In this document: one piece after another, positions 1-64,000 of the stretch
How the letters are laid out: each line of letters begins with the position of its first letter
How positions within the stretch are numbered: the stretch's first letter is position 1
Virus genome (UHGV): UHGV-0073881
DNA from: a virus
DNA length: 64,000 bases
Reading direction: 5' to 3' (one strand)
Notes under the pieces: generated by a model
The model's input: the letters and a program-made list of their open reading frames with translations, nothing else
Databases searched by the model: none
What the model was told of the DNA's origin: nothing
Program-made: the position numbers and the translations under genes

Positions 1-133
1 GACTTGAATACATTTTTTCACAAAATGATTACAAAGTACTTGTCAAAGGTAAAGTTTATGATATGATTGTAAATGTGGTGGATGAATCTGGTAACCATTC
101 AACAGCCCTTAAACAGAAAGTAAGGTTTAATTA

Positions 134-466
134 ATGGGAACATTAACTATTGATGGTAAGAATAAAATCCTAGCCACACTAACCCCGACGACAATTGTTT
201 TACACAATGTAGACCCAACGGCAGACCCTACAGCAAACAAGGTTACTCAGCCAGTGGCTATTCTATTTTCAGAACCTAACAACGGGCTAATTGCCTCAGA
301 AGATGCAGTTAATATTACTGTACCAGCTTCTGCTACGGTTTCTCATTATAGCCTGTGGGATGACAATAACAAGTGCATGGCAACGGGTGCTTTAAGTAGT
401 CCTCAATTCTTTGCTGAAGAAGGTATTTATGTTATCTCTTCAGTATCTGTGGATTTAAACAAATAG
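134..466 (+). CDS. hypothetical protein upstream of head protease
   Basis: 110-aa ORF, co-oriented and tightly spaced with the head module; no recognisable motif. Confidence 0.45.
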   Translation: MGTLTIDGKNKILATLTPTTIVLHNVDPTADPTANKVTQPVAILFSEPNNGLIASEDAVNITVPASATVSHYSLWDDNNKCMATGALSSPQFFAEEGIYVISSVSVDLNK

Positions 467-477
467 GGTGAAAAAGA

Positions 478-1815
478 ATGAGTTCGAATATCTTCAGACT
501 TGCTGATAGATTATTCAACCAGCCTTTACTAGCCACAGAATCACTAGCTCACTCAGCAGCGACTTATGTTAATAACCGTCTGTTAGGTGAAGTTCAAGCA
601 GCAGTAAACTTTGACAAACCTAAAGGTGAAGCAAGAAGTCTTTTAAAAGTAAAAGATGACATTGCTATTATCCCTATTATGGGTGGCCTTACACATCGTA
701 TGACCTTTATGGATGCTATGTGTACTGGTGGTCTAAGTTCTTATGAAGGTTTACGCAGAGGCTTCGACGAAGCTTTAGCAGATGAATCTATCAATACTAT
801 CTTGCTGCATATTGATTCAGGTGGTGGTGAAGCGTCAGGTTGTTTTGAGTTGGCACGTCATATCATGGCCTCAAGAGGCAAAAAGAAAATTATTGCTTAT
901 GTAGATGAGTTCGCATGTTCCGCTGCATATGCTCTTGCATCTTCTGCTGACGAAGTTATTGCTTCTCCAGATGCTGATGTTGGTTCAATTGGTGTAATTA
1001 TGGTTCACCAAGAATTAACTAAGGCATTTGAAAAGAATGGCGTAACAATTAACGTTATTAAAGCTGGAGAATTTAAAGGTATGGGTTCCCCATTCCAAAC
1101 TCTCTCAGAAGAAAGTAAAGCAAGACTTCAGAAACGTATTGACGACACCTACTCAACCTTTACAGGTTTTGTTGCAGAATCTCGTAATATCTCTGAAGAA
1201 GCTGTAAAGAATACTGAGGCGAATGTTTATTCTGCTCAGGAAGCTCTTGAACTTGGTTTAATTAATTCAATCATGTCTCAAGATGATTTCTTAAATTACT
1301 TACAAGGTTCTGAAGAAGCTCCTGTAAGTTTAAACGTTAACAATTCAGGTGAAGAAATGACTGAACAAGAAAAGCAAGAACTAGAAGCTTTGCGTCTTCA
1401 GGTTGCTCAAATGAAAGCTAAAGAACAAGAAGCTGCTCTGTCAGATTTAACTGGCAAGATTTCTGCTTCTGCCGAAGCTTTTGGGTTTGATGCAAAAGAA
1501 GCTGCAACAGCTATTTTAGGTGCTGGTCTTGATAACCCTCTGAGTGTTCTGTTTATGAATGCTATGGAAGGTGCTAACCAGAAACTTAATGAAACTATCG
1601 CGTCCCATGCTTCTGCCATGTCTGAGAAGGACACAGAAATCACTAAGCTGAAAGAAACTGCTGGTGCTGTTCTGGAACACTCAAACGCAATGGAAGAACT
1701 TGGCAATGACGGTGAAGCAGAACTTGAAGTTGAAAAACCAGCTTCCGAAGCAAATGCTGAACCTGACCAACGCAAACTGGCTCTCCAGAATGCTTTGAAA
1801 TCTCTTATCAAATAA
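478..1815 (+). CDS. prohead protease (S49/SppA-like) with scaffold-like C-terminal domain
   Basis: RBS GGTGAAAAAGA before ATG; N-terminal half has S49-like motifs (IIPIMGG, IDSGGGEASG); C-terminal third is E/A/K-rich coiled-coil-like, typical of scaffolds; sits directly upstream of decoration and capsid genes. Confidence 0.7.
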   Translation: MSSNIFRLADRLFNQPLLATESLAHSAATYVNNRLLGEVQAAVNFDKPKGEARSLLKVKDDIAIIPIMGGLTHRMTFMDAMCTGGLSSYEGLRRGFDEALADESINTILLHIDSGGGEASGCFELARHIMASRGKKKIIAYVDEFACSAAYALASSADEVIASPDADVGSIGVIMVHQELTKAFEKNGVTINVIKAGEFKGMGSPFQTLSEESKARLQKRIDDTYSTFTGFVAESRNISEEAVKNTEANVYSAQEALELGLINSIMSQDDFLNYLQGSEEAPVSLNVNNSGEEMTEQEKQELEALRLQVAQMKAKEQEAALSDLTGKISASAEAFGFDAKEAATAILGAGLDNPLSVLFMNAMEGANQKLNETIASHASAMSEKDTEITKLKETAGAVLEHSNAMEELGNDGEAELEVEKPASEANAEPDQRKLALQNALKSLIK

Positions 1816-1827
1816 GGAACACAAATA

Positions 1828-2205
1828 ATGGCATATCAAGGTTTTACACACTTGGGTAACAGAGAACCTCTGAATGATATCATCCTATGGGAACAGATTA
1901 CTCCAACTGGTCACTCTCGTAAAGAGTATGCTCCTGTAGCGAGCACAGAATACCGTGTAGGTGAAGTTCTGAAAGCTGACGGCTCTAAAGTAGCTGCTGG
2001 TCAAGAAGCTCAGGCTGATTCTATCTGTATCGTAAACTTCTACGCAGACCTACAACTGTCTTATCATGGTCAGTTGAAAGTTGTTGGTATCTACCGTGAC
2101 GCCGAACTGAAGGACATGCTGACACTTGAAGATGGTGTTGACGCTGCTGCTGTTAAAGCTGCCCTGAAAGCGAAAGGCATTGATTTTGTACCAACTGGCC
2201 TGTAA
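1828..2205 (+). CDS. putative head decoration protein (gpD-like)
   Basis: 125-aa ORF between protease/scaffold and major capsid gene, the usual position and size of a decoration protein in lambda-like head modules. Confidence 0.45.
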   Translation: MAYQGFTHLGNREPLNDIILWEQITPTGHSRKEYAPVASTEYRVGEVLKADGSKVAAGQEAQADSICIVNFYADLQLSYHGQLKVVGIYRDAELKDMLTLEDGVDAAAVKAALKAKGIDFVPTGL

Positions 2206-2236
2206 TTAATTATAAGACATTCTGGAGAATTTTATA

Positions 2237-3346
2237 ATGGCATTAACTAATTCTGAAAAAAGCAGATTTTTCCTTGCTGACCTGACTGGCGAAGTTCAGT
2301 CTATCCCAAATACTTACGGTTATATTTCCGGTTTGGGTCTTTTCCGTTCTGCTCCACAGACTCAGACAACTTTCCTGATGGACTTGACTGATTGGGACAT
2401 TAGCTTGCTTGACGCTGTAGACCGTACCAGCCGTAAGGCTGAAACAAGCTCTCCAGAGAGAGTTAAGCAGATTAGCTTCCCAATGATGTATTTCAAGGAA
2501 GTTGAAAGCATTACTCCTGATGAGATTCAGGGTGTACGTCAGCCAGGCACTGCAAACGAACTGACTACTGAAGCTATCGTTCGTGCTAAGAAGCTGATGA
2601 AGATTCGTACCAAGTTCGATATTACTCGTGAGTTCTTGTTCATGCAAGCTCTGAAGGGTAAAGTAATCGACGCTAACGGTGTTCTGTACGCTGACCTGTA
2701 CAAGCAGTTCGATGTTACTAAGAAGACTATCTACTTCGACCTTGACAACCCTAACTCTGATATCGATGCGCACATTGAAGACCTGCGTATGCACATGGAA
2801 GACGAAGCTAAGACAGGTACTGTAATCAACGGTGAAGAAATTCATATCGTTGTTGACAGAACTTTCTTCAGTAAGCTTATCAAGCATCCGAAGATTCGTG
2901 ATGCGTATCTGGCTCAACAGACTCCTCTGGCATGGCAACAGATTACTGGCTCTCTGAGAACTGGTGGTGCTGATGGTGTTCAGGCTCATATGAACACGTT
3001 CTACTATGGTGGTGTTAAGTTTGTCCAGTACAACGGTAAGTTCAAAGATAAGCGTAACAAGACCCACACTCTGGTGAGCATTGATGGTGTTGCTCAGGAT
3101 GGAACTGTAGGTGTAGGTCACGCATTCCCTAACGTAGCAATGTTGGGTGAAGCTAACAACATCTTTGAAGTGGCTTACGCTCCATGTCCTAAGATGGGTT
3201 ATGCAAATACTCTTGGTCAGGAACTGTACGTATTTGAATACGAAAAAGACCGTGACGAAGGTATTGATTTCGAAGCTCACTCTTACATGCTGCCATACTG
3301 CACACGCCCTCAGTTACTGGTAGACGTTCGTTCTGACGCTGCTTAA
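2237..3346 (+). CDS. major capsid protein (lambda gpE-like)
   Basis: 369-aa ORF after protease and decoration genes; size and position match gpE-type capsid proteins; the antisense ORF 2243..3280 is taken as spurious. Confidence 0.7.
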   Translation: MALTNSEKSRFFLADLTGEVQSIPNTYGYISGLGLFRSAPQTQTTFLMDLTDWDISLLDAVDRTSRKAETSSPERVKQISFPMMYFKEVESITPDEIQGVRQPGTANELTTEAIVRAKKLMKIRTKFDITREFLFMQALKGKVIDANGVLYADLYKQFDVTKKTIYFDLDNPNSDIDAHIEDLRMHMEDEAKTGTVINGEEIHIVVDRTFFSKLIKHPKIRDAYLAQQTPLAWQQITGSLRTGGADGVQAHMNTFYYGGVKFVQYNGKFKDKRNKTHTLVSIDGVAQDGTVGVGHAFPNVAMLGEANNIFEVAYAPCPKMGYANTLGQELYVFEYEKDRDEGIDFEAHSYMLPYCTRPQLLVDVRSDAA

Positions 3347-3366
3347 GACTTGAAAGGAGGGTTATA

Positions 3367-3816
3367 ATGTGTTATACAGGCGACCCCGCCAATAACCCTC
3401 TTGATAGAGTTAGAATTCTCTGCACCGACACTAATAATGATGAAATTCTTATTGAGCAATCGGTGCTAGAGTGGTTCTACCAAGAATCTGGAAAGGATGA
3501 AAAGAAAGCAGCCATCAAAGCTCTTAAATATTTACTCTTTCAAGTAGCCAAGATGGGAGATGAGAAAGTTGGTGGTGTTTATTTACGTAACTCTTCCAGA
3601 TTCAAATCTCTGAAAGCTGTTTATGACGACCTTATTAAAAGCTCTGTTTCAGGACTACCCTATGTAGGTGGTATTAATCAGTGTGATATTAATATGCGTA
3701 GTCAAAATCCTTGCTCTGTCAAGAAATATACTGAATATGGCGATGCTGCAAGATACGAGGGTAGAGATTACTGCAATCGTGTTAATGGCGTATTTGTAAT
3801 TGAGCGAGATGAATAA
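3367..3816 (+). CDS. hypothetical head-tail joining protein
   Basis: 149-aa ORF with RBS AAAGGAGGG; lies between capsid and tail sheath genes. Confidence 0.4.
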   Translation: MCYTGDPANNPLDRVRILCTDTNNDEILIEQSVLEWFYQESGKDEKKAAIKALKYLLFQVAKMGDEKVGGVYLRNSSRFKSLKAVYDDLIKSSVSGLPYVGGINQCDINMRSQNPCSVKKYTEYGDAARYEGRDYCNRVNGVFVIERDE

Positions 3817-4298
3817 TGGTAAAAAGGGTTATTCACCCCGCTAGAGCTAAATTAGTCGGGGCTATGAAGAACTTGCAAACGGCTAATGCTCAAGTTGGGT
3901 ATTTTCAAGAACAAGGTCAACATAGCTCTGGTTTTTCTTATCCTGCTTTAATGTACTTACACGAAGTTATAGGGGTTCCCTCAGCTTCTGGTAAGGTTTA
4001 TCGTAGGCTGTTTGAAATCACTATGATGCTACACAAACAGACCTTGTTAGAGCAGACTAAGAAGAATCTCTATAAGCAACTAAACAGTCTTACTGTAGAC
4101 CCTTCAAATACCTTGGAAGCATTCGCAAAGAGTGCTCAAGGGGCAATTAAAAGAGGTTTTGGTAATACTGCTATCCTTCCTCCTAACGCACCTTCCACAG
4201 TAGCTAAAAAAGGTTTTAACGCTCCACTTGTGGAAACAGGTGACTTAAGAGAAAACCTTGCTTATAAAATTTCTACTAAAAAGGGCATTAAGAAATGA
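3816..4298 (+). CDS. hypothetical head-tail joining protein
   Basis: 160-aa ORF, start overlaps the upstream stop (translational coupling), between capsid and sheath. Confidence 0.4.
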   Translation: MVKRVIHPARAKLVGAMKNLQTANAQVGYFQEQGQHSSGFSYPALMYLHEVIGVPSASGKVYRRLFEITMMLHKQTLLEQTKKNLYKQLNSLTVDPSNTLEAFAKSAQGAIKRGFGNTAILPPNAPSTVAKKGFNAPLVETGDLRENLAYKISTKKGIKK

Positions 4299-4696
4299 GA
4301 CTCTTAAACAGACACAGCTTTGTAGTTAAACGCAAAGTATCTGAAGACGGCTATTACAATAACGATGGTGATTGGATTGCTTCTCAAGATATTGTTGAGG
4401 TAAACTGCAAAGGTAATATTCAACCTTATATTAAGGGTTCTGTAAAGAATGGTACACAGATTGTTTTACCTGAAGGTATCAGACTGACAGATACAAGAAT
4501 CCTTTTCACTGTAGCTGAGTTAAGAACGTCAGATGACGTTGATTGGACTGAGGCTGATATTGTTATGATTAAAGGACACGAATACGAAGTCTTTATGACA
4601 ATGGATTGGTCAGAACAGTTAGCTCACACATCCCATTATGAATATATCATCATTAGAAGGGATAAGATGAATGCAGTTAGAAACAGCAGAACTTGA
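4295..4696 (+). CDS. hypothetical neck or tail completion protein
   Basis: 133-aa ORF, 4-nt overlap with upstream gene. Confidence 0.4.
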   Translation: MRLLNRHSFVVKRKVSEDGYYNNDGDWIASQDIVEVNCKGNIQPYIKGSVKNGTQIVLPEGIRLTDTRILFTVAELRTSDDVDWTEADIVMIKGHEYEVFMTMDWSEQLAHTSHYEYIIIRRDKMNAVRNSRT

Positions 4697-5270
4697 GAAA
4701 GGGATTGTCAGAACTTTGGTTGATGTTATTGGTCACCGTCTAGCACGAGATAAGAATAACAGACCAAACGTTATCAGGGCATACCCATCTGACAACTCAA
4801 ATGATAAAGGTCTAAAACCTGACCAGCCATTTATTACAGTTTACTGTCAAGATGCTACAACGCCTTATGGGTGGGTACTTGATAAATTCGTGGAAGATGA
4901 TGTAGTTTGTTATAGAATTGCTTTTCAGATTCCAGTGTTAATTACTGTGAATGGTAAAGGTGCTCATAGTATTATGCTAGAGCTAAAACAGAGATTAGAG
5001 ATGAGTTCCACAAGGGATTTATTAGCTGAGGAAACAGGAGCATCTGTTCTTGATACCGGAGCTATCCCAAATGATTACACTTATCTTAATACAGACTTTG
5101 AAAATTCTGCACCTCTTGTTGTAACACTCGTAAAAAATTCAGTATTAAAAGATGAACGTGGAAGTATTATTGAACGTGTCATTGTTGATGGTGAGTTAGT
5201 TTATGAGGAAGGACAGGAGCCACCAGAATATACTATCCATCTAGATGTAGACTCCAAAGGGGTAAAATAA
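4671..5270 (+). CDS. hypothetical tail completion protein
   Basis: 199-aa ORF immediately upstream of the sheath gene. Confidence 0.4.
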   Translation: MQLETAELEKGIVRTLVDVIGHRLARDKNNRPNVIRAYPSDNSNDKGLKPDQPFITVYCQDATTPYGWVLDKFVEDDVVCYRIAFQIPVLITVNGKGAHSIMLELKQRLEMSSTRDLLAEETGASVLDTGAIPNDYTYLNTDFENSAPLVVTLVKNSVLKDERGSIIERVIVDGELVYEEGQEPPEYTIHLDVDSKGVK

Positions 5271-6623
5271 ATGTGGAATCCAATTGTTAATGTAGATATT
5301 ACATTGAACACAGCAGGGACTACGAGAGAAGGTTTTGGACTGCCATTATTCTTAGCTTCAACAGATAACTTTGAAGAAAGAATTCGTGGTTATACTTCAC
5401 TAACTGAAGTTGCCGAAGACTTTGATGAAAGTTCTGCTGCATACAAAGCTGCAAAACAGCTATGGAGTCAGACTCCAAAAGTAACTCAACTTTATATTGG
5501 TAGACGTTCTATGCAGTATACCGTTGCTGTTCCTGATGCCGTTGCTGAGAGCACAGAATACTCTCTTACAGTTGCTGTAGGTGGTGGTGTATCTCAGCCA
5601 TTCCAGTACACAGCTAAGGCCGATGATACAGCCCTGATTGTTCTGAATGAATTTAAAACTCAGATTGAAGCAAGCCCTGCTGTTAAAGATGATGTTCAGG
5701 TTAATGTAACAGGTGCTGGTGACTCAGCTACAATGATTATCTCCAAAGCAGGTGATAATGATTTCGTAAAAGTTACCACAACTGGTAAGACTCTTTCAAT
5801 CTCTTCTACGACTGCTGACAGTGCATCAACTGCTCTCTCTGCAATTGAAACGTACTCAACAGATTGGTACTTCATTGCAACAGAAGACAGAACTTCACAG
5901 TTTGTCTTGGCAATGGCATCTGAAATTCAGGCTCGTAAGAAGATTTTCTTCACAGCTAACTCTGATGTGAAAGCTCTACAGGGAACCGACCTAGCTTCTG
6001 CTACAGACGTACCAGCACAGCTTGCTAAATCCAAGTACACTCGTACAGTTTGCTTGTGGCATCACACTGCAAGATACGACTACCCAGAAATGGCTTACAT
6101 TGCTTACGGTGCTCCATATGACGCAGGTTCCATTGCTTGGGGTAACGCTCAGTTGACGGGTGTTGAAACATCTTATCAGCCAGCTAACAAGAGACCTCTG
6201 ACAAGCATTCAGAAATCTGCACTAGATGCACGTAGCTGTAACTTCATTGACCTTGATGGTGGTGTTCCGGTTGTGCGTAGAGGTATCACTTCAGGTGGGG
6301 AATGGATTGATATCGTTCGTGGTGTCGATTGGCTGACTTCTGACTTGAAAACTTCTCTGAGAGACTTGCTAATTAATCAGAAGGGTGGTAAGATTACTTA
6401 TGATGATACTGGTATTACTCGTATTCGTCAAGTCATTGAAACATCTCTTCAGAGAGCGGTTAACAGAAACTTTTTATCATCTTACACCGTTAATGTACCT
6501 AAAGCTTCTCAGGTTTCTTTAGCAGACAAGAAAGCACGTATCCTGAAAGATATTACCTTCCACGGTATTATCGCAGGTGCTATCTTGGATGTTGACCTGA
6601 AAGGTACAGTGGCTTACGAATAA
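5271..6623 (+). CDS. tail sheath protein
   Basis: 450-aa ORF directly followed by a 148-aa tube-sized ORF, a chaperone pair and the tape measure gene, the canonical contractile-tail order. Confidence 0.6.
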   Translation: MWNPIVNVDITLNTAGTTREGFGLPLFLASTDNFEERIRGYTSLTEVAEDFDESSAAYKAAKQLWSQTPKVTQLYIGRRSMQYTVAVPDAVAESTEYSLTVAVGGGVSQPFQYTAKADDTALIVLNEFKTQIEASPAVKDDVQVNVTGAGDSATMIISKAGDNDFVKVTTTGKTLSISSTTADSASTALSAIETYSTDWYFIATEDRTSQFVLAMASEIQARKKIFFTANSDVKALQGTDLASATDVPAQLAKSKYTRTVCLWHHTARYDYPEMAYIAYGAPYDAGSIAWGNAQLTGVETSYQPANKRPLTSIQKSALDARSCNFIDLDGGVPVVRRGITSGGEWIDIVRGVDWLTSDLKTSLRDLLINQKGGKITYDDTGITRIRQVIETSLQRAVNRNFLSSYTVNVPKASQVSLADKKARILKDITFHGIIAGAILDVDLKGTVAYE

Positions 6624-6638
6624 TAGGAGTACTTTGGA

Positions 6639-7085
6639 ATGGCTATGTATCAGCAATATTCCCCTAAAGACGTAGTTTGTAGCTGGAATGGTATTGCCAT
6701 CGAAGGCTTTGCTCCAGACTCTTTCCTACGCCTACAGAGAACATCACCACTTGTTACACCAGTTGTTGGTGCAGGTGGTCAGGTAGCTCTGACAAGAAAC
6801 GCAGATAAGACAGGCACTATTGAGATTGAGCTAATGCAGACCTCTCTATCTAACCAGATTCTTTCTGCGATTCAAGCTAAACAGGACGATATGGAACTTG
6901 AAGAAGATATCTCTTCTAACTTCGTAATCTATGACCCTTCGGGGTCTGTAATGGCAACTGGTATTAATGCTTGGTTGCAAGAACTTCCACAGGTTGAGTT
7001 AGGTCGTGACCAGAACTCTAAGACGTGGATTTTCGGATGCGAACGTTTAGACTATACTTCTACAGTACCAGCGTCAAGCGTTTAA
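6639..7085 (+). CDS. tail tube protein
   Basis: 148-aa ORF between sheath and chaperone genes; followed by a stem-loop terminator. Confidence 0.55.
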   Translation: MAMYQQYSPKDVVCSWNGIAIEGFAPDSFLRLQRTSPLVTPVVGAGGQVALTRNADKTGTIEIELMQTSLSNQILSAIQAKQDDMELEEDISSNFVIYDPSGSVMATGINAWLQELPQVELGRDQNSKTWIFGCERLDYTSTVPASSV

Positions 7086-7098
7086 TAAATCCTAATAA

Positions 7099-7128
7099 GG
7101 GGGAGACTGTAAAAGGTCTTCCCCTTTT
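7099..7128 (+). terminator. rho-independent terminator after tail tube gene
   Basis: GGGGAGAC / GTCTTCCCC stem followed by a T-run. Confidence 0.55.
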
Positions 7129-7163
7129 GTGTTTTTGTACACCAATAATTTTAAGGAATCACA

Positions 7164-7571
7164 ATGAAGACTCAAACCAAACACATTAATGGAAAGAAAG
7201 TAACTATTATTCTTTTAGGTGCAAGAGAAGGTATTAAAATGTCTATGAAGCTCGGTAAAGTAGTTGTACCGACATTTGCACAGATGCTTTCTAGTTTAAC
7301 TGGAAATAAAGAAGCTGAAGAAGCTCCGAAGGTTCCATTTAAAGAACTTGTAGAAGCTTGCTTTGACAGAATTGATGAGTTGGATATTGACTCAATGGCA
7401 GAATTACTATTTCAGGGGGCAACAGTTGATGACTTCCCACTGAAAGTTGACTCTTACTTCCAAGGAAACTACGGAGAATTTATTGACTTCTTAGCATTTG
7501 CTCTGGAGGCTAATTTCGGAAGTTTTTTCGAGGCAAGCATTTTCAAAAGCCTAACTTCTCAGGAAGCTTAA
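7164..7571 (+). CDS. tail assembly chaperone
   Basis: 135-aa acidic ORF immediately upstream of the tape measure gene; slippery heptamer T_TTT_TTC lies near its 3' end. Confidence 0.55.
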   Translation: MKTQTKHINGKKVTIILLGAREGIKMSMKLGKVVVPTFAQMLSSLTGNKEAEEAPKVPFKELVEACFDRIDELDIDSMAELLFQGATVDDFPLKVDSYFQGNYGEFIDFLAFALEANFGSFFEASIFKSLTSQEA

Positions 7572-7579
7572 GATATGCT

Positions 7580-7807
7580 ATGCAGACCCCACTGACTGAT
7601 GGGGCTGTAGAAGCAACTTATGAAGAAGCAGATGAGATGAAATTTGTGCTTGCTATTTACGGTATGGAAGGGTGCAAAGAAACACTTGACCAACTTTTCT
7701 CTATGTCCTTCACTGACCTACTATCATTACGTCAGTATCTGGAAATCCAGAGGTCATACAAAGAGGAAATTGCTTACAACGAACTTAGAAAGGCAGGTAA
7801 AATTTAA
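7580..7807 (+). CDS. tail assembly chaperone, -1 frame extension (probable frameshift product)
   Basis: the -1 frame opens at 7514 just upstream of slippery site 7523-7529 and runs to the tape measure start codon; an ATG at 7580 with AGGAAG upstream could also serve as an independent start. Confidence 0.4.
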   Translation: MQTPLTDGAVEATYEEADEMKFVLAIYGMEGCKETLDQLFSMSFTDLLSLRQYLEIQRSYKEEIAYNELRKAGKI

Positions 7808-10014
7808 TGGCACAATATACAGTTGATAGTTTTATTGTTGAGTTGGGCTTTAGTGAAAAGGTTGTGAAGGGTTTACAAAGAGTTGAAAAGATGGCTATGC
7901 AATCTGCACAACGAATTGAAAGAAACCTGAATAAAGCCTTTGCTGTGAAGCCAAATAAAAACTCTCAAGAAGCTTTAAACAGACTTGTTAAAAACGCTCA
8001 GACTGCTTCGGGCAGAATCAATAAAGCCCTGAACAACTCCCTTAACTTAGACTCCCAAGGTGCAAAGTCTCTGAAGAAATTAGAGACACAAGGTAAGAAG
8101 ACTGCCAAAGAAATTAATAAGGCTCTAAGACAGGCTATGAATGTTGATGGTAAAGTCAAGATTCGTGGTGTTGGTAGAGGCCGTGGTAATTCTAATCCTC
8201 CAATTGGTGGAGGTTCACCAAGAGTTAGACCTGATATTGCTCAGAGACAAATGGAAAGAATGTTTAATAACAATTTCTACTCTGGCCTTACTCGTCGTCT
8301 TGAAACTATTGGTGGACAGGGTAACCAAATGGCTGCTTCTTTCAGAGGCAACTTGCAAGGAATCTATAACAAGTATAAAGGGAGTGGTAAGGTTGGTGAA
8401 TATGAGATGGAAGTTAAAAAACTCATTGACACAACCAAAAGATGGGTAATTGCAGAAAATGCTAGACTTAAGGCAGTCAAAGAATCAGCATGGCTACAGG
8501 ATAGAGCAAACTCTTCACTAAGACAACTAGTAGGTGGTTTTGTTTCTGCATACGCTATGTTAGAATTGGCTCAGAAGACTATTGATGCAGGTGTTAAAAG
8601 ACAATCTGCACAGTTAGCTTCTACGGCAATCTTTGGAGCAGATACACAGCAAGCTAGAATGTTCGCTGCATCGTTCGCTCACCAGATTGGACAGAACTAC
8701 ACAGACACTATGAAGCAGTATTCAAACTTTGCTGCTGGTGCTCAACCAACACTTGGTTTCCAAGGTACTCAAGAGTTCTATAAGAATGCTGCTATGTTTG
8801 CCCGTATTAGAGGGGCATCTGACGAAGACCTGAAAGGTATCATGGTTGCTTTCCAACAGATGGCTTCTAAGGGTAAGATTCAGGCTGAAGAACTTCGTGG
8901 ACAGTTAGGTGACCGTTTAGCTGGTGCTGTACAACTGTTTGCTGACGCGATTGGTAAGACCCCACAGGAACTGGATAAACTGATGAAGGATGGTAAACTT
9001 CTTGCTAAAGACGTTCTTCCTCAAGTTTCTGAGAAGATGAGAGAGTTAGTAGAAGCAGCAGGTGGTATGAATGCCGTGTCTAAGCAGACAGCTACTTCTA
9101 TGGGTCAAGCAAAAGCTATGTGGGACAATACCCTCGTAGCACTGTTTAACAACTCTAGTGAAGGTATTTCACAGTTGTCTAACTCAATTTCAATGTTCTT
9201 ACAAGGTTCCCTTGGTACTGCTGAAGCTTTAGGTACTGGTATTGGATACCTGTTAAAAGGTGCTGGAAACTTACTTGATTTCATTACAGACATTATGTAT
9301 AGAATCTCTGGGCTGTACTACCTATCTATGGGTTATTACAACGAATTAGATGCTAGTCAACAGAAACTTGTAAAAGAAGCTTCTGAGTTCCTTGCAACAG
9401 TTATTGCTATTGGTGCTGCTGTAGCAACGGTCGCTAAAGTGGCGAAGCTTATCACTGGATTCTTTGATACAGCAATTGTACGAAAGATTCTTCAGAGATT
9501 TGGCATTGAGGTGGCTGAGAAAGTTGCACCAAGAGCAGCTCCATTTTTAATGCCACCTCAAGTAAAGGTGGCCTTGGCAACAATTGCACTATCTAGGTCT
9601 TCTGACCCTAATGCTGGAAAGAGATACAATGAGGTCACTCTTCCAAAACCTTTTGAAGATGCTGTATCAAGTGTTACCAACGCTAAACGCCCAATGTTCT
9701 TTGACCAGAATGGACAGTTGCAGTTTGCACAATATACGACTGACACTGATGGTAACATCCAAAGAGTTGATAATGGTATGTCAAATTGGGATATCATTAT
9801 GAACAACTTGTCAGAGTCTTTAAACAACTTTGCAAACAAGTTCAATCAGACCCCTATGATGATGACACCTTCTGGATTACCTATGCAAACTAAGCAGACT
9901 CTTAATGTCACGTTTAACCTTGATGGTAACCAGATTGCTACTAAGATGGTCGATATTACTAACAAGAACCAAGAAGATATTTTGTTAAACTCAGCTTACC
10001 CAGAGGATAATTAA
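7807..10014 (+). CDS. tail tape measure protein
   Basis: 735-aa ORF after the chaperone pair; long helical, A/Q/K-rich sequence with a glycine-rich patch. Confidence 0.75.
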
Positions 10015-10825
10015 TGTTATGGGATAACAACATGCAAATCAAGTACTCTGGAAAGGATGGTATTTATTTCCATCTTAGAGATAATGTAGACGCATTCTTG
10101 ACATTATCTGCAACAGAGCAAATGGAGTATGATTCACCTATGTTGGTGACTACTCAAGCAATGCAAAGTGGTCAGACTATTACTGACAACGTGCAACGTT
10201 CCCCTAAGACAATTTCTATTTCTGGTGTTGTGGTAGTTGGCTACGAAGGTAGCCTTCTACGTACTCGTCAAGGCCAATTAGTAGAAAACTTTATTTCAAC
10301 TGTAGAGACTTGGAGAGACCAGAAGCAAATTATTTCAATCGTCTGTAAAGATGGTATTAAGATTGACGACGCTGTAATTACCCAATTTAAAGCTTCTAAA
10401 GAACACACAATTTCTAATGGTCTTCGTATTCAGATGACCTTCCAAGAAATTAACTTTAAAGCCGTTGTAGGGACTACAGATGTTAGTGCAGCAACTGGTA
10501 AAACATCCACAACTAAAGATGACGGTGTAACTTCTAAAAAGAACACTGGTAATACTACAACATCTCTTGGAAGTGGTAAATTGAATTGTCAATTGCTTTA
10601 TGATATCCAAGCAAGTGGTGTGAGGATTCTTTCTAGTGCAGAGCAAAAAGCACTAGGTAACTGTGGTTTATCTGCAAACACTAATAAAGGTGTAACCACA
10701 TTTAGTGACAAAGCTAATGCTGGAGCAGCTAATGCAATCAGACAAACCTCAGCCAACCAATCAGCAGGTAAAGGGAATGCTTTACAGACTCATTCAGTAA
10801 ATCCTAACAAGAAAGGAAATTATTA

Positions 10826-10826
<1 letters not shown>
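10014..10826 (+). CDS. tail/baseplate protein
   Basis: 270-aa ORF, start overlaps the tape measure stop; first gene of the baseplate block. Confidence 0.4.
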
Positions 10827-12143
<1,317 letters not shown>

Positions 12144-12144
<1 letters not shown>

Positions 12145-12785
12145 TGAAATCCCCTGTAACAAGAATGTCAGGGTACGTTACTGAGTGTTTGGATGAATTT
12201 AAAAAGGAACTCTACACTGGTTTACCAGCTATTATTGTTTCCTATGATGCTAAAACACAATCTGCAACGGTAAGGCCATTATATTCTATTGATGGTCTTC
12301 CAATGCCAGAGATTACAGGTGTTCCAGTTCAGTTCCCTAGTGGTGGTGGAGCATCTTTAACGTTCCCTGTAAAGACAAATGACAGATGCTGGTTAGCATT
12401 CTCTATGCTTCCACTTGATGACTATGTAGTTAATGACAAGAACGTACAGATGGAAACAAATCTAAGAAGAACACATGATATGACTGACTGTGTAGCTTTT
12501 GTAGGTATCTGTACAAGAACTCAGAACTTTAATCCTGACCCAACAGCAGTCAGATTACACTACGGAGATTCAGTATTAAGAATCACTGATGATGGTAATT
12601 TTTGGTTCACTGGTGATGTTCATATTTCTAAGAATCTTTACGTTGAAGAAGATGTAATTGCCAAAGGTGAAGTTCATGGTTCAGATTTTGTCAGTGATAC
12701 TACAGGTGTTAGTTTCAATGAGCATAACCACCATTATTACTGGACTGACGGTGGCGGTGAAGCTGATACAACAGAGGCACAATAA
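12144..12785 (+). CDS. baseplate spike protein (gpV-like)
   Basis: 213-aa ORF upstream of a gpW-sized ORF and a J-like ORF; synteny with P2/Mu baseplates. Confidence 0.45.
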
Positions 12786-13201
12786 TGAAGACAGATTTTG
12801 CAATTAACCTTGGTGGAGACTACGTAGCTAAAATGGGTTCAGACTCTGTTTACGTAGCCCACGGAGACTTAAAAATTATTGGTAACCAAATTAGAATTAT
12901 CCCTGAAGATGATAAAGCTACACAGGTTGCACAAAGATTACATATTAGATGTTTACTAAGGGCTGGAGAAGTATTCTTTAATACGTCTGCTGGATTCCCT
13001 TATTTGCAACTTGCTAAGTTCAAACAGAGAACATCAATTTTTGACAACTATATGAAAGGCTATCTTGTTGAAACGAGAGATGTGACAAACATCTACAATT
13101 ATTCTTCAACAATCGATAGTGCCATGAGAAAAGTTTCAGTTAGCTTTAGTGCAACTACAACTGCTGATACTGTAGAAATTAATGAAGAGGTAAACATTTA
13201 A
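12785..13201 (+). CDS. baseplate wedge protein (gpW/gp25-like)
   Basis: 138-aa ORF between spike-like and J-like ORFs. Confidence 0.45.
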
Positions 13202-14670
13202 TGGCTGGATTAACTACAACTGGTTTGCAGACAAAAAGATATCAAGAAATCTTAGATGATATTAAAGAAAGACTATACAGAGATATTTCACCTAACCTTG
13301 ACGTATCTGAAGATAGCCAGCTTGGACTCTTCTTAGCTTCTGTTTGTAGAGCCTTGGCAGATGCACATGAAATCTTGTCAGAAATCTATGACGGTGGCAC
13401 TATTGACAAAGCTGAGGGATTTAGCCTTGATGATGTAACAGCACTGAATGCTGTATACAGATATGTTGCACAAGCTACGAGAGGTCAGGCTGAGTTTACT
13501 GGTGCATCCGGTTCTCCAGTTCCATCTACAACAAGGCTGAGAAGTACAGCAGGTAATATTTTCTACCCTGTATCAACATTTACGCTAACTCCGTCTTACT
13601 GCGTTGAAGCAAATTTGGAAGTTAACTCTTTACGTACTGACTCAAACTATGTTATTATTATTGATAACGTTGAATACTCATATCAACCAACAAGCTCAGA
13701 TACTGTTACAACACTTTTACAGCACTTAGCAGACTCTATCAATGGTGGTCTCGTTGCTAAAGCGGAAGTTGTTAATGATGGTTCTGTGTTGAAAATCTAT
13801 AAAGACACTGGAGATATTGTTGCCAGAACAAACCCTATGGTTGTAACTGCAACAACCTTCTTGACATTCACAAAGATTACTACAATTAATGATGTAGTGG
13901 CTGAACAGACAGGTGCTTTACCAACTCTGGCAGGAACACTTATTGAGATTGAAACAACTGTAGATGGTCTTGACGGTGTATTTAACAGGTATGACCTAGT
14001 AACTGGACGTGATGAAGAGTCTGATACAGAACTACGTCAGCGTTACCTAGAATCTTTAGCAGTTACTGGTGTGGGTACTTTAGATGCTATCGTTGCTGCT
14101 GTCAAGAGAGTTCAAGGTGTATCTGATGCTTCTGGTGTAGAAAATGACACAGAGACTACTTCTTCTGATGAGTTACCTCCAAAGTCTTTCAAGATTGTCG
14201 TTGTAGGTGGTCAGAACGACAACGTAGCACAGGCTATCTGGGATGCTAAACCTGCTGGTATTAGAGCATACGGCTCTATCTTTGGAACAGCTTATGACTT
14301 AGGTGACTTACCACATAATGTCTACTTTAGCAGACCAATGCCTAAGTATGTTTTTGTCAAGGTAAAATACTCAATGTACGATGAAGAATCTTTGAACATC
14401 CCTGAACAGGATATCCATGACAGAATTGTGCAGGGTATTAACGCTTATGGTAGAACCTTGAAAGTTGGTAATGACGTTATCCCTAACAGAATCTATGGAT
14501 ATGTTTATGACGTTATCCAAGGTATTGAGATTAATGAAATCAAAGTAGCCTTGGCAAATAACCAATCAGTTCCTCCAGCAGATGACCAGTACACAACTGC
14601 AAGAATCACAGTTGATGGTGACCAGTATACCGTATGGGAAAGCAGTCAGTATACCATTACTAAGGAATAA
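13201..14670 (+). CDS. baseplate J-like protein
   Basis: 489-aa ORF in the J position of a P2/Mu-like baseplate operon. Confidence 0.5.
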   Translation: MAGLTTTGLQTKRYQEILDDIKERLYRDISPNLDVSEDSQLGLFLASVCRALADAHEILSEIYDGGTIDKAEGFSLDDVTALNAVYRYVAQATRGQAEFTGASGSPVPSTTRLRSTAGNIFYPVSTFTLTPSYCVEANLEVNSLRTDSNYVIIIDNVEYSYQPTSSDTVTTLLQHLADSINGGLVAKAEVVNDGSVLKIYKDTGDIVARTNPMVVTATTFLTFTKITTINDVVAEQTGALPTLAGTLIEIETTVDGLDGVFNRYDLVTGRDEESDTELRQRYLESLAVTGVGTLDAIVAAVKRVQGVSDASGVENDTETTSSDELPPKSFKIVVVGGQNDNVAQAIWDAKPAGIRAYGSIFGTAYDLGDLPHNVYFSRPMPKYVFVKVKYSMYDEESLNIPEQDIHDRIVQGINAYGRTLKVGNDVIPNRIYGYVYDVIQGIEINEIKVALANNQSVPPADDQYTTARITVDGDQYTVWESSQYTITKE

Positions 14671-14673
14671 TTA

Positions 14674-15531
14674 ATGTTACAAAAAATTGACAACATCTAT
14701 GAAAAGACGTTGGACGAGAGAACTGTAACACAATTCAAAGACAAGTTTATTTACACAAGTCTATTGAAATCTATCACAGATGAGTTACAATTGATTGAGG
14801 ATATTAGTTTTCAGTTATACACTGAACGTAATATTCGTACAGGTGTAGGCCAGCAATTAGATAACATTGGGGCTTTGATTAAAGTCCCTAGACCTATTGG
14901 TGCTACAGATGAAGCTTACAGAGCTATCCTATATATCCAAATCTTTCTAAGACGTTCTGACACAACTCCAACGTTTCTTCAAAGAGCTATTATGACTCTT
15001 TACAATGCTACGTTCAGTCAAATCTTTGAGCATATTACTCCTATGACTGGCGGTATTGTTATAAGAGTTAATACCAGAAACAACGTTGTAGATACAGCAT
15101 ACACACTTTCAAAGATTGCTGCAACAACTATTGGTTCAGCAGTTATCTTGAGAGATGTGACTTTGAATGGTACTGCATGGACACCTGTAGAGGTTGCTGA
15201 CTCAGCTTTAGCAATCACTGATGACAAGAATAGCTGGTTCGTTACAGATAACAACAAAGGTCTTGTAACAAACAACACAGGTGGCTCTCTTGAGGCAAAC
15301 TTACTAGGAAGTTTAGCAGATGCTGGTGTAAAGGATGGCTACATGAGGGTTGATAAAACTGGTGGGAGTACCAGTAAAGACTACTTCAAAGTCTCTAAGA
15401 CAGCAAACGGTAATGACTATTTCATTGCTGGTAAAGAAACAGTCGCAGGTGGTGATTACGGTGTAATGGCTGAGGTTGCACAAATCATCAAAGGCAGAAA
15501 AGATAAATCCCAACAAGAAGGAAGTTCATAA
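14674..15531 (+). CDS. baseplate wedge / tail fibre attachment protein (gpI-like)
   Basis: 285-aa ORF following the J-like gene. Confidence 0.4.
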
Positions 15532-15833
15532 TGGCAGATTTAAATTGGGCTACAGGCTCAGTAGATGCTGATGGTAACCAGCTTAAAGTATTACCACCAC
15601 CAGAAGTTCAAGCAACTGGCCTTTTAAGGGGTGAACCTATGGGCCGTCAGTGGTTTAACTATATCTTAAACTACCTTCTGGTAAAAGTAAACGGGACGGT
15701 AGGTGAAGTCAAATCTTTTGCCACTGAACAACCTGATTTAGTTGAAAGTGGTTGGACGCTTATTAAAACAGAAACAGGTACTGCAACAACATCGACAACA
15801 AACCTATACACATATGAATATGTAGGGAGCTAA
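15531..15833 (+). CDS. hypothetical tail protein
   Basis: 100-aa ORF coupled to neighbours, directly upstream of the fibre genes. Confidence 0.4.
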
Positions 15834-15835
15834 TA

Positions 15836-17044
15836 ATGGCAGTTGGTGAAATTCAAATTAGTGCATTACCTCAAGCCTCTCTACCAATCGGGCTTAGTGA
15901 TATTTTTCACTTGAAGCAGGGTATTGAGGATAAAAGGTGTACACTAGAGCAATTACTTGCTCCACACGCATCTTTAAAGAATAACCCACACGAAGTTACA
16001 AAAAATCAGGTTGGTTTGAGTAGTGTTATTAACGCACTCCAATTAGTTGCTGCTAATAACTTGTCAGATGTTGTTAATGTTCAGGAAGCAAGAGCAAACT
16101 TAGGAATCCTTTCAAGTGACCAAGTTAATGCTCTTATTCAGACTCACATTGATGACAAGAATAACCCTCACAATACTACGAAGGGTCAAGTTGGATTAGG
16201 TAACCTCCAGAACTGGACATACTCCAATTCATACTCTGAAGATGCTGACAAATATGCTACAGCAAGGGCTGTAAACGCACTGTACAGGGCTATTCAGAAT
16301 AGTTACCCGATTGGTTCTATTCACCTGACTGTGAACCCTGCAAACCCCACTACGTACCTTCTTTGTGGGGGTACTTGGGAACTTGTCTCTAAAGGTAGAG
16401 CACTTGTAGGTTATGATACAGATTCCAGACCAGTTGATTCAACATTTGGTAGTCAGAATGTGACATTGAACAGTAACCACTTACCTGCTCACAGCCACTC
16501 AATTTACCTAACTGGTGGTACTCACAAGCATGGTAATAGTGTTTCTGTATCAAGCTTTGACTACGGAACAAGAACTACAAGTGGTTTTGACTATGGCACA
16601 AAGGCTACTAGTGGTTTTGACTATGGAAGCAAATCAACGACTCCATTTGATTATGGAAACAAATCTACGGATTATAGTGGCGACCATACCCATACGATTC
16701 CAGATTTTCCTGCTTATGAATGGAAAAATGCCACCGACAATGGTCGTTACAGAATGGGGATTAACACTAGAGATGGGGTAACAGGCTCATCCGGGAATCA
16801 CGCGCATACAGTCTATATTGGTGCTCATAGCCATTCTGTGTATATCGGTGCTCACAACCACACACTTGATATCGGTGCTCACAACCATACTTTGGCAATT
16901 GGTGCTCACACACATACAGTAACTGTAGACATTGAAGATGCTGACCATACACACTCTGGTACAACTGGTAACACTGGTAGTGGACAAGCTTTTAGTGTGG
17001 AGCAACCTTCCTATGTAGTTTACATCTGGAAGAGAGTAGCTTAA
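15836..17044 (+). CDS. tail fibre protein with His-x-His repeat tip
   Basis: 402 aa; N-terminal repeated KNNPH..TK.QVGL motif; four decapeptide repeats of the form xFDYGxxxTx; C-terminal IGAH-x-H-T repeats (GAHSHSVYIGAHNHTLDIGAHNHTLAIGAHTHT). Confidence 0.65.
   Translation: MAVGEIQISALPQASLPIGLSDIFHLKQGIEDKRCTLEQLLAPHASLKNNPHEVTKNQVGLSSVINALQLVAANNLSDVVNVQEARANLGILSSDQVNALIQTHIDDKNNPHNTTKGQVGLGNLQNWTYSNSYSEDADKYATARAVNALYRAIQNSYPIGSIHLTVNPANPTTYLLCGGTWELVSKGRALVGYDTDSRPVDSTFGSQNVTLNSNHLPAHSHSIYLTGGTHKHGNSVSVSSFDYGTRTTSGFDYGTKATSGFDYGSKSTTPFDYGNKSTDYSGDHTHTIPDFPAYEWKNATDNGRYRMGINTRDGVTGSSGNHAHTVYIGAHSHSVYIGAHNHTLDIGAHNHTLAIGAHTHTVTVDIEDADHTHSGTTGNTGSGQAFSVEQPSYVVYIWKRVA
16550..16925 (+). repeat. 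in-frame tandem repeats in the fibre gene (30-nt FDYG units and 27-nt GAH-x-H units)
   Basis: near-identical nucleotide units repeated about 4 times each, visible directly in the sequence. Confidence 0.7.
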
Positions 17045-17090
17045 TTATTTTTAAGGGGGCTGTAAAGCCCTCTATTAAGAGGATTGATAA

Positions 17091-19439
17091 ATGGCTGAAT
17101 ACAAACTAAGTGAACTAAACAGTATTGATACAGTTCGCTCAGACGACCTATTACATTTGAGAGTTATTAAAAGACCTGAAATGTTAGGTGACGAAGACCG
17201 TAAAATTACTTACGCAAATTTTCTAGCCTCATTTAGACTTGAAAGATTCCTGCAATTATCTGGTGGAACTATGACAGGTAATTTGGGAATTGTGAAGTTA
17301 ACTTACGGTGGAAAAGATTTATTTGACCCTACAAATTCTTCTGAAATTTCTATTGGGGATACTGCAAAGACTTTTAAAGTTAATGCAAATGGTCTTGCTT
17401 TAAAAGTTGCCGATGCAACAAGAACTGCATTTGTTTATCACACTCTGAATAAACCAAGCCCAGCAGATTTGGGTATGAGAACAAATGCTGAAAATGATGC
17501 AAGATATGCTATTAAGAATGCAGATAACACCTTTGCAGCTAGGCAGATTGTTAATATCAACGGTGCTGGTATTACCCTGAAAAGTATCTTCCCAGATGCT
17601 GGAGCATATTTTGAAGCAAGAGACTCTAACAATGCTTTGAGATTTACTGTAGGTAACTTGGATGCAAGTTCAGATGTTACTTTAGTAAATAGCAAGGGTG
17701 CTAAGTTGACTCTTGGGACAAACGCTGTTAGTGTTGATAAGGATTTTGCAATTACTGGTCAAGTATTACCAAGTGATTTGTCTAACTTCGATGCAAGATA
17801 CTACACTCAGAATGCTGCTGACCAGAGATTTGCAAGACTGACTGCAAATAACACCTTCTCAGGTACTAACAATTTCACAAACTATCAGACAATCACTTCT
17901 GATGGGGCTTTGCTGAGATTGAAGCCAGCTACAGCAAATGGTGCAGTGTTTGTTCAAGCTTATGCAGGTTCTGGCTCAGAGTCTTGGTATCTTGGTCAAC
18001 CTGACGGGACTAAGCAGGATGTTAACTTGTTTAACCAGATGACAGGTGCAACTATGAGACTCTCTACAGAGTTCTTCTTCAGTAAAGCACTAAACGTTAC
18101 TGGACAGGTTAAGCCAAGTGACTACAACAACTTTGACTCAAGATACCTGCCAGCTTCTTTAGGTAGCACACTTGCTAGGACTAACTCTGCAAATACTTTT
18201 AATGGTATTCAGACTATCCTATCTGATGAAACTCCGCTTCTACTGAAGAATAATACACTTAATGCACCATTGTATATTTCAGGGATTAATGCAAACAACA
18301 TTAGAAGATGGTATCTTGGTAATGGAGACCGTTACAATCCAGAATCCCTATTTTTGTCTAATGACACAACAGGTGCAGCGATTGTATTAAGTAACACCAT
18401 TAATATGACTAAGACCATTAATGTTACTGGTCAGGTTCAACCAAGTGATTTGTCTAACTTTGATGCAAGATACTTCTTAAAAGGTTATTTCATTGGTCAA
18501 TCAGTTATGACAAGAACGGTCAATGCTCTTGACAAACCAAACACTTTTGACATTAACTACGCAGGGTTTGTGAGAGCAAATGGTATGATTGATGGGTTAG
18601 GCTCTTTAGCTATTCATGTTCCACACTCTGCTGGTTGTGAGCATGGTAGAGGCATTAGTTTTGACTATGGAAGTGTGGGTTCGGGTCTTGGTCTAGGCAC
18701 ATATGCCTATGATGCAAGTGGTAATTACCGTGGTTCAGCAGAAATCTACACAACTGCCAGAAAACCAACAACTGCGGAGTTAGGTGTGTACAGTAAAGCA
18801 GAAACTGACCAGAGAATTGCAACAGCTATCACAAACTCAACAGACCTAAACAAGATTTACCCTGTAGGTATGGTTACACTGTTTGCTTCTAATGTCAACC
18901 CTAACGTAGCCTTTGCAGGAACTACTTGGGCTTACTTGGCAAATGGACAGTTTAGAACTATCCGTATTGCATCGTCAACTGGTGAAGATGTTGGTTCGGT
19001 TGGTGGTTCAGATACTAAGAGTATTGCCGTTGGGCATCTTCCAAACCACACGCACAGTTTCTCAGGTACTGTATCGACATTTGACCACGGAACAATTGGT
19101 ACTTCACTAAACGGTTGGCATGGTCACTCTGTGAGTGGCTCTACTGCTGCTGCTGGTGCTCACAACCACACATCATTTGCACTTGGTTGGCAGAAGGGAT
19201 GGGGTTTCCCAGCCGGTAACCAGAACATGGGTGAGTATGCAAAACCAACGTCAACTAATGGTGAACACGCTCACTCATTCTCCGGCACTGCTGCTGGCGA
19301 TGGTAACCACACTCACACTGTTCCAGTTGGTGCTCACAACCATACTTTCAGTGGTAACACTGGTGGTACGGGTTCTGGTTCAGCATTTGACGTTACTAAC
19401 GCATTCATTAAATTGATGGCATGGGTTAGAACTGCGTAA
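17091..19439 (+). CDS. long tail fibre protein
   Basis: 782 aa; three ~110-aa internal repeats marked by NVTGQV.PSD.(S/N)NFD(A/S)RY; C-terminus carries H-x-H motifs (GAHNHT, GEHAHSF, GNHTHTV) and ends like the 402-aa fibre. Confidence 0.7.
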   Translation: MAEYKLSELNSIDTVRSDDLLHLRVIKRPEMLGDEDRKITYANFLASFRLERFLQLSGGTMTGNLGIVKLTYGGKDLFDPTNSSEISIGDTAKTFKVNANGLALKVADATRTAFVYHTLNKPSPADLGMRTNAENDARYAIKNADNTFAARQIVNINGAGITLKSIFPDAGAYFEARDSNNALRFTVGNLDASSDVTLVNSKGAKLTLGTNAVSVDKDFAITGQVLPSDLSNFDARYYTQNAADQRFARLTANNTFSGTNNFTNYQTITSDGALLRLKPATANGAVFVQAYAGSGSESWYLGQPDGTKQDVNLFNQMTGATMRLSTEFFFSKALNVTGQVKPSDYNNFDSRYLPASLGSTLARTNSANTFNGIQTILSDETPLLLKNNTLNAPLYISGINANNIRRWYLGNGDRYNPESLFLSNDTTGAAIVLSNTINMTKTINVTGQVQPSDLSNFDARYFLKGYFIGQSVMTRTVNALDKPNTFDINYAGFVRANGMIDGLGSLAIHVPHSAGCEHGRGISFDYGSVGSGLGLGTYAYDASGNYRGSAEIYTTARKPTTAELGVYSKAETDQRIATAITNSTDLNKIYPVGMVTLFASNVNPNVAFAGTTWAYLANGQFRTIRIASSTGEDVGSVGGSDTKSIAVGHLPNHTHSFSGTVSTFDHGTIGTSLNGWHGHSVSGSTAAAGAHNHTSFALGWQKGWGFPAGNQNMGEYAKPTSTNGEHAHSFSGTAAGDGNHTHTVPVGAHNHTFSGNTGGTGSGSAFDVTNAFIKLMAWVRTA

Positions 19440-19447
19440 TCAACTTA

Positions 19448-19476
19448 TTGACTAATTGTTAAGATGGTGTTAATAT
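19448..19476 (+). promoter_or_regulatory. sigma70-like promoter candidate (TTGACT-N17-TAATAT)
   Basis: hexamers with 17-nt spacing in the gap between the fibre gene and the ORF at 19526; a 9-bp inverted repeat AAGATGGTG/CACCATCTT overlaps it. Confidence 0.4.
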
Positions 19477-19525
19477 TTCTTAGTAGGTATTCTCACCATC
19501 TTGGCTTAAGAAGTAAGGTGATTAA

Positions 19526-19720
19526 ATGCCAACTATCCTAGCAATCCTCTTAAAAAACCTTGGGGCATTCTTCTGGAAGCTTGCACTTTCTCTTCTAAGT
19601 GAATACATGATTGAAAAAGCATTCTTCAGACTTGCAAGATACCTTGCGAGTAAGACTGATACGCCTATCGACGATGAATTTGTAGATAACTTGGAAAAAG
19701 CTTTTAAAGGTGAGAAATAA
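19526..19720 (+). CDS. small membrane protein (holin-like candidate)
   Basis: 64 aa with one hydrophobic helix and a charged C-terminus; located after the fibre genes. Confidence 0.35.
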   Translation: MPTILAILLKNLGAFFWKLALSLLSEYMIEKAFFRLARYLASKTDTPIDDEFVDNLEKAFKGEK

Positions 19721-20094
19721 TGAAGTGGTTAGAAGATGCTTTCAAGAATAATATCGGTGCAATTGTTGTAGGTATTTTCAGTGTAATTGGGATGTACACT
19801 ACAATGCAGGTCTCTGACGGAAAGCAAGAAGTTTCTATCAACACAAAGTTACAACAGTTGGATAGTTACTCAAAAGGTAACTATTCATCTATTCGTGATT
19901 TGCAGTCTGATATGAGACTTCTTCAGTTAGGTATGGAGAACCAGAAGGTACAGCTAGAGAACGTTAAGGGGGAAAACGCTAAGTTGACCAAAACCCTTGA
20001 TAAATTCTCAGATAGTGTGAACAACTTAGCACAGTCTGTATCAGCTTTACAAGCAATTACCGAACAAAATACACAAAGCACTAAGAAAAAATAA
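19720..20094 (+). CDS. membrane-anchored coiled-coil protein
   Basis: 124 aa; N-terminal TM segment IGAIVVGIFSVIGMY followed by a heptad-like Q/L-rich region; ATGA overlap with upstream ORF. Confidence 0.35.
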   Translation: MKWLEDAFKNNIGAIVVGIFSVIGMYTTMQVSDGKQEVSINTKLQQLDSYSKGNYSSIRDLQSDMRLLQLGMENQKVQLENVKGENAKLTKTLDKFSDSVNNLAQSVSALQAITEQNTQSTKKK

Positions 20095-20100
20095 TGTTAA

Positions 20101-20125
20101 GGCTCCCGTAAAAAGGAGCCTTTTT
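20101..20125. terminator. bidirectional stem-loop terminator between convergent transcription units
   Basis: GGCTCC-loop-GGAGCC followed by TTTTT; lies between the + strand ORF ending at 20094 and the - strand ORF ending at 20131. Confidence 0.6.
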
Positions 20126-20130
20126 CTTAT

Positions 20131-21030
20131 CTACTTACCAACTGACAAGGGAGCTTCAATCTTCCCTGCATGACGGTAATCTTTCAAGCCACCTATGAAG
20201 TCACTTGCAGTTTTATGTTTAATGTCTTCAAGGCATTTCAAGTCTTGAACAATCTCAAATTTAGGTGCTGGAAACTCTTCATTACCTAGCAACTGGAAAA
20301 CCTGAGACATATGGTTTTGATAAATTTGAGTATCCCCAAAAGTGCCTACCAAGTATCTTGGAGTGTACCCTGTCATCTTACACAGAACATGCAAAATAAA
20401 ACCATATGATGCAATATTAAATGGTAAACCTAAGAAGGTGTCACATGACCTTTGATACCATTTCAAATCCATCTCTCCAGTATTCGAAACATAAATCTGG
20501 AAAAGAACATGACAAGGTGCTAATGCCATAGAACCACTTGCAATATCTGCTGCATTCCAAGCATTAACCAGCATGTAACGGTCTGTAGGAGACTTTTTAA
20601 CCTTATCAATAAGAATGTCTAACTGGTCAACTACAACGCCACCATGACCTTCTGAAGCCCTCCACTGGACACCATAGATTCGTCCACCTGCATCTTCCAG
20701 CCAATCCTTCTCAGTCGCATAAGAAGTCTTCAACCAACGCTTGAAGTCATCTGTCCAGATAGTCCAACGTTCTCCGTCATTCTCTCCCCAAGTTCTGTAT
20801 CGAAGAGTTCCAAGGGTGTTTTCACCATTTAAGAACCAAAGTGCTTCCCCAATTACCTGACGCATGAAGGTTTGCTTTGAAGTGATTAATGGGAATCCAG
20901 AACGCATATCAAAGCGAAACTCTGGTGGAGCAAAGGTGGTAACAACTTTACCAGTTCGTGTATCACGCTGCTCACCGACTGTTAAAACATGGTTCAAAAT
21001 ATTCTTGTAACTTACATCTGCTTGTGACAT
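20131..21030 (-). CDS. thyA: thymidylate synthase
   Basis: 299 aa with ThyA hallmarks including the active-site PCH context (ALAPCHVLFQ) and conserved C-terminal region. Confidence 0.9.
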   Translation of the reverse strand: MSQADVSYKNILNHVLTVGEQRDTRTGKVVTTFAPPEFRFDMRSGFPLITSKQTFMRQVIGEALWFLNGENTLGTLRYRTWGENDGERWTIWTDDFKRWLKTSYATEKDWLEDAGGRIYGVQWRASEGHGGVVVDQLDILIDKVKKSPTDRYMLVNAWNAADIASGSMALAPCHVLFQIYVSNTGEMDLKWYQRSCDTFLGLPFNIASYGFILHVLCKMTGYTPRYLVGTFGDTQIYQNHMSQVFQLLGNEEFPAPKFEIVQDLKCLEDIKHKTASDFIGGLKDYRHAGKIEAPLSVGK

Positions 21031-21031
21031 A

Positions 21032-21577
21032 TCAGAAACGTCCTCTTACTTGTGGAACATAAATGTTGAATACAACGCTGTCATCCTTCGATGGTTTTGA
21101 CTGTATTCTAGCAAAAGTTGACTCATCATACAAGTACTCAAAGAAACCCTTGTAAGGAAGCTTCACAGTTGCTTCTTCAGTCACTTCACGAATATATGTT
21201 TGACAAACTGCATCTGCATATGGTAAAGCTTGGATTAGAATGCTTGCCCCGCCAATTATACAAACATCTTGCTCGATACTATTATCAAGATGTTTTAAGA
21301 ATGCCCCAAAAGCGTCTGAATGAACCTTAGCAAACATTACATCTTCTCTACCAAAATCTATACCTTCATACGGTAATGAGTTTGTCAGAACAATATTATC
21401 ACGGTCTGGTAAAGGTTTGCTTCCAAGACTCTTGAAAGTGTCATTACCCATAACTACCAATTGACCTGTGGTAATCTTTTTGAACTCTTGCATGTCTTGC
21501 TTATTACGAGGCCAAGGCATACCAGAAGGACAACCAAACTCCCCGTTAAGACCATTTGCAAAAACTAATTTAATCAT
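21032..21577 (-). CDS. folA: dihydrofolate reductase
   Basis: 181 aa; DHFR-like N-terminus (MPWPRNKQD, VVMGNDTFKSLG, PLPDRDNIVLT); adjacent to the thymidylate synthase gene. Confidence 0.85.
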   Translation of the reverse strand: MIKLVFANGLNGEFGCPSGMPWPRNKQDMQEFKKITTGQLVVMGNDTFKSLGSKPLPDRDNIVLTNSLPYEGIDFGREDVMFAKVHSDAFGAFLKHLDNSIEQDVCIIGGASILIQALPYADAVCQTYIREVTEEATVKLPYKGFFEYLYDESTFARIQSKPSKDDSVVFNIYVPQVRGRF

Positions 21578-21846
21578 TGTGTGAACCCCTTTACAATAAA
21601 CCAGTTAGCAATATTTTTAACAAATTTAACTGGGTGAAATACTAAATGTGGTTGTGGTTCATAACCACCATAAGCCCAGAAAGAGATAATGTTATTACAA
21701 TCCGTGCAACGTGTATACTCTTCGGCTACATTACCTGCGACAATCTCTGTAATCTCACCTTGGAAATTTGTACCTCCACAATGTGGGCATTTTAAAGGTT
21801 CGCCGTCTTGACTGTAACAGTGTTCAAACTTCTCAAACAGTTTCAT
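21574..21846 (-). CDS. hypothetical zinc-ribbon protein
   Basis: 90 aa with CPHCGG ... CTDCN cysteine pairs. Confidence 0.45.
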   Translation of the reverse strand: MKLFEKFEHCYSQDGEPLKCPHCGGTNFQGEITEIVAGNVAEEYTRCTDCNNIISFWAYGGYEPQPHLVFHPVKFVKNIANWFIVKGFTQ

Positions 21847-22364
21847 TTTTTGTTTACCTTAAAAGTTTGCTGGATATCAACTACGAAGTCTAAATCATCA
21901 CACTCACTTGATAGGAAATCTTCAAAGTGTTTTGGTATAAAACTTAGGAAATCCATAGAACCCAAATCACCTACTAAGCGAATGTAATAATCGTTCTCGC
22001 AAGTTGCATTAACTAAATGCCGTCCTATGTATGGCTTCACAATATCTCTTATATCATCTACGAAGATATTCAAAAGAGCTTTGAAGGATTTAGGGTACTG
22101 AGTTCCTCCATACAAGTCAATGCTTGCTTCAGTCTTTACAGAGATTGATTTAGCATCTCTGAACTCAGTTGAGAAAAGATGAGCAGGGAGAATACAAAGT
22201 GAATCTCCAGTATCTTCATCAACCAACTCAATAGTTCCTGCATCATAGTTTGTTTCAATCAGTATTTCACCCTCTTGTATCTTTCTTGCTTCAAGGTGAG
22301 TTGTGATAATACCTCTCAGTATTGATGCTTCAGGGAGAAATAAGTTGATTCCTATTTTCTGCAT
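21843..22364 (-). CDS. hypothetical protein
   Basis: 173-aa ORF in the co-oriented early cluster. Confidence 0.45.
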   Translation of the reverse strand: MQKIGINLFLPEASILRGIITTHLEARKIQEGEILIETNYDAGTIELVDEDTGDSLCILPAHLFSTEFRDAKSISVKTEASIDLYGGTQYPKSFKALLNIFVDDIRDIVKPYIGRHLVNATCENDYYIRLVGDLGSMDFLSFIPKHFEDFLSSECDDLDFVVDIQQTFKVNKK

Positions 22365-22365
22365 A

Positions 22366-22869
22366 TCAAACCTCTACAAATGTTTGCTTCATGTTATCGT
22401 ATGAATAGAATTTTATACACTTTTGAGTATTCCAGTCAACCTTTTCTTTGTAAGAAAGACCTTTTGAGATTCGCTTACCAAGAGTCTGATAGACGATATC
22501 TCGAAGCTTTCTGTACTCAGGTGCATCATCTAAAGCTTTTGCATCTGTAGTTGCCTTGTAACCGTCTATAGAACGTTGATTCCAATCCTGCTGAGTTGGT
22601 GACATTGGCTTGTAAAGCTGTGGCAGATGATTGTAAAGCATGTTACCTTCTTCTAAAGCAAGCTTCAGTTGGTGAAGGTACTCATTCAAACGACCATCCT
22701 CTTCAAGCCACTCATACAGAGACTGTAAAGCCCCTAGATTGTTGTTGTAATGGGCAGCACGTTTTACAGAACCCTTGTCAGTACGATAAGGTGACTTTGG
22801 AAGACTCAGTATCTGACCTTTCAAAACGTTGAATCCAAAGACCAAATCTATTTTCATGGGAAGAGACAT
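22366..22869 (-). CDS. hypothetical protein
   Basis: 167-aa ORF in the co-oriented early cluster. Confidence 0.45.
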   Translation of the reverse strand: MSLPMKIDLVFGFNVLKGQILSLPKSPYRTDKGSVKRAAHYNNNLGALQSLYEWLEEDGRLNEYLHQLKLALEEGNMLYNHLPQLYKPMSPTQQDWNQRSIDGYKATTDAKALDDAPEYRKLRDIVYQTLGKRISKGLSYKEKVDWNTQKCIKFYSYDNMKQTFVEV

Positions 22870-23213
22870 TTGATATCCTCATTTTTAAAAGTGAATGTTG
22901 TGTAGATAGTACCTTCAACATCTAACCAGATAGCAGTGGCATCCACACCATCAAGGTTATTGAAAAGTTCTTTGATGAACGAGTTACGAATATCCTTTGC
23001 ACAGGTTGTCTCAAGTTTAATGTTTGAGATTGCTGAACCAATTGCCATATAGCCTTTGACACGATTCTTCTCAGAATGCTTGATATCACCTTTCTGTAGT
23101 TTAGCAATCATCTCTACAAGAATCTCATGCCCCCATACCTTCTCAGCCTCTGTAGGCTTACTATAAAAACCAATTGCAAAGTTACCTTTAAAGATTGCAT
23201 TTTCACGTTTCAT
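22854..23213 (-). CDS. hypothetical protein
   Basis: 119-aa ORF in the co-oriented early cluster. Confidence 0.45.
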   Translation of the reverse strand: MKRENAIFKGNFAIGFYSKPTEAEKVWGHEILVEMIAKLQKGDIKHSEKNRVKGYMAIGSAISNIKLETTCAKDIRNSFIKELFNNLDGVDATAIWLDVEGTIYTTFTFKNEDIKCLFP

Positions 23214-23214
23214 A

Positions 23215-23514
23215 CTAATCTACCTTACTTAAGTTGAAGTTTAAGCCAAGTTTATCACAAACACTAATCATGTAGTCAAGAGATACTTTCCCACTACCAT
23301 TCAGGATGTTTGAGACTCTGGCTTGAGATATTTCACAAATCTTTGCTACCTGAATCTGTGAAAGGTTGTTTCTTTTCATGTGTATGTTTAACTTTTTAGA
23401 GATGTAAAACTTCATCTCATCAACATCCATTCCTGCTATATAAGCTTCCATTTCGGCCTCTCTATCTGCCTCCCAATCATCTTGAGGTGCATAAGGGTCA
23501 AAGATACTATTCAT
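23215..23514 (-). CDS. helix-turn-helix DNA-binding protein (XRE-like)
   Basis: 99 aa; C-terminal half matches an HTH pattern (LSQIQVAKICEISQARVSNILNG). Confidence 0.55.
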   Translation of the reverse strand: MNSIFDPYAPQDDWEADREAEMEAYIAGMDVDEMKFYISKKLNIHMKRNNLSQIQVAKICEISQARVSNILNGSGKVSLDYMISVCDKLGLNFNLSKVD

Positions 23515-23710
23515 CTTTCTTTCTCCGTTTACGAGAAGTGTCGATTAACGAATCAAGGTTAGTAGCTCTAACTTGTTCACGAGTACCATTGATGTAGTTA
23601 TCAAGGGACTCTACAACAGTGTTGAAGTCTTTAGCCCAAACTCTGTAAATAACTACGCCGTCATCGTCAATAACTTCACCATAGTCTACTCTACAGATAT
23701 TCTTCTTCAT
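23507..23710 (-). CDS. hypothetical protein
   Basis: 67-aa ORF coupled to neighbours. Confidence 0.4.
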   Translation of the reverse strand: MKKNICRVDYGEVIDDDGVVIYRVWAKDFNTVVESLDNYINGTREQVRATNLDSLIDTSRKRRKKDE

Positions 23711-24087
23711 TGTGGAAGACCCATGCAGTGACGGTTAATGATAAAGTGTTCAACACCGTCTAAAGCACCCTGAGAAACGTGCTCTTTCACAACTTCAATT
23801 TCAGTAATCTGCTCAGGGTTAAGAACGTCAATGTTTTCTGTAACCATCATATCAGAAACATCAAGGTAGTACTGCCCCATTGTGTGGTAATTGAAATCAA
23901 TTATCTTGTCAGTTAATTCAGAAACAGTGTCTTGAGAAATCGGCTTTGTCAATTCTCCAGCTTTAGAAACAACCTTTTGAGCAACCTGACAAGCTTCTAC
24001 TCTGACGTTGTTGTAATCAATCTTTGGCATATCTGCATAAGCATTGAAGCTTAGTGCGGCAAAGATACATAGTACAATCTTTTTCAT
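23707..24087 (-). CDS. secreted/periplasmic hypothetical protein
   Basis: 126 aa with N-terminal signal peptide MKKIVLCIFAALSFNAYA (A-x-A cleavage-like site). Confidence 0.5.
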   Translation of the reverse strand: MKKIVLCIFAALSFNAYADMPKIDYNNVRVEACQVAQKVVSKAGELTKPISQDTVSELTDKIIDFNYHTMGQYYLDVSDMMVTENIDVLNPEQITEIEVVKEHVSQGALDGVEHFIINRHCMGLPQ

Positions 24088-24179
24088 AACTTACTCCTAT
24101 ATAATATTTTGTATACCTACGAGTATAAAAATAAGCTATAACACCTGACTTGTCAACAGATTTTATAGCTTATTTGGCA

Positions 24180-24450
24180 GATTTTTTATAAAGCTACTGC
24201 CATCCTTCCATACCTTACCACACAAGACCAAACCATGCCGTACTCCACTTCACAGGACCAAGCATCACTTAAAAATCCTCTTAGAAGACTCTTAAGTGAT
24301 GCAATCGAATTTTAATGTAGCTCCGATTAACTACCCATACCTGACCGAACCTTACCGAGCCTTACCAGACACTACAGAACAGGACCGCACCGCACCTCAT
24401 TAAAAGACCCTCTTTAAAGACCTTTTAATAAGGAGCCTCCGAAGAGGCTA
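24180..24450. repeat. non-coding modular repeat region A
   Basis: no ORF of 60 aa or more; + strand strongly G-poor; shares modules with region B: 11-bp inverted repeat 24262-24302, covarying hairpin 24303-24340, box 24393-24430, short direct repeats CCTTACC and ACCGC; hairpin AGCCTC-CGAA-GAGGCT at 24431-24446. Confidence 0.6.
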
Positions 24451-24460
24451 CCTAGTCAAC

Positions 24461-24901
24461 TTAGAAGGGTTTTCTACGTTGCTTGTTAATATTAGCTTTC
24501 ATAGCAGCTAAGTGGTTTTGCTGTTCAATCAGTCGTGAACGTTCTTGATGGCTAAGTGTCATAGTGTTCACATTCTCAATTGCTTGAGTGGCTTGTTTTA
24601 AAGCACGACCAATCTTACCAGACATTTTACGTTTTGCAATAGTTGCTTGATGTTTTGGCTCAACTACTCGATAACCGACACCCATTGAAGCAACCAGATA
24701 AATCTTCTCTTCTTTAAGAAGCTTCTCAATAAACTTCTCAAGTCGATTTAGGCGTGTAAGTGCGTAAGCCTTCATTTCATCTTCGTACTTAACAATGTCA
24801 CCTTGATAAGTTGGCTTCACAATACCTAAGAAGGTGTCCATCTCAGAATGTGATACGGTGTCACCGTAACTAAACTTTGCTGCTAATGCTTTTGTATTCA
24901 T
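24461..24901 (-). CDS. hypothetical protein (cassette gene 2)
   Basis: 146 aa with basic C-terminus; flanked by the repeat regions. Confidence 0.5.
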   Translation of the reverse strand: MNTKALAAKFSYGDTVSHSEMDTFLGIVKPTYQGDIVKYEDEMKAYALTRLNRLEKFIEKLLKEEKIYLVASMGVGYRVVEPKHQATIAKRKMSGKIGRALKQATQAIENVNTMTLSHQERSRLIEQQNHLAAMKANINKQRRKPF

Positions 24902-24903
24902 AA

Positions 24904-25509
<606 letters not shown>

Positions 25510-25559
25510 TTAGTTGATTGTTAAGTTGTTTGTAAAGAACCCTCAACAGAAGACTCTTT

Positions 25560-25840
25560 AGAAACTTGGTAGATTTTTAACGTGGCTACTACCATCCACC
25601 CATATCATACCAAACCTGACCAAATCTTACCGCACCCAACATCGCCTAACCTTACCACACCTCATTAAAAGACCCTGTTTAAAGACCTTTTAAAAAGGTA
25701 AGTCTCATTTTAATGTAGCTGAGACTAACTACCCATACTAAACCTCACCGCACCTCACCGAGCCGCGCATTACCAAACCAGACCAAACCTTGCCTCACAT
25801 CACTTAAAAATCCTCTTAGAAGACTCTTAAGTGATGCTGG
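25560..25840. repeat. non-coding modular repeat region B
   Basis: G-poor + strand; same modules as region A in a different order: box 25658-25698, covarying hairpin 25701-25740, inverted repeat 25798-25837, direct repeats CCTCACCG and ACCAAACC. Confidence 0.6.
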
Positions 25841-25900
25841 TGAGTACCCGTTGGTTTATGCTGCTTAGTATACTCACCAAATTTTCTAGGTCAACAACTT

Positions 25901-27004
25901 TTATTCATAGTCTCGAATAACTAACCCAACAGGGAACTGTAAAGACCCCTTGCGAGTCATCTTCTGGAACTGAACCGTTAAAGGTTTCCCGATAAACTCT
26001 TCAGGGTGTTCAGCAAGATACTGTTTCTTCTCATGGGTAGTTTTCCATGAAACATCTACAAAGACATTTGGAAGTGTCTCTACAACAAACTTACCATGAC
26101 CCCGCTTATCGGTCTTCACACCAGTAATTTTAAACTCCTCTGTGTGCATCTTCTTATGTTTAATCAGGAAGTATGAACGGTGACCACACTCATAGAAGGA
26201 CTCTGGAGAGATTGAGCGGTACATTGCACCTTCAAACTTAGCTTCAACCCACTTATCATGAGCTTCATCAAACTCTTCCCAAGAATTTACACGACGAGAT
26301 TTAACAGGGACAACTCTACAGCCATCTCTAAAGTCATTCAATGGTGAAGTCTCAATAATACTTCTACGCTCAGGCCATGTCTTAGTGCTGTCACAGATAT
26401 CATACCAGTAAAACTTGAGTAAATGTCGGTCAGGATTGTCTTCATTTTTAATCATGGAGACAATATCTTCTAAGTCCAACCCATGAGCATAGATTTCACC
26501 ATCAAATTCATCAACGTCTTTATGGAGCCTCAACATTGCCATAATGTCAGGTATTAGCTCAGTAGGAATTTTATAAATAGTGTTCTCACGAGAATATGCT
26601 GTAAATACACTGCCAATACTTAAGTGTCTTGAAATCCTACAACGTACACCATCCAGTTTTGGTTGAGCATCAGCAGGAAATTTCAGATACTTTGCATGAC
26701 TAACCTTTGCAGCATCATGAGCAAGCTGTACACCTACCTTCTCAGTATTCTGTGCAGACTCTTTTGTGTAAGCGTAACCTTTACGGTCTACTTGTTTCTT
26801 GTACTTAGCAGAAACTTCAAAGAGAGCTTGCTGTTCAGCATTACGCTCATTCTTTTTACCGATGTTCTTAGGCTCTGCTGTGTACTCTTCAAACATCATC
26901 TTGCCATTTTCTTTACCGTAGGTTGTAACCACCTTATCACCTACAGCAACACACGACCAAACGTTAAAAGAGCCATCTTTATTTTGTTTGTACAGAATTG
27001 TCAT
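25901..27004 (-). CDS. ATP-dependent DNA ligase
   Basis: 367 aa with adenylation motif KxDGxR (PKLDGVRC) and a ligase-like downstream region. Confidence 0.85.
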   Translation of the reverse strand: MTILYKQNKDGSFNVWSCVAVGDKVVTTYGKENGKMMFEEYTAEPKNIGKKNERNAEQQALFEVSAKYKKQVDRKGYAYTKESAQNTEKVGVQLAHDAAKVSHAKYLKFPADAQPKLDGVRCRISRHLSIGSVFTAYSRENTIYKIPTELIPDIMAMLRLHKDVDEFDGEIYAHGLDLEDIVSMIKNEDNPDRHLLKFYWYDICDSTKTWPERRSIIETSPLNDFRDGCRVVPVKSRRVNSWEEFDEAHDKWVEAKFEGAMYRSISPESFYECGHRSYFLIKHKKMHTEEFKITGVKTDKRGHGKFVVETLPNVFVDVSWKTTHEKKQYLAEHPEEFIGKPLTVQFQKMTRKGSLQFPVGLVIRDYE

Positions 27005-27207
27005 TTTCTCTTACCACCAATCTCTACGTCGATAACTTGAGTGTCTCCACAAACATCAAACTTGTGAATGACATTTTCTACAGTGTAAGTCCAACCATCA
27101 ATCCTTACCCACTCACCTTCTCGTGGTACGATAGGGTTACGTTGGGCAACTGTAGTAGTTGAGTGTATAACGTCATATAGGTGAATAAAGTTTACCAGTA
27201 CTTGCAT
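27001..27207 (-). CDS. hypothetical protein
   Basis: track ORF 27001..27258 overlaps the upstream lipoprotein gene by 50 nt; internal Met at 27207 starts right after that stop codon. Confidence 0.4.
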   Translation of the reverse strand: MQVLVNFIHLYDVIHSTTTVAQRNPIVPREGEWVRIDGWTYTVENVIHKFDVCGDTQVIDVEIGGKRK

Positions 27208-27208
27208 C

Positions 27209-27454
27209 TTAATATCCTTCGTCAATAACGGTGATGTGTTGAGTGCTTGACTTACCATACCTGTAAGAAGTTGTTGTCTGTGAATTTGGGCAACGGACTA
27301 CTATTAAGTCATATTTAAATGTTGACCAATTAAGTTTGTATATTGAACAATCTCTCATCTCTGGAGGTAACTCATAGCTACTGTCTTGTTTGTCATAACT
27401 TGGGTTACAGCCAGTTAGAAAAAGCACTCCAAGTGCAATGATTGTTTTCCACAT
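27209..27454 (-). CDS. small lipoprotein
   Basis: 81 aa; signal peptide plus lipobox-like LTGC (MWKTIIALGVLFLTGC); three further Cys. Confidence 0.55.
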   Translation of the reverse strand: MWKTIIALGVLFLTGCNPSYDKQDSSYELPPEMRDCSIYKLNWSTFKYDLIVVRCPNSQTTTSYRYGKSSTQHITVIDEGY

Positions 27455-27675
27455 AGTTGATTTCCTTTTTCACAGTTTTCTTCGTAACCTTCTTGGACGG
27501 TCTTGTAAAGTTCCTTGAAAGTTTCTTCTTTCACTGGCTCTACAGACTTTGTTTTACACAAGTCCAAGTACCATTGATAGTCTAACCCACGACACCATGC
27601 TTCAGACACAAAAGAAATCTGAGGGTTTATGTTTCGGATTATTGCTAAACCAGCTTCTTCTTTACTGCTCATCAA
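27415..27675 (-). CDS. hypothetical protein
   Basis: 86-aa ORF with several cysteines. Confidence 0.4.
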   Translation of the reverse strand: MMSSKEEAGLAIIRNINPQISFVSEAWCRGLDYQWYLDLCKTKSVEPVKEETFKELYKTVQEGYEENCEKGNQLCGKQSLHLECFF

Positions 27676-27801
27676 ACTTAACCTCTCTAAAAGTTCTTAA
27701 GTAATATAGTTTGTAGTAAACTATTTCGCAACTACGAACGTTTGTTTTCAAAAGGTTCCAATCAAAACCTTCACCCATACTTCCCCAGATGCTGTAGAGC
27801 T

Positions 27802-28005
27802 TCACTGTAAAATGCTCCATCCAGTTTTCTGCCAATCACACCCACGATACCATGTAGCCATTGGGTAACCCATTTCACAGACAATCTTCCCATCTTTCAT
27901 TTCGAAGAACTCATCAGATGTGAAATTTTCATTACGTACTTTGTGACCACTCTTCATGGCTTCAATAGCTTCTTCATAAGTCATTTTGATTTCTCCAATA
28001 CTCAA
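27802..28005 (-). CDS. hypothetical small phage protein
   Basis: 67-aa ORF; pattern EAIEAMKSGHKVR resembles a small protein family common in phages (from memory, unverified). Confidence 0.4.
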   Translation of the reverse strand: MSIGEIKMTYEEAIEAMKSGHKVRNENFTSDEFFEMKDGKIVCEMGYPMATWYRGCDWQKTGWSILQ

Positions 28006-28214
28006 AAGTTAATGTCAATGCGTTCACCCTTAAGGACTCCAGTGTGGTCTTTTGCAATCTTACCATCAACAATAAGGATATGTGCAAACCTTAAAGAGTC
28101 ACGATTAAAACCTTTTACGAACTTACTAGGCATCACTACAATAAGCATCTCCTGAATCAACTCTGGAGTATAGCAATTGTCGTGAAGTTGTTGGATAACG
28201 TCTGAAAGTGTCAT
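28002..28214 (-). CDS. hypothetical protein
   Basis: 70-aa ORF coupled to upstream ORF. Confidence 0.4.
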   Translation of the reverse strand: MTLSDVIQQLHDNCYTPELIQEMLIVVMPSKFVKGFNRDSLRFAHILIVDGKIAKDHTGVLKGERIDINF

Positions 28215-28265
28215 AAATCCTCCTATACAAGATATAGTATAAGGTACTCTTCCATGAGCACCTTG

Positions 28266-28778
28266 TCAACTTAGTTTTGCAAACTCTCCGTGGAGTTTCA
28301 TAGCAGCTTCACAGTAAGCTTCATGGGCTTCTTCAGGGGTGTCATACATCCCAAGATGATAATTCTTACCTTGTAAACGAATCATTGCCCTAAACCTTTT
28401 CCCTATCTTCTGTACACCTTTTGGTAAACCTGATATGGACTTTCTAGACCGATTGCAAGAGTTTTGTGAAGCCGTACAAACCCTCAAATTCAAATACCTA
28501 TTATCCCAACCATCACAATTCTTGTGGTCAACCTGTAAGGTTTTATCAGGTAGGTATCCATCCATATACAAGATAACTAAACGATTTGCTTGGTAACTCC
28601 TTCCATCAATCAGCAATTGGACAGACTTGTGACCATCAGTGTTTGTTCTGTAGTTTCCAGCCCTCTTACCTCCAAATCTAGAGTTAAAGTTTGCATTACC
28701 TTCTCTAAATTTCCAAGTAAAGACCCCTGTATCGGGGTCGTACTCTAAAAGCTCCTTTAAACGAATTTCTGTAATCAT
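28266..28778 (-). CDS. HNH homing endonuclease with AP2-like DNA-binding domain
   Basis: HNH motif (VDHKNCDGWDNRYLNLRVCTASQN) plus AP2-like C-terminus (GVQKIGKRFRAMIRLQGKNYHLGMYDTPEEAHEAY); paralogue of the ORF at 38356; start chosen at internal Met aligning with that paralogue (track start 28817 overlaps the polymerase). Confidence 0.65.
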   Translation of the reverse strand: MITEIRLKELLEYDPDTGVFTWKFREGNANFNSRFGGKRAGNYRTNTDGHKSVQLLIDGRSYQANRLVILYMDGYLPDKTLQVDHKNCDGWDNRYLNLRVCTASQNSCNRSRKSISGLPKGVQKIGKRFRAMIRLQGKNYHLGMYDTPEEAHEAYCEAAMKLHGEFAKLS

Positions 28779-28788
28779 TTCAACACCA

Positions 28789-31494
28789 TCAATGTACTTC
28801 CAACCAGCTCTTACCAACCTTACCAGTACCTGTAACCATAGTTTCTTTTCTTAGACCAAGGTTTTTAGAAGCCTGCCCGTACATCCAGTCAGTGATAGCT
28901 TTAACCTCTTGAGTCATACTTTCTGGACATTCCCAACTATTTTCATCGTGATATGCCAGAAGAAGTCTAGCTCCAATAGCTGGCTTACGTCCATTCAGCT
29001 TCATCAACCCTTCATCATAGGCTCTACGACATGCAAGGTTAATTGCTTCATTCTGTACTTGACTTTCTGAACCCATCAAAAGGTAATTTAACAGCTTGTG
29101 TGGAGACTTACACCATAACCAAGCTCCAGCAACCTTTACAAAACCCCCTTTAGAGATTGCAGCAGTCTTACCAAAGACCTCTTCAAGAGCCTTCTTAGTC
29201 GCTTTAAAGTCAGCTTCTAAGTTATCAATCAGTTTCTTAATCTTCGGCAAACGAACGAAGTAAGTCTGTTTAGTCAATGCACCCTCCTGAGTAGTTGCTG
29301 CTTTAATGGTCTTAGCAAACTTCTCATCCCCTGCACCAAACAGCAGTGCATAGATGCCATTCTTAGCTTTCTTACGACCTTTACTGATTTCGTGAAGAAG
29401 ATTTTCATCCTGAGTCATACGACAAGTCAAGATATCCTGCTCATCATTCAAGCTGAAGTAGATACTGTTCAGTGTGTGAGCATCAGTGCCTGAGTAAACT
29501 ACGTACAAGTCGTTTTCAGAGTCATAACGCAGATACTTGTCAACCTCTGGATTCAGGTATTCGTCAAAGTGTTTGCAGTAGTAGCGACCATCTTCTTGAC
29601 GAACAAATTCAATCTCTTCTTTACCTTCGGTTACCGCTTTGGTGAACTCTTTATCACCCATAAAGTTACACAGTAAAACAAGCTGTGCAGAGTTCATATC
29701 CACAGAGACTACGTTGGTTCCCTTCTCACAAATCCAAACTGCCCTCATTGGTTCACCATAAACAGCAGCACCGGAAGGTACGTTTACAATACCATACTGT
29801 GTCATACGTCCAGTGGATGTACCAAACACCATTGCACCAGCACTTAAACGACCATCTGGACGAATCTGATTCAACCAACCTTTCTCATCATCCTTTGAGT
29901 TCTCAATAGTTCTGCGTCGGTGCATCAAAGTATAGTACTTCGCAATCTTCTGCCCAAGTTCACCTTCGATAGTGTCATAAGAAGATTCAGTCAGTTTTGG
30001 TGAAGTACGAATCAAGCAAGGTTCAAGAACATCTGTGTATTTCTTCACAGACCAATTATGCTCGATGTACTGTACCCCTTCATGCTCAACGTAGTTTAAA
30101 CCACAACGTTCAACCATTTCATCCCACTTAGGATGTTTACGAATCATCTTCTTATTATCTTTGAAGCGACAAACCTTAACAGGACGACCATCTGAGTCTT
30201 TCTTGTAGTTCCAATCATCAGGAATCCAACCAACAGATTTCAGATACTCTTTAACTACTGCAACCTGAGTCATGCGTGAAACTTCAAACTCAATCGGTGT
30301 ATATGGTGCATCAATCAAACCCGTGTAACGACTTGACTCAAGTTCAAAGTGATTAACAACATGATTGTTGTAGTACTTGACAATCTTAACAGTTTTAACT
30401 GGCTTCCAATCTTTGCACTTCTTGTCAACCTTCGCATTTAGCTCATTACATACTGCACGAGCATCTTTCATTGCCACGAAACCTTCTTTGTACTCTTCTC
30501 CGGTTACCGTGTTAGTTGGTGTGTAGCAGTTACGTTTCTCTACGCTGAAAATCTTGGTAGTTGGTTTACCAAATGGCTTAATAGGATAACTTTGCATTTC
30601 CCCATTACGAACCTGCTGACGATACTTTGTCTTAGGATACTTGGTAATACGTTTCAAACCATCTGCTTCACCAAAAGTTTCAACATACTCATTCCAAGCT
30701 TTTGCAAATTCTTCACCAGTAACTTTCCCTTTTGTCTTGATAGTTGGTGGTAAGAATGGCTCAACCTCTGAAGCAAGGTCAGCAGTCATCTTATCAAGTT
30801 CTTTAACACAACTCTTCATCATGTTAATGTCAGCTTTCCAACCATTGATAGCTTGCTGGCTCATCCAGAAAGATGTTTCTTTAGCTCGCATGTAGGTTTC
30901 GTAGGTATCCACACCACACTTCTTCAGCTTCACATACTCATTATCAAGAGCACGTTTAGTTTTGGCGTTGATTCGAATATCTTCAACAACACGAGTTAAG
31001 ATTTCAGCGTTCCAAACTCCCCACTCTTCAATCTCAGGCTTACGGACACCAACACGAGCACCCCATGCAGCCAAACCATGAGAACCCTTGTAACCTTTCG
31101 GTGTAGGTCTATCCATCCACTGAACACGAGATTGGATAAGTGAATCTTGGAAGAAATTACTCCAAGGCTTACATTTAGGGTTATCAAAGTTCCACAGGTC
31201 AGGTGCAATGTGGTTGAACACCCACCAGTCATAACCAAGACCGTTGTGAATGCAAAGACGTTTCGCCTTTAAAGCAAACTCAACACCCTCTCTTAAGCCA
31301 CCCTTGATATACTTGGTGTACTTGTGACCAAGAATAGGCTCATCAGTGAATACCCACACAGGTGGTTCATCACTGTCATCTTTGTAATCTGCAAAAGCCA
31401 TTACGTGAGCTTTAGTGAACTCAAGCAGCAATCCGTCAGTTTCTGTATCGCCTACCAGATGCAAATTTTTAAAGTCTACGTTTTCCATTTTCAC
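28789..31494 (-). CDS. DNA polymerase, family A, with 3'-5' exonuclease domain
   Basis: 901 aa; Exo I-like DTETDGL; motif B-like KNGIYALLFGAG; motif C HDE (LAYHDENSWE). Confidence 0.9.
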   Translation of the reverse strand: MKMENVDFKNLHLVGDTETDGLLLEFTKAHVMAFADYKDDSDEPPVWVFTDEPILGHKYTKYIKGGLREGVEFALKAKRLCIHNGLGYDWWVFNHIAPDLWNFDNPKCKPWSNFFQDSLIQSRVQWMDRPTPKGYKGSHGLAAWGARVGVRKPEIEEWGVWNAEILTRVVEDIRINAKTKRALDNEYVKLKKCGVDTYETYMRAKETSFWMSQQAINGWKADINMMKSCVKELDKMTADLASEVEPFLPPTIKTKGKVTGEEFAKAWNEYVETFGEADGLKRITKYPKTKYRQQVRNGEMQSYPIKPFGKPTTKIFSVEKRNCYTPTNTVTGEEYKEGFVAMKDARAVCNELNAKVDKKCKDWKPVKTVKIVKYYNNHVVNHFELESSRYTGLIDAPYTPIEFEVSRMTQVAVVKEYLKSVGWIPDDWNYKKDSDGRPVKVCRFKDNKKMIRKHPKWDEMVERCGLNYVEHEGVQYIEHNWSVKKYTDVLEPCLIRTSPKLTESSYDTIEGELGQKIAKYYTLMHRRRTIENSKDDEKGWLNQIRPDGRLSAGAMVFGTSTGRMTQYGIVNVPSGAAVYGEPMRAVWICEKGTNVVSVDMNSAQLVLLCNFMGDKEFTKAVTEGKEEIEFVRQEDGRYYCKHFDEYLNPEVDKYLRYDSENDLYVVYSGTDAHTLNSIYFSLNDEQDILTCRMTQDENLLHEISKGRKKAKNGIYALLFGAGDEKFAKTIKAATTQEGALTKQTYFVRLPKIKKLIDNLEADFKATKKALEEVFGKTAAISKGGFVKVAGAWLWCKSPHKLLNYLLMGSESQVQNEAINLACRRAYDEGLMKLNGRKPAIGARLLLAYHDENSWECPESMTQEVKAITDWMYGQASKNLGLRKETMVTGTGKVGKSWLEVH

Positions 31495-31744
31495 TCCCTC
31501 TCAAACATATGACTCCATACCTTACTGCAAAACGACACAAAAAGCAAGTTGACAAATAACTTGACAGGGTGTTAGTCTTGTATGCAGTGGGTTTTAACTT
31601 AAAAGACTCCCTTTACAGATTAACTATACAGATTCTTTAAAACCCTTAAAAGATTTTAATAGCTTTTAAAAAGCTTTAAAGTATTACGTATAGAATACGT
31701 AAAGAAAGAGATTAAGACTTAATAGAAACTATAAAGAGGCTGCC
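31495..31744. promoter_or_regulatory. divergent intergenic control region
   Basis: 250-bp AT-rich gap between the - strand polymerase gene and + strand genes; tandem TTGACA hexamers at 31549 and 31561; perfect inverted repeat TACGTAT-aga-ATACGTA at 31686-31702. Confidence 0.4.
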
Positions 31745-32167
31745 ATGCAGAGAATGTTTGTTCACCCTGACGTAGCAAATTTCCTAAAAGCTTTGGAGAA
31801 GTTAGAAGAACTTGACATAGCTGCTCAGAAGGAATATGCTTACCATCATCGTCGAATGGTTGATGTTCAACACGAAATAGAACTTTCAGAAGGTTACGAC
31901 GAAGATTTGAAATGCTCTGTTTTCGAGCATATGAAAGAGATTGCTTCTGATAGGCGTAAAGCAAAAGATACATGTTTTTTGATAGATGCCTTAAAAAAGA
32001 AGTTGCAAAGTGGAACAGACTTGTGTAGTCTAGCAACACTTCTTCAGGATGTTGAGAGTTCTTGGGACAGACATTACTTCCCAAGGTCTGAAAAGACACT
32101 TGACTTCTCTTCACCGGAAGGATTAAAATTATCACGACTTACATTAAACAAAATGAGAGAGAAATAA
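31745..32167 (+). CDS. hypothetical protein
   Basis: 140-aa ORF; + strand chosen over the overlapping antisense ORF 31719..32135 because it is co-oriented and coupled with downstream genes. Confidence 0.45.
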   Translation: MQRMFVHPDVANFLKALEKLEELDIAAQKEYAYHHRRMVDVQHEIELSEGYDEDLKCSVFEHMKEIASDRRKAKDTCFLIDALKKKLQSGTDLCSLATLLQDVESSWDRHYFPRSEKTLDFSSPEGLKLSRLTLNKMREK

Positions 32168-32168
32168 T

Positions 32169-32969
32169 ATGAAAACTGTAAATGAAATGCTGGCAGAAAA
32201 GAACATCAACGAACAATTCCTGTTAACTACTGTGGAAAGCCTTGCTGTAATTTTCCGTAGCAATACGTTCACTCGTGGCTTTATGCCAGAATCACTTCAA
32301 GTTACAGATATTGACAGTGACGAATCTTTCCGCTCAACTGTAGAGTTACTTACCAGCAATCGTAAAATTGCTCTGACCTCTATCGTTGTTGGTGTTGACT
32401 CTCTGGCTAAATTCCTGTTTGAGAACATGCAGAGTGGTGATTACTCTAGCATGGATGAGCAAAGCATTAATATGCTGCTTAATGAGATGACTGAACAGCA
32501 AATGGTCATGGGTATTGTTGGTGGAGTATCAAGTGTCATGGCTATGCTGGAAAAGCGTATGGAAGATAAATCTTCACGCTATGACAAACTTGATTGGGGT
32601 TTCAATGTAATCTCTGAACGTGCTAAAGCGCTGGCTATTGAAACTTACCAGAAACTGGAAGACTTGACTAAACAGGACGCAGATATTAAGCTTGACGACA
32701 TTCAGGTTATGGTTACTGCTCTGACACCTGCAATCATGACTATCATGAATATTCACGCAATTCTTGAAGTTGCAGATTTGCTGAAGTCTCCACCTTCTTT
32801 CATTGAAGAAATCAGTGGTGGTGCAAGTGCATCTGCTTTGCAAGATGTTCTTATGCAGACCAACGTAGCAATTGTACGTGAGAAGATTGCCATTAACTTT
32901 GGCGATGAATTTTTGCAGCAGATTGAAGCAATGGCTGAAAAGAACGGTGAAGATATTACAATTCACTAA
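32169..32969 (+). CDS. hypothetical protein
   Basis: 266-aa ORF followed by a terminator. Confidence 0.5.
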   Translation: MKTVNEMLAEKNINEQFLLTTVESLAVIFRSNTFTRGFMPESLQVTDIDSDESFRSTVELLTSNRKIALTSIVVGVDSLAKFLFENMQSGDYSSMDEQSINMLLNEMTEQQMVMGIVGGVSSVMAMLEKRMEDKSSRYDKLDWGFNVISERAKALAIETYQKLEDLTKQDADIKLDDIQVMVTALTPAIMTIMNIHAILEVADLLKSPPSFIEEISGGASASALQDVLMQTNVAIVREKIAINFGDEFLQQIEAMAEKNGEDITIH

Positions 32970-32985
32970 TTGTTAATACCCAAAT

Positions 32986-33010
32986 AGCCTCCTTAATTGG
33001 GGGCTTTTTA
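32986..33010 (+). terminator. rho-independent terminator
   Basis: AGCCTCC-ttaatt-GGGGGCT stem-loop (one G-U pair) followed by TTTTT. Confidence 0.55.
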
Positions 33011-33027
33011 TTATGGAGAGGTTGAGT

Positions 33028-33768
33028 ATGAAAAGTATTATTGCATTCACTGGTAAGGCTCGTTCTGGAAAAGACACTTCCTGTACTCTGGTAAGAAATG
33101 CCTTGACTGAGAAAGGTTACAAAGTTAAAGTTTTTGCGTTTGCAGATAACCTTAAAAACACTGCTGGAGATATCTTCAACCTGACTTGGGAAGATTTGTA
33201 TGGAGACACAAAAGAAACTCCACAGGTCTTCACACTGACTCATTCAGCATTATCTTCACAGGTTATTTGGGCTTTTTACAGACACATGCAAGATAAGGAT
33301 ATCCACAAGGATTTAAAGCTGTGTGGTGAATTAACCGACAAACTAATCAAAGAATTGAAAAAGGTTGGTAAACCGACATTACTCACCAGACTCGGCTTGC
33401 GTAATGAATATAAAATCTCTTCACGTCAAATCCAACAAGTTTGGGGAAGTGAAGTTGTCCGTAAAATCTTGGGTGAAAGGTTCTGGATTATTGACTTAGC
33501 AGAACGCATGGAGAAGTTCTTTGGTGAATGCCATACAGAAGACCATGAAGGTATTGCACTAATCTGTGATTTAAGATTTGACATTGAGGCTGAGTTTCTT
33601 CAAAGTTATGACAGTAAAATCATTGAGGTGAAGAGGGACAATACTACACAAGTTGCTTCACATCATTCTGAGAAAGGTATTTCAACCTTGTTTGAGCGTG
33701 ACATTATTCAAAACAATGGCACAATGGATGAGCTTGAAAGTAAACTAAAAGCTATCATTGGAATTTAA
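33028..33768 (+). CDS. putative deoxynucleoside monophosphate kinase
   Basis: P-loop AFTGKARSGKDT near the N-terminus; start set at ATG 33028 (GGAGAGG 6 nt upstream) rather than track start 33013, which lies in the terminator T-run. Confidence 0.5.
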   Translation: MKSIIAFTGKARSGKDTSCTLVRNALTEKGYKVKVFAFADNLKNTAGDIFNLTWEDLYGDTKETPQVFTLTHSALSSQVIWAFYRHMQDKDIHKDLKLCGELTDKLIKELKKVGKPTLLTRLGLRNEYKISSRQIQQVWGSEVVRKILGERFWIIDLAERMEKFFGECHTEDHEGIALICDLRFDIEAEFLQSYDSKIIEVKRDNTTQVASHHSEKGISTLFERDIIQNNGTMDELESKLKAIIGI

Positions 33769-33976
33769 AAAGAGAGATATTAAGATGAGAGTAGATAATT
33801 TAAAAGTAATTGACCACCGTTCTGTAGAACTCTCATCTCTTTCTAAGGAAGTAATGATGGAGCGACTTGAAAGGGTCACTTCACGAAGGAAAGAGATTGC
33901 TGAAGAAATTCATGAACTAGACAAGATTGAAAATGGTTTAAAAGCTGAACTGCAACGTAGAGGTGCTAATGTCTAA
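33758..33976 (+). CDS. hypothetical protein
   Basis: 72-aa coiled-coil-like ORF. Confidence 0.4.
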   Translation: MEFKKRDIKMRVDNLKVIDHRSVELSSLSKEVMMERLERVTSRRKEIAEEIHELDKIENGLKAELQRRGANV

Positions 33977-35954
33977 AGGTCGTAAATTGAAAGAGGCTGG
34001 TCAGTTTGTTGGTCACTGTGCATGTCCTAAGTGTGGTTCATCAGATGCAGGGTCTATCTATCATCATGACGATGATTCTTATTCGATGACTTGCTTTAGC
34101 TGTAACAAAGGGTTTCCAGAGTGGGATTTTGATAAGGGTCAGATTGTGAGCACATATTCTACAGGTTCTGATAATAATAGCCGTACTTTCCGTGGTATGG
34201 ATTTAGATGAAGTAAAAGAGAACCTTGAAGCAATGGATTTAAAAGACAGGAAGATTCCTGCAAAGGTTCTTGAACGTCTTGGTATTAAGGTTGACATTGA
34301 TGAAAACGGTGATATTGACGCTCACTTTTACCCAACTTATAAGAAAGATGAAAATGGGAAGCTGAAGCATGTTGGTTATCGTGTTCGCCACAAATACCCT
34401 GAAGACCATCCTAAAGAGCATCTTCGTGGCAAGTTAAAAGACTTCTCAGGTGGTGTAGGAGATATTAAAGGTGAACTGGCTATGTTCGGTTCATGGATTG
34501 CTCCAGAAGGTGGTAACCGTCTTTTCATTTGGGAAGGAGAGATGGAATGTGCTACAGCAATCTATATGACTTCTTTGGCAATCAAAGATAAGTCACGTAG
34601 AAAGAATTACTGTCACGTTTCTGTACCATCTGGTGCAAACATTAAGTCTATCAAAGAAAACTATCAGTACATTACATCGTTTGATGAGATTTACCTGTGC
34701 TTTGATAATGACGAAGCTGGAGCCAAAGTAACTAAAGAAGCTGCTGGTATTCTGCCTATTGAGAAGGTTCGTTTATTCCAGTACCCAGAAGGTGTTAAAG
34801 ACCTTAGCGAGTGGTGGACTAAATTCTTCAAAGACAAAGATACAGTCCTTGAAGGGTTTAAGCAGAGAATTTACAATGCACCTCGTTACTGCCCTGCTGG
34901 TATCAAGAACTTCGCAGATGGTTTTGAGGCTATGAAGAATCGTGGTCAGATTCCACTGATTCCCTTCCCAGATTCCTTCGGAGACCTTAACAGGTTGACT
35001 TATGGAGGTTATGGCTTAGGGGAAATTACAACTCTGGCTGCACCATCTTCAGTTGGTAAATCTGCATACACTCGTGAAATGATTTACACAGCTTGGAAAG
35101 AAACTGACTACAATATCGGTGTAATTCCTGTGGAAGACACCTATGAAGAGTTAATGGAAATGCTCTGTGCAATTCACCTGAGTAAGCAGATTTCAGAAAT
35201 TAATTATGATGAACGGGATTGGGATGAAATCAAAGTTGCACATGCTGAGTTGTCTGCTGGTCGTCGTATCCATATCGTTGACCACCAAGGGGCAATTGAC
35301 CAAGACAACCTTCTAGAGTTTGTTGACTATCTGGTTAACAGTCTAGGTTGCAAGATTATTATTCTTGACCCTATTACGTTGGCACTGTCACGTTCTGATA
35401 CAGATGAAGAAGAAGTTCTGTCTGAGTTACTTCGTCGTTGTAAGCGTTATCAATACGCTCAAGTAAACGTCTGTCACGTTCGTAAGAGTGCAGGTGGTCA
35501 GAAAGCTAACTCTGAAGGTGGAGATATCTCTGAAGAGGATATCAAGGGTTCTGGTGCATACTTCCAGATTTCTATGAACAACATTCTGTTAATGCGTAAC
35601 AAGGTTGACCCAGACCCTGTTAAGAAAAACTTGACTAAAATCAAGTTAACAAAATGTCGTCGTCATGGTAAGTCAACTGGTATTGCTGGTCACACTTGGT
35701 ATAACCCAGATACAGGTCGTCTTATCAAGGCTGCTGGTAGTGGTGTTGATATTGACGGTGCAGCAGAGAATATCCGTCAGCAATTTGGTATCGGTGAACC
35801 GGAAGACCACTATGATGATTCTATGCCACACTATGAAGATGGAGACTTTGACAAAGATACTGGTGAAATCTACACTGAAGAACAACGTCAAAGTTCTACC
35901 ATTCCACCTGTGATTAATGAGGATGATGATGACTGCCCGTTTGAAACTGAATGA
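33963..35954 (+). CDS. DNA primase/helicase (T7 gp4-like)
   Basis: N-terminal zinc ribbon (CPKCGS ... CFSCNKGF); TOPRIM-like acidic motifs (EGEMECA, FDNDEAG); DnaB-type Walker A (APSSVGKSAYT). Confidence 0.85.
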   Translation: MLMSKGRKLKEAGQFVGHCACPKCGSSDAGSIYHHDDDSYSMTCFSCNKGFPEWDFDKGQIVSTYSTGSDNNSRTFRGMDLDEVKENLEAMDLKDRKIPAKVLERLGIKVDIDENGDIDAHFYPTYKKDENGKLKHVGYRVRHKYPEDHPKEHLRGKLKDFSGGVGDIKGELAMFGSWIAPEGGNRLFIWEGEMECATAIYMTSLAIKDKSRRKNYCHVSVPSGANIKSIKENYQYITSFDEIYLCFDNDEAGAKVTKEAAGILPIEKVRLFQYPEGVKDLSEWWTKFFKDKDTVLEGFKQRIYNAPRYCPAGIKNFADGFEAMKNRGQIPLIPFPDSFGDLNRLTYGGYGLGEITTLAAPSSVGKSAYTREMIYTAWKETDYNIGVIPVEDTYEELMEMLCAIHLSKQISEINYDERDWDEIKVAHAELSAGRRIHIVDHQGAIDQDNLLEFVDYLVNSLGCKIIILDPITLALSRSDTDEEEVLSELLRRCKRYQYAQVNVCHVRKSAGGQKANSEGGDISEEDIKGSGAYFQISMNNILLMRNKVDPDPVKKNLTKIKLTKCRRHGKSTGIAGHTWYNPDTGRLIKAAGSGVDIDGAAENIRQQFGIGEPEDHYDDSMPHYEDGDFDKDTGEIYTEEQRQSSTIPPVINEDDDDCPFETE

Positions 35955-36207
35955 GTGTTATCTGAAGGAGGGTTTCACGCCCTTCTATTCAGAAGAGACT
36001 ACTAAAAAATTCGCAAAAGAGTGCTTGACTAAGATTGAACAGTTCGCTAAAGTACTCATCAACAAGGGGCACGATGTTACTTTTGAACATGAAAGCCGTA
36101 AAGATAAAGACTTGTTTGCACTGTCAATTGACAAAGCTGATACAATTTATCTTTTCACCTTGACTTTAAAAACATTTGAATATGAAATATATCGGAGCAC
36201 AAAATGA
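35917..36207 (+). CDS. hypothetical protein
   Basis: 96-aa ORF overlapping the primase-helicase 3' end. Confidence 0.45.
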   Translation: MRMMMTARLKLNECYLKEGFTPFYSEETTKKFAKECLTKIEQFAKVLINKGHDVTFEHESRKDKDLFALSIDKADTIYLFTLTLKTFEYEIYRSTK

Positions 36208-36341
36208 AACACTCTAAAGCATTTGAAGCAGTATTTGGCGATTCCATGAAAGCAACTGCTGGTAAGTCTGCTGCACATTATGAAGCGAAGCGTGTACGTA
36301 CTGGCAAGACTGCTCGCAAAGCTGCTAAGAAAGCTGCTTAA
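36204..36341 (+). CDS. small basic Lys/Ala-rich protein
   Basis: 45 codons, below the ORF-track cutoff; ATGA start/stop overlap with upstream ORF; CGGAG 6 nt upstream; K/A-rich C-terminus. Confidence 0.4.
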   Translation: MKHSKAFEAVFGDSMKATAGKSAAHYEAKRVRTGKTARKAAKKAA

Positions 36342-36347
36342 AAAGAT

Positions 36348-36376
36348 TTGACAAAGGAGTATGAAGTCTGTAACAT
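36348..36376 (+). promoter_or_regulatory. sigma70-like promoter candidate (TTGACA-N17-TAACAT)
   Basis: hexamers upstream of the SSB-like gene; spacer contains a short hairpin. Confidence 0.35.
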
Positions 36377-36428
36377 TGTACTCCTTCGAGTTTGAGTTAA
36401 AAGTTTAATTGAGTAAAGAGGTATTAAA

Positions 36429-37271
36429 ATGTCTAAAGTTGTTAAAATGAAATCTCCGGTAGAAAAGTACAACGGTCAAGAGCGCGAGACAATGCGTTAT
36501 CTGCTGAAAGATGTTTGGTTCTACTACCTGAACACTATTCCACGCCCGGGAAAAGGTAAGTCAGTAGATAAGAAATTCCCAGGCAAAGATTGCAACTACA
36601 GCGTTTCAATTCTTGCAAAGGATGGTAACAAGCTGTTTAAAGAGTTTACCAAGACCAAGAAGAGTCCTGAAGGTTGGGATAAGGTCACCACTGAAGTTGT
36701 TGATGCAGATGACTTTGAAGAAAAATTTGGTTGTGAGCCTCCATTTGAAGCTGACACCTATCACATCTTGAAAGTTAGTCGTGCTGCTGCTTACAAAGAT
36801 GGTGCTGTGTGGACAGCTAAACAGTCTTTCCCTGTAAGTCTGATTGAAGAAATTAACGGGAAGCGTGTTGCAGTTAAGCAGCCTATGAAGAAAATCAAAG
36901 CGCTTAAATCTGATAAGCACGAAGATGATAAGAACTATGACGTAGTTCACCCAGACATTGCAGTTGGTAACGGTTCTTTTGGTAGTGTTATCTTGGCAAC
37001 TCACTTCTACACATTTGAAGGTGCTGTGTTGACGAAACCAATTCAAGAGCAGTTTATCATTGATACTCTGGTTCCGTACACTGGTGGTACAGGTAGCAAC
37101 TCTGATACTGAACTGGATGAAGACGAACTGGCAATGCTTGGTCTGGATGGTGTTGAAGATAATGGTACTATCACTGAAGAAGAACCTACAGAAAATGATG
37201 GTGACGACGACGATGATGACCTTCCAACTCCAGACGACGATGACGACGATGACTTTGATACTGAAGAATAA
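36429..37271 (+). CDS. putative single-stranded DNA-binding protein with acidic C-terminal tail
   Basis: 280 aa; sits between primase-helicase and 5'-3' exonuclease; C-terminus DDDDDDLPTPDDDDDDDFDTEE recalls the acidic, Phe-containing tails of T7 gp2.5-type SSBs. Confidence 0.45.
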   Translation: MSKVVKMKSPVEKYNGQERETMRYLLKDVWFYYLNTIPRPGKGKSVDKKFPGKDCNYSVSILAKDGNKLFKEFTKTKKSPEGWDKVTTEVVDADDFEEKFGCEPPFEADTYHILKVSRAAAYKDGAVWTAKQSFPVSLIEEINGKRVAVKQPMKKIKALKSDKHEDDKNYDVVHPDIAVGNGSFGSVILATHFYTFEGAVLTKPIQEQFIIDTLVPYTGGTGSNSDTELDEDELAMLGLDGVEDNGTITEEEPTENDGDDDDDDLPTPDDDDDDDFDTEE

Positions 37272-37288
37272 TCGTTAAAACTAATACT

Positions 37289-37317
37289 AAGCCCTGTACT
37301 ATGTATGGGGCTTTTTC
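37289..37317 (+). terminator. rho-independent terminator
   Basis: AAGCCC ... GGGGCT stem followed by TTTTT. Confidence 0.5.
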
Positions 37318-37331
37318 GTATGGAGATTAAA

Positions 37332-38378
37332 ATGGAAAAGTATACACTTACAAAACTCCCAGATACTGTGACACACGTCTTTATTGACTCTGATAGCATT
37401 GCCTATAAAGGTGCTTGTGTAGTTGAGAAAGCAAAGTACAAGTATGTGAACAAAATCACTGCTGAAGAGTCTGAAGGGTTTGACAGTGCAAAGCTTGCTA
37501 ATCAATGGTTGTCAGACCAGAGAACTTTGACAGAAGAACTTGGCCTCAGCTTTGATGAAGATGAATGGGAAAGACAAACTTGGAAAGAAGCTAAGAGTGA
37601 AAAAGAAGCTATTATGGCAACTCAACAAGTTCTTCAAGAATGGTTGAAGGTTGTCGGAAAAGAAAGACATTGGGAAGGTTACCTCACAGAGAAAGGTGTT
37701 CACAAACACAAAGACATTAAAGGTCTTGAACATCAATACCAAGGTAACAGGAAAGATGCTGTAACACCAACGCACCTAGTTGCTTGTCGTGAGTATCTTC
37801 TGTCACGACCAGAGTTTAAGCTTTTAAAGGGAGGCTTTGAAGCTGACTCTATTGTAATTGCCAAAGCTGAGAAGATGGGTAAAAAAGCTGCATTGATGAG
37901 TATTGATAAAGACCTTCGTCAAGCTGAAGGCACATACTGCATCGATATGACTTATGAGAAAGCCCCATTAATCTTTATCGCTGATGGTAATGTGGGAGAG
38001 ATTTGGGATTGTCCTATCAAATCTAAACCAAAAGCTAAGAAGACGGTTGGAGTAGGCTTCAAATTCCTCTGCTATCAAGCTGTAGCAGGTGATAATGCCG
38101 ATAACTACTTTGGCCTTAAGGGTGCTGGTAAAGTTGCTGTAATGAACGCTCTGGAAGGTAAAACAACCTATAAAGAGTGTCTTGATGCAATCTATGAACT
38201 GTATGCTAAGAAAGACTCTTACACATACGTATCGTGGGACGGTGAAACAATTACAAGAACACCTCTTGAGTTGATGGAACAACATTTCTTCTTAGCATAC
38301 CAAGAGCGAAACAAATCAGATGACTTCTCATTTGAAAAGTATGGTTGGACTCCAAATGTTGACTCAGCAGACACTTAA
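37332..38378 (+). CDS. 5'-3' exonuclease / flap endonuclease
   Basis: helix-3-turn-helix-like motif AGDNADNYFGLKGAGKVA characteristic of FEN/5'-3' exonucleases; start set at ATG 37332 (GGAG 6 nt upstream) since track start 37305 lies inside the terminator. Confidence 0.7.
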   Translation: MEKYTLTKLPDTVTHVFIDSDSIAYKGACVVEKAKYKYVNKITAEESEGFDSAKLANQWLSDQRTLTEELGLSFDEDEWERQTWKEAKSEKEAIMATQQVLQEWLKVVGKERHWEGYLTEKGVHKHKDIKGLEHQYQGNRKDAVTPTHLVACREYLLSRPEFKLLKGGFEADSIVIAKAEKMGKKAALMSIDKDLRQAEGTYCIDMTYEKAPLIFIADGNVGEIWDCPIKSKPKAKKTVGVGFKFLCYQAVAGDNADNYFGLKGAGKVAVMNALEGKTTYKECLDAIYELYAKKDSYTYVSWDGETITRTPLELMEQHFFLAYQERNKSDDFSFEKYGWTPNVDSADT

Positions 38379-38856
38379 AGAGTATCTTCATTATGACCCC
38401 GAAACAGGGGTCTTTACTTGGTTGAAGAAATCGGCTAATAGGACAGTCATTGGTTCAGTTGCTGGAACACCCCATAAAAGGGGCTATATCAGGATTACCA
38501 TAAAGAGAAAATCATACATGGCTCATGATTTAGCCATTCTTTACACAGAGGGATTCTTACCAGACCGTGTAGACCATCGTAACGGAATTACTAATGACAA
38601 CCGAAGAATGAACTTGAGAGTTTGCACTCAAGCTGAAAATTGTTGGAATAGAAAAATACACTCCAACAATACATCTGGCGTAAAAGGTGTATCATTCAAC
38701 AAAGCTTCACAGAGGTGGAGAGCAAGGATTATGGTTCACGGTGTAACACATTTCCTTGGTCTGTTTGACAATGTTGATGATGCCAAAGAAGCAATTAGAA
38801 AGAAAAGAGAAGAACTTCACAGAGAGTTCACAAATCATGGAGAAGCTTATGAATGA
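38356..38856 (+). CDS. HNH homing endonuclease with AP2-like domain
   Basis: HNH motif (VDHRNGITNDNRRMNLRVCTQAEN) and AP2-like C-terminus; paralogue of the ORF at 28266..28778 (shared YDPETGVFTW); start at internal Met aligning with paralogue, track start is 38320. Confidence 0.65.
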   Translation: MLTQQTLKEYLHYDPETGVFTWLKKSANRTVIGSVAGTPHKRGYIRITIKRKSYMAHDLAILYTEGFLPDRVDHRNGITNDNRRMNLRVCTQAENCWNRKIHSNNTSGVKGVSFNKASQRWRARIMVHGVTHFLGLFDNVDDAKEAIRKKREELHREFTNHGEAYE

Positions 38857-39353
38857 AGATTAAAGGTTTTGGCAATTGCCCTGAATATGGACATTGGATT
38901 TCACTGTGCGGGGAAATTGACCCCGCTAAGTATTTTGGATTTGTTTACTTAGTATACTGTAAAAAGACTGGACAGTATTATTTGGGAAAGAAACAGTTTA
39001 ACAATGTCTCTAAAAAGAAAGTAGCTGGAAAGACCAGACGTAAAGTTGTCACCAAAGAGAGTGACTGGCTGACGTATCAGACTTCTTCGGAGTACATTAA
39101 GAAGGATATTGAAACTTTTGGTAAAAAAGAGTTTGACTTCTACATTGTGCAGCCTTACTATACGCGAGGTGGATTGGTCTACGGAGAAGCCAATTTACAA
39201 CATAAGTTTGACGTCATGACAAAAAGGATTGACTCCAAGCTTCGACTCTTCTACAATGCGAATATTGCAGCTATCAAGTTTCTTACGAAAGAGACTTATG
39301 AAGATGCAGAGAAGAGAATCCATAAAATCATGAAACTTAATGAGAGAGAATAA
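38853..39353 (+). CDS. putative GIY-YIG homing endonuclease
   Basis: N-terminal FVYLVYCKKTGQYYLGKK resembles GIY-(10-11 aa)-YIG; basic C-terminal region. Confidence 0.45.
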   Translation: MKIKGFGNCPEYGHWISLCGEIDPAKYFGFVYLVYCKKTGQYYLGKKQFNNVSKKKVAGKTRRKVVTKESDWLTYQTSSEYIKKDIETFGKKEFDFYIVQPYYTRGGLVYGEANLQHKFDVMTKRIDSKLRLFYNANIAAIKFLTKETYEDAEKRIHKIMKLNERE

Positions 39354-39564
39354 AATGTTTAAATCTATCAAGAATGACCACCAAGCTAAAATTGAAGCTG
39401 GCTTGGACAACCTGAAGACGGTAATTGCAAAGGCTAAAGAAGCCACCGAAACAGAAATGGATGCTCTGGAATCACAGATTCAGCATCTAATCAACAAACG
39501 TGTTGAACTGAAAGCCCGTCTGGATTATATTGTTGCTAAACAGGAACTGTTTCAGGAGGTTTAA
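39340..39564 (+). CDS. hypothetical coiled-coil protein
   Basis: 74-aa ORF. Confidence 0.4.
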   Translation: MRENKMFKSIKNDHQAKIEAGLDNLKTVIAKAKEATETEMDALESQIQHLINKRVELKARLDYIVAKQELFQEV

Positions 39565-40319
39565 TGTTTAATTCCAGAGAATCTGTAGTAAATTGGAATC
39601 TTCGTTGTGGCAAGAATCCAAAGGAACTTTATAGCCCTGAATATTGGGAATCACTGAAAAGTCAGTCTCTGTGTATGTTGGAAGAGGCTAAAGAGTTAGT
39701 TGCAGCAGTTGAGGCAAAAGACCCTGTTGAGACTCTTGATGCTCAAGCTGACTTACAATATGTTCTAGATGGTTTAGTATTCTTGTCACAGCATGACCAC
39801 GACGGAGCTATGAAAGCTGTTTGTGAGAATAACAATCTGAAGTACACCGATGACTACCAAGAAGCTGTGCAACGTATGTTTGATATTGAGAAACGTACTG
39901 GTGATGAATGCTATCTGCGTCTGTCAATCGTTGAAGGTAAAGAATGGTTTGCAGTAGTCCGTAAATCTGATGGTAAGATTATGAAACAATCTAATCTTCC
40001 AAAAGTTCAGTTAGGATGCTATATTGCTGAAGCTGAACGAAAAGAACTCTTGGTAGTAACATCTGAAACGTGTGTTATTTGCCAAGGTTTGGTAGGAAGT
40101 CTGAAGAGTCTTGGTATTAAGGACTTCAATGAAGTTAATCCAATTACCTCAAGAGCCGACAAAGACTTCTGCCGTGAAAATGGATTATGGATTGCAGATA
40201 TTGTTTACTATGACGGTGAGAAGTTCCATGTAACCTCATACCCGAAACTGAACTATGATGCAAATAACCTGAAGAACTGGTTAAAAGGGGTTGGTTATAA
40301 TGGATTCACAGAACATTAA
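39564..40319 (+). CDS. hypothetical protein (possible MazG-like N-terminal region)
   Basis: 251-aa ORF; weak resemblance to nucleotide pyrophosphohydrolase helices (EEAKELVAAVE ... LQYVLDGLVF). Confidence 0.4.
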   Translation: MFNSRESVVNWNLRCGKNPKELYSPEYWESLKSQSLCMLEEAKELVAAVEAKDPVETLDAQADLQYVLDGLVFLSQHDHDGAMKAVCENNNLKYTDDYQEAVQRMFDIEKRTGDECYLRLSIVEGKEWFAVVRKSDGKIMKQSNLPKVQLGCYIAEAERKELLVVTSETCVICQGLVGSLKSLGIKDFNEVNPITSRADKDFCRENGLWIADIVYYDGEKFHVTSYPKLNYDANNLKNWLKGVGYNGFTEH

Positions 40320-40623
40320 TAAAGCAGAGGTGGCTCAAAAGAGCCATTTCTCAAACTACAATCTCTCTATGACGGTGTTTATGAATGATTCACTGCTAGA
40401 GAAATATGGTGAGACTCCAGATACCATTCTGGATAACGAGCAAGTCTTACGGGCAGTTCTTTACAAATATGGTTTAGATATTGATAAAGACTACTCTTAT
40501 GAGATTTGTCAGCACAGAAACACTTTTGGTAAAGTTGTTCTGGCTCCACTATTCATGGGTGTTGAGCGCGTAGATGAACAGTGGACTTACTTAAAACGTA
40601 ACTTGGATAGATACCATGTCTAA
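40291..40623 (+). CDS. hypothetical protein
   Basis: 110-aa ORF. Confidence 0.4.
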   Translation: MVIMDSQNINKAEVAQKSHFSNYNLSMTVFMNDSLLEKYGETPDTILDNEQVLRAVLYKYGLDIDKDYSYEICQHRNTFGKVVLAPLFMGVERVDEQWTYLKRNLDRYHV

Positions 40624-40951
40624 AACTAAAAAGCTGACAGCAGAAGAAATCAAATCGGGTGTTGAACTTGGTGTTGATAAGTTTGATGAGCCATTGCACT
40701 TCGGTGACTTTGTAATGTATACCCAAGACTGCAAAGGACGTAGTGATATTTGCTTTGGTAGAGTTGTCTGTAAAGTTCGTGGTAACTTTGCAATAGCAAG
40801 AATTGATGACAACATCTACGAAAAGCTTGACAGAATTATGGGTGATTACTCCGGATATTGGTATTGCAACGCAATGTCAAAAGGTTCTATCACCAAAGTA
40901 TCTCAGAAGTTTTATGAACTCTGGGAAAATAAAAAGATTTTTAGCATTTAA
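40616..40951 (+). CDS. hypothetical protein
   Basis: 111-aa ORF followed by a strong terminator. Confidence 0.45.
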   Translation: MSKTKKLTAEEIKSGVELGVDKFDEPLHFGDFVMYTQDCKGRSDICFGRVVCKVRGNFAIARIDDNIYEKLDRIMGDYSGYWYCNAMSKGSITKVSQKFYELWENKKIFSI

Positions 40952-40957
40952 TCTCTA

Positions 40958-40983
40958 AGGGGTCTCTTCGGAGACCCTTTTTC
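40958..40983 (+). terminator. rho-independent terminator
   Basis: GGGGTCTC-TTCG-GAGACCC followed by TTTTT. Confidence 0.65.
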
Positions 40984-41001
40984 ACCTGTAGGATTCAAAC
41001 A

Positions 41002-43236
41002 ATGATTAAAACAATTCGCAAATCTAATGGAAAACTTGTACAGTTCGAACCAGAACGTTTGAATAAGTGGGCTTCATGGGCTGATAAACGAGGTATTATC
41101 TGGTCAGAAGTTACAATGGAAGCTATGAAGCGTGTCTATGAAGGGTGTACTACAAAAGAAATGCACCAAGCTATGATTGACGTTTGTATTGATAAGCAAA
41201 GTCAAGAATACTCAGATATGGCTGGACGACTTCTGTTAGGTATCATCTATAAAGAAGCTTTTGGTGGATTCACCAAAGTACCAAACCTTTACGTATTTGT
41301 TAAGAATATGGAAGTTTTAGGTCTCTGGGAAAAGATGGATTACTCACGAGAAGAGTTAGAATATCTTCAGGGATTCATTGTACACTCAAAAGATATCTCA
41401 TATGGTTATGCAGTGCTTAAACAGTTCCGTGACAAGTATGGGATTCGTGACGTTAAAACTGGACAACTCTTTGAGTCACCACAGTTCATGTTCATGGGTA
41501 TGGCTATGAAAGCCTTTGAAAGACAGCCTAAACACCGTCGCTTGGAAGACATTATCAAACTGTATACTTACCTGTCAGATTTGAAAATTAATGCTCCTAC
41601 GCCTTATTTGAACGGTTTAAGGGCTACTAAGTCTGGGTATGCTTCATGCTGCTTGATTAAAGCAAATGATACTGCTGAGTCACTTGGTATTGCTACTAAG
41701 GTTGCTTATGATATGACTACAAAGCAAGCTGGTATTGGTATCCTTATGGAGACTCGTACAATTGGTGATGGTATCAGACAGAACACTATTGAGCATATGG
41801 GGAAACTTCCTTATTATAAGCTTGTACGTGCTGCTGTAGAGGCTAATAAGCAGAAGAGTCGTGGTGGTTCAGCTAACAACTTCTTCACAGCCTTAGACCC
41901 TCAGATTGAAGACTTACTTCGTCTGAAGCACCCTACAACGGTTTCATCAAAACGTATTAACGAGATGGACTACTCGTTTGGTGCAAATGATTATTTCTGG
42001 CAGTGTGTACAGTATGATACAGATTGGTTGCTATTCTCTTATAAGGATGCTCCAAAGCTTTATGATATGTTCTATACAGCGAGTGCAGATGAGTTTGCAA
42101 TGGCAGTTGGTCACGCAGTTCACACAGGTGTTAAACACAAACGTGTTAAGGCTCGTGAAGTAGCTAAACTGTTTATCCAGCAGCGTTATGCTACAGGTCG
42201 TGTGTACCCGTTCTTTACGAACAATGCAAATACCCATACACCGTTCAAAGAACCTTTGAAAATGTCAAACCTGTGTATGGAGATTGTCTTACCAGTTTAC
42301 GGGTTTGAAAAAGAACTTGACCTATACAGTGATATTGCAGCAAAAGAAGATGGTGAAGTGGCTCTTTGCTTCTTGGCTAGTCTTGTAGCAGGGAGAATCA
42401 CAGAAGATGAATACGCTGACGTTGCTTACTATGCTTTGGCAATGGTTGACTCCGTTATTGACCTTATGGATTACCCGTACCCGTCAATGCGTAACCATGT
42501 TCAGAAGCGTCGTTCTGTTGGGATTGGCCTTACAAATGTGGCTCATTACCTTGCAAAAAACTACGTAGGTTATTCTTCAAGGGCTGGTAAAACTAAGCTA
42601 CATGAGCTTGCAGAGATGCACTCATATTACTTGCATGAAGCTTCTTTAAGACTGTCTCAAGAGCGTGGTGTACCTGAGTATATGAAGTATACAAAATACC
42701 CTGAAGGTTGGGTTCCACCGAAGACAGCTAACAAGAAGATTGACAGCAAGCACGATGCAAAGTTACGTTTTGATTGGGATGACTTAGCAGACCGTATCAA
42801 GGCAAATGGTGGTATCAGAAACTCTGTACTGGAAGCGTATATGCCTAATGAGAGTTCTTCATTGGCAACTAATACGACAAATGGCTTGTATCCAATTCGT
42901 GACTTCATCTTAACCAAGAAGTCTGCAACTGGTAACGTACTGTTTATCGTTCCAGATTATGAAGAGTTGAAGTATGTCTATGAAATTGCTTGGGATATTG
43001 ACACCTTTGATATGATTGATTGTTATGCAATTGTTCAAAAATTCACTGGTCAAGCTATCTCTTCAGATTTCTATGTTGACTACTCAAAAGCTAAAAAGGT
43101 ATCATTAGAACAAGCTTTGAAGTACATGATTTATGCCAACTCTGTAGGTATGAAGACAATGTACTATCTGAACAGTCGTATTGGTGTTGGTAAATCAGCA
43201 CTTCAAGATGCTTACTGTGAAGGTTGCGGTGTTTAA
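41002..43236 (+). CDS. nrdA: ribonucleoside-diphosphate reductase large subunit (class I)
   Basis: 744 aa of the expected size with an N-terminal ATP-cone-like region and C-terminal Cys pair (CEGCGV); followed by the small-subunit gene. Confidence 0.9.
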   Translation: MIKTIRKSNGKLVQFEPERLNKWASWADKRGIIWSEVTMEAMKRVYEGCTTKEMHQAMIDVCIDKQSQEYSDMAGRLLLGIIYKEAFGGFTKVPNLYVFVKNMEVLGLWEKMDYSREELEYLQGFIVHSKDISYGYAVLKQFRDKYGIRDVKTGQLFESPQFMFMGMAMKAFERQPKHRRLEDIIKLYTYLSDLKINAPTPYLNGLRATKSGYASCCLIKANDTAESLGIATKVAYDMTTKQAGIGILMETRTIGDGIRQNTIEHMGKLPYYKLVRAAVEANKQKSRGGSANNFFTALDPQIEDLLRLKHPTTVSSKRINEMDYSFGANDYFWQCVQYDTDWLLFSYKDAPKLYDMFYTASADEFAMAVGHAVHTGVKHKRVKAREVAKLFIQQRYATGRVYPFFTNNANTHTPFKEPLKMSNLCMEIVLPVYGFEKELDLYSDIAAKEDGEVALCFLASLVAGRITEDEYADVAYYALAMVDSVIDLMDYPYPSMRNHVQKRRSVGIGLTNVAHYLAKNYVGYSSRAGKTKLHELAEMHSYYLHEASLRLSQERGVPEYMKYTKYPEGWVPPKTANKKIDSKHDAKLRFDWDDLADRIKANGGIRNSVLEAYMPNESSSLATNTTNGLYPIRDFILTKKSATGNVLFIVPDYEELKYVYEIAWDIDTFDMIDCYAIVQKFTGQAISSDFYVDYSKAKKVSLEQALKYMIYANSVGMKTMYYLNSRIGVGKSALQDAYCEGCGV

Positions 43237-43244
43237 CTAAACAG

Positions 43245-43264
43245 GGGGCTGAAAAGCCCCTTTT
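43245..43264 (+). terminator. rho-independent terminator
   Basis: GGGGCT-GAAA-AGCCCC followed by TTTT. Confidence 0.6.
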
Positions 43265-43273
43265 GGAGAAACT

Positions 43274-43549
43274 ATGTTAGAACTCATTCAAGATGCAAAA
43301 AACAGGGAACCAAACTGTGCTTTGTATCTGTATTATACTCCAAGAGAGTCTTTATATTATATTGCAGACTATCACCTGAAAGTTAAAATGCCAGATGGTT
43401 CTTGGAAAGAACATCTTCGTTACATTGATTGCTTTAATCCAAGCAATACTTATGCAAGGTCTCTTGACATGTTTAAAGTTAACCGCTGGCAAGTTTTAAC
43501 AGCGTCAGAAGCCAGAGAATTTTACGAAACAGGAAAATTACCAGAATGA
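43274..43549 (+). CDS. hypothetical protein
   Basis: 91-aa ORF between nrdA and nrdB. Confidence 0.45.
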   Translation: MLELIQDAKNREPNCALYLYYTPRESLYYIADYHLKVKMPDGSWKEHLRYIDCFNPSNTYARSLDMFKVNRWQVLTASEAREFYETGKLPE

Positions 43550-44619
43550 TTAATCCACATCCAATCTTTTTAGGAAGTGAGCGAAAAACTTTTGACTCAC
43601 TTAACAAACACTATCCAAAAATCTTTGAACTGTATAAGCAGCAGAAGGCACAAGACTGGTCTGAAGATGAATTCCCATTTGAGCAGTCACGCTTAGACTT
43701 TGAGAGTGTACCAGAATCTATGTCTGGTGTAATGCTTGAGATTCTTAAGTGGCAATGGGAAGCTGATACACAGGTTGCTAAGAGTTTAGCATTTGCTTTT
43801 GCACCATTCATCTCTGATGATATCTATGCAACGGCAATCATGAAGCAATCTGAAATTGAGAACCTTCACGCATTAACTTATTCAGAGATTGTACGTCAGT
43901 GTATCAAAAACCCTGAGACAATCCTTGATGAGATTAACCAGAATGCTGCTGTACAGGACAGATTGAAGACTGTGAACAGAGCACTGGAAGAACTACTTGA
44001 TGAAGGTATTAATTATCGTCTAAGATATGTTCGTGATTCACTGCTTGAAAAAGACCCTTTACACTTCCACAAAGTGATTCTAAAAGGTCTCTTTGCAGTG
44101 ACTGCATTAGAAGGTATCTCCTTCATGGCATCTTTTGCATGTACCTTTGCACTTGATGCACAAGATAAGTTTCAAGGTATTGCACAAGCAGTACAGAAAA
44201 TCATGCTTGATGAAATCATTCACACGAAGATTGATATTGAAGCATTGAAAGAGACTTTGAAAGATGAAGAATGGCAAGAAGCTTTCCGTCAAATCTTACC
44301 AGAAATCAAAGTAATTCTTGACGAAGTAGTTGAAAGCGAAGAGAAATGGTCATATTATATTTTCTCTGAAGGTCGTGCAGTAGTTGGCCTGAACACAAAA
44401 TTGTTGCATGAATGGGTTTACTACAATGCTGCACCATTGTATGATATGTTCGGTATCCCAAGAGATTTTGTAGCTCCTAAAGAACCACCTTTGAAATACA
44501 TGATTAAGAAGATGGAAATCGACAAAGAGCAGAATGCTAACCAAGAGCAACAAAACGGGGCATACTTACTGAACACAGTAGTTGATGATTTGAATAGTGG
44601 ATATTTAGAGGTTCCTTAA
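43546..44619 (+). CDS. nrdB: ribonucleoside-diphosphate reductase small subunit (class I)
   Basis: 357 aa with ferritin-like four-helix features (EGISFMASFACTFAL, EIIHTKID). Confidence 0.85.
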   Translation: MINPHPIFLGSERKTFDSLNKHYPKIFELYKQQKAQDWSEDEFPFEQSRLDFESVPESMSGVMLEILKWQWEADTQVAKSLAFAFAPFISDDIYATAIMKQSEIENLHALTYSEIVRQCIKNPETILDEINQNAAVQDRLKTVNRALEELLDEGINYRLRYVRDSLLEKDPLHFHKVILKGLFAVTALEGISFMASFACTFALDAQDKFQGIAQAVQKIMLDEIIHTKIDIEALKETLKDEEWQEAFRQILPEIKVILDEVVESEEKWSYYIFSEGRAVVGLNTKLLHEWVYYNAAPLYDMFGIPRDFVAPKEPPLKYMIKKMEIDKEQNANQEQQNGAYLLNTVVDDLNSGYLEVP

Positions 44620-44861
44620 TGACTTACATAATTTATTCTAAAGATGGTTGCCCTCAGTGTGTAACTGCGAAGAACTTTGCTCAGGCTCGTGGTGTAGACC
44701 ACATGGTACGTATGTTAGGCACTGATTATGAGCTTCAAGATTTGATGGATATCGCAAAGATGCCAGTTCGTCAAATGCCTTTCATCATGAAGACGGAAGG
44801 CAATGATTTAACCCCTGTTGGTACTTTACAGAATTTTATGGCTGAGGTGAACAATGCTTGA
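44619..44861 (+). CDS. glutaredoxin-like protein
   Basis: 80 aa with redox motif CPQC near the N-terminus; coupled to nrdB. Confidence 0.7.
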   Translation: MTYIIYSKDGCPQCVTAKNFAQARGVDHMVRMLGTDYELQDLMDIAKMPVRQMPFIMKTEGNDLTPVGTLQNFMAEVNNA

Positions 44862-45054
44862 GAAAATTATCAAAGGTTTTAAAGAAGATGCTGTCATGCT
44901 CCTGATTATCATCTTCGCAATGAATATGTTTATTGACTTCAAACAAGGTTTTATGTTTGGGATAATGCTAGTATGGTTAATCATTGAGATACTAGATATC
45001 CACCTTGGATTGAGTGATAAGGTTGAAAAGATATTTAAAAAGATTTTTAAATAA
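44854..45054 (+). CDS. small membrane protein
   Basis: 66 aa with two hydrophobic segments. Confidence 0.4.
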   Translation: MLEKIIKGFKEDAVMLLIIIFAMNMFIDFKQGFMFGIMLVWLIIEILDIHLGLSDKVEKIFKKIFK

Positions 45055-45064
45055 TTTATAATAA

Positions 45065-45087
45065 GGGTCTCTTCGGAGACCTTTTTT
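45065..45087 (+). terminator. rho-independent terminator
   Basis: GGGTCTC-TTCG-GAGACC followed by TTTTTT; near-identical to the terminator at 40958. Confidence 0.65.
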
Positions 45088-45102
45088 ATATCGGGAGTAG
45101 AA

Positions 45103-47256
45103 ATGAATAAATTACAAGTTATCAAAGAAGATGGTTCACTAGAACAACCAAATGTTGAAAAGATTCTGGAAGCTGTAAAGAAATCAGCTAATAGAGTTGG
45201 CTACAAAGAACTTCCAGTAGAAGTTATCCACCAGCTTGAAACAGCATTTACGAGGCTAATCGTTAAGGCAGCTAATCAGAATGCTATGCTCATCTCTGTA
45301 GATGACATTCACAGTATTGTTGAAGGTGCTTTGGCAGAAGTTAACCACGAGATTTATGAGTCTTACTCAACCTACAGGAACTACCGAAAAGAGGTTGCTA
45401 AGAATTGGGACGAACTATATCAGAAGACCAAAGATACCCTATTCTTAGGTGACCGTGAAAATGCTAACTTTGACAGTAGCTTAATCTCTACAAAAGGTTC
45501 TATCATTCGTGGATACCTGACTAAAGAAATTTTTAAACAGTATCACTTGACACCTGAAGAAATGAATGCTATTGAAGATGGTTTTATCTATATTCATGAT
45601 TTGAGAGATTTGGTATTTGGTGGTATTAACTGTTGCTTGTTTGACATTGGTAAAGTCTTGAAAGATGGCTTTGAAATGTCAGGAATTGAATACTGTGAAC
45701 CAAAGTCTGTACTGTCAGCTTTACAAGTAATTGGTGACGTTGTTCTGTCAGCAACTGCACAGCAATTTGGTGGATTCACCATTGCAGAGATTGACAAAGT
45801 GCTTGTACCATATGCTAAGAAATCTCAGGAATACCACAGAGAGATGGCTATTGCTTATGGTATCCCAAAAGAGAATATGTATCAGTATGTTAAGAATCAG
45901 TTGCAGATTGAATTAACTCAAGGCTTCCAATCCCTTGAAATGAAGCTTAACACTGTTCCTTGTAGTCGTGGTGACTTTGCATTCACTACTTTGACATTCG
46001 GTTTACTAGAGTCTGATATGGATAATGAAGATAACCGACTGCAATACACGATTGCAAAAACTATCTTAGACGTTAGAATGAATGGTCAGGGTAAAGCCAA
46101 GAAACCAGTAGTGTTCCCTAAACTTGTATATCTCCACGATAAAACAAGACACTCTCTGGATATCTGGCAAGGTCAACTGTTTAACAAGGCTGTTGAGTGC
46201 TGTTCAAAAGCTATGTACCCAGACTTCTTAAGTGTGTCTGGTCATGGTGCTGTTGCAGATGCTTTCAAGCGTTCTGGTAAGGTTATCTCTCCAATGGGGT
46301 GCAGGGCGTTCTTATCGCCTTACTATGATGAAGCAGGTGAAGAGTTCTATGTAGGTCGTGCTAACATTGGGGCTGTTTCATTAAACTTACCAATGATTTA
46401 CCAGTACTCAAAAGTTAATGGCCTTGACTTCTGGAAAGAGCTTGATAAGTATCTTGAGATGATTCGTAGCTTCCACAAGAAACGCTATGAAATGGTTGCT
46501 AACATGCCAGCTAGTTCAAACCCTCTTGCATTTACGCAAGGTGGTCTGTACAAGGGAGATAAGAAGCCAACTGACAAGATTGGTTGGGAAACTGTGAAAT
46601 CCTTTACAGCCTCTTTTGGTGTAACTGCACTGGATGAGCTAACAGTTCTCGCTGGAGAAGGAAGATTGCATGAATCTGCAATGTCTGGTAAAGAAGGTAT
46701 TGCAACACAGGTTTTAAGCTATCTGAATAAGCGTCTGGAGCAATTTAAAGAAGAAGACGGCTTCTTGTATGCTCTTTATGGTACACCTGCTGAGAGTCTT
46801 TGTGGGACGCAATTAAAGCAGTTCAGAAATATGTTTGGTGTTATCAAAGGTGTTTCTGATAAAGAGTACTTTACAAACAGCTTCCACATGAACGTTGCGG
46901 CAGATATTACACCATTTGAAAAGCAAGACTTAGAAGAACCTTTCTTCCATGCTTGCAATGGAGGGCATATTCAGTATATTCGTCTTGCTAACCCTGAGAA
47001 CACTAAGGCTATTTGGTCTGCTGTTTCAAGGGGTATGGATAAGGGCTTTTATCAAGGGGTTAACTTCGACTTAGCAATCTGTGAGAATTGTGGTCACCGT
47101 CCTAATGCAGATGTTGAAGAGTGTCCTAAGTGTCATTCACATGATATCTCAGTTATCAACCGTGTCTGTGGTTACCTTGGATGGACTAAGATTAAAGGGA
47201 CCTCAAGAATGAATGATGCAAAAATTGCTGAGATTCGTGACAGAAAATCTATGTAA
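45103..47256 (+). CDS. nrdD: anaerobic ribonucleoside-triphosphate reductase (class III)
   Basis: 717 aa; C-terminal zinc ribbon (CENCGH ... CPKCHSHD) and glycyl-radical motif RVCGYLG. Confidence 0.9.
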   Translation: MNKLQVIKEDGSLEQPNVEKILEAVKKSANRVGYKELPVEVIHQLETAFTRLIVKAANQNAMLISVDDIHSIVEGALAEVNHEIYESYSTYRNYRKEVAKNWDELYQKTKDTLFLGDRENANFDSSLISTKGSIIRGYLTKEIFKQYHLTPEEMNAIEDGFIYIHDLRDLVFGGINCCLFDIGKVLKDGFEMSGIEYCEPKSVLSALQVIGDVVLSATAQQFGGFTIAEIDKVLVPYAKKSQEYHREMAIAYGIPKENMYQYVKNQLQIELTQGFQSLEMKLNTVPCSRGDFAFTTLTFGLLESDMDNEDNRLQYTIAKTILDVRMNGQGKAKKPVVFPKLVYLHDKTRHSLDIWQGQLFNKAVECCSKAMYPDFLSVSGHGAVADAFKRSGKVISPMGCRAFLSPYYDEAGEEFYVGRANIGAVSLNLPMIYQYSKVNGLDFWKELDKYLEMIRSFHKKRYEMVANMPASSNPLAFTQGGLYKGDKKPTDKIGWETVKSFTASFGVTALDELTVLAGEGRLHESAMSGKEGIATQVLSYLNKRLEQFKEEDGFLYALYGTPAESLCGTQLKQFRNMFGVIKGVSDKEYFTNSFHMNVAADITPFEKQDLEEPFFHACNGGHIQYIRLANPENTKAIWSAVSRGMDKGFYQGVNFDLAICENCGHRPNADVEECPKCHSHDISVINRVCGYLGWTKIKGTSRMNDAKIAEIRDRKSM

Positions 47257-47267
47257 GTAGTTGACAA

Positions 47268-47306
47268 GGTAGTGTAGGTCTTGATAGGCTTGCACTACCT
47301 TTTTTA
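47268..47306 (+). terminator. stem-loop terminator candidate
   Basis: GGTAGTG ... CACTACC (7-bp stem, long loop) followed by TTTTTT. Confidence 0.45.
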
Positions 47307-47411
47307 TTGGATGTTAGATATGACAGAGAACATCATTGGTTTATTCATAGGTTCTACCTTACTAGGGTTCTTTCTAGGACTCCTTTATTGTGACTTAAGA
47401 GGAAAGTTAAA

Positions 47412-47810
47412 ATGTTTAAAATCTCAAAAGCATTAATGGAAGTGCTGAAAGAATGCACGTTAGATGATGGAAAGTGTGAGAAAGAGCATCGTCGTGGTTC
47501 AAGCTTTTACATCACTAGTGAACTCACAATCACTCAAGAGCTAATTGACTCAATCAAAGAGGATGAAAACTTAGTAGTACCTGATTGGTTACTTGATAAA
47601 ATCATTATCATAACAGGTACTTGGGACGATGATTGGGGAACTGAGATTGGTGATATCTCATTCTACAGCTACATCCAGAAGATTAATCCTAAGTATGTGG
47701 CCTTGATGACTGCTGCACAAGATAGTAAAATCTTGCAAGACTTCATTTACAAACACTGCCCAGAATATGTTATGTCTTATGAAAAGATTGAAGTGGAGGT
47801 GGTAGAATGA
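47412..47810 (+). CDS. hypothetical protein
   Basis: 132-aa ORF between nrdD and nrdG. Confidence 0.45.
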   Translation: MFKISKALMEVLKECTLDDGKCEKEHRRGSSFYITSELTITQELIDSIKEDENLVVPDWLLDKIIIITGTWDDDWGTEIGDISFYSYIQKINPKYVALMTAAQDSKILQDFIYKHCPEYVMSYEKIEVEVVE

Positions 47811-48292
47811 ATTTTATGGAAATTCGAGGATTTGATACAGCTAATGGCGAAGGTGCTCGTGTGAGTATCTTTGTAGCTGGTTGCAAGCATCACTGTGAAG
47901 GTTGCTTCAATAAAGAATCTTGGAAATTCAATGCAGGTAAAGAGTTTACTAATTTTGATATGGCTGATATCTTAGCTATGTTGAAAGATAATGGTATAGA
48001 AGGTTTGTCAGTGTTAGGTGGAGAGCCTTTAGAAGAACGAAACATTGACACTGTAGCGTATATCTGCAAAACTGTTAAAGAGAATTACCCAGAGAAATCT
48101 ATCTGGCTTTGGACAGGTTTCCAGCTTCATCAAAAAATCCACCATGAAGTGATGAAATATGTTGACGTGGTGATTGATGGTAAGTATGATGCTTCTAAAC
48201 AAACGAACAAACCATATCGTGGTTCAGACAACCAAAACTTGTGGAGAAAAGAATATGGCTGGCAAGGTGACTGTCAATGGAGAGCAGAATAA
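47807..48292 (+). CDS. nrdG: anaerobic ribonucleotide reductase activating protein (radical SAM)
   Basis: 161 aa with CxxxCxxC cluster (CKHHCEGC) near the N-terminus; adjacent to nrdD. Confidence 0.85.
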   Translation: MNFMEIRGFDTANGEGARVSIFVAGCKHHCEGCFNKESWKFNAGKEFTNFDMADILAMLKDNGIEGLSVLGGEPLEERNIDTVAYICKTVKENYPEKSIWLWTGFQLHQKIHHEVMKYVDVVIDGKYDASKQTNKPYRGSDNQNLWRKEYGWQGDCQWRAE

Positions 48293-48533
48293 CTACTCCG
48301 GTAAGTGGACTTATAACATCAACTCACTTGATGAGTGGATGGTAAAGACACATGAGAAGTTTGGAGAGCGTGGGTTAGTAGCTCTAGCAGAGCTTGTTAA
48401 AAGTGTTACTTTCCACGTTGATTCAGAAAGTACATTTAATGATGGACAGATGCTTTTCACTGATGTAACATACGAAAATGTTCAAGTTGTTATCGAAAAA
48501 GAAGAACTAGACCAGTTCTGTATTAAACTTTAA
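48255..48533 (+). CDS. hypothetical protein
   Basis: start set at internal ATG 48255 (GGAG 8 nt upstream); track ORF 48174 overlaps nrdG extensively. Confidence 0.4.
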   Translation: MAGKVTVNGEQNNYSGKWTYNINSLDEWMVKTHEKFGERGLVALAELVKSVTFHVDSESTFNDGQMLFTDVTYENVQVVIEKEELDQFCIKL

Positions 48534-48806
48534 ATGAGAGAGATTAAAATGGGAATTTTTAGTAACATGAAAGCTGGTTTCTTAGCGGCACTGGCAAAAG
48601 CAGCAGCAATTGTTTCTATGACAGGTAAGCAAGTTGGTGTAGATGCTTCAGCAGTTGCACAGGTTCTTGCAAGCCAGATTGAAAACCAACCTTACATCCA
48701 CGTTGGACGTGGTAAAGGCGGTAAGAAACAAGCTCACCGTCAGTCTGGTGCAGCAGCAATTAAACGTGCAGCTAAAAAAGCTCGCAACCGTAAACGTAGC
48801 AAGTAA
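48534..48806 (+). CDS. hypothetical basic protein
   Basis: 90 aa with K/R-rich C-terminus. Confidence 0.4.
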   Translation: MREIKMGIFSNMKAGFLAALAKAAAIVSMTGKQVGVDASAVAQVLASQIENQPYIHVGRGKGGKKQAHRQSGAAAIKRAAKKARNRKRSK

Positions 48807-48818
48807 GGGATAGCCAAC

Positions 48819-49130
48819 ATGGAAAAGGTTTATAACACCCGTAAGATTCAGATTGCAATTTTGTGCCAGTTTATGGCTGATAGATATGATGCACATTATT
48901 GTGGTACAGGTTTTTTAGCTTTTGGTGGTGAGTATATCCCATTTAAGAAAGCTGTAAAGATGTACAACGAATCTTCTGATGAACGTAAAGAGTTAGAGCA
49001 GCTTAAGCTAACTTATGACAAGAAATCTAAGAAGATTATCTGCCTTAACAACTATATCAAACCTACTCATCACGTTCTGGATAATATTGGTGAAGAAGGT
49101 TTCTTCAAAGTGTTGAAAATCTCGCAGTAA
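48819..49130 (+). CDS. hypothetical protein
   Basis: 103-aa ORF followed by a terminator. Confidence 0.4.
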   Translation: MEKVYNTRKIQIAILCQFMADRYDAHYCGTGFLAFGGEYIPFKKAVKMYNESSDERKELEQLKLTYDKKSKKIICLNNYIKPTHHVLDNIGEEGFFKVLKISQ

Positions 49131-49143
49131 TAGTTTATGATTA

Positions 49144-49168
49144 GGGAACTGTAAAAGGTTCCCTTTTT
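49144..49168 (+). terminator. rho-independent terminator
   Basis: GGGAAC-tgtaaaa-GGTTCCC followed by TTTTT. Confidence 0.6.
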
Positions 49169-49182
49169 ATTTTGGAGAAAAC

Positions 49183-49698
49183 ATGTATCTTGCAAACCTT
49201 AAGCGTTCTGCTGCAATGTCTGTTCTACGTCTTGACTTTGATGAGCGTCAAGAATTTATAGACTCCCACAAATATGACCCTTCAAACTCTAATCACATGG
49301 TTCTTTGGAATCGTGGAAGCTTCCGTGACAAATCACTCTTCAGATACTACCCTCACTACACCATAGACAACCTATACGAGTACTGCGTTGTCAAGAACAC
49401 TATTGCAGTACTTAACAAACTATGCAGATACTCTGGCAAGCAAGCTTTTACATTAGGCCACCACAAACCCGTCACAAAGGGTGGTGAACATCATTGCTCT
49501 AACTGGTTTATCCAGACTCAGCTTGATAACCAAAAGCAGGGAGAAACTATTCTGGACACCCCTAAGATGAACTATGAAGAACAAAAGGCTTATCTTAAAA
49601 ATAATATGCCACCAATGCTTGACAAGGAATATGCAGTTCTGGCAATATCTCTCTTGTTGAAGTTTGAGACAGTTTATAGGGCAACTTATCATGGCTAA
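49183..49698 (+). CDS. putative HNH-family endonuclease
   Basis: 171 aa; HNH-like segment GHHKPVTKGGEHHCSNWFIQTQLDN. Confidence 0.4.
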   Translation: MYLANLKRSAAMSVLRLDFDERQEFIDSHKYDPSNSNHMVLWNRGSFRDKSLFRYYPHYTIDNLYEYCVVKNTIAVLNKLCRYSGKQAFTLGHHKPVTKGGEHHCSNWFIQTQLDNQKQGETILDTPKMNYEEQKAYLKNNMPPMLDKEYAVLAISLLLKFETVYRATYHG

Positions 49699-49969
49699 AG
49701 AGAAATGGGAAATCTTACCATTAGTTAGTGACGGTGGAAATGGTTGTGAAATGTATATGATACGTGGTCACGTCCCAGAATCACTGGCTCTTGAAATGGT
49801 AGACCATTATACAGATGGTTCTTACAAAGACTTCGGAGAACCAAATGTTAAACAGCAATGGGTTAAACCTGTACCAGATAGTACAGGAAACTGTAGTGTT
49901 CTTTACCACACTGTAGACCCTGCAAAATGTAAATCTGCAATGGCAGTAACCAACGTAACTTTTGATTGA
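49664..49969 (+). CDS. hypothetical protein
   Basis: 101-aa ORF. Confidence 0.4.
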   Translation: MRQFIGQLIMAKEKWEILPLVSDGGNGCEMYMIRGHVPESLALEMVDHYTDGSYKDFGEPNVKQQWVKPVPDSTGNCSVLYHTVDPAKCKSAMAVTNVTFD

Positions 49970-50861
49970 GAGAAATATTATGAAAACCACTATTCGAGTT
50001 CTGCTAAGTTCTAATGCTAAAGGTAGCATTCAAGAAATCTTTAATATTATCCAATTTCCGTCTGGTGAGATTGGTGGCAACTTCTCTGAAGACTTTGTAG
50101 AATTTGCTGAAAGCTTTGCTGGTAAGATTGAAAATGTCATATTTACTGTGCAGGGTTATGATAAAGATACTTTGTTTGCCTTAGCTTTAGCTAAAGAGGC
50201 AGTTGACAAGCTCATCCCTCAAGGTTCAGCTATGAAGACTGTTCTGTTCGGGTTCTTACCAAATGCCCGTTATGACCGTCACATGTTTAAAGGTGATGCA
50301 GCAGCACTCAAAGTGTTTGCCAATCTGGTGAATGCAATGGAATTTGATGCAGTATGCTCTCTGGATGTTCATAGCAATGTCGCAGAAAACCTGTTTAAGT
50401 GCTTCCATTGCATACCTCAGAAAGAGTTTGCGGCACACTTTGCAAGTGACCCACGTATTGATTACTTGGTAGCACCAGATGCAGGTGCAGCTAAGAAGAC
50501 TGAAGAGGCTGCTAAAGAGGTTGAAAAGCCTTATATTACAATGGCTAAGGTTCGTAATCTGAAAACTGGTGAAATTACCGGTATGCGAATCCTTGACGAT
50601 GTAGACTTAACTGGTAAGACTGTCATGATTCTGGATGATATCTGTGATGGTGGTCGAACCTTCGTAGAGGCTGCAAAGTATCTTCGTGAAGCTGGAGCAG
50701 AACGTGTAGAACTCTGTGTCACTCATGGGATTTTCTCTAAAGGTGTTGAAAATCTTCTTGACAATGGTATCGACCATATCTACACTACAAACTCATTAGG
50801 TGATGCTAAAGACCGTGGTCTGAATAAGCACTCACAAGTAACTGTAGCAAACATTGAATAA
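49962..50861 (+). CDS. prs: ribose-phosphate pyrophosphokinase-like protein (PRPP synthetase family)
   Basis: 299 aa; PRPP-binding-loop-like VMILDDICDGGRTF; immediately upstream of the NAMPT-like gene. Confidence 0.7.
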   Translation: MIERNIMKTTIRVLLSSNAKGSIQEIFNIIQFPSGEIGGNFSEDFVEFAESFAGKIENVIFTVQGYDKDTLFALALAKEAVDKLIPQGSAMKTVLFGFLPNARYDRHMFKGDAAALKVFANLVNAMEFDAVCSLDVHSNVAENLFKCFHCIPQKEFAAHFASDPRIDYLVAPDAGAAKKTEEAAKEVEKPYITMAKVRNLKTGEITGMRILDDVDLTGKTVMILDDICDGGRTFVEAAKYLREAGAERVELCVTHGIFSKGVENLLDNGIDHIYTTNSLGDAKDRGLNKHSQVTVANIE

Positions 50862-50871
50862 AAACTTTAAA

Positions 50872-50893
50872 GGGGCTGCATAGCCCCATTTTG
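50872..50893 (+). terminator. stem-loop terminator candidate
   Basis: GGGGCT-gcat-AGCCCC followed by ATTTTG. Confidence 0.45.
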
Positions 50894-50907
50894 AGAGAGA
50901 TAAGAAG

Positions 50908-52725
50908 ATGACTAAATCAATCTACGCAGTTCCAGCAGGTCTTAATGCAGATGCCTACAAAGCAGGTCACATCTACCAGTATCCAAGTGCTACACAGTAT
51001 TTGATGCTGAACCTTACACCTCGTGGTGATAAGTGGTTTAACAGCCCCTTAGAAGTTGACGGTGTAGTTGCTTTTGGTATCCAACGTTTTGTAAAAGACT
51101 ATCTGGTAGACCATTGGAATGCAACGTTCTTTGAGCGTGACAAGAAAGAAGCTGTTGATGAAATCTTAGAAGTTATGAATGGTGTACTTGGTGCAGATGC
51201 TATTGGTCGTGAGCATTGGGAAGAACTCCACGATTTAGGGTACTTACCCGTTGCTGTATATTCTGTTGAAGAAGGTATTGTAGTACCAATGCGTGTGCCA
51301 ATGATTGTCTTCAAAAATACTGTTGAAGGTTTCCATTGGGTAGCTGGTTATCTGGAAGATGCTTTCTCTGCTGAAATTTGGAAAGCTTGTACCATTGCAA
51401 CTATTGCGCTGCACTACAAACGTATCTGTAAGAATTGGGCTGATGTAACCTGTGATAATGACTTCCACTTACCTTGGCAGTGTCATGATTTTGCAATGCG
51501 TGGTATGTCTGGCTTCACAGATGATGCTTTTAATGCTGTAGGTCACTTGACCAGCTTTAAAGGTACTGACAGCTTCCCTGCTGTGTATACTGCTAAACGT
51601 GCTTATGGTCAGTTTATGACAATCAGTGATATTGGCAACTCTGTACCAGCAACTGAACACTCTGTGATGTGTGCAAACATTTCATGGAATAGTACATCTA
51701 AAGAAGTTAGTGATTGGCATCTTATGCAATCTGATAACCTGCTAGATGCAATGCGTTGGCGTGGCGAGGTAGACACTTTCAAACGTCTGTTAGTTGATGT
51801 TTATCCAACTGGTATTGCAAGTGTTGTTTCAGATACTTATAACTTCTGGCGTACTGTTACACAGATTCTACCAGAATTACGCGAAGTCATCCTGAACCGT
51901 GATGGTAAGTTGGTTATCCGTCCAGACTCTGGAGACCCTGTTCACATTGTAACTGGCTACAAAGCTATTGAGTGGGAAACTGCTAAGTCAATGTTCTATA
52001 AGCATATGAAGAGTCTTGCACCTGATAATACTCATCTGCATGATGCAATCTTAAATTGTGAGATGGGTGATATGGGCTTTGGCTTTGCTGCTTGGTTAGT
52101 CTCAGAAGGCTATGAGATGACAGTTGACAAAGAAGACTTTGACCATGCTGATACAGTTAACCTGATTGCCGCTCAAAAGACTGGACAGTTTACTGTTAAG
52201 CGTATGCTGACAGCAGAGATTGACGGAGCTATCAAAACTCTGTACAACATCTTTGGAGGCCACGTAAACAGCAAAGGTTACAAAGTACTGGATGAGCATA
52301 TTGGCTTAATCTACGGAGATTCTATCACTCTTGAACGTGCTGATGAGATTCTTAAGCGTCTTGCTGAGAAAGGTTTTGCAAGCTCTAACGTAGTGTTTGG
52401 CGTAGGTTCTTACACTTATCAGTATCTGACTCGTGATACCTTTGCATTTGCTGTTAAGGCTACACTTGCTCAAATGGATGGTGAAGAAATTATGCTGGCA
52501 AAAGACCCTAAAACTGACAGTGGTCTGAAGAAGTCTGCATTTGGTGGTGTAGTTCCAATGTGGGACGGTGATAAACTGGAAGCTGTAGACGGCTTAGGTT
52601 TTGCAGAGTTTGAAGGTGTCATTGATAACCCTCAGTGCGCACTGAAGCTTGTCTTCTGTGACTCACAACCATATGGTTACGTTAACCTTCGTGATGTACG
52701 AAAAGTTATTGACAACCAGATTTAA
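50908..52725 (+). CDS. nadV: nicotinamide phosphoribosyltransferase-like protein
   Basis: 605 aa; N-terminal DAYKAGHIYQYP and HDFAMRGMSG match NAMPT signatures; longer than typical NAMPT. Confidence 0.75.
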   Translation: MTKSIYAVPAGLNADAYKAGHIYQYPSATQYLMLNLTPRGDKWFNSPLEVDGVVAFGIQRFVKDYLVDHWNATFFERDKKEAVDEILEVMNGVLGADAIGREHWEELHDLGYLPVAVYSVEEGIVVPMRVPMIVFKNTVEGFHWVAGYLEDAFSAEIWKACTIATIALHYKRICKNWADVTCDNDFHLPWQCHDFAMRGMSGFTDDAFNAVGHLTSFKGTDSFPAVYTAKRAYGQFMTISDIGNSVPATEHSVMCANISWNSTSKEVSDWHLMQSDNLLDAMRWRGEVDTFKRLLVDVYPTGIASVVSDTYNFWRTVTQILPELREVILNRDGKLVIRPDSGDPVHIVTGYKAIEWETAKSMFYKHMKSLAPDNTHLHDAILNCEMGDMGFGFAAWLVSEGYEMTVDKEDFDHADTVNLIAAQKTGQFTVKRMLTAEIDGAIKTLYNIFGGHVNSKGYKVLDEHIGLIYGDSITLERADEILKRLAEKGFASSNVVFGVGSYTYQYLTRDTFAFAVKATLAQMDGEEIMLAKDPKTDSGLKKSAFGGVVPMWDGDKLEAVDGLGFAEFEGVIDNPQCALKLVFCDSQPYGYVNLRDVRKVIDNQI

Positions 52726-52740
52726 GTAAGTATTATAAGA

Positions 52741-52761
52741 GGCTCCTACGGGAGCCTTTTT
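52741..52761 (+). terminator. rho-independent terminator
   Basis: GGCTCC-TACG-GGAGCC followed by TTTTT. Confidence 0.65.
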
Positions 52762-52778
52762 AATTTCTGGAGAATGTT

Positions 52779-53000
52779 ATGAGATTTAATACAGATTTAT
52801 TTTACACAGACAGCACTGGATTCTTTGGTTGGTCTCCAGCAGCAGCTTGGCAGTTATGGTTTTCAGAAGATTACAAAGAGGATAGGCAAGTCTTTGTAAT
52901 GGACTACAAGTTCCCTGTAAAACCAACTAAACGTCAGGTTAGAAAGCTTCGTAGAGAGTTTCGTAAAGTTTGCAAAGGGGTTATTAGCTATGAAAATTAA
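52779..53000 (+). CDS. hypothetical protein
   Basis: 73-aa ORF. Confidence 0.4.
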   Translation: MRFNTDLFYTDSTGFFGWSPAAAWQLWFSEDYKEDRQVFVMDYKFPVKPTKRQVRKLRREFRKVCKGVISYEN

Positions 53001-53325
53001 GCAAATGAATATCAACATTATCTTAGAAGAACGCTGGGAAAACATCAAACGTACTGAAGATGGTCACAAGTTCATTACTAAGATTATGCAGGAAGCACAG
53101 ACTCAACTTGCTTCTGAGATTCATACAACGATTACTTTGAAGGTTTACATCAAAGGTCTGCCACAAAACCATCAAGAAGCACTTGACCTGTTCTGTGAGC
53201 ACTTCTACAATCCGAACAAAAGAATCCTTGAAGATAATTTTGCAGTCTCTTCAAGTATCGTTCATGACAGAAGTTTTATCCTGTTTAAAACTGTAGGGGA
53301 AAAGGTATGCAAGGTTATTGGTTAG
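52990..53325 (+). CDS. hypothetical protein
   Basis: 111-aa ORF. Confidence 0.4.
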   Translation: MKIKQMNINIILEERWENIKRTEDGHKFITKIMQEAQTQLASEIHTTITLKVYIKGLPQNHQEALDLFCEHFYNPNKRILEDNFAVSSSIVHDRSFILFKTVGEKVCKVIG

Positions 53326-53486
53326 AGATTGTCTTATCACTTGGTTGTATAGTTGCAATTGCAGTGCTATTATGCAGGTACTTTGCAGAAACAGAACCAT
53401 GTGAAGAGTGTGAAGGGACTGGTGTAGCAGGTATGGGGCATTGCTGCCCCTACTGCAACGGTTCTGGAAAGAAATTTAAAAAATAA
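53307..53486 (+). CDS. small membrane-anchored zinc-ribbon protein
   Basis: 59 codons, below ORF-track cutoff; RBS-like AGGGGAAAAGG; N-terminal TM helix, then CEECEG ... CCPYCNGSG; preferred over antisense ORF 53370..53597. Confidence 0.35.
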   Translation: MQGYWLEIVLSLGCIVAIAVLLCRYFAETEPCEECEGTGVAGMGHCCPYCNGSGKKFKK

Positions 53487-53487
53487 T

Positions 53488-53517
53488 TTGACATGGCTAT
53501 ACAGTTTTCTGTATAGT
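53488..53517 (+). promoter_or_regulatory. sigma70-like promoter (TTGACA-N18-TATAGT) with overlapping palindrome
   Basis: consensus -35; perfect 8-bp inverted repeat CTATACAG-tttt-CTGTATAG spans the spacer and -10; about 35 nt upstream of rIIA. Confidence 0.5.
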
Positions 53518-53550
53518 CTCTTAACCAAAACAACATAGAGGAATATAGTT

Positions 53551-55926
53551 ATGCGCATGGTAAATGACCACGCAGAAGTAATTAAGAGTTCAACCACGTT
53601 AGAGACTGCTCAAGCATCGATTACCATGACTCCTGAGATGTTTAGTCTTCTGAGTTCTGGTGTATACACACATAAGGAACGTGCTGTAATTCGTGAGCTT
53701 TCCTGTAATGCTGTAGATGCTCATGTAGAGGCTGGTAATTCAGATAAACCATTCAGGGTTCACTTACCAACTCGTTTTGAGCCTTACTTTGAAGTACGAG
53801 ATTTTGGAACTGGTTTAACACACGATAAAGTTATGTCTCTGTATCTCAACTACGGAGAATCAACAAAGAATGATTCCAACGATTATATTGGTGCAATGGG
53901 TATCGGTTCAAAGTCACCATTTGCAATTGCTCAATCATTTACTGTGTCAAGCTATGTAGATGGTGTTGTAAACAAATACTCTGTATATCTGGAAAATGGT
54001 ATTCCAAGGGTTACTAAACTGACAACTAACCCTACTGTTGAACCAAACGGTTTAGCTGTACGTGTGGCAGTTTCTGACCAACGTATCAGTAAGTTTGCAG
54101 ATGAAGCAAGTAACGTGTTCTCTTACTTCAAAGTAAAACCAGAGTGTAACATTGAGTATCGTGATATCCTTGCAGAGATGACTTCAATCTCTCGTGAAGC
54201 AAATGTCTACGATGCTATGAAGTACAAAGAGAACTGGCGTTCAAGCAATAACGTAGTTAACTTTAATGTGGTCATGGGTAATATTGCATACCCTGTTGAT
54301 GTACCAACTTTGTTCGAAGGTAACTATGCAGATGCTGTTCCACAGTTCTTCAGGAATGCAGTAGACCTTGTTAACATCTATATGCCAATCGGTTCAGTAG
54401 CTATTGCTGCATCTCGTGAAGCACTACAGATGAATGAGGCAACTAAGCAGAAGATTATTGATGCTGTTAACCGTATCACAGAGACTATTGTTGCAGATGT
54501 TATCAAGGCTGTTGCTGATAAGCCAACTTTGCTTGATGCTGCACAAGCTTACAGTGACATGTTTAAAGATTCTCGTGAAATCTTCATGCACGTTCAAAAC
54601 AAGCTTGAGTGGAATGGTCAGAACTTAGCAGAACTTGACAGAAAACTTAACAGTATTCGTCGTGGTCAGTTAACTGAAGCAGATGGTTCACCGTCATTTA
54701 TTAAGAATGATGCAGGTGATTTCATGCTTGACAAAGATGGTAATAAGATTCCTAACATTGGGAACCTGTATGAACCAGTAGCTTATTATAAGTTTAGTAG
54801 TCTTGAGAACCGTATTCGTGCAACTTCAGCCACTTATACACAAGACTCTTCAATGTTCAATATCTTCAGTGGTATGAGCAAAGATAAGCTGTATAACTAC
54901 ATGTTTATGATTAATGACCGTCGAAACAAAAACGGTACTGAGAAGACAACTGGTAAGAATCAGATTATCCGTGGAGCTTGCCGTGACCGTGAACTTGAAG
55001 AACCTATGTTCCGTCGCTACAATGGTATAGTTTTCATGTTTAGTTCTGAAGAACAATTGGATGACTTTATCAAGCTTCATATGCTGGATAAGAGCTTGCT
55101 TAATATTGTCACAATGTCTTCTAAAGAGCACCACTATGTTAAGCGTACCGTTGTACGTGGTGTTGTTAAGCTGTATAAAGCATTCATGGACAGTACACCA
55201 CGGATTGCCTATACAGAAGTGAAAGAGAACTTTGATGATATTGAAGAACCACAATATTACATCAAGGCACAAAGTGACACTGTTGTGGGTGATATCTTCA
55301 GTTGTTCCCCAGAGACAGCAGCAAAACTGACTGCTCAACTTATTGGACAACCTGTGTATGTCTTCCGTAAGGCTAACTGGAAGAAAGTACCTGAAGATTG
55401 GATTGAAATCAGTGACCAAGTTTTCAAAGATTTTATTGACAGTAGCCATTGGGTTGATTACAATCGCTACCTCACTCACCAGTACATGAGTGGAAGTAAA
55501 GGCACTAGCATTCTTGACTGTAATGTTATCTCAAGAAACTTCACCTTTAAGGATAAGAAGATTTCTAAAGGCTACGTGTACAGCAAAGACTTTGAGAAGG
55601 TAATGTTCCTTGAAGGGAATGAAGAAGCAATTGAGGATGTATTCGGTCGAATCGCCTACACTGCTGCACCTATTGCTTACATGTTTGAGACAAGTGTTTT
55701 AAATGACATTCGTCGTCACACAAAGAGCGGAAGCAAAATTAACAAGAGTCTGAAGAAAGCTAAGAACCATATGGAGAAGAAACTTGAAGTTTATTTCTCT
55801 AAAAGAAAGTCAAAAAACTTCTTGCTTTCACACCTTGATTGGAATAAAGTAAGCCCTGTTGAAGTGAGTAACTTCTTAGGTCACCAAGTCCGGTCAATCC
55901 CTTCAGATACAACTGCTTGGGACTAA
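53551..55926 (+). CDS. rIIA: rIIA-like protein
   Basis: 791 aa; N-terminus with GHKL-ATPase-like motifs (RAVIRELSCNAVDAH, RDFGTGL, SNDYIGAMGIGSKSPF) matching T4 rIIA as recalled; followed by an rIIB-like gene. Confidence 0.7.
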   Translation: MRMVNDHAEVIKSSTTLETAQASITMTPEMFSLLSSGVYTHKERAVIRELSCNAVDAHVEAGNSDKPFRVHLPTRFEPYFEVRDFGTGLTHDKVMSLYLNYGESTKNDSNDYIGAMGIGSKSPFAIAQSFTVSSYVDGVVNKYSVYLENGIPRVTKLTTNPTVEPNGLAVRVAVSDQRISKFADEASNVFSYFKVKPECNIEYRDILAEMTSISREANVYDAMKYKENWRSSNNVVNFNVVMGNIAYPVDVPTLFEGNYADAVPQFFRNAVDLVNIYMPIGSVAIAASREALQMNEATKQKIIDAVNRITETIVADVIKAVADKPTLLDAAQAYSDMFKDSREIFMHVQNKLEWNGQNLAELDRKLNSIRRGQLTEADGSPSFIKNDAGDFMLDKDGNKIPNIGNLYEPVAYYKFSSLENRIRATSATYTQDSSMFNIFSGMSKDKLYNYMFMINDRRNKNGTEKTTGKNQIIRGACRDRELEEPMFRRYNGIVFMFSSEEQLDDFIKLHMLDKSLLNIVTMSSKEHHYVKRTVVRGVVKLYKAFMDSTPRIAYTEVKENFDDIEEPQYYIKAQSDTVVGDIFSCSPETAAKLTAQLIGQPVYVFRKANWKKVPEDWIEISDQVFKDFIDSSHWVDYNRYLTHQYMSGSKGTSILDCNVISRNFTFKDKKISKGYVYSKDFEKVMFLEGNEEAIEDVFGRIAYTAAPIAYMFETSVLNDIRRHTKSGSKINKSLKKAKNHMEKKLEVYFSKRKSKNFLLSHLDWNKVSPVEVSNFLGHQVRSIPSDTTAWD

Positions 55927-55934
55927 ACAAAAGC

Positions 55935-55963
55935 TTGACTGGGGCTGAAAAGCCCCTTAGAAT
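55935..55963 (+). promoter_or_regulatory. sigma70-like promoter candidate (TTGACT-N17-TAGAAT)
   Basis: hexamers with 17-nt spacer containing hairpin GGGGCT-GAAA-AGCCCC; upstream of rIIB. Confidence 0.45.
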
Positions 55964-56004
55964 ACGAAACACAAACTTTTAAACAACAAAGAGAGATATT
56001 TAAA

Positions 56005-57123
56005 ATGACTACTAAGACTAAAGCACAAATTGATGCAGAAATCTATGCACTGGTTCAGGAAGGTAAACTGACCAAGACTGCAATTGCAATGAAGTACAAC
56101 ACTTCAACTCGTTCTGTAGGTCGTGCTGTTGAGCGTCATGAAGCAGTTCTGGCTGGTAAGAAGGGAGATTCAAAACCTGTTAAAACTCTGAAGGGTCTTG
56201 CAAAGACTGCTAAGAAAGCTAAAAAAGCTTCTGTAGCAAAACCTACCAAAGTTGCTAAAGCAGTTGAAAAGGCTGTTAAAACAGAACCAGTAAACGCACT
56301 GCATGAGGCAATGCAGAGTAATACTCAAATTGAGTACATGATTACTGGAGACTCTGTTATTATGACGTTTGGTGCAGAATCTGAGATTGTTGAATCAACT
56401 CATCCAAACTTCACAGAAATCAAATTGGCAGTTGTAGCAGGTGAGTACAAGAAAGCTTTTGAATTGATGAATATTCGTAAAGCTATCGAAAACTTTACTC
56501 AGGGTGCTATCACAATCAAAGGTGACAATCTGTACTACGGTGCTGTCCAAATGCGTTCTACTCTGGTTGACCGTATTCTGGATATGATGAAGAATGGCGA
56601 TGCAGGATTTACCCGTCTGGTAGCGTTCTTCGAAAAACTGATGGAAAACCCATCAAAAGACTCTGTAGAACAACTGTGGGGCTTCGTATCACATCTGGAC
56701 GTAGAGATTGACGAAGAAGGTTATATCATCGGTTGGAAGAAAGTCACTAGCCGTAATGGTAAGTTGTTTGACTCTCGCACCTGCAAAGTACCTAATGATT
56801 TGGGTAACATTGTAGAGATGCCTCGTTGGATGGTTGATAACAACCGTAACGTAACTTGTTCACAAGGACTGCATGTTGGTGCTTGGGATTATGTAACAAG
56901 CTTCTCAGGTGATACGATTCTGAAAGTACGTGTTCACCCACGAGATGTTGTTTCAGTACCAACTGACTACCAAGATATGAAAATGCGAGCTTCACGCTAT
57001 GAAGTAGCAGCAATTGTAAATGGTCGTCGTGAAGTTGTGAAAGAGTGGGATGGTAAAGAAGCACTCCATGTTGTTGTCGGTACTGCTGGTGAATTGATTT
57101 CTAAGCGCAACCGTGAAATCTAA
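56005..57123 (+). CDS. rIIB: rIIB-like protein
   Basis: 372 aa directly downstream of rIIA; segments GLVDRILDMM and VHPRDVVSVPTDY match rIIB as recalled from T4. Confidence 0.6.
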   Translation: MTTKTKAQIDAEIYALVQEGKLTKTAIAMKYNTSTRSVGRAVERHEAVLAGKKGDSKPVKTLKGLAKTAKKAKKASVAKPTKVAKAVEKAVKTEPVNALHEAMQSNTQIEYMITGDSVIMTFGAESEIVESTHPNFTEIKLAVVAGEYKKAFELMNIRKAIENFTQGAITIKGDNLYYGAVQMRSTLVDRILDMMKNGDAGFTRLVAFFEKLMENPSKDSVEQLWGFVSHLDVEIDEEGYIIGWKKVTSRNGKLFDSRTCKVPNDLGNIVEMPRWMVDNNRNVTCSQGLHVGAWDYVTSFSGDTILKVRVHPRDVVSVPTDYQDMKMRASRYEVAAIVNGRREVVKEWDGKEALHVVVGTAGELISKRNREI

Positions 57124-57140
57124 TCAGTAAATTCTTAAAA

Positions 57141-57164
57141 GGGCTGCTTCGGCAGCCTTTTTTA
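57141..57164 (+). terminator. rho-independent terminator
   Basis: GGGCTGC-TTCG-GCAGCC followed by TTTTTT. Confidence 0.65.
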
Positions 57165-57224
57165 TTTGTGATTTGTGCAGAATAGTGTATAATTACCCCT
57201 ATGTTTAATAAAATAGGAGAACCA

Positions 57225-57773
57225 ATGAAGAAATTCATTTTAGGTTTGTGCTTACTTTTTACAGCACAAGTAGCTGTGGCAACTGACTGCCCTGAGTTAA
57301 CTATCAGCCAGAAAGTAAACATGCTTAAAGCTTACAACTATGGCGAAAACAAAATGGGAAAAGGTTGGGGTGTTACACTTGCAGCTATAGCCTTACAAGA
57401 GTCAGAGTTAGGTCTTAACCTAGAAAATAGAAAGACACATGATTATGGCATCTTCCAGAATCACTTGAAGACTGTTGTAAAGCGTAACAAAGTTAACCCT
57501 AATGTAGCTAGGAAGAAGCTTATCAGAGACTTTCAATATGCTGCACAGGAGACTCACAAAGAGCTTGAATTCTGGACTAAGGTACATGGTACACCAAAAG
57601 GAAAGAAGTCTCTTAAGAAGGTATTAGCCTCTTACAATGCAGGGTATAACTACAGTATTCCAAAAGCTAGACAGTACTCTAAAGATGTGTATAATAACAT
57701 GCAAGTGCTTGCTCAATGTGAGTTTGCAACAAACATTCAAAAGGTAAAACATGAACGTATTAAGTCAATCTGA
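57225..57773 (+). CDS. exported lytic transglycosylase-like protein
   Basis: start at ATG 57225 (AGGAGA 5 nt upstream); signal peptide MKKFILGLCLLFTAQVAVA; SLT-like catalytic context IALQESELG ... DYGIFQ. Confidence 0.4.
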   Translation: MKKFILGLCLLFTAQVAVATDCPELTISQKVNMLKAYNYGENKMGKGWGVTLAAIALQESELGLNLENRKTHDYGIFQNHLKTVVKRNKVNPNVARKKLIRDFQYAAQETHKELEFWTKVHGTPKGKKSLKKVLASYNAGYNYSIPKARQYSKDVYNNMQVLAQCEFATNIQKVKHERIKSI

Positions 57774-58446
57774 TAGCGTCCTGTGTCATGCTTATGATAT
57801 TCAACCACTTGACTTAGGTCTTAGTGCAGCAAGCTGGACAGACTGGATGAAGGAAGATTTTGCAGATACTGCAAGGATTGTTGAGTGTGAATTTGAAGAG
57901 TTCCATTCACCAAAAGCTTTTGTCTGTTGTATAGATGTGACCACTGGAAAGGTCGTATCTGTAAAGCGTGATAGTTTGATACTTGTCGCAAAAGAATTTG
58001 ACATTAAACGTAAGATGGTACTCACTGATATTGACGGTGTGCTAACACGATTTGATAAGTCACTGAATGCAACTTACTTGCAAGATGGTACTAAATCACA
58101 GTACACCAATCTGGTTGATTCTGTTCATGCAGAAGCTACTTATGTGTTTAACATCCTGAGAGCTATCTCAAAGAATGCTGATATTGGTGTATTAACTGCT
58201 CGTGGTGATTCACAAAGAATCCCTACTGAGTTGTTTTTAAACGAACATCTTGACAGCATGTACTCACTATTTATGCGAGGATTTGGATGCAATAAGATGA
58301 GTGCAGAAAGTTTGAAAGTTCGTATGATTCAGTCTTGCATTCTCCCATACTATGACGTAGAATGCTTTATAGAAGATACAGTAAGGAATGTGCAGAAGGT
58401 TAACAGAATCCTTCCACATATTAAAACAATGATTGTTAAACACTAA
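57751..58446 (+). CDS. hypothetical protein with HAD-like motif
   Basis: 231 aa; internal LTDIDGVLT resembles HAD phosphatase motif I (DxDGxL). Confidence 0.35.
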   Translation: MNVLSQSDSVLCHAYDIQPLDLGLSAASWTDWMKEDFADTARIVECEFEEFHSPKAFVCCIDVTTGKVVSVKRDSLILVAKEFDIKRKMVLTDIDGVLTRFDKSLNATYLQDGTKSQYTNLVDSVHAEATYVFNILRAISKNADIGVLTARGDSQRIPTELFLNEHLDSMYSLFMRGFGCNKMSAESLKVRMIQSCILPYYDVECFIEDTVRNVQKVNRILPHIKTMIVKH

Positions 58447-58458
58447 GAGAGAGAAATC

Positions 58459-58923
58459 ATGCAAAACATTATCACTGTAGCAATTGATGCAACTGGTAAC
58501 AAATCACAGGTTGTACGTAACATCATCAAGGAAAACTTTGATGGTAAAATATTTCGTGCAGTAAACGTCAAAGCTGACGGAGAAATCCGTGAATATCGTG
58601 CAATGCTTAACGTTACTAAGCATGTCAAAGGTGTTGGTTCAACCACGGCACATAAAGAAAACCTGATGACTATCTATGATATGGGTATGGCTTCAGAGTT
58701 GGGTGCTGAAGGTATTGTAAAGTCTGGTGCTCCGTACCGTTCTTTCAATCTGGAAACTGCTCTTATGCTTTCCTTTACAAGTGGTGCTAAGACTACCACG
58801 TATCTCTTTACCGATGCTGCAACGGTATCGGCTATCAAGGATAGTACTATCAAGGCTGGCGTTTCTGCTGCTGCAAAAGCGTCAACGATGGCTGCAAATG
58901 TCCTTGCTAAAGTCCTCGGTTAA
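58459..58923 (+). CDS. hypothetical protein
   Basis: 154-aa ORF followed by a terminator. Confidence 0.45.
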   Translation: MQNIITVAIDATGNKSQVVRNIIKENFDGKIFRAVNVKADGEIREYRAMLNVTKHVKGVGSTTAHKENLMTIYDMGMASELGAEGIVKSGAPYRSFNLETALMLSFTSGAKTTTYLFTDAATVSAIKDSTIKAGVSAAAKASTMAANVLAKVLG

Positions 58924-58935
58924 GGTTACTATATA

Positions 58936-58956
58936 GGCTCCTTCGGGAGCCTTTTT
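58936..58956 (+). terminator. rho-independent terminator
   Basis: GGCTCC-TTCG-GGAGCC followed by TTTTT. Confidence 0.65.
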
Positions 58957-58974
58957 AAATTTCAAGGAGTACTA

Positions 58975-59859
58975 ATGAAGCCAATGTTCAAATATCTTGG
59001 TGGTAAAACAAGAATACTAAGAGAGTATGAGCGTTTAAATGTTTTTCCAAGCCACTGTAAAAACTTCTATGATTTGTTTTCAGGTGGAGGTTCAGTCGCT
59101 ATTTGGGCTTATAACAGATACCCAGAAGCAAAAATATTTATTAATGAGATAAACAAACACATTATAGGTCTTTACACAACTTTCAGAAATGACTATGAAA
59201 ACTTCATGGAAGAATTTGAGTGCTTGTCAAAGAGGTACTTAGCATTACCTATGCAGGAAGAATATGCTGTGAAAGGTCAGCGACATAAACGTTTACGCTA
59301 TAAAATGTATTACAGTGTAAGGGAGGAACTCCTTTCACTTGGTGAAACAGGTATATATGACTATAGGTACTATGCAAGACAATTTTTCCTTCAAAAACTA
59401 AGTTTTGGTGGTGTATGGCAGACCACTAAAGAAATGAAAGGTCACTACGCAACACCTTGTGGGTATTTGCTGGAAGAAGAGATTTTCTTTACAAAAACTA
59501 AAGAGTCACTATCCGAGTTCTACAGTTTTATCACCGATAAAAGGGTGATACTAAGTAGTGAGCCTTATGATATGGTTGACATAAAACATGGAGAAGGTAC
59601 AGTTATTTACTGTGACCCCCCATATATCAACACCAACCAGAAATATGGTGCAAAGTTTGACATTGAAATGTCTGTAAAACTATGTGAAAATATGATTTCT
59701 TGGGGAGAGTTAGGTTCTAAAGTTTTGATGTCAAACTCTCAGTGGGATGGATGGACAAACTTAATCCCTGAAAATTTTAACTTGACAGAGGTTAGCCATT
59801 CATACACAATACATGCACAGAGAAGCAAGGGTGTTAGCGAAGTAATTATTCATAACTAA
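58975..59859 (+). CDS. dam: DNA N6-adenine methyltransferase (Dam family)
   Basis: 294 aa; SAM-binding FxGxG (FYDLFSGGGS) and catalytic DPPY (VIYCDPPYI). Confidence 0.8.
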   Translation: MKPMFKYLGGKTRILREYERLNVFPSHCKNFYDLFSGGGSVAIWAYNRYPEAKIFINEINKHIIGLYTTFRNDYENFMEEFECLSKRYLALPMQEEYAVKGQRHKRLRYKMYYSVREELLSLGETGIYDYRYYARQFFLQKLSFGGVWQTTKEMKGHYATPCGYLLEEEIFFTKTKESLSEFYSFITDKRVILSSEPYDMVDIKHGEGTVIYCDPPYINTNQKYGAKFDIEMSVKLCENMISWGELGSKVLMSNSQWDGWTNLIPENFNLTEVSHSYTIHAQRSKGVSEVIIHN

Positions 59860-59870
59860 GGTATCAAACC

Positions 59871-60683
59871 ATGACAAACAGTGTAAATGTAGCTCTAAAC
59901 GGTAAGATTGTTAAAATGCAGACTAAGATTATCAGCGTAGAAGACTTTATTAATGAGAAACGCTACAAGGAAAATCCACGTCAACGAAATACATTAAAAC
60001 GACTTAAGAGCAAACACCTTAATGGTGATGTATCACCAGACCAAACAGTTGTCCATATTGCTAAATTCGGTAGTTCACTGTTTATTATTGACGGCCACTC
60101 ACGCAGAGAGGCATGGAAAGTTGGGAACCTTACACGACCAGAAGGATTGATTGCAGTTATATACCATGTAAACTCTATACTAGATGTTACAGATTTGTAC
60201 ACTCACTTTGACTCTGAGTTAGCAAGAGAGAAACCTTCAGAAGTCTATTACGGAAACATGAAGATGATTTCCTTCAATCCAAAGTCAGAGTTGATGAAAG
60301 CATCTTGGGCTACTGCTATTAAGTATGTTGCTGCATACTATGGGGTGCAACAGGTTTCTAACACTGAAACAGTCAATCACCTTGATGACTTTAAAAATGA
60401 GATGGAGCAAATTGACTCTCTTGAAGTACAGCTCAAAGGTGTAGTAAACGCAAAACGTAAGTATTCCTCTGGTATTCGTGCAGCAATGCTAATTACATTA
60501 CGGCTATATGGTGATGCTGCATTCTCCTTCTGGGAGGACTATAATGACTACTGCGAAGGTATGTCTAACAAATATGTTACAGAGGCATACCAACTAGCAT
60601 TGCAAGCTGGTCGTGGAGCACAGGCTGACAAGCTATTGATGAATCAAGTAATTTCACTTGTCAACTACTTCAGCCAAGAGTAG
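59871..60683 (+). CDS. ParB-like nuclease-domain protein
   Basis: 270 aa; segment FIIDGHSRREAWKVG matches the ParB/Srx N-terminal box (hydrophobic-x-DG-x-x-RR-x-A); directly downstream of dam. Confidence 0.45.
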   Translation: MTNSVNVALNGKIVKMQTKIISVEDFINEKRYKENPRQRNTLKRLKSKHLNGDVSPDQTVVHIAKFGSSLFIIDGHSRREAWKVGNLTRPEGLIAVIYHVNSILDVTDLYTHFDSELAREKPSEVYYGNMKMISFNPKSELMKASWATAIKYVAAYYGVQQVSNTETVNHLDDFKNEMEQIDSLEVQLKGVVNAKRKYSSGIRAAMLITLRLYGDAAFSFWEDYNDYCEGMSNKYVTEAYQLALQAGRGAQADKLLMNQVISLVNYFSQE

Positions 60684-60689
60684 TACACA

Positions 60690-60710
60690 GGCTCCAGAAG
60701 GAGCCTTTTT
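60690..60710 (+). terminator. rho-independent terminator
   Basis: GGCTCC-AGAA-GGAGCC followed by TTTTT. Confidence 0.65.
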
Positions 60711-60852
60711 CGTTTATGTAAGGGGTACATTATGATTAAAGTTATCAAGATAATACCATCATTGGTAATGCTCATAGTAGGGGTAGGTATTATACTTATG
60801 CTTTGCCCTGCTTTTTGGCCTTTTATCTTATAATAGTCTAGGAGATTGACAA

Positions 60853-61200
60853 ATGACATTCAAAGAATTTTGTCAAGCAGCTTTTGTAATCATGTTTTTG
60901 TTAGGTGTAGGTGCTTGGGGTGGCTATACTTACAAGACTAGCCAAGTTAACGAGAAAGAGTTGACTAATCAGAAGCTTGTTAGTGTTGCTAAGGATGCTT
61001 ACCAAGAAGGTTTAGCAAATCTTAGCGCTAATTACAAAAATGATTTGAAAGATGTGCTTGCTAAAAACAAACACACAAAAGAGGTATTGACCTATGAAAA
61101 AACTAAGACAGAGTTTTATAATATTTGTGCTACTGAGCCTTATGTCAGGGTGTTCAACCTACAAAGTGAACAATACCTTCAAAAACTCCCAAGTAAGTGA
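60853..61200 (+). CDS. i-spanin-like protein (inner-membrane anchored)
   Basis: 115 aa; N-terminal TM helix AAFVIMFLLGVGAWGG, then charged coiled-coil-like periplasmic domain; its 3' end contains the start of an out-of-frame lipoprotein ORF. Confidence 0.45.
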   Translation: MTFKEFCQAAFVIMFLLGVGAWGGYTYKTSQVNEKELTNQKLVSVAKDAYQEGLANLSANYKNDLKDVLAKNKHTKEVLTYEKTKTEFYNICATEPYVRVFNLQSEQYLQKLPSK

Positions 61201-61363
61201 GAGTGACAAGTACACTCAGGAAGAGACTAGGTACACTGTCAAGGGTACTAAAGGTGAAGACCTTGCTAGTGCTATGGAGTTTTACCGTGATGGATTCTAT
61301 GAATGTACTATCAAGGCAAACAATTTGATTGATATGATTTTGTTAGGGAATAAGCAGCAATGA
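61094..61363 (+). CDS. o-spanin-like lipoprotein
   Basis: 89 aa; signal peptide with lipobox-like LMSGC; start embedded in the upstream gene in another frame with GAGG 9 nt upstream (Rz/Rz1-type overlap). Confidence 0.45.
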   Translation: MKKLRQSFIIFVLLSLMSGCSTYKVNNTFKNSQVSESDKYTQEETRYTVKGTKGEDLASAMEFYRDGFYECTIKANNLIDMILLGNKQQ

Positions 61364-61629
61364 CAGAAAAGAGTGAAACGTTTTATGTAGAAGGTTACTT
61401 ACTTCTTCCAAGACCAAGTAACACTTATATGAGAATTGATTTTTTACCAACTATCATGGATGATGTAATGTGTCACCTGTTTATTCAGGGTATCACAGCA
61501 CAGCTTAAACATGTTGGAAGAGAGTGTAAGATTCGTGTTGACAACCATCCAGAAATCAACGAGAATCACTACATCTTCTTCGGTGAAGATTCTAAAGAAA
61601 TCTACGCAACGTTAAAGACTAGGAAATAA
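61360..61629 (+). CDS. hypothetical protein
   Basis: 89-aa ORF. Confidence 0.4.
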   Translation: MTEKSETFYVEGYLLLPRPSNTYMRIDFLPTIMDDVMCHLFIQGITAQLKHVGRECKIRVDNHPEINENHYIFFGEDSKEIYATLKTRK

Positions 61630-61784
61630 CATGGATAAGCAAAAGCTGCTTGAACTAATTAAAGAGTATGGTGATACTCGCTACAATGTAGCTGGAGAAA
61701 GCTGTCAAGGTTCAATCGATGGTTTAACTTTCTGGGAAGAATCTTCAGAAGCAATCTTACAACAAATTAGAGAGGTTGTAACAA

Positions 61785-62189
61785 ATGGGTGATTGTGCAG
61801 ATGATGCAGACCGTTGGGCTGAGTTGCAAGGGTTAAGACAGGAATTTAGAGAACTACTCAGGGGTTCTTCACAAGCCTATAAAGAGTACAATCAAGAAGA
61901 CTTCCCTAGCAAGCCTTTGTACCTGATTCACCAAAATAATCTCATGAATGTTGGGTACAGCATGGAACAAAGGATGAAGATTTGTGTAATAAGATACTTC
62001 ATTAATGAATCTGCAAAAGTTGGTGATGAAATCATTTGTCCATGCTGCAATTTGAAGTTTAAGAAGAAAACATATCAGCAAAAGTTTTGTGGAGTTAAAA
62101 AGAAAGGTCATTCAAACTGTAAAGATTTCTTTTTCAACTTTACAAACCCAAAACGTTATGAAAGGGTGAAGTTTTTTGTGAGAGGATGA
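61785..62189 (+). CDS. hypothetical zinc-ribbon protein
   Basis: 134 aa; C-terminal CPCCN ... FCG...HSNC. Confidence 0.45.
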   Translation: MGDCADDADRWAELQGLRQEFRELLRGSSQAYKEYNQEDFPSKPLYLIHQNNLMNVGYSMEQRMKICVIRYFINESAKVGDEIICPCCNLKFKKKTYQQKFCGVKKKGHSNCKDFFFNFTNPKRYERVKFFVRG

Positions 62190-62519
62190 TTGATTATGGT
62201 AATTGATGGTAAAACATTTGTAGCTGTCTTCTCAGATAATGAGAAAGATATTGGTGTAGCCCAAGTTACATATGGTAATGGAGAGTTTTTGTATGGTGTG
62301 GTTGCTTTAGTAGGCACAAGAGGTGATACAAAGACCTTCCAAGATTGTGTACATAAGCTTGAAGAATCTGTGAGTAATCATTGGTGTCTTGTGTTTATGA
62401 ACGCTGATGATGTTAAAGAACGATATGCTAAAATTGGCATTGACATTGTTGGTATTGAACATGTAGAGTTGTACCAACTAACTGAAAAGGTGATGTATGA
62501 AAGCAATACTAGTTCGTAG
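62190..62519 (+). CDS. hypothetical protein
   Basis: 109-aa ORF. Confidence 0.4.
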   Translation: MIMVIDGKTFVAVFSDNEKDIGVAQVTYGNGEFLYGVVALVGTRGDTKTFQDCVHKLEESVSNHWCLVFMNADDVKERYAKIGIDIVGIEHVELYQLTEKVMYESNTSS

Positions 62520-62736
62520 TAAAGAAACTCGTGAAGTTTTAGGTGGTGCAATCATTATCCATAAGGATAGGGTTATTCCATTTATGAATCCACTATTACA
62601 TCGTGATTTTAAGAGTGGTAACTTTAAACATTACTTAGATTCAAATTATATATCACAACACACTCTAGAGGTTTATAAAAGGGCTTGGGCTTCTGATGGT
62701 AGAATTTTCTTCCAAGAGGTAGTTTCAAATGGCTGA
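62497..62736 (+). CDS. hypothetical protein
   Basis: 79-aa ORF. Confidence 0.4.
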   Translation: MKAILVRSKETREVLGGAIIIHKDRVIPFMNPLLHRDFKSGNFKHYLDSNYISQHTLEVYKRAWASDGRIFFQEVVSNG

Positions 62737-62929
62737 TTTCTGCAAGAAGTGTGCAATAGAACACTTTGGTGTTGATACAGGAGACTTGAAAGGTCTCTTC
62801 ACCAAAGAAGAATTTGAAGCTGGTTCAGCTATGCCAGTTATCTGTGAAGGTTGTGGTGCATTATACGTAGACCATGAAGGTAACCGTGTAAAACCATCCG
62901 AAGACATGCAACGTTGGGAGCATTATTAA
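62729..62929 (+). CDS. hypothetical zinc-binding protein
   Basis: 66 aa with CKKC ... CEGC cysteine pairs. Confidence 0.4.
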   Translation: MADFCKKCAIEHFGVDTGDLKGLFTKEEFEAGSAMPVICEGCGALYVDHEGNRVKPSEDMQRWEHY

Positions 62930-62930
62930 T

Positions 62931-63722
62931 ATGGGTATTGTAAAAATTATCAAAGGGGATATCTTTGAAGCTTTTGACAATCAGAAGTTTGATATTATTG
63001 GTCACGGTTGCAACTGCATGAATCTTATGGGTGCAGGGATTGCAGCAACAATTGCAAAACGTTACCCAAAAGCTTATGAGACTGACCAAGAAGTCTACAA
63101 CCTGTTTGGTAAAGACCACAAACCAGTAGCTTTAATGCTTGGAAATCTTAGTGTAGCGCGTTTTAAGCAGGGTCGTATTGCTAACCTATACACTCAGTTA
63201 GTTACTGGTAAAGATGCCCGTTACAATGCTTTAGAGGCTGCTTTAGAGCGACTAAACAACTACTGCAAAGTCAATCAGCTTAAGAAGGTTGGCTTACCAA
63301 TGATAGGTGCAGGGATTGGTGGTCTTGATGGTATGGCTGTGCTATCTATCATTAACCAGACCATGAAGGATGTTGATGTTTACATGTACATCTATGAAGA
63401 TAAGATGTTCAAGGAACTGACTAATCCTAAGTCTGGTTGGGAGAATCACAGTGAACCACAATTCTTCGATGGTGTTGCAAAGGTTGAAGAAGATGTAGTT
63501 ACCCTGTGGGTGAAGCGTAAAGGGAAGGTACATAAAAGTAACCCTCCGGTTGAGAAGTATTCTCTAAGTAACGCTCTAGTTACCCACCCGTTGGCAGGGC
63601 ATTGTATGAGAGGTGTAACATTTGGTGATGATGCTAATGTGTATATCCTTGCAAGCAACGACAAAGATGCTGAGGAAGCACTTTCCTGTGAAGTGATTAA
63701 GTTTGTAGAAGCACGTAACTAG
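62931..63722 (+). CDS. macro-domain-like protein (ADP-ribose binding/processing)
   Basis: 263 aa; N-terminal KGDIFEA ... FDIIGHGCNCMNLMGAGIAATIAKRYP and later VGLPMIGAGIGGLD resemble the two glycine-rich loops of macro domains. Confidence 0.45.
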   Translation: MGIVKIIKGDIFEAFDNQKFDIIGHGCNCMNLMGAGIAATIAKRYPKAYETDQEVYNLFGKDHKPVALMLGNLSVARFKQGRIANLYTQLVTGKDARYNALEAALERLNNYCKVNQLKKVGLPMIGAGIGGLDGMAVLSIINQTMKDVDVYMYIYEDKMFKELTNPKSGWENHSEPQFFDGVAKVEEDVVTLWVKRKGKVHKSNPPVEKYSLSNALVTHPLAGHCMRGVTFGDDANVYILASNDKDAEEALSCEVIKFVEARN

Positions 63723-63754
63723 ATAGCTCTGTAGTAATACTCACAATAGCTTTA

Positions 63755-63799
63755 AGCCTTTCTTACTCAAGCATTCAGCAAGGTAAGGAGGGCTTTTTC
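63755..63799 (+). terminator. stem-loop terminator candidate
   Basis: AGCCTTTCTTAC ... GTAAGGAGGGCT (12-bp stem with two G-U pairs, 16-nt loop) followed by TTTTT. Confidence 0.45.
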
Positions 63800-64000
63800 A
63801 TTTCAAAAACGTGCAGGTGTAGTGCTATAGAGAAATCTGTACAGCAATTTCTGAACTCCAAAGAGAAAAATCATTTTAGAATTGTGCAGGTCAACTCCAA
63901 AGAGCTTTTTCATTTTCAATCTGTGCAGATGCAGTTGGACTCCAAAGGGAAAATTCATTTTCAATTTGTGCAGGTAGGTAGCTATAGGAAGCCAGCCCCA
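63793..64000. repeat. array of imperfect direct repeats (unit ~40-45 bp)
   Basis: four copies of TCATTTT(C/A)(A/G)A-N3-4-GTGCAG(G/A)T at 63811, 63884, 63923 and 63968, interleaved with three copies of ACTCCAAAG(A/G)G; non-coding; runs to the window edge. Confidence 0.55.

Follow-up and report, generated by a model that had tools for sequence, protein, structure and literature searches.

A short open reading frame (ORF) directly downstream of rIIB raises the question of what a phage would do with an exported, SLT-like wall-cutting enzyme, and at which stage of infection such an enzyme would act. A preliminary description of the locus had taken the ORF for an exported SLT-like peptidoglycan hydrolase with its own promoter, which could be a Sec-dependent endolysin, could act at entry, or could act on the cell wall of the infected cell. 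The ORF lies in a 64,000-nt stretch of the virus genome UHGV-0073881, the whole of which we refer to as the window. Positions 56900-58500 are 95.5% identical to Escherichia phage pEC-M719-6WT.1 and ~80% identical to Suspvirus, Mooglevirus and Felixounavirus phages, and on these identities we assign the window to a Felix O1-like myovirus (Ounavirinae) whose genome measures about 86 kb. The elements of the locus are as follows.

53551-55926, rIIA, upstream of the SLT gene (phrog_612, E 3e-173)
56005-57123, rIIB, directly upstream of the SLT gene (phrog_609, E 1e-86)
57137..57168, + strand, Rho-independent terminator closing the rIIA-rIIB unit (stem 57137-57162, then a T-run)
57166..57193, + strand, sigma-70-type promoter-like site (−35 TTGTGA at 57166-57171, 16-nt spacer, −10 TATAAT at 57188-57193)
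57215..57219, + strand, ribosome-binding site AGGAG, 5 nt before ATG 57225 and kept as AGGAG in 8 relatives
57225..57773, + strand, SLT-type coding sequence of the Vs.1 family (phrog_600), 182 aa plus stop, orthologue of Felix O1 gene 3
57225..57281, + strand, predicted Sec signal peptide (residues 1-19, MKKFILGLCLLFTAQVAVA) with a signal peptidase I site between A-V-A and T-D
57751..58446, + strand, HAD phosphatase-type 'polynucleotide kinase' gene (phrog_3970), overlapping the SLT ORF by 23 nt
58459..58923, + strand, third gene of the putative transcription unit (phrog_2267, function not annotated)
58935..58958, + strand, terminator closing the putative three-gene unit (AGGCTCC-TTCG-GGAGCCT plus T-run), equivalent to Felix O1 t5

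The program-listed ORF spans 57201..57773, and we place the true start at ATG 57225, downstream of an AGGAG site that carries a ribosome-binding-site annotation in phage Mijalis. This start gives the N-terminus MKKF or MKKL found in all orthologues compared. The upstream ATG at 57201 was rejected: it is without a ribosome-binding site, lies 8 nt past the −10 hexamer, overlaps the promoter and is not conserved, its position reading ACG in phages SP4 and BPS17W1. Pairwise dN/dS values of 0.10-0.17 against six orthologues indicate that the SLT ORF is a real gene under purifying selection. Three minus-strand ORFs antisense to the locus (57101-57322, 57420-57587 and 57624-57752) are short and were taken as chance ORFs, and a search of 56800-59100 for structured RNA returned no Rfam match at E ≤ 0.1.

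The strong terminator that had been described before the ORF is borne out. Its GGGCTGC-TTCG-GCAGCC hairpin, extended by A/T pairs, forms an 11-bp stem (5 GC) with a predicted folding energy of −16 kcal/mol (z = −3.77; 0 of 200 shuffles fold as well); it is conserved in 8 Ounavirinae and corresponds to terminator t2 of Felix O1. The promoter-like site that follows, the −10-like element of the preliminary description together with a −35 hexamer, matches the consensus at 10 of 12 positions. Across 8 Ounavirinae phages the −10 hexamer and the TTG of the −35 element are invariant and the flanking bases vary, and this invariance, together with the position of the site, argues for a functional promoter belonging to the SLT gene. 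The octamer TGTATAAT alone is at chance level, with 4 occurrences in the window versus 3.6 expected. A canonical extended −10 was rejected, as the site reads GTG-TATAAT and not TGn-TATAAT and TGTATAAT is not enriched in the window.

The SLT gene belongs to a family that was catalogued before. The predicted activity of this family, in the form of the SLT similarity of T4 Vs.1, had been published by 2006 at the latest; Nolan et al. is among the published sources on it. Sequence comparison identifies Felix O1 gene 3 (Felix01p003) and SUSP1 gp083 (AVU07_agp083) as orthologues. The SLT gene product matches phrog_600, listed under 'unknown function' in PHROGs, with E 1e-56 over residues 1-170, and aligns over its full length with the Tequatrovirus Vs.1 protein encoded between regB and vs (32% identity, BLASTP E 2e-17). 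Relatives were found by tblastn in 2039 phage records, several of them annotated 'vs.1' in T4-like phages; the same type of search in 72,556 plasmids gave no match at E ≤ 0.01, so that close kinship with plasmid-borne specialised transglycosylases was rejected. A profile search of 1.84 billion representatives recovered 1186 clusters at 50% identity (E ≤ 1e-3), most of them 160-200 aa long, so that these proteins form a small subfamily of their own rather than representing the SLT superfamily at large. The product studied here appears to share the layout of this subfamily, with a predicted N-terminal export signal and a single SLT-like domain within about 160-200 aa.

T4 Vs.1 (T4p112, UniProt P13311) resembles it in size (about 180 aa), in its signal-peptide-like N-terminus and in its ES, GxFQ and SYNxG motifs, and the phrog_600 genes of T4-like, Vi01-like and Felix O1-like phages likewise lie in early/middle gene regions. 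The T4 gene differs in its neighbours, which are regB and vs, whereas here they are rIIB and the HAD phosphatase gene. Both T4 vs.1 and SUSP1 AVU07_agp083 (= Felix01p003) are entered under phrog_600 with function unassigned in the supplement of Adler et al. 2025 (PMC11879866), and our literature search found no experimental study of what Vs.1 or Felix O1 gp3 does. Public annotations of orthologues vary: an 'endoribonuclease/RegB' annotation was set aside, being without Pfam support, and some GenBank and UniRef records carry the label 'putative lysin' or 'Lysin'.

Checks of the proposed SLT fold by profile search and structure prediction came out in its favour. The Pfam SLT profile (PF01464) scored 19.5 bits (E 7e-4), below its gathering threshold of 21.3 bits, and homologues from the same family exceeded the Pfam SLT cutoff (T4-like Vs.1, 24.5 bits; P0017, 29.2; P0022, 45.2). 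An AlphaFold2 model built with 18 homologues (mean pLDDT 84.7) has a predicted lysozyme-like GH23 fold; Foldseek against the PDB agrees, and the fold searches returned GH23 proteins only. In BFVD, the best matches were phage proteins named 'Transglycosylase SLT domain-containing protein' (TM 0.72-0.75), and weaker structural matches included PRD1 P7, T7 gp16 and tape-measure SLT domains. Neither a direct sequence search of the PDB (E 1.8) nor an NCBIfam search gave a useful match. When the family profile was searched, the best solved relative was EtgA, a type III secretion transglycosylase (E 3e-4), whose ES, GIMQ and YNAGY segments align to E59-S60, G75-I-F-Q78 and Y137-N-A-G-Y141. A PRP4 kinase profile match to the C-terminal helices (E about 1e-3) was discarded as low-complexity or helical noise because the fold searches gave GH23 proteins only. 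The ES ... GxFQ context described earlier is thus present, and is joined by a third motif:

57399..57404, + strand, SLT motif I, codons of catalytic Glu59-Ser60 (E in 166/166 and S in 162/166 family members)
57447..57458, + strand, SLT motif II (GLMQ-like), codons of G75-I-F-Q78 (G in 156/166; Q or H at position 78 in 158/166)
57630..57647, + strand, SLT motif III (AYNxG-like), codons of S136-Y-N-A-G-Y141 (Y137 in 166/166, N138 in 156/166, G140 in 166/166)

All three family-1 lytic transglycosylase motifs are therefore present and in order, and further conserved residues include Y151 (166/166), G63 (163/166) and the family-specific Gln29 (164/166). Read from the alignment, the residue pattern across the 166 members marks a conserved active site. 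This bears on whether the protein could be a non-catalytic peptidoglycan-binding or decoy protein that merely retains an SLT-like fold, a reading to which the sub-threshold Pfam score lends something. A catalytic glutamate kept in every one of the 166 members, with ES, GxxQ/H, YNxG and Tyr151 nearly invariant, makes it very improbable. The family-1 motifs point to lytic transglycosylase rather than lysozyme chemistry as the likely activity. One residue gives a different hint: position 73, Ser in most family members, is Asp in the Ounavirinae clade as it is in EtgA, which could be a sign of hydrolase-like features.

Comparison with cellular enzymes of the same fold helps to define the architecture. 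The likeness to EtgA of the EPEC type III system concerns architecture and sequence only. EtgA-like enzymes go with a trans-envelope machine, whereas the neighbours here are rIIB, the HAD phosphatase gene and the gene for the phrog_2267 protein; the N-terminal helix with the near-invariant Gln29 is a feature of the Vs.1 family, which also differs in having no plasmid match. Specialised secretion-machine transglycosylases of this kind also include IagB, IpgF, VirB1 and P19. Relative to Slt70, MltC, MltD, MltE and MltF (PF01464, CAZy GH23), the SLT ORF product is much smaller and is without superhelical, LysM or ABC-type domains or a lipoprotein anchor.

The N-terminus bears on the location of the enzyme. 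The cleavable-looking signal peptide of the preliminary description finds support in the sequence MKK, a 13-residue Leu/Phe/Ile-rich core, FILGLCLLFTAQV, and the predicted cleavage site between A-V-A and T-D, as judged by heuristics (n, h and c regions and the −3/−1 rule) and by conservation. Hydrophobicity peaks at a Kyte-Doolittle value of 2.59 over 11 residues, 157 of 164 family members, T4-like and Vi01 proteins among them, begin with a hydrophobic segment, and A-x-A-type sites with small residues at −3 and −1 recur among the orthologues read. We infer that the product is exported and cleaved, although the N-terminus could alternatively act as an uncleaved SAR-type anchor. A lipoprotein was rejected: residues 6-9, LGLC, do not make up a lipobox and are too near the N-terminus, and a proper lipobox, LMSGC, is found in the o-spanin of the same window.

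The predicted mature protein, of 18.7 kDa and pI 9.8, contains two cysteines, Cys22 three residues past the predicted cleavage site and Cys165 17 residues from the C-terminus. Both are present in 84 family members, neither in 68, and one alone in 12. This co-occurrence suggests a Cys22-Cys165 disulfide, which in turn points to the oxidising environment of the periplasm. The Ounavirinae clade has both the cysteine pair and Asp73, and T4-like members have neither.

A periplasmic destination in the producing cell bears directly on the suggestion that the enzyme acts at entry, which did not hold up. SLT domains are often carried in phage virions, and PRD1 P7, T7 gp16 and tape-measure domains are among the weaker structural matches above, so that a virion-associated enzyme opening peptidoglycan for the tail tube, in the manner of T7 gp16, PRD1 P7 or T4 gp5, has to be weighed. 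However, virions assemble in the cytoplasm, and the conserved Sec-type signal peptide would remove the protein from that compartment. The gene belongs to the early/middle region, outside the structural module, and encodes a stand-alone 18.7-kDa domain with an export signal and no fusion to a tail or core protein. Furthermore, the 17 proteins identified in Felix O1 virions do not include gp3 (Whichard et al. 2010, PMC3185647). The predicted export and the absence from the Felix O1 virion proteome make an entry role unlikely, and taken with the position and architecture of the gene leave it next to no probability.

We then considered lysis, for which the following genes of the window are relevant.

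19720..20091, holin homologue, about 37 kb from the SLT gene (92% identity to an annotated holin, in a PHROGs family without assigned function; the assignment rests on annotation in relatives)
60853-61200, i-spanin of an overlapped Rz/Rz1-type pair (phrog_1152)
61094-61363, o-spanin of the same overlapped Rz/Rz1-type pair (lipobox LMSGC)

In the most direct form of this proposal, the protein is a Sec-dependent or SAR-type endolysin that is exported early, held inactive, and lyses the cell once the holin or pinholin collapses the membrane potential. A signal-peptide-like N-terminus joined to a muralytic fold is what such an enzyme would have, and orthologues go by the name of lysin in some database records. 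Expression timing is also compatible: transcription of Felix O1 ORF3 peaks at 25 min (Whichard et al. 2010, PMC3185647), and RT-PCR groups ORF3 with the endolysin gene 35 in the 25-min class, so that timing does not separate the two in the Felix O1 lineage.

Several observations run against this proposal. The lysin of Felix O1 has been identified as gp35, which carries a Phage_lysozyme domain (Whichard et al. 2010, PMC3185647). Phage mistaenkt and the 95.5%-identical relative both encode a soluble GH24 endolysin (in the latter, OQ845957 at 75111-75575; 132 bits to Pfam Phage_lysozyme; phrog_7), and the orthologue read is without a signal sequence; the corresponding locus lies outside our 64-kb window, and we infer the presence of the enzyme here from the 95.5%-identical relative. 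The spanins are about 3 kb downstream of the SLT gene, past a terminator and an inserted cassette, and in none of the relatives examined is the gene inside a lysis cassette. Its Leu/Phe/Ile-rich core and A-x-A site are unlike the Gly/Ala-rich SAR domains. T4 has Vs.1 and yet its lysis depends on a separate endolysin, that of gene e. Signal-peptide and SAR endolysins, of which Lys44 of phage fOg44, P1 Lyz and R of phage 21 are examples, resemble the SLT ORF product as phage-encoded, exported muralytic enzymes. They differ in being the sole endolysin beside a holin, whereas here a separate GH24 enzyme is expected and the gene stands outside the lysis cassette.

Knock-down data point the same way. 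In the CRISPRi-ART screens of Adler et al. 2025 (PMC11879866), the SUSP1 orthologue was scored 'Not Fit' (1.02, p 0.28), with no significant fitness effect, and T4 vs.1 'Semi-Fit' (0.81, p 0.099), so that, unlike the signal-peptide and SAR endolysins, the gene is dispensable or nearly so in both phages. In T4, vs.1 yields an early RNA and a middle protein (Wolfram-Schauerte et al. 2022, PMC9697503, supplement), and this early RNA also speaks against an endolysin. By these comparisons, the SLT ORF would be neither the only endolysin gene of the phage nor required for lysis. Given the separate endolysin, the weak or absent knock-down phenotypes and the dependence of T4 on gene e, a role as primary endolysin is unlikely, and we see only a slim chance for the Sec-dependent or SAR-type scheme. 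With the endolysin and entry roles both disfavoured, action on the wall of the infected cell is left.

Of the original description, the exported SLT-type enzyme with a promoter of its own has thus stood, in the form of a GH23-like fold, a predicted export signal and a promoter-like site, and the endolysin and entry roles have not. The weight given to the position beside rIIA and rIIB has fallen away as well. The SLT gene directly follows rIIB in Felixounavirus, Suspvirus and Mooglevirus, but three genes separate the two in Kolesnikvirus, T4-like phages carry the gene between regB and vs, and the neighbourhood is different in each of the Vi01, Acinetobacter and Aeromonas phages. In Slopekvirus KP27, the Vs.1 gene is preceded by an annotated middle promoter and followed by a terminator. 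No partner gene conserved across phage families was found among the lineages compared. Because a strong terminator and a separate promoter lie between rIIB and the SLT gene, and because the neighbours vary among lineages, we regard the adjacency as lineage-specific synteny and not as evidence of shared function. The conserved neighbour is the downstream HAD phosphatase gene, which follows the SLT gene in relatives down to 40% identity.

Taken together, we consider it likely that the ORF encodes a small stand-alone family-1 (GH23, SLT-type) periplasmic lytic transglycosylase of the Vs.1 family, accessory in role. Under this reading, host RNA polymerase would start at the sigma-70-like promoter just past the rIIB terminator, and the SLT gene, the overlapping HAD phosphatase gene and the phrog_2267 gene would be co-transcribed up to the terminator at 58935-58952 (Felix O1 t5). 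The precursor would be exported through Sec, and signal peptidase I would cleave it after Ala19 to give a basic (pI about 9.8), soluble periplasmic enzyme of 18.7 kDa with a probable Cys22-Cys165 disulfide. There, Glu59 would act as the single acid/base catalyst in cleaving MurNAc-GlcNAc bonds in the sacculus of the infected cell itself, with 1,6-anhydro-MurNAc ends as the most likely products. Such an activity would remodel or pre-weaken the wall during infection, and bulk lysis would be left to the separate cytoplasmic GH24 endolysin together with holin and spanins. We take accessory wall remodelling as a default role.

The protein may instead be active in the periplasm as proposed but have been selected for conflict: by altering the wall or liberating anhydro-muropeptides, it might block superinfection, overcome a host defence tied to the envelope, or tune the timing or inhibition of lysis. 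T4 vs.1 is one of five Semi-Fit genes without assigned function for which Adler et al. 2025 (PMC11879866) suggest defence inhibition, and genes of host interaction lie nearby, namely rIIA/rIIB here and rI at a distance of about 2.4 kb in T4-like phages and about 1 kb in an Acinetobacter phage. Wide conservation (2039 phage records) despite dispensability in the laboratory is, moreover, typical of conditionally useful genes. Against this, neighbourhoods vary with no partner gene conserved across families, and invariant catalytic residues are equally expected for plain wall remodelling; we therefore give selection for conflict a small chance, and retain the accessory transglycosylase as our preferred reading.

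For public annotation, the analysis corrects two labels of this family: 'endoribonuclease/RegB' finds no support, and 'lysin', where it means the endolysin, is probably wrong. More broadly, Vs.1 is among the most widely conserved phage proteins without an assigned physiological role, with an invariant active site, predicted export and a mild fitness effect in T4, and the family raises the question of what purpose a second, exported wall-cutting enzyme serves. A speculative answer, which we hold to be doubtful, is that the Vs.1 family is a peptidoglycan-editing tool used by phages for a purpose other than lysis; possibilities include control of lysis timing or inhibition, a wider wall mesh for spanin or holin-antiholin complexes, and the exclusion or defeat of competitors by way of muropeptides or an altered wall. 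If true, such a role would explain why the gene is retained in more than 2000 T4-like, Vi01-like and Felix O1-like phages despite being nearly dispensable in the laboratory.

The gene that follows the SLT ORF, the predicted exported lytic transglycosylase gene, overlaps it by 23 nt, and the order of a Vs.1-like gene followed by a HAD phosphatase gene holds in relatives with as little as 40% identity. The features discussed here are as follows.

57668-57695, second sigma-70-like site, TAGACA-16-TATAAT (11/12 matches)
57751-58446, gene called 'polynucleotide kinase'
19720-20091, gene called 'holin' in relatives, 92% identical to their gene
60853-61200, i-spanin gene (phrog_1152)
61094-61363, o-spanin gene, lipobox LMSGC
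58975-60683, two-gene cassette of ~1.8 kb, flanked on one side by the terminator at 58935-58952 and on the other by the spanin genes

The 'polynucleotide kinase' product contains the HAD phosphatase part only, with a DIDGV motif; it matches the Pfam profile HAD_PNKP below threshold, at 17.9 bits, and no kinase domain was among its Pfam hits. The sigma-70-like site lies within the SLT ORF, at its 3′ end, with the start of this phosphatase gene 56 nt further on. The site may be an internal promoter, or may simply reflect the codons of a conserved VYNN.

Public labels for orthologues of the SLT ORF vary among 'endoribonuclease', 'RegB domain-containing', 'putative lysin', 'transglycosylase' and 'hypothetical' (records with such labels include MN850587 mistaenkt_28, MN895438 teqdroes_253 and KF669654). 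Pfam gave no support for the RegB names of these orthologues, which probably spread from the adjoining regB gene of T4-like phages.

The rIIA product (53551-55926) carries a GHKL-type ATPase domain at residues 46-150, matching Pfam HATPase_c_3 at 27.7 bits, above the cutoff. Because the gene called 'holin' belongs to phrog_4038, a family listed in PHROGs as of unknown function, what identifies it as a holin in this phage group is annotation together with one hydrophobic segment at the N-terminus, rather than experiment. The i-spanin and o-spanin genes form an overlapped pair (60853-61363) located in the early/middle region, adjoining the polynucleotide kinase-like gene, an arrangement reminiscent of that of pseT, pseT.2 and pseT.3 in T4.

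One gene of the cassette encodes a DNA adenine methyltransferase of the Dam type, class D12 (81 bits in Pfam); the product of the other is assigned to phrog_2615. The cassette is missing from the closest relative, Escherichia phage pEC-M719-6WT.1, and among 221 matching phage records only 14 cover at least 80% of it, at an identity of ~90%. The methyltransferase cassette looks like a variable accessory cassette.

Follow-up and report, generated by a model that had tools for sequence, protein, structure and literature searches.

What is a protein with a ParB-like fold doing directly behind a DNA methyltransferase in the genome of a virulent-type phage? The question is raised by two adjacent genes, ORF1 and ORF2 (Table 1), of a Felixounavirus-like phage, from which a stretch of 64 kb (the window) was analysed. 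It is customary to regard the methyltransferases of phages as anti-restriction enzymes that need no partner. The reading that we prefer, at a probability of about 0.45, is that ORF2, a ParB-fold protein, binds NTP and serves the neighbouring methyltransferase as an accessory or activator.

Table 1. Features of the ORF1-ORF2 locus; positions are those of the window.
Feature	Position	Strand	Remark
Upstream intrinsic terminator, AGGCTCC-TTCG-GGAGCCT + T5	58935..58957 (hairpin 58935-58952)	+	terminator call
Shine-Dalgarno sequence AAGGAG	58962..58967	+	7 nt 5' of the ORF1 ATG; direct reading
ORF1, D12-class (Dam-family, alpha) N6-adenine DNA methyltransferase, 294 aa	58975..59859	+	
ORF2, 270 aa, unannotated phage family phrog_2615	59871..60683	+	
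ORF2 N-terminal domain, predicted ParB/Srx fold, ~aa 16-113	59916..60209	+	holds NPRQR and DGHSR
ORF2 C-terminal domain, predicted all-helical, ~aa 122-270	60234..60680	+	secondary structure of the model
Downstream terminator, AGGCTCC-AGAA-GGAGCCT + T5	60689..60711 (hairpin 60689-60706)	+	terminator call

The two genes lie on the same strand in different frames, with a stop codon and 11 nt (59860-59870) between them, and share their terminators; translation of ORF2 is probably coupled to that of ORF1. The initial annotation had described the pair as bounded by matching GGCTCC...GGAGCC terminators, and both hairpins were indeed called as such. The pattern GGCTCCN4GGAGCC occurs three times in the 64 kb, versus not once in 100 shuffles. 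The upstream copy, located 3' of a phrog_2267 gene, is ancestral and forms the left edge of the pair, whereas the downstream copy is a duplicate of it and forms the right edge. Between the upstream terminator and the ribosome binding site of ORF1 no promoter could be recognised. A Dam gene is found at this site in about 15 of 258 related phage genomes, 14 of which also have ORF2, so that ORF2 is missing from some 94% of these phages; a Felixounavirus genome with an ORF2 orthologue but without Dam was not found. Related phages that lack Dam have a single terminator at the site, as in Mijalis and GEP101, where the upstream terminator stands alone next to the empty position. Thus, the pair constitutes an accessory, terminator-flanked cassette that varies between phages and is not a core phage function. 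Compared with phage HMD-P8 the synonymous and non-synonymous codon differences number 49 and 18 for ORF1 and 72 and 15 for ORF2, and judging from these counts purifying selection acts on both genes.

ORF1 has the appearance of an active D12-class N6-adenine DNA methyltransferase. It matches Pfam profile PF02086 (D12 class N6-adenine methyltransferase; E=1.4e-22, 81.1 bits, cut-off 22), with residues 7-279 covering profile positions 1-253 of 253, and it carries both motif I (FSGGG, aa 35-39, nt 59077-59091) and motif IV (DPPY, aa 214-217, nt 59614-59625). In addition, it matches phrog_56 (E=2e-49), is classified as MTase_II in PADLOC and aligns over its full length to DpnM and T4 Dam. The Dam-family methyltransferase with FxGxG and DPPY motifs, followed after 11 nt by a second reading frame, that had been proposed initially is therefore borne out by coordinates, motifs and the PF02086 match. 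By score ORF1 falls outside the curated subfamily of Dam proper (TIGR00571 / PRK10904): it reaches 101.7 bits with TIGR00571 'dam', under the cut-off of 114.85, and 25.8 with NF008152 against a cut-off of 441.

The window does not contain a single GATC, where about 190-227 would be expected, and therefore the 'Dam' encoded by ORF1 probably does not serve to protect the phage DNA at GATC. In Dam enzymes GATC is read by the Arg of an R-x-N motif in a hairpin. This motif is not conserved in ORF1 at either of the candidate alignment positions. As the alignments of the hairpin to DpnM and to T4 Dam differ by three positions, the conclusion on the specificity of ORF1 is restricted to the lack of a conserved Arg at that place. 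Conveniently, a GATC-free genome makes the specificity of this 'Dam' a question that can be answered quickly. The absence of GATC and the variable, accessory status of the pair had both been passed over in the initial annotation.

ORF2 contains FIIDGHSRREAW. It matches phrog_2615 (E=8e-68) and has no match in Pfam, NCBIfam or PADLOC. A word-indexed protein search with ORF2 yielded two close relatives only; an exhaustive search yielded 487 clusters at 50% identity, all of them annotated as hypothetical. Of two genome scans for the family the first returned nothing and the second only 4 bacterial loci, and a search of plasmids returned essentially nothing. The family is large, phage-restricted and unnamed. 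Given the near-empty plasmid search, a kinship to the ParB homologues of plasmid leading regions, which we also considered, is unsupported. No methyltransferase domain was detected in 87 relatives by Pfam scan, nor did the longer members of the family (P0021, P0041, P0147 and others) reveal an informative fused domain.

The N-terminal domain of ORF2 is predicted to adopt an α/β ParB/sulfiredoxin fold, where the relation is one at the level of the fold only. ORF2 had initially been taken for a ParB/Srx-type protein, a claim that was to fall if structure prediction yielded no ParB fold. The fold is present in the AF2 model (pLDDT 95), the best PDB matches of which are ParB-CDP, PadC, the N-terminal domain of pNOB8 ParB, KorB and sulfiredoxin. 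Support from sequence profiles is marginal: comparison of the family with 10 canonical plasmid ParB N-domains by hhalign gave P=0.048 and a probability of 1%, in the correct register, with the conserved residues of ORF2 falling on the NPxQPR and GERR boxes of ParB. Residues of these boxes constitute the phosphate-binding positions of ParB (PMC13229309). The 87 family members did not match PF02195 (ParBc), DndB or DUF262 in Pfam scans at E<=0.01 and even at E<=10, and a search of the family profile against PDB sequences found nothing. A phmmer match between ORF2 and designed TIM barrels in the PDB (E≈3e-6) was rejected as spurious, since the individual repeats match at E~10 and the score is inflated by repetition.

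The two boxes are recognisable in the sequence as NPRQR (Box-I-like, nt 59973-59987) and DGHSR (GxxR, a Box-II-like phosphate-binding motif, nt 60090-60104), and both are conserved throughout the family as NPxQR and DGH[ST]R. All of the 87 relatives have G75 and R78, and nearly all have R39 (>=90%), D74 and H76; D114 is another conserved acidic residue. The Glu of the ParB GERR box that functions in hydrolysis is replaced in the family by the near-invariant His76, so the NTPase chemistry of ORF2 may differ or be absent. A helix-turn-helix was undetectable in ORF2 and in 86 of the 87 relatives. The C-terminal domain has family-conserved residues D182 and F220 and matched neither a known domain nor a specific fold.

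The genomic context of the family provides the link to DNA methylation. In IMG/VR loci the downstream neighbour of ORF2 relatives is an N6_N4_Mtase in 11 of 27 cases and an MT-A70 enzyme in one of 27; upstream we found Dam PF05869 (2/23), N6_N4 (1/23) and SNF2/helicase genes (about 6/23). The enrichment was evaluated on 34 dereplicated loci with methyltransferase motif IV as a proxy and distant genes of the same contigs as reference: 14 of 68 immediate (±1) neighbours have the motif, versus 5 of 334 genes at least three positions away (Fisher p=2.7e-8). DNA methyltransferases from several mutually unrelated families are therefore strongly over-represented beside ORF2 and its kin, and the gaps between these genes and the ORF2 relatives are tight or overlapping. 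The recurrence of unrelated methyltransferases next to ORF2 relatives in many phages, far above chance, agrees with the DNA-modification module suggested at the outset and makes ORF2 probably a helper of DNA methylation. ORF2 relatives need not have such a partner, as about half of the dereplicated loci have no recognisable methyltransferase within ±2 genes. Other neighbours of the family include RecT, DNA polymerase A, clamp-loader-like ATPases, metallophosphoesterase and RNR genes.

A second, independent pairing exists within the phage genus: in GEP101 and ESCO56 an ORF2 paralogue of 22-27% identity follows a methyltransferase-like gene other than ORF1 (NPPF, with a weak N6_Mtase match), and this cassette occupies another terminator-flanked hot spot. 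In ESCO56 the Dam gene is intact while ORF2 has suffered an internal deletion, which implies that the phage, and perhaps the methyltransferase too, can do without ORF2. The paralogous cassette of ESCO56 could compensate for the loss.

How might ORF2 assist a methyltransferase? The protein would belong, as a separate polypeptide, to a divergent branch of the ParB/sulfiredoxin superfamily that is confined to phages, and we infer that its NPxQR and GxxR motifs bind a nucleotide triphosphate. Acting on DNA, it may load the co-expressed methyltransferase, activate it or make it processive on double-stranded phage DNA. The pair would then methylate adenine at a site other than GATC, as a protective or regulatory mark, and the pay-off might be the evasion of restriction or of another defence. 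The need for such a helper is not obvious, considering that ORF1 spans the whole D12 enzyme and has a target-recognition region of its own.

The foremost rival to the helper reading, which we consider unlikely, is an R-M-like arrangement in which ORF2 is a ParB-like DNase or nickase that cuts DNA without the ORF1 mark, either of the host or of competing phages, while ORF1 guards the phage's own genome. Non-specific nicking or DNase activity has been reported for ParB/Srx domains, namely in the ParB-methyltransferase Bce_0392, Osa and GmrS (PMC5512222, PMC3592412), and the conserved D74, H76 and D114 could bind a metal. Moreover, a gene order with the methyltransferase first and the linkage to several methyltransferase families suit a toxin/antidote logic. 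Also in favour, the sole natural loss seen is that of ORF2 with the methyltransferase kept (ESCO56), and among Felixounavirus genomes the ORF2 orthologue always comes with Dam. However, ORF2 displays no PD-(D/E)XK, HNH, GIY-YIG or DUF1524 signature and has no PADLOC match; where a type II R-M system would place a recognised nuclease fold beside the methyltransferase, the fold matches of ORF2 are to ParB/Srx only. The many family members without an adjacent methyltransferase would be hazardous in the case of a methylation-sensitive nuclease, and where separate ParB proteins accompanying DNA-modifying enzymes of phages were studied experimentally, they proved to be activators and not nucleases (PMC13229309).

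It is distinctly unlikely, in our view, that ORF2 functions independently of ORF1, as an NTP-binding factor in replication, recombination, packaging or anti-defence that merely shares the same 'moron' hot spots. The replication and recombination genes among the neighbours of the family would fit such a role, as would the half of the loci that lack an adjacent methyltransferase and the loss of ORF2 from a phage that keeps Dam. Yet the enrichment at ±1 was measured relative to distant genes of the same contigs, which controls for location in a replication module, and the two separate pairs of methyltransferase and paralogue in one genus and the tight or overlapping gaps also speak against independence. 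A DNA-binding regulator of the ParB/KorB/DndB kind, possibly an NTP-gated repressor or silencer of the cassette or of phage or host genes, is very unlikely: a helix-turn-helix is missing from nearly the whole family, no promoter that it might regulate can be recognised ahead of the cassette, and the linkage to many methyltransferase families and SNF2 helicases looks enzymatic. That ORF2 is a genuine ParB partitioning a plasmid-like phage genome has virtually no chance of being correct. Fold similarity is what speaks for it, whereas the helix-turn-helix domain and a ParB Pfam match are lacking, the gene is missing from most related phages and plasmids carry essentially no members of the family. 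The initial annotation had dismissed plasmid partition as well, and rightly, since the window contains no ParA-type Walker-A reading frame, by which a ParABS role is effectively refuted.

Should the helper reading hold, the theme of the ParB partner, so far encountered with phage thymine dioxygenases, ParB-methyltransferase fusions, DndB and DpdB, would spread from dioxygenases and fusions to ordinary SAM methyltransferases, and a 'dark' phage family of 487 clusters would obtain a name and a testable function. A broader generalization, of which we are doubtful, is that phrog_2615 represents a phage-specific class of ParB-fold NTP switches, interchangeable subunits that load at least four unrelated families of DNA methyltransferases onto DNA or activate them. 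In that case many 'orphan' methyltransferases of phages would be two- or three-component machines, in which an SNF2-like motor often joins the ParB-fold switch and the methyltransferase, and in which the activity, processivity or target range of the enzyme hinges on the ParB-fold partner. Or else the pair might be R-M-like, with a ParB-fold nuclease for restriction. The system is experimentally easy, with E. coli and Salmonella as hosts, and nature supplies phages that lack the cassette, phages with the complete pair, such as tootiki, JLBYU28 and REP7, and a phage with a deletion in ORF2 (ESCO56).

A comparison with known systems delineates what is particular about the pair. ORF1 shares its fold family, motif I (FxGxG), motif IV (DPPY) and overall length with the GATC-specific D12 enzymes T4 Dam, DpnM and E. 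coli Dam, but the similarity amounts to just ~26-30 bits. ORF2 resembles the CTP-dependent clamps ParB, Noc and KorB in its N-terminal fold and in having NPxQ(P)R and GxxR in the same register. Unlike these, it comes without ParA, parS, a helix-turn-helix, a recognisable C-terminal dimerisation domain and the catalytic Glu, and it is an accessory gene of a virulent-type phage. The branch of DndB, DpdB and DUF262 (GmrS, BrxU, SspE) differs in its motif, which is DGQHR or DGQQR instead of DGH[ST]R; moreover, ORF2 has neither a Pfam match nor a fused HNH/DUF1524 nuclease, and its partner is a methyltransferase. In phages the ParB-CTPase fold is often fused to N6_N4, Methyltransf_23 or MT-A70 domains, and some of the fusions bind ATP (PMC12704722); those of phages and prophages are presumed to act in phage-host conflict (PMC12704722, PMC5512222, PMC3592412). 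Such fusions (PF02195 with PF01555, PF13489 or PF05063; Bce_0392 of B. cereus) likewise combine a ParB/Srx module with a methyltransferase and conserve GxxR. ORF1 and ORF2, however, are separate genes 11 nt apart, ORF2 escapes PF02195 and has its own helical C-terminal domain of ~150 aa, and the methyltransferase is of the D12 class, which is absent from the fusion partners reported in PMC12704722. The 5mYOX-associated ParB proteins (ParB176; PNAS 2026, PMC13229309) contain a recognisable PF02195 domain and are close to chromosomal ParB, whereas ORF2 is far more divergent and has a His for the Glu of GERR; their partner is an Fe/2OG thymine dioxygenase and not a SAM methyltransferase. They too lack ParA and an obvious canonical DNA-binding domain. 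In that system the separately encoded phage ParB homologue was shown experimentally to be required for activation of the neighbouring dioxygenase on dsDNA (PMC13229309), and like these activators ORF2 is a stand-alone ParB fold beside a post-replicative base-modifying enzyme in phages.

The window derives from a Felix O1-like myovirus (Ounavirinae). The Dam-like methyltransferase (MTase) gene, ORF1, and the downstream gene for the ParB-like protein, ORF2, make up a moron-like accessory cassette and do not belong to the phage's core machinery, because filled and empty sites differ by an insert bracketed by terminator repeats. The 2.9-kb region matches 258 phage records, mainly Felixounavirus of E. 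coli, Salmonella, Shigella and Citrobacter; the whole pair is present in only 14 of them and one further record, ESCO56, has ORF1 only. Upstream lie the genes for rIIB, an SLT-like transglycosylase, a PNK-like phosphatase and a phrog_2267 protein, and downstream those for the i- and o-spanin. In Mijalis, Moogle and GEP101 the site is empty: a lone copy of the flanking terminator separates the phrog_2267 gene from the i-spanin gene, with no further gene in between. Alignment of filled and empty sites gives an insert that consists of ribosome-binding site, ORF1, ORF2 and the second terminator copy, with ~22 nt of terminator as direct repeat. Despite their accessory status both genes are under purifying selection, with 49/18 (ORF1) and 72/15 (ORF2) synonymous/non-synonymous codon differences to the cassette-bearing phage HMD-P8. 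ORF2 is split or shortened to 243 aa in Shigella phage Tf and carries a natural internal deletion in ESCO56, where ~100 nt of the 3' end and the terminator remain behind an intact Dam gene. Near-identical Felixounavirus Dam/ORF2 sequences also occur in records named 'Campylobacter phage A132/A126' and in a 'Staphylococcus hyicus' contig, entries that are probably mislabelled or contaminated.

Coordinates of the cassette and of related features (L005 and L064, the loci from GEP101 and ESCO56)
Feature	Position	Strand	Remarks
ORF1	window 58975-59859	same as ORF2	294 aa
ORF2	window 59871-60683	same as ORF1	270 aa
Upstream terminator	window 58935-58952		AGGCTCC-N4-GGAGCCT + T-run; terminator scan
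Downstream terminator	window 60689-60706		AGGCTCC-N4-GGAGCCT + T-run; terminator scan
Third GGCTCC-N4-GGAGCC hairpin	window 52741-52756
Second cassette	L005 2926-4955; L064 199-2234
Empty site of second cassette	window 57124-57200
ORF2 deletion in ESCO56	L064 4956-5109
Hydrophobic ORF	window 60732-60833	+	33 aa
Macrodomain ORF	window 62931-63722	+	263 aa

The coordinates, common strand and 11-nt gap claimed in the initial annotation all match the sequence, and the terminator scan called both of the matching hairpins that it had described around the pair. The motif GGCTCCN4GGAGCC occurs 3 times in 64 kb versus 0 times in 100 shuffles, and the identical repeated terminators may provide portable homology for cassette exchange. 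ORF1 is preceded by the ribosome-binding site AAGGAG and ORF2 by TAAGG, which overlaps the stop of ORF1, so that translational coupling is likely. Since a promoter scan of the interval between upstream terminator and ORF1 yielded no sigma-70-like promoter, the cassette is presumably expressed via read-through or a phage-specific promoter. Some Felixounaviruses have, between rIIB and the SLT gene, a further cassette of this type with terminators on both sides; its genes encode an MTase-like protein of 299 aa with NPPF and a distant ORF2 paralogue of 279 aa, and it also contains an ORF of 77 aa. The window lacks this second cassette and has the matching empty site. Between the downstream terminator and the i-spanin gene lies an unlisted hydrophobic ORF (MIKVIKIIPSLVMLIVGVGIILMLCPAFWPFIL), present in the cassette-less phage pEC-M719-6WT.1 and absent from HMD-P8, Mijalis and GEP101, whose product could belong to the lysis module as a small membrane protein. 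The macrodomain ORF corresponds to a gene annotated 'O-acetyl-ADP-ribose deacetylase' in related phages, for which a counter-defence function is possible.

ORF1 is a genuine N6-adenine MTase of the D12 class (alpha): it matches Pfam PF02086 over its full length (E=1.4e-22) as well as phrog_56 and PADLOC MTase_II, carries FSGGG and DPPY motifs and aligns full-length to DpnM and T4 Dam. The earlier assignment to the Dam family therefore holds for the class, but not for the NCBIfam 'dam' subfamily, whose cut-off is not reached (101.7 versus 114.85). The window contains 0 GATC sites versus ~190-227 expected, related Ounavirinae loci, including Erwinia phage phiEa21-4, have 0 as well, and the absence is on record for the genus (PMC4690856, PMC5477317). 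Moreover, CGCG, GCGC, CCGG, TCGA, GGCC and CTAG are strongly depleted across window 1-64000 and at least 25 six-base palindromes are wholly missing, which indicates pervasive restriction-site avoidance. A GATC-specific enzyme would thus find no substrate on the phage's own DNA. In the T4 Dam and EcoDam structures the Arg of the β-hairpin R-x-N reads the guanine of GATC. This motif is not conserved in ORF1, where Q or K occupies the candidate positions in the alignments to DpnM and T4 Dam; together with the GATC-free genome this makes a non-GATC specificity likely.

ORF2 belongs to phrog_2615 ('unknown function'; E=8e-68) and has no match in Pfam, NCBIfam or PADLOC. Public records label it 'hypothetical' or 'occlusion protein', the latter spuriously. 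An exhaustive HMMER search yielded 487 cluster representatives at E≤1e-3, including 147 at E≤1e-10, most of 250-330 aa; none of 87 sampled members had a relevant Pfam match, even at E≤10. Within the consensus (…DNPxQRDTE…HL…SP…KLDGHTRxxLW…P…LYxHFD[NS]xxAxET…), G75 and R78 (ORF2 numbering) are invariant and R39, D74, H76, W82 and Y110 at least 90% conserved. The AlphaFold2 model (family alignment as input; pLDDT 95, pTM 0.83) has an N-terminal α/β domain (~aa 16-113) followed by an all-helical domain. Its top Foldseek matches in the PDB are B. subtilis ParB-CDP (6sdk, E=3e-4), M. xanthus ParB-CDP (7bnk) and PadC (6ryk), with sulfiredoxin and SspE ranked lower; among viral models, uncharacterized members of the family itself rank highest, ahead of DndB-like, GmrSD-N (DUF262) and 'ParB-like nuclease' proteins. 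The modelled N-domain is thereby placed in the ParB/Srx superfamily at the level of fold, which bears out the ParB-like domain proposed initially. Comparison of profiles with ten plasmid ParB N-domains was marginal (P=0.048), in the expected register of NPRQR on NPyQPR and DGHSR on GERR. ORF2 keeps the residues that correspond to the Box-I Gln and to the Arg residues for phosphate binding in CTPase ParBs (PMC13229309), and a conserved His stands where ParB has the GERR glutamate. The C-terminal helical domain, already described as devoid of motifs, gave no convincing match in the fold searches.

The family is in practice restricted to phages. Cultured representatives are Felixounavirus, Erwinia/Salmonella Kolesnikvirus-like phages, T4-like cyanophages and a Rhizobium phage; IMG/VR contributed 51 loci, plasmids one weak match, and 185,579 species genomes four loci (narrow pattern). 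To identify neighbours, we ran a simple ORF finder on the loci and scanned the predicted proteins against Pfam. Immediately downstream we found an N6_N4 MTase (PF01555) at 11/27 loci and an MT-A70 enzyme at 1/27; immediately upstream, an SNF2/DEAD-type helicase at ~6/23 loci, a PF05869 Dam at 2/23, an N6_N4 enzyme at 1/23 and, at one locus, a PAPS-reductase/DUF3440 (IbrA/DndC-like) protein. With motif IV ([DNS]PP[YFWH]) as MTase proxy, 14/68 of the ±1 neighbours were positive at 34 loci dereplicated at 80% identity, versus 5/334 genes at least 3 positions away on the same contigs (Fisher p=2.7e-8). The MTases linked to the family thus come from at least four unrelated families (D12, PF05869, PF01555 and MT-A70) and probably also include a gamma-class enzyme; this is a classic signature of functional partnership and not of common descent of a single operon. 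A recurrent sub-clade is a triad of closely packed, often overlapping genes for an SNF2-like helicase, a ParB-fold protein and an N6_N4 MTase. In uncultivated phages from IMG/VR (e.g. L019, L039, L044, L052, L056 and L059) the triad helicase measures ~455-497 aa and motif IV of the MTase is SPPF, which suggests N4-cytosine specificity.

In phages and prophages the ParB-CTPase fold is often fused to N6_N4, Methyltransf_23 or MT-A70 domains, several of these fusion proteins bind ATP or CTP, and the ParB-like DndB accompanies phosphorothioation genes (PMC12704722). One phage thymine dioxygenase needs a ParB homologue, encoded by a separate adjacent gene, for its activation in vivo and on dsDNA in vitro (PMC13229309). 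The best-supported reading is that ORF2 would be an NTP-binding ParB-fold protein that acts on DNA with the adjacent MTase. Its fold, the conserved motifs, the operon structure and the statistical linkage are observed; we infer that ORF2 would bind NTP and DNA and cooperate with the enzyme as a loader, activator or processivity factor. This reading is tempered by the ~half of family loci that lack an adjacent MTase, by ORF1, which looks self-sufficient, and by ESCO56, although the latter does hold the paralogous cassette.

The main rival is a restriction-modification-like or host-attack pair in which ORF2 would serve as a nickase or DNase of the ParB type. The Bce_0392 ParB-MTase, Osa and GmrS are reported to have such activity (PMC5512222, PMC3592412), and the asymmetric loss in this genus, where the MTase is kept without ORF2 and never the reverse, is compatible with it; however, ORF2 has no recognized nuclease domain and many family members are solitary. 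A KorB/DndB-like regulator, or a function independent of ORF1, is possible. Partition of the plasmid type, already doubted in the initial annotation, is excluded by the lack of a ParA in the window and of an HTH, and by the accessory nature of the gene; the near-absence of the family from plasmids argues against it as well.

The cassette is easily testable, as natural cassette-plus, cassette-minus and ΔORF2 phages infect E. coli K-12. ParB/Srx-fold modules that team up with DNA-modifying enzymes of phages are already known as a kind; new is a family that is unannotated and invisible to PF02195-based surveys. Its members are encoded as separate genes and not as fusions, carry a distinctive DGH[ST]R box and a helical C-domain of their own, and pair with MTases of several classes, among them a D12 enzyme whose phage genome has no GATC.

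Follow-up and report, generated by a model that had tools for sequence, protein, structure and literature searches.

It is very probable that the locus described here is the two-component spanin operon of an Ounavirinae myophage, next to which a 33-aa ORF immediately upstream (ORF33) probably forms an accessory mini-gene of its own. What was observed directly is the anatomy of the genes, their signal features, their conservation and the family to which they belong. The window, i.e. the whole 64-kb stretch of DNA that was analysed, is assigned by its sequence to an Ounavirinae (Felix O1/Moogle-like) myophage genome of ∼87 kb, because megablast searches with positions 57000–62000 and 15000–24000 returned about 250–258 records of Felixounavirus/Mooglevirus-type myophages. 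The nearest relative in these searches was Escherichia phage pEC-M719-6WT.1 (pEC-M719 below), with ∼90% nucleotide identity.

Overlapped genes for a membrane protein and a lipoprotein

The features of the locus, together with two candidate lysis genes elsewhere in the window, are listed in the table. A reading of the DNA made from the sequence alone had described a gene for a transmembrane protein whose 3′ end contains, out of frame, the start of a lipoprotein gene, and both ORFs and their 107-nt overlap were found where that reading had placed them. Since the two starts are offset by 241 nt (61094 − 60853), the o-spanin frame is +1 relative to that of the i-spanin, and the o-spanin start falls at 0.69 of the i-spanin length. 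Within the overlap, the +1 frame encodes the signal peptide, the lipobox and the first mature residues of the o-spanin. The same +1 overlap is common to tootiki, Moogle, wV8, ESh19, pEC-M719, Hafnia phage Zyzzx, Erwinia phage Fifi318 and Pectobacterium phage Arno162; moreover, both overlapping frames stay open in relatives as low as 21–31% identity, the +1 overlap being kept in all nine loci examined, and relatives keep the sequence ‘aaagaggta’ upstream of the o-spanin start.

Table. Features of the spanin locus and candidate lysis genes in the window
Feature	Position	Strand	Basis and details
Candidate holin, 124 aa	19720..20094	+	Single transmembrane helix, helical tail; synteny, prediction only
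Exported SLT-like (lytic transglycosylase-like) protein	57225..57773	+	PF01464 at 19.6 bits, below the 21.3-bit cutoff; phrog_600
Intrinsic-terminator-like hairpin	60689..60710	+	AGGCTCC-AGAA-GGAGCCT, then a T run; scan
Shine–Dalgarno-like AAGGGG of ORF33	60720..60725	+	6 nt before ATG; kept in the other three copies
ORF33, 33 aa	60732..60833	+	ORF list, hydropathy
Shine–Dalgarno AGGAG of i-spanin gene	60840..60844	+	8 nt before ATG
i-spanin gene, 115 aa	60853..61200	+	phrog_1152 match, hydropathy, conservation
Shine–Dalgarno-like AGAGG of o-spanin gene	61080..61084	+	Inside the i-spanin gene, 9 nt before ATG
o-spanin gene, 89-aa lipoprotein precursor	61094..61363	+	phrog_4180 match, lipobox, conservation
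Dual-coding overlap, 107 nt	61094..61200	+	Frame 0 encodes i-spanin residues 81–115

The terminator hairpin just 5′ of the spanin genes is kept in all relatives; its stem was aligned in five phages, and in wV8 it is annotated as a rho-independent terminator. No promoter for the spanin genes was identified by a sigma-70 scan, in which promoter-like sites were no commoner than in shuffled sequence, and an Rfam search around the locus found no RNA family, the sole match being sub-threshold and lying on the terminator.

The i-spanin has a hydrophobic stretch at residues 6–24 (maximal 19-residue Kyte–Doolittle mean of 1.72), and this N-terminal transmembrane helix is conserved across all homologues. 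Thus a type II orientation, with the rest of the protein in the periplasm, is predicted. The putatively periplasmic residue C92 is invariant, and it belongs to a conserved C-terminal motif, F88-N90-C92-Y97-F101-N102. By tblastn, the i-spanin was found in 277 phage records, nearly all of them Ounavirinae, and it matched phrog_1152, labelled ‘Rz-like spanin’, at 1.4e-35.

The signal sequence of the o-spanin (MKKLRQSFIIFVLLSL) has a positively charged n-region (MKKLRQ), a hydrophobic core (SFIIFVLLSL) and a lipobox (MSGC) containing C20, followed by Ser at +2, i.e. a residue other than Asp, and Thr at +3. When ATG-started ORFs of at least 40 aa in all six frames of the window were scanned (n = 662), only two satisfied the PROSITE-type lipoprotein rule, the o-spanin being one. 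None of the residues C20, S21 and T22 varies among 12 sequences, as low as 31% identity, and lipidation at Cys20 is predicted from these features. The mature protein would have 70 aa; it has no proline and carries an invariant C71 in its putatively periplasmic part. Residue C71, like C92 of the i-spanin, is probably suited to a homodimer disulfide, both bonds being predicted; neither cysteine varies even in Hafnia, Erwinia and Pectobacterium phages with only 21–31% identity. The o-spanin matched phrog_4180, labelled ‘unknown function’, at 9e-48, and tblastn found it in 307 phage records, again nearly all Ounavirinae; distant spanin homologues were found by tblastn in Hafnia, Erwinia and Pectobacterium phages. 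In existing annotations the gene is left out in the two closest relatives, and tootiki and many metagenome calls have a version truncated at the lipobox. A second lipoprotein ORF, at 27209–27454, was considered as an alternative o-spanin and set aside, since no partner membrane protein accompanies it and its PHROG is another one.

AlphaFold2 predicted an all-helical i-spanin (helices 3–20, 39–57, 65–79, 82–92 and 95–111; mean pLDDT only 56) and a partly helical o-spanin with a C-terminal helix at 54–87. With mean pLDDT values of 56–57, these low-confidence models give no structural support to the coiled coil that the sequence-only reading had named for the i-spanin, or to a spanin–spanin interface.

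Place among known spanin families

Kongari et al. (2018) listed, in their overlapped class, an i-spanin family ‘JH2 (15)’ and an o-spanin family ‘JH2 (11)’, both of which contain Felix01, Moogle, Mushroom, UAB_phi87 and WV8 (PMC6139136). From the homology of both proteins to the listed members, the pair in the window is, by sequence, a member of this curated and already known JH2/Felix O1 overlapped spanin family; phage JH2 itself was among the tblastn matches. This listing and the ‘Rz-like spanin’ label of phrog_1152 bear out the overlapped spanin pair that had been proposed from the sequence alone. Moreover, ‘i-spanin’ and ‘o-spanin’ are annotated at the syntenic place in Moogle, tootiki, Sf14, phiSUSP1, ESCO45 and many others.

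Compared with other Ounavirinae spanins, those of the window show no substantial difference. The Moogle i-spanin (AIW03859.1) and o-spanin (AIW03858.1) are 97% and 96% identical to the window proteins, respectively, and gp006/gp007 of wV8 share 78% (i-spanin) and ∼81% (o-spanin) identity, wV8 and tootiki together ranging from 78 to 82%. Spanins of the Moogle/Felix O1/wV8 type have the same lengths (115 and 89 aa), the same +1 overlap, the same lipobox position and the same conserved cysteines. Their neighbours are likewise the same, with polynucleotide kinase, a 154-aa protein and the terminator upstream and an 89-aa phrog_4391 gene downstream, and the window adds a methylase + phrog_2615 module and ORF33 on the upstream side.

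Like lambda Rz/Rz1, the pair combines a putative type II inner-membrane protein with a predicted outer-membrane lipoprotein, encoded by DNA shared in the +1 frame; periplasmic cysteines occur in both systems, and the total periplasmic length is similar (∼160 residues in the window versus ∼170 in lambda). However, the genes of the window are overlapped rather than embedded and lie outside any lysis cassette, and the o-spanin is larger than that of lambda (70 versus 40 mature residues), proline-free and predicted to have a C-terminal helix. Neither spanin protein matched any Pfam family at E ≤ 0.01, and so neither matched Rz or Rz1. Because of this lack of a Pfam Rz/Rz1 match and the absence of proline from the mature o-spanin, the term ‘Rz/Rz1-type’, which the sequence-only reading had applied to the pair, holds on present sequence comparisons for its architecture and presumed mechanism but not for homology.

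In T4 (gene order pseT.3-pseT.2-pseT.1-pseT), the spanin genes likewise lie outside the holin–endolysin cassette, among early/middle genes and one to three genes from the polynucleotide kinase gene. PseT.3 and PseT.2 are of similar size (117 and 99 aa), and the T4 o-spanin is also without a proline-rich region. In contrast to the overlapped genes of the window, which are downstream of the kinase gene, those of T4 are separated and upstream of it. Homology between the two pairs was considered and rejected, as BLASTP aligned nothing at E ≤ 100 and the pairs fall in different PHROGs (739 and 812 in T4 versus 1152 and 4180 in the window).

Weak i-spanin homology was found in phiEco32-like podophages, where the ‘Rz-like spanin’ of vB-EcoP-XT18 has 33% identity over 92% of the length. 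PhiEco32, ECBP2, KBNP1711 and NJ01 are indeed placed in the same i-spanin family as JH2, whereas the o-spanins of phiEco32-like phages are absent from the JH2 o-spanin list, which has 11 members versus 15 (PMC6139136). With the o-spanin, tblastn gave no match to phiEco32-like phages. The spanins named as experimentally tested are those of lambda, T7, P2, T4 and T1 only, which include no member of the JH2 family (PMC6139136).

ORF33 and the insertion hot spot

The sequence-only reading had also reported a 33-codon hydrophobic ORF preceded by AAGGGG; the ORF and its upstream motif are present, and its coordinates, given as 60731–60832, required correction by one base. ORF33 begins with MIKVIK and continues as a 27-residue hydrophobic stretch to the C-terminus, with no charged tail (maximal 19-residue Kyte–Doolittle mean of 2.81), and it ends 19 nt upstream of the i-spanin gene on the same strand. 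Identical protein copies were found only in ESh19, pEC-M719-6WT.1 and the metagenome contig OIWQ01002648.1, DAJ98459.1 being also listed for the sequence. Among ∼280 related phage records two carry ORF33, and the junction is without it in >99% of relatives. A phmmer search of 1.84 billion representative proteins returned only ORF33 itself, and no match was found in Pfam, PHROGs or NCBIfam. Degenerate DNA patterns for the ORF33 ends gave only chance matches in IMG/VR, and such patterns in metagenome and genome collections found one true copy (OIWQ01002648.1), the other hits being chance motif matches.

In a five-phage alignment, tootiki and Moogle pass straight from the terminator hairpin to the ribosome-binding site of the i-spanin gene. 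In the window, ESh19 and pEC-M719, an insert of ∼120 nt lies between these two elements, consisting of AAGGGG, ORF33 and a stop codon; pEC-M719 has an extra 50-aa acidic ORF inserted after ORF33. Upstream, the window and tootiki carry the methylase + phrog_2615 module, which is flanked by two copies of the terminator hairpin (58935–58952 and 60689–60706 in the window). Because ORF33, the 50-aa ORF and the methylase + phrog_2615 module were all inserted there, in the window or in relatives, the terminator/spanin-RBS junction is, judged from sequence comparison, an insertion hot spot. The emptiness of this hot spot in >99% of relatives suggests that ORF33 is likely a small accessory membrane peptide, and the evidence favours its being tied to the hot spot as an incidental cassette passenger rather than to lysis.

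That ORF33 is a real gene for an accessory membrane peptide appears reasonably likely. The evidence for its expression consists of the ribosome-binding site, strand and position, and three synonymous differences. The competing explanation, in which a short AT-rich insert between genes contains this open frame by chance, is possible but rather doubtful. ORF33 has only 33 codons and is an orphan among the representative proteins searched; T-rich DNA readily codes for hydrophobic residues; and in GenBank only the liberal PHANOTATE pipeline called it, in records where it also calls evidently spurious ORFs of 31–36 aa inside the unannotated o-spanin gene. A chance origin is, however, less easily reconciled with an insert that contains little besides a ribosome-binding site, a single ORF and its stop codon, on the coding strand, and with the finding that ORF33 ranks first in hydrophobicity among the 145 small ATG ORFs (28–45 aa) of the window, no other with a hydropathy above 2.5 having a Shine–Dalgarno motif. 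Furthermore, the four DNA copies differ at three sites, all of them synonymous third positions, in what is a very small sample. This last signal is weak because the block with ORF33 stems from recent recombination, being 99% identical to ESh19 where the upstream genes reach 73–84%, and the high nucleotide identity of ORF33 between phages may reflect the same recombination.

Scattered lysis genes and the proposed route of outer-membrane disruption

No endolysin gene adjoins the spanin pair, as had been noted from the sequence, and tblastn with the GH24 lysin of the group found no copy in the window; this is in part an effect of where the window ends. The endolysin of Ounavirinae, tootiki_61 in tootiki and annotated as ‘lysin’ in pEC-M719, has 154 aa and is of the T4-lysozyme type. 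In pEC-M719 it is encoded at 75.1–75.6 kb, ∼15 kb downstream of the i-spanin (60.07 kb), and in tootiki it lies ∼14 kb from the spanins. Given this distance in pEC-M719, and since the window stops 2.6 kb after the o-spanin, the lysin is expected beyond the window end. Hence the possibility that an endolysin is truly missing from the genome was rejected, as synteny with relatives puts the gene outside the window. In eight tail and baseplate proteins, no peptidoglycan-hydrolase Pfam domain was detected.

Two further elements of the earlier reading, the SLT-like protein and a pair of small membrane proteins (19526–20094), are present as described. The 124-aa member of that pair listed in the table occupies, by synteny, the place behind the tail fibre genes where Mordin and tootiki have an annotated ‘holin’, and it falls in phrog_4038, whose function is unlabelled. 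The SLT-like protein, 3 kb upstream of the spanins, has the motifs QES, GIFQ and SYNAG and is called ‘putative lysin’ in some records, and it is not the canonical endolysin of the group. The lysis functions are thus dispersed, which was already on record for Felix O1-like phages in 2010 and 2015 (PMC3185647, PMC4319497), with a further Ounavirinae example (PMC7925395); Felix O1 was described as having no holin–lysin cassette, ‘as with coliphage T4’ (Whichard 2010, PMC3185647).

The established model for the spanins of lambda and T4, of which PMC6139136 gives a summary, was the basis for inferring topology, lipidation, assembly of the complex and membrane fusion. In the mechanism proposed, the 115-aa product would be anchored in the inner membrane via its N-terminal helix, with its helical domain in the periplasm. 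The 89-aa product would be exported, cleaved by signal peptidase II and lipidated at its lipobox cysteine, and its sorting to the outer membrane is predicted because the +2 residue is Ser, not Asp. The C-terminal regions of the two proteins would then bind each other and so bridge the periplasm; this bridge is probably stabilised by homodimers, each joined by a disulfide at the one periplasmic cysteine that is conserved in the respective protein. Upon opening of the inner membrane by the candidate holin (19720–20094) and removal of peptidoglycan by the T4-lysozyme-type endolysin, presumably encoded outside the window, the freed spanin complexes would destroy the outer membrane, most likely by fusing it to the inner membrane, a step demonstrated for lambda Rz/Rz1. 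ORF33, dropped into the intergenic hot spot, would most likely be an N-in single-pass peptide of the inner membrane and not part of the core lysis machinery.

Alternatively, the membrane protein and the lipoprotein could serve another early envelope function, such as superinfection exclusion or receptor masking (cf. T5 Llp or Cor-type proteins), which we consider improbable. The points against a spanin role, which would suit this explanation, are the location of the pair behind a terminator and among early-type genes (rIIA/rIIB, polynucleotide kinase, methylase), its distance from the holin candidate (40 kb) and the lysin (∼15 kb), the unlabelled o-spanin PHROG (phrog_4180), the missing proline-rich region, and the fact that no experiment on the JH2 spanin family was found in the literature. 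Nevertheless, spanins are defined by the signature of an overlapped +1 pair in which an inner-membrane protein anchored at its N-terminus is combined with a lipoprotein of outer-membrane type, and this pairing is kept subfamily-wide, whereas the sole other lipoprotein ORF in the window lacks a membrane-protein partner. The curated database of spanin specialists includes the JH2/Felix O1 family, and there is a precedent for such a location in T4, whose spanins, outside the lysis cassette and beside the polynucleotide kinase gene, complement lambda (PMC6139136). Thus the spanin reading is preferred for the pair.

It is similarly improbable that ORF33 is itself a lysis component, i.e. a tiny holin, an antiholin or a spanin regulator co-expressed with the spanins. 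Lysis regulators are often small membrane proteins, and ORF33 encodes one very hydrophobic helix just before the i-spanin gene, on the same strand and with its own ribosome-binding site. However, only two of 277 records carrying the same spanins have ORF33, and since >99% of spanin-bearing relatives do without it, it is not needed for lysis in Ounavirinae. Holins have at least one transmembrane domain and a charged hydrophilic C-terminus, are usually at least 60 aa long and are usually encoded beside the endolysin. With 33 aa, no charged C-terminal tail, no family match in PHROGs, Pfam or NCBIfam and no endolysin nearby, ORF33 is unlike known holins, and a holin assignment was rejected. Moreover, unrelated cassettes (the methylase + phrog_2615 module and, in pEC-M719, the acidic ORF) enter the same junction. 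The least probable proposal is that ORF33 represents a new membrane-active mini-cassette peptide that moves between Moogle-like phages and acts with the spanins or the holin, for example in lysis timing, in priming the inner membrane for fusion or in blocking superinfection; if true, accessory factors of lysis would gain a new class.

For Felix O1-like phages, both the spanin pair and the scattered lysis layout had already been published and annotated in GenBank, and the only uncharacterised element of the locus is the orphan ORF33. Automated annotation of therapeutic Felix O1-like phages under-reports the lysis system, because gene callers miss the o-spanin and its PHROG is of ‘unknown function’. 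With an o-spanin that is proline-free and predicted to be partly helical, the JH2 spanin family offers a cheap comparison to lambda Rz/Rz1. The terminator/spanin-RBS junction, in turn, forms a small hot spot at which cassettes insert, with ORF33 among its rare passengers.

Lipoprotein, transglycosylase-like and repeat features away from the spanin genes

The coordinates of the features discussed here are collected in the table. The product of the second lipoprotein-type ORF matches a protein family without assigned function, and its gene lies directly upstream of the DNA ligase gene, with no membrane-protein partner alongside; the product is possibly an envelope or an exclusion lipoprotein of the phage. 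The exported SLT-like protein, whose gene adjoins rIIB, carries the lytic-transglycosylase-like motifs QES, GIFQ and SYNAG, and its Pfam SLT match reached 19.6 bits, slightly below the 21.3-bit cutoff. Its homologue is named 'putative lysin' in some relatives, and the group also has a separate GH24 lysin of T4-lysozyme type. Downstream of the Macro-domain gene and reaching the window end, the direct repeats share the core CTCCAAAGRG....TTCATTTT.AA..TGTGCAG, and could be repeated promoters or iterons.

Features in the window and in the comparison loci of related phages
Feature	Position	Strand	Description
Second lipoprotein-type ORF	27209-27454	-	81 aa, MWKTIIALGVLFLTGC..., phrog_902
Exported SLT-like protein	57225-57773	+	signal peptide MKKFILGLCLLFTAQVAVA, looks cleavable
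Terminator hairpin, two copies	58935-58952 and 60689-60706		AGGCTCC-NNNN-GGAGCCT, then T run
Dam-like methyltransferase gene	58975-59859		flanked by the paired hairpins
phrog_2615 gene	59871-60683		flanked by the paired hairpins
Imperfect direct repeats	63789-63980		3-4 copies, each ~35-45 nt, 39-73 nt apart
o-spanin gene, pEC-M719-6WT.1	L006 5314-5583
o-spanin gene, ESh19	L007 4413-4682
o-spanin gene, tootiki	L001 6971-7234
Additional acidic ORF, pEC-M719-6WT.1	L006 4907-5059		50 aa, MKYKVYIVIQGVEIAIDIYSDTDSDDAYELEEEL..., between ORF33 and i-spanin

Spanin genes in relatives and in database records

In the records of ESh19 and pEC-M719-6WT.1 the o-spanin gene is wholly unannotated and short out-of-frame ORFs are called in its place, the tootiki call is shortened so that the annotated start is the lipobox 'MSGC', and many metagenome gene calls are cut to 73 or 68 aa, by which the signal peptide is lost. 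By sequence comparison, the AGGAGATT ribosome-binding site in pEC-M719-6WT.1 now serves the additional acidic ORF, and the i-spanin gene has a new ribosome-binding site, GAGGGTGAG.

Felix O1-like sequence at the spanin locus was also seen in records named Campylobacter phage A132 and A126 (~84% nucleotide identity), Listeria phage LPML1 (o-spanin database match at ~47% protein identity) and a Staphylococcus phage. These host labels look doubtful for phages with a Gram-negative spanin pair.

In both T4 (L012 7133-7782) and the window (57751-61363) the polynucleotide kinase gene lies at most one to three genes from the spanin genes. However, the window gene order is reversed relative to that of T4 (pseT.3-pseT.2-pseT.1-pseT), and the two sets of spanins show no homology.

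Mosaic structure and the terminator-flanked module

Compared with pEC-M719, ESh19 and the further locus L023, window 57751-61363 has a sharply mosaic structure. For the polynucleotide kinase and 154-aa genes, identity is 97% and 94% to pEC-M719 but 73-84% to ESh19. For ORF33 (the 33-aa hydrophobic peptide ORF) and i-spanin, it is 99% and 95% to ESh19 but 97% and 87% to pEC-M719; genes downstream show ~73-86% identity to each of the three. This pattern of identities places a recombination joint at or near the terminator.

The Dam-like methyltransferase and phrog_2615 genes are enclosed between two like terminator hairpins in the window, and in the locus comparison Moogle, ESh19 and pEC-M719 have a single hairpin and lack the module. 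This difference suggests that the methyltransferase/phrog_2615 cassette was acquired via recombination at the terminator.

Follow-up and report, generated by a model that had tools for sequence, protein, structure and literature searches.

What are the short repeats that close the 64,000-nt window analysed here, i.e. the whole stretch taken from the virus genome UHGV-0073881, and what could they be for? By its sequence, the window is DNA of a Felix O1-like phage of the subfamily Ounavirinae: in a nucleotide search, about 200 Felix O1-like phages match its final 2 kb, with Mooglevirus and Suspvirus closest at 77-81% nucleotide identity, and the Felix O1 gene order is shared, namely rIIA, rIIB, an SLT-like gene, polynucleotide kinase (PNK), spanins, small ORFs and a macro-domain protein gene. 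The latter ends at 63722 and its product matches Pfam PF01661 over residues 25-140 (30 bits), with an extra C-terminal domain of about 110 residues beyond this part. Non-coding DNA makes up only about 5% of the window; on the 3' side of the macro gene, the relatives carry a non-coding region of about 500 bp, behind which small early genes follow in a row. The hairpin predicted behind the macro gene corresponds to t13 of Felix O1, which at -21.8 kcal/mol leads the predicted terminators of that genome in stability (PMC3185647, Table 2). The first repeat unit begins within the T-run of the window's hairpin.

As the first-pass annotation of the window had it, direct repeats do stand at its 3' edge. 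Repeat finding returned four copies (63789-63823, 63862-63896, 63901-63935 and 63946-63980), giving an array of four units at 63792-63975 with spacings of 73, 39 and 45 bp (Table 1). With up to three mismatches allowed, the 21-nt core TCATTTTCAANNTGTGCAGGT has four matches in the 64 kb, both strands included, for 0.03 expected, and as many were reached in 0 of 100 shuffles. Tandem Repeats Finder, run on the window, did not detect the array because the spacing of the units is irregular. The long 73-bp gap from unit 1 to unit 2 is accounted for by a degenerate short unit, the position of which reads TCTGTAGAG in relatives. The flank ACTCCAAAGRG, initially described as part of the repeats, precedes units 2 to 4 (from 63855, 63894 and 63939) and is absent from unit 1, where the 3' arm of the terminator hairpin stands in its place. 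The array had also been thought to be cut off by the window edge, which proves not to be so: the nearest relative (L071, a Logan contig of 2.5 kb with a macro protein 98% identical) has the same four units and continues as CCAGCCCCACCCTCCCCTCTTACTCCCCTCCCTCCCAAAAGTCAAGAG..., its C-rich tract reading CCAGCCCCACCCTCCCCTCTTACTCCCCTCCCTCCCAAAAGTCAAGAGAAAAATTTGTAG, of which the window has the first ~10 nt only.

Table 1. Features at the two motif-bearing loci of the window (terminator and promoter assignments are predictions).
Feature	Position	Strand	Basis or remark
rIIB intrinsic terminator hairpin	57137..57162	+	Counterpart of Felix O1 t2; T-run = upstream half of the solitary fifth site
Solitary fifth unit, CCTTTTTTATTTGTGATTTGTGCAGAA	57156..57182	+	PWM 13.4 bits, null maximum 12.9; exact core match 57162-57179
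Sigma-70-type promoter TTGTGA-N16-TATAAT, before the SLT-like/PNK...macro operon	57166..57193	+	-35 hexamer and spacer overlapped by the fifth unit
SLT-like/PNK...macro operon	57201-63722		6.5 kb
Macro-gene intrinsic terminator hairpin, arms GCCTTTCTTAC / GTAAGGAGGGC	63754..63795	+	RNA fold
Unit 1, GCTTTTTCATTTCAAAAACGTGCAGGT	63792..63818	+	PWM 37.1 bits
Degenerate short unit, GAGAAATCTGTACAG	63830..63844	+	Repeat family; GTACAG instead of GTGCAG, without TCATTT
Unit 2 with 5' flank ACTCCAAAGAG, core GAAAAATCATTTTAGAATTGTGCAGGT at 63865-63891	63855..63891	+	PWM 36.0 bits
Unit 3 with 5' flank ACTCCAAAGAG, core GCTTTTTCATTTTCAATCTGTGCAGAT at 63904-63930	63894..63930	+	PWM 39.6 bits
Unit 4 with 5' flank ACTCCAAAGGG, core GAAAATTCATTTTCAATTTGTGCAGGT at 63949-63975	63939..63975	+	PWM 40.1 bits
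C-rich (polypyrimidine) tract, start; runs beyond the window end	63991..64000	+	Alignment with L071

Regarding the unit itself, a sequence logo was built from 49 distinct units of 14 phages aligned on GTGCA. Two blocks are invariant, TCATTT (positions -13 to -8) and GTGCA (0 to +4), and are separated by seven variable, A/T-rich positions. Upstream, an invariant G at -19 is followed by a tract of five A/T positions, which is A5 or T5 depending on the unit, orthologous units keeping the same choice; downstream of GTGCA come G or T, then a purine, then T. Outside -19 to +7, as well as in the linkers, there is almost no information. From this logo, the unit is therefore a two-part, asymmetric site of about 27 bp, which keeps one orientation throughout.

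Such repeats were to be sought in relatives, and they are indeed conserved there, with 38 distinct arrays collected from GenBank and IMG/VR, nearly all of four units. The spacing 73/39/45 of the window recurs in 21 of the 38, while 75/41/45 is found in nine (five scored as four-unit arrays and four in which the PWM also took the upstream solitary site) and 77/39/45 in one; a few arrays have three units only, including some from Felixounaviruses. In L071, alignment places a Felixounavirus-type linker between units 3 and 4, the cores being unchanged. Farther away, the Erwinia Kolesnikviruses, with a macro protein 42% identical to that of the window, keep four units at 37/37/39 and read GTGCAT for GTGCAG; the unclassified 88-kb phage L034 has five units; and the 87-kb L067, with a macro protein 36% identical, has four units that mix GTGCAG, GTGCAT and GTGCTT (the macro proteins of L034 and L067 together fall at ~36-42% identity to the window's). 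The array surpassed the adjacent macro gene in nucleotide identity in 4/4 comparisons (78.7 vs. 72.9%, 77.0 vs. 74.0%, 84.9 vs. 79.8% and 66.3 vs. 61.2%). The array is missing from two distant contigs, L068 with a macro protein 46% identical and L069 with one 37% identical, in both of which an early-type TTGACA promoter stands directly 3' of the macro gene. Beyond these phages, no counterpart of the array was matched in 5,426 E. coli genomes and 72,556 plasmids, and pattern scans of IMG/VR for arrays in other phage groups returned only Ounavirinae-like contigs, coding tandem repeats and chance matches. A second locus per record, suggested at one point by BLAST output, came down to off-diagonal matches of unit to unit.

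The core letter at +5 is G in the enteric phages and T in the Erwinia phages. This coordinated change was considered as proof of a co-evolving phage protein and is weakened by the mixed units of L067: with both letters inside one genome, there is no clean co-evolution signal favouring a phage-encoded protein over a host one.

Besides the array, the motif occurs once more. Exact TYATTT-N7-GTGCA has five matches on both strands of the window for 0.16 expected, i.e. the four units plus 57162-57179, and five matches at the same two loci in the complete 87-kb genome of UAB_Phi87. The likeness of the repeats to 57172-57193, upstream of the SLT-like gene, had been pointed out from a short stretch; it is real and larger than noted, since the full core is there. 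That GTGCAG lies inside a promoter was likewise seen rightly, the fifth core (57162-57179) covering the -35 hexamer and the spacer of a sigma-70-type TTGTGA-N16-TATAAT sequence, the TATAAT of which starts 7 nt past GTGCAG. All five intergenic copies of GTGCAG in the window have the upstream half-site at the same distance. At its 5' side, this solitary site runs into the hairpin behind rIIB, the counterpart of Felix O1 terminator t2 (PMC3185647). In Felixounavirus, Mooglevirus and Suspvirus, the promoter keeps TTTTTTATTTG, TGTGCAG and TGTATAAT, and the two 5-nt stretches between them vary. With the fifth site at its promoter and the array past its end, the operon of the SLT-like to macro genes is thus bracketed by the five sites. 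Such bracketing is not universal, since the fifth site is not present in the Erwinia phages, in which other genes are inserted after rIIB. All in all, no other non-coding element of the region shows selection as clearly as the array with its partner site on the promoter, and no other motif found here links two regulatory loci.

Of the readings proposed at the outset, an activator-binding array, taken broadly as a set of sites for one DNA-binding protein, agrees best with the invariant two-part core, the free linkers, the fixed number and spacing of units and the fifth site on a promoter. The explanation placed first here, as a tentative one, is that the array is an operator or boundary array offering docking sites for one candidate DNA-binding protein, probably phage-encoded; the only positive hint at a function is the overlap of the fifth site with promoter core elements, which points to transcription and is what ranks this explanation first and a replication origin second. 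Binding of a protein to the units is what we infer from their sequence, and that the effect would fall on transcription rather than on replication is a guess. The candidate protein would read TCATTT and GTGCA, 7 bp apart, behind the G and the 5-bp A/T tract. From the single fifth site it would control the operon promoter, and the array would either anchor DNA loops through its high occupancy or form a roadblock or insulator behind the terminator. The four sites would in this manner mark a boundary between the 6.5-kb operon and the small early genes downstream, which have strong promoters of the host type.

The well-known looping operator arrays, i.e. lambda OL/OR with cI and the deo and gal operators, consist of palindromic dimer sites with known binding proteins. 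The present case shares with them one recognition sequence at two loci a few kilobases apart, one of these on a promoter, as well as the location at non-coding operon boundaries; it differs in that its sites are asymmetric direct repeats, four of which have no promoter. Promoter core elements are overlapped by the fifth site and by none of the four array units, and four sites without a promoter of their own make an unusual layout for an operator. The spacings, 37-77 bp, are in addition out of helical phase. Among the 19 neighbouring gene products (10 upstream and 9 downstream), most of them without an assigned function, neither Pfam nor PHROGs gave a DNA-binding or Rep domain, and the literature searched on this phage family yielded no report of transcription start sites, transcript maps, an origin or iterons. 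Consensus sequences of host factors were also compared with the units: for IHF, Fis, CRP, Fur, PhoB, the marbox, sigma-54, ops and lambda cII, none fits the invariant positions, and only DnaA does so in part.

Second comes an iteron-type replication origin, which is judged unlikely: a phage initiator would bind the four repeats and open nearby DNA, the distant site acting as an autoregulatory operator or as a looping partner. Iteron origins are well represented by lambda ori, with its four O-protein sites, and by plasmids F, P1 and R6K, which combine their iterons with a further one that is distant or forms an operator; the gamma origin of R6K, with its seven iterons, pairs with a lone iteron farther away. 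The array resembles them in having four two-part sites of ~20 bp (19-27 bp) in the same orientation, unique in the genome and set in a conserved non-coding region of ~500 bp, together with a single extra site kilobases off over a promoter, a layout familiar from iteron systems. At least three tandem direct repeats of one ~17-22-bp site are expected of iterons, and the four units with their 19-27-bp core correspond to that. Their spacing of 37-77 bp is irregular and departs from the ~22-bp phasing typical of iterons, and three units suffice in some Felixounaviruses.

DNA stability and skew weigh further against an origin. When UAB_Phi87 was profiled for nearest-neighbour stability, the 12 least stable stretches in windows of 60, 100 and 150 bp did not include the flanks of the array; stability was lowest in the divergent region that separates the polymerase from the primase gene block (top at 100 and 150 bp, second at 60 bp), which is also the best candidate for unwinding in that genome. 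An AT-rich unwinding element adjacent to the array was thus not found in UAB_Phi87. Striking AT-rich repeats follow the array in L034 alone, where a very AT-rich stretch of ~190 bp with about ten TTAACA repeats can be counted in favour of an origin. GC and AT skews track the direction of transcription and do not change sign at the array, no initiator-like gene was recognised among the 19 neighbouring gene products, and L068 and L069 have the macro gene and an early promoter with no array. On the other side, the literature searched describes no origin for this phage family. Compared with known iteron origins, the array is in short without an outstanding AT-rich element or a recognised initiator gene.

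The third explanation, an improbable one, is that the units are promoters in tandem, or else the upstream halves of promoters that depend on a factor; the host RNA polymerase would use them, perhaps aided by a phage factor straddling the -35 region, as lambda cII does. It draws on the fifth site, in which the core flanks the -35 hexamer of a real-looking promoter with TATAAT 7 nt past GTGCAG, and on TATAGA or TATAGG 9 nt past units 1 and 4. The initial proposal of tandem phage-specific promoters is not supported: no sigma-70-type site, with -35 and -10 hexamers 16-18 bp apart, was found in 63400-64000, the -10-like TATAG is not conserved at the two positions (2 and 6) that matter in a -10 hexamer, and the motif is confined to two loci. 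The continuation GTGCAGGT-N-(A/T)GCTATAG, reported for two copies, is present after units 1 and 4 as stated; in relatives it is reduced to Y-R-T-A-G-R (TGTAGG, TATAGA or TGCAGG), so that where TATAG becomes TGTAGG or TGCAGG, neither A at -11 nor T at -7 is kept. Units 2 and 3 have nothing like a -10 element. Upstream enrichment of the motif, suggested as a check, was not seen either: no gene other than the one behind the fifth site is preceded by it in the 64-kb window or in the whole 87-kb genome of UAB_Phi87. Across both strands of the array, no conserved sigma-70 promoter was retained, and the only motif site with a sequence of this type is the solitary one, at 57166-57193. The family has neither an RNA polymerase nor a recognised sigma-modifying gene, Felix O1 itself encoding no RNA polymerase (PMC3185647). 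Promoters of the T7 type, for a phage RNA polymerase, are dismissed on the same ground and on the restriction of the motif to two loci (PMC3185647).

It is quite improbable that the array is a cluster of boxes for host DnaA, which would titrate or recruit this protein or act like the DnaA-box-rich injection-stop region of phage T5. On the bottom strand, GTGCA can be read as part of TT(A/T)TNCACA, and in the Erwinia phages three units give CTATGCACA and one gives TTATGCACG, each with one mismatch, while L034 has CTATCCACG and CTATGCACA, one or two mismatches from the consensus. In addition, TTATGCACA was counted as a consensus box in the analysis of the T5 iss (bioRxiv 10.1101/866236). No 9-mer of the window matches TT(A/T)TNCACA, the four units giving ACCTGCACG, ACCTGCACA, ATCTGCACA and ACCTGCACA with two to four mismatches at the specified positions. 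The position written N is always C in units of the enteric phages, which DnaA does not need; the invariant TCATTT block is unexplained by DnaA; and the phage lineages differ in their motif, although DnaA should have one and the same specificity in Erwinia and E. coli. The likeness to DnaA boxes is weak and emerged after many comparisons with consensus sequences of host factors, so that it may be due to chance.

About as doubtful as DnaA boxes is a non-functional relic, i.e. tandem duplications of a terminator tail left by recombination of terminator-promoter cassettes. The tail CTTTTTCATTT is common to the units and to other terminators of the family, e.g. t5 and t13, the flank ACTCCAAAGAG-C resembles the Mooglevirus hairpin arms CCCTCCAAAG...GGAGGGC minus the loop, the lineages exchange linkers, and L068 and L069 do without the array. 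From a relic, decay would be expected, yet the cores are invariant while the adjacent protein falls to 36-42% identity, the number and spacing of units are preserved, the array surpasses its coding neighbour in conservation, and the units of the Erwinia phages stand apart from the terminator tail. The PeSL cassettes of T4-type phages, dispersed between ORFs and provided with working promoters, come to mind here. The array shares with them short repeats made of terminator and promoter pieces, a place bordering on small early genes that form a variable cluster, as well as signs of recombination; it differs in that its units follow one another in tandem, have no -10 element and keep a set number and spacing.

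Very improbable is an entry checkpoint, by analogy with the T5 injection stop, which would keep further DNA from entering after the early cluster and its promoters have passed into the cell. The T5 iss consists of conserved untranslated repeats with DnaA boxes, and its role in stopping injection was proposed in silico (Davison, bioRxiv 10.1101/866236). The array shares with it non-coding repeats more conserved than the neighbouring genes, a location at the inner edge of the earliest-expressed gene block, and DnaA-box-like 9-mers, most evidently so in the Erwinia phages. Starting from the mapped left end of UAB_Phi87, one passes the terminal repeat, the tRNAs, the small early genes and their promoters, which fire back toward the left end, and reaches the array at 22 kb. 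If bound by a protein or by the membrane, the array could give a two-step genome transfer in Felix O1-like phages, with ~25% entering first. An entry checkpoint is compatible with this geometry, with the DnaA-box-like 9-mers of some lineages and with the T5 precedent. As to the differences, the T5 iss has inverted repeats and paired consensus boxes inside a 10-kb terminal repeat, whereas the array has direct repeats 22 kb from a terminal repeat of ~0.6 kb, with boxes at two to four mismatches.

Several other readings were set aside more rapidly. The termini of UAB_Phi87 were mapped by Bal31 digestion and run-off sequencing (PMC4837284), and the terminal repeat, 1-542 = 87062-87603, lies 22 kb from the array, which rules out a packaging site or genome end. 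For tandem intrinsic terminators, only unit 1 stands behind a real hairpin, the stems at units 2-4 having 3 bp at most. A structured RNA is not indicated, with a fold z-score of -1.1 on both strands that is no better than shuffles; Rfam gave no match at E<=1 for L001 and L011 and, for the window, two below-threshold snoRNA matches (E 0.13 and 2.5), both off the array. A protein-coding ORF is rejected in view of ORFs annotated on different strands in different records, and of the 2-bp differences in spacing (73/75/77 and 39/41), which break any reading frame. Predicted curvature of the array is average in a wedge model.

To sum the matter in terms of kind, the array is a well-supported new case of a familiar type of element, the direct-repeat protein-binding array, the binding itself being predicted. 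No published description of it was found in the literature, in which a search for terminal repeats gave the mapped termini of UAB_Phi87 and no mention of the array. The Felix O1 genome paper lists t2, t13 and other repeats and not the array, and states that the temporal control of transcription is not known (PMC3185647). In the GenBank records examined, the region is annotated as 'terminator', as 'hypothetical protein' or not at all. Felix O1-like phages include classic typing phages of Salmonella and are common candidates for phage therapy and biocontrol, for which the array offers a concrete probe for a regulator or an initiator and a defined target for engineering, e.g. deregulating or insulating the early gene cluster. 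A role as origin or entry checkpoint, if true, would fill a basic gap for the whole subfamily.

A last observation concerns the records themselves. The sequence stops shortly past the array in three GenBank records and two IMG/VR contigs, which had raised the idea of a genome end; the break falls within the C-rich tract, one contig enters Nextera adapter sequence, and one record ends in a fold-back artefact.

In L071, a 2.5-kb Logan contig and the nearest relative of the phage, comparison with window positions 63920-63950 reveals that the linker between repeat units 3 and 4 is swapped for the Felixounavirus-type sequence AAAAAATCAAGGTCGGGCAAG. The remaining array is nearly identical to that of the window, which indicates a recombination joint within the array.

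Sequences from GenBank (three records) and IMG/VR (two contigs), namely L015, L016, L002, L021 and L029, stop within the C-rich tract directly after the array; one of them runs into Nextera adapter sequence. In Felixounavirus, this tract (CCCCTCTCCCCCTCT-TAC-TCCCCCTCTCCCC) is a homopyrimidine mirror repeat of near-perfect symmetry, and its opposite strand bears a G-quadruplex-type motif. The C-rich tract looks like a recurrent break point of assembly or coverage. In L034, an unclassified 88-kb relative for which no close isolate was found in the phage collection, the five-unit array gives way to a very AT-rich stretch of about 190 bp bearing some ten TTAACA repeats (the coordinates of this and other features are collected in the table).

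Past the array, the strong early promoter comprises a UP-like AT tract followed by TTGACT-N17-TAGTAT. Between this promoter and the array lies a second conserved TTGACT/TTGATT; 17 nt beyond it stands TAKYYG (variants TATTCG, TAGTCG, TAGTTG and TATGTG), a -10-like hexamer whose final base is consistently G rather than T. One box, AAYCCTAAACTGGAGAAT, stands in front of most of the small early genes that follow the array. It takes in the ribosome-binding site, is designated as 'repeat_region' in the annotation of Mordin and is kept in other genera; it may be a common signal for translation initiation or RNA processing. Regarding the SLT-like gene, which opens the operon located 5' of the array, a RegB-like annotation exists. 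In Erwinia phage EAP4 (L011), the first early promoter and the start of its gene are present twice, 400 bp apart, owing to a genuine tandem duplication or else to overlap in the assembly.

Coordinates of repeats, hairpins, boxes and promoter elements in the window and its relatives
Feature	Position	Location
10-bp-period repeat runs	window 24216-24380 and 25608-25798	intergenic, minus-strand gene block
Hairpin GCATCACTTAAAAATCCTCT/AGAAGACTCTTAAGTGATGC	window 24262-24302 and 25798-25836	one per gap
Box AAYCCTAAACTGGAGAAT	L001 (Mordin) 5996-6013, 7162-7179, 7763-7780, and others	
Second conserved TTGACT/TTGATT	L001 5867-5895 and homologues	between array and strong early promoter
Promoter/gene-start copies	L011 3607-3815 and 4007-4215	end of 'partial genome' record
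AT-rich TTAACA-repeat stretch	L034 ~5606-5770 (reverse-complement coordinates)	reverse strand

Within the operon, window positions 58975-60683 encode a D12-class N6-adenine DNA methyltransferase (Pfam PF02086, E 1e-22) as well as a 270-aa protein without assigned function; both genes are flanked by the 154-aa ORF on one side and the spanin genes on the other, a position at which Mordin and HY02 have none.

In the minus-strand replication/nucleotide-metabolism block, two separate intergenic gaps carry runs of 10-bp-period repeats, reading GGTAAGGCTCGGTAAGGTTCGGTCAGGTATGGGTAG on the coding strand, together with one and the same near-perfect hairpin. These repeats and hairpin constitute a duplicated non-coding element. 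A search against Rfam gave no credible match, the single below-threshold hit being to a xanthine riboswitch (E 0.09) and lying outside the repeats.
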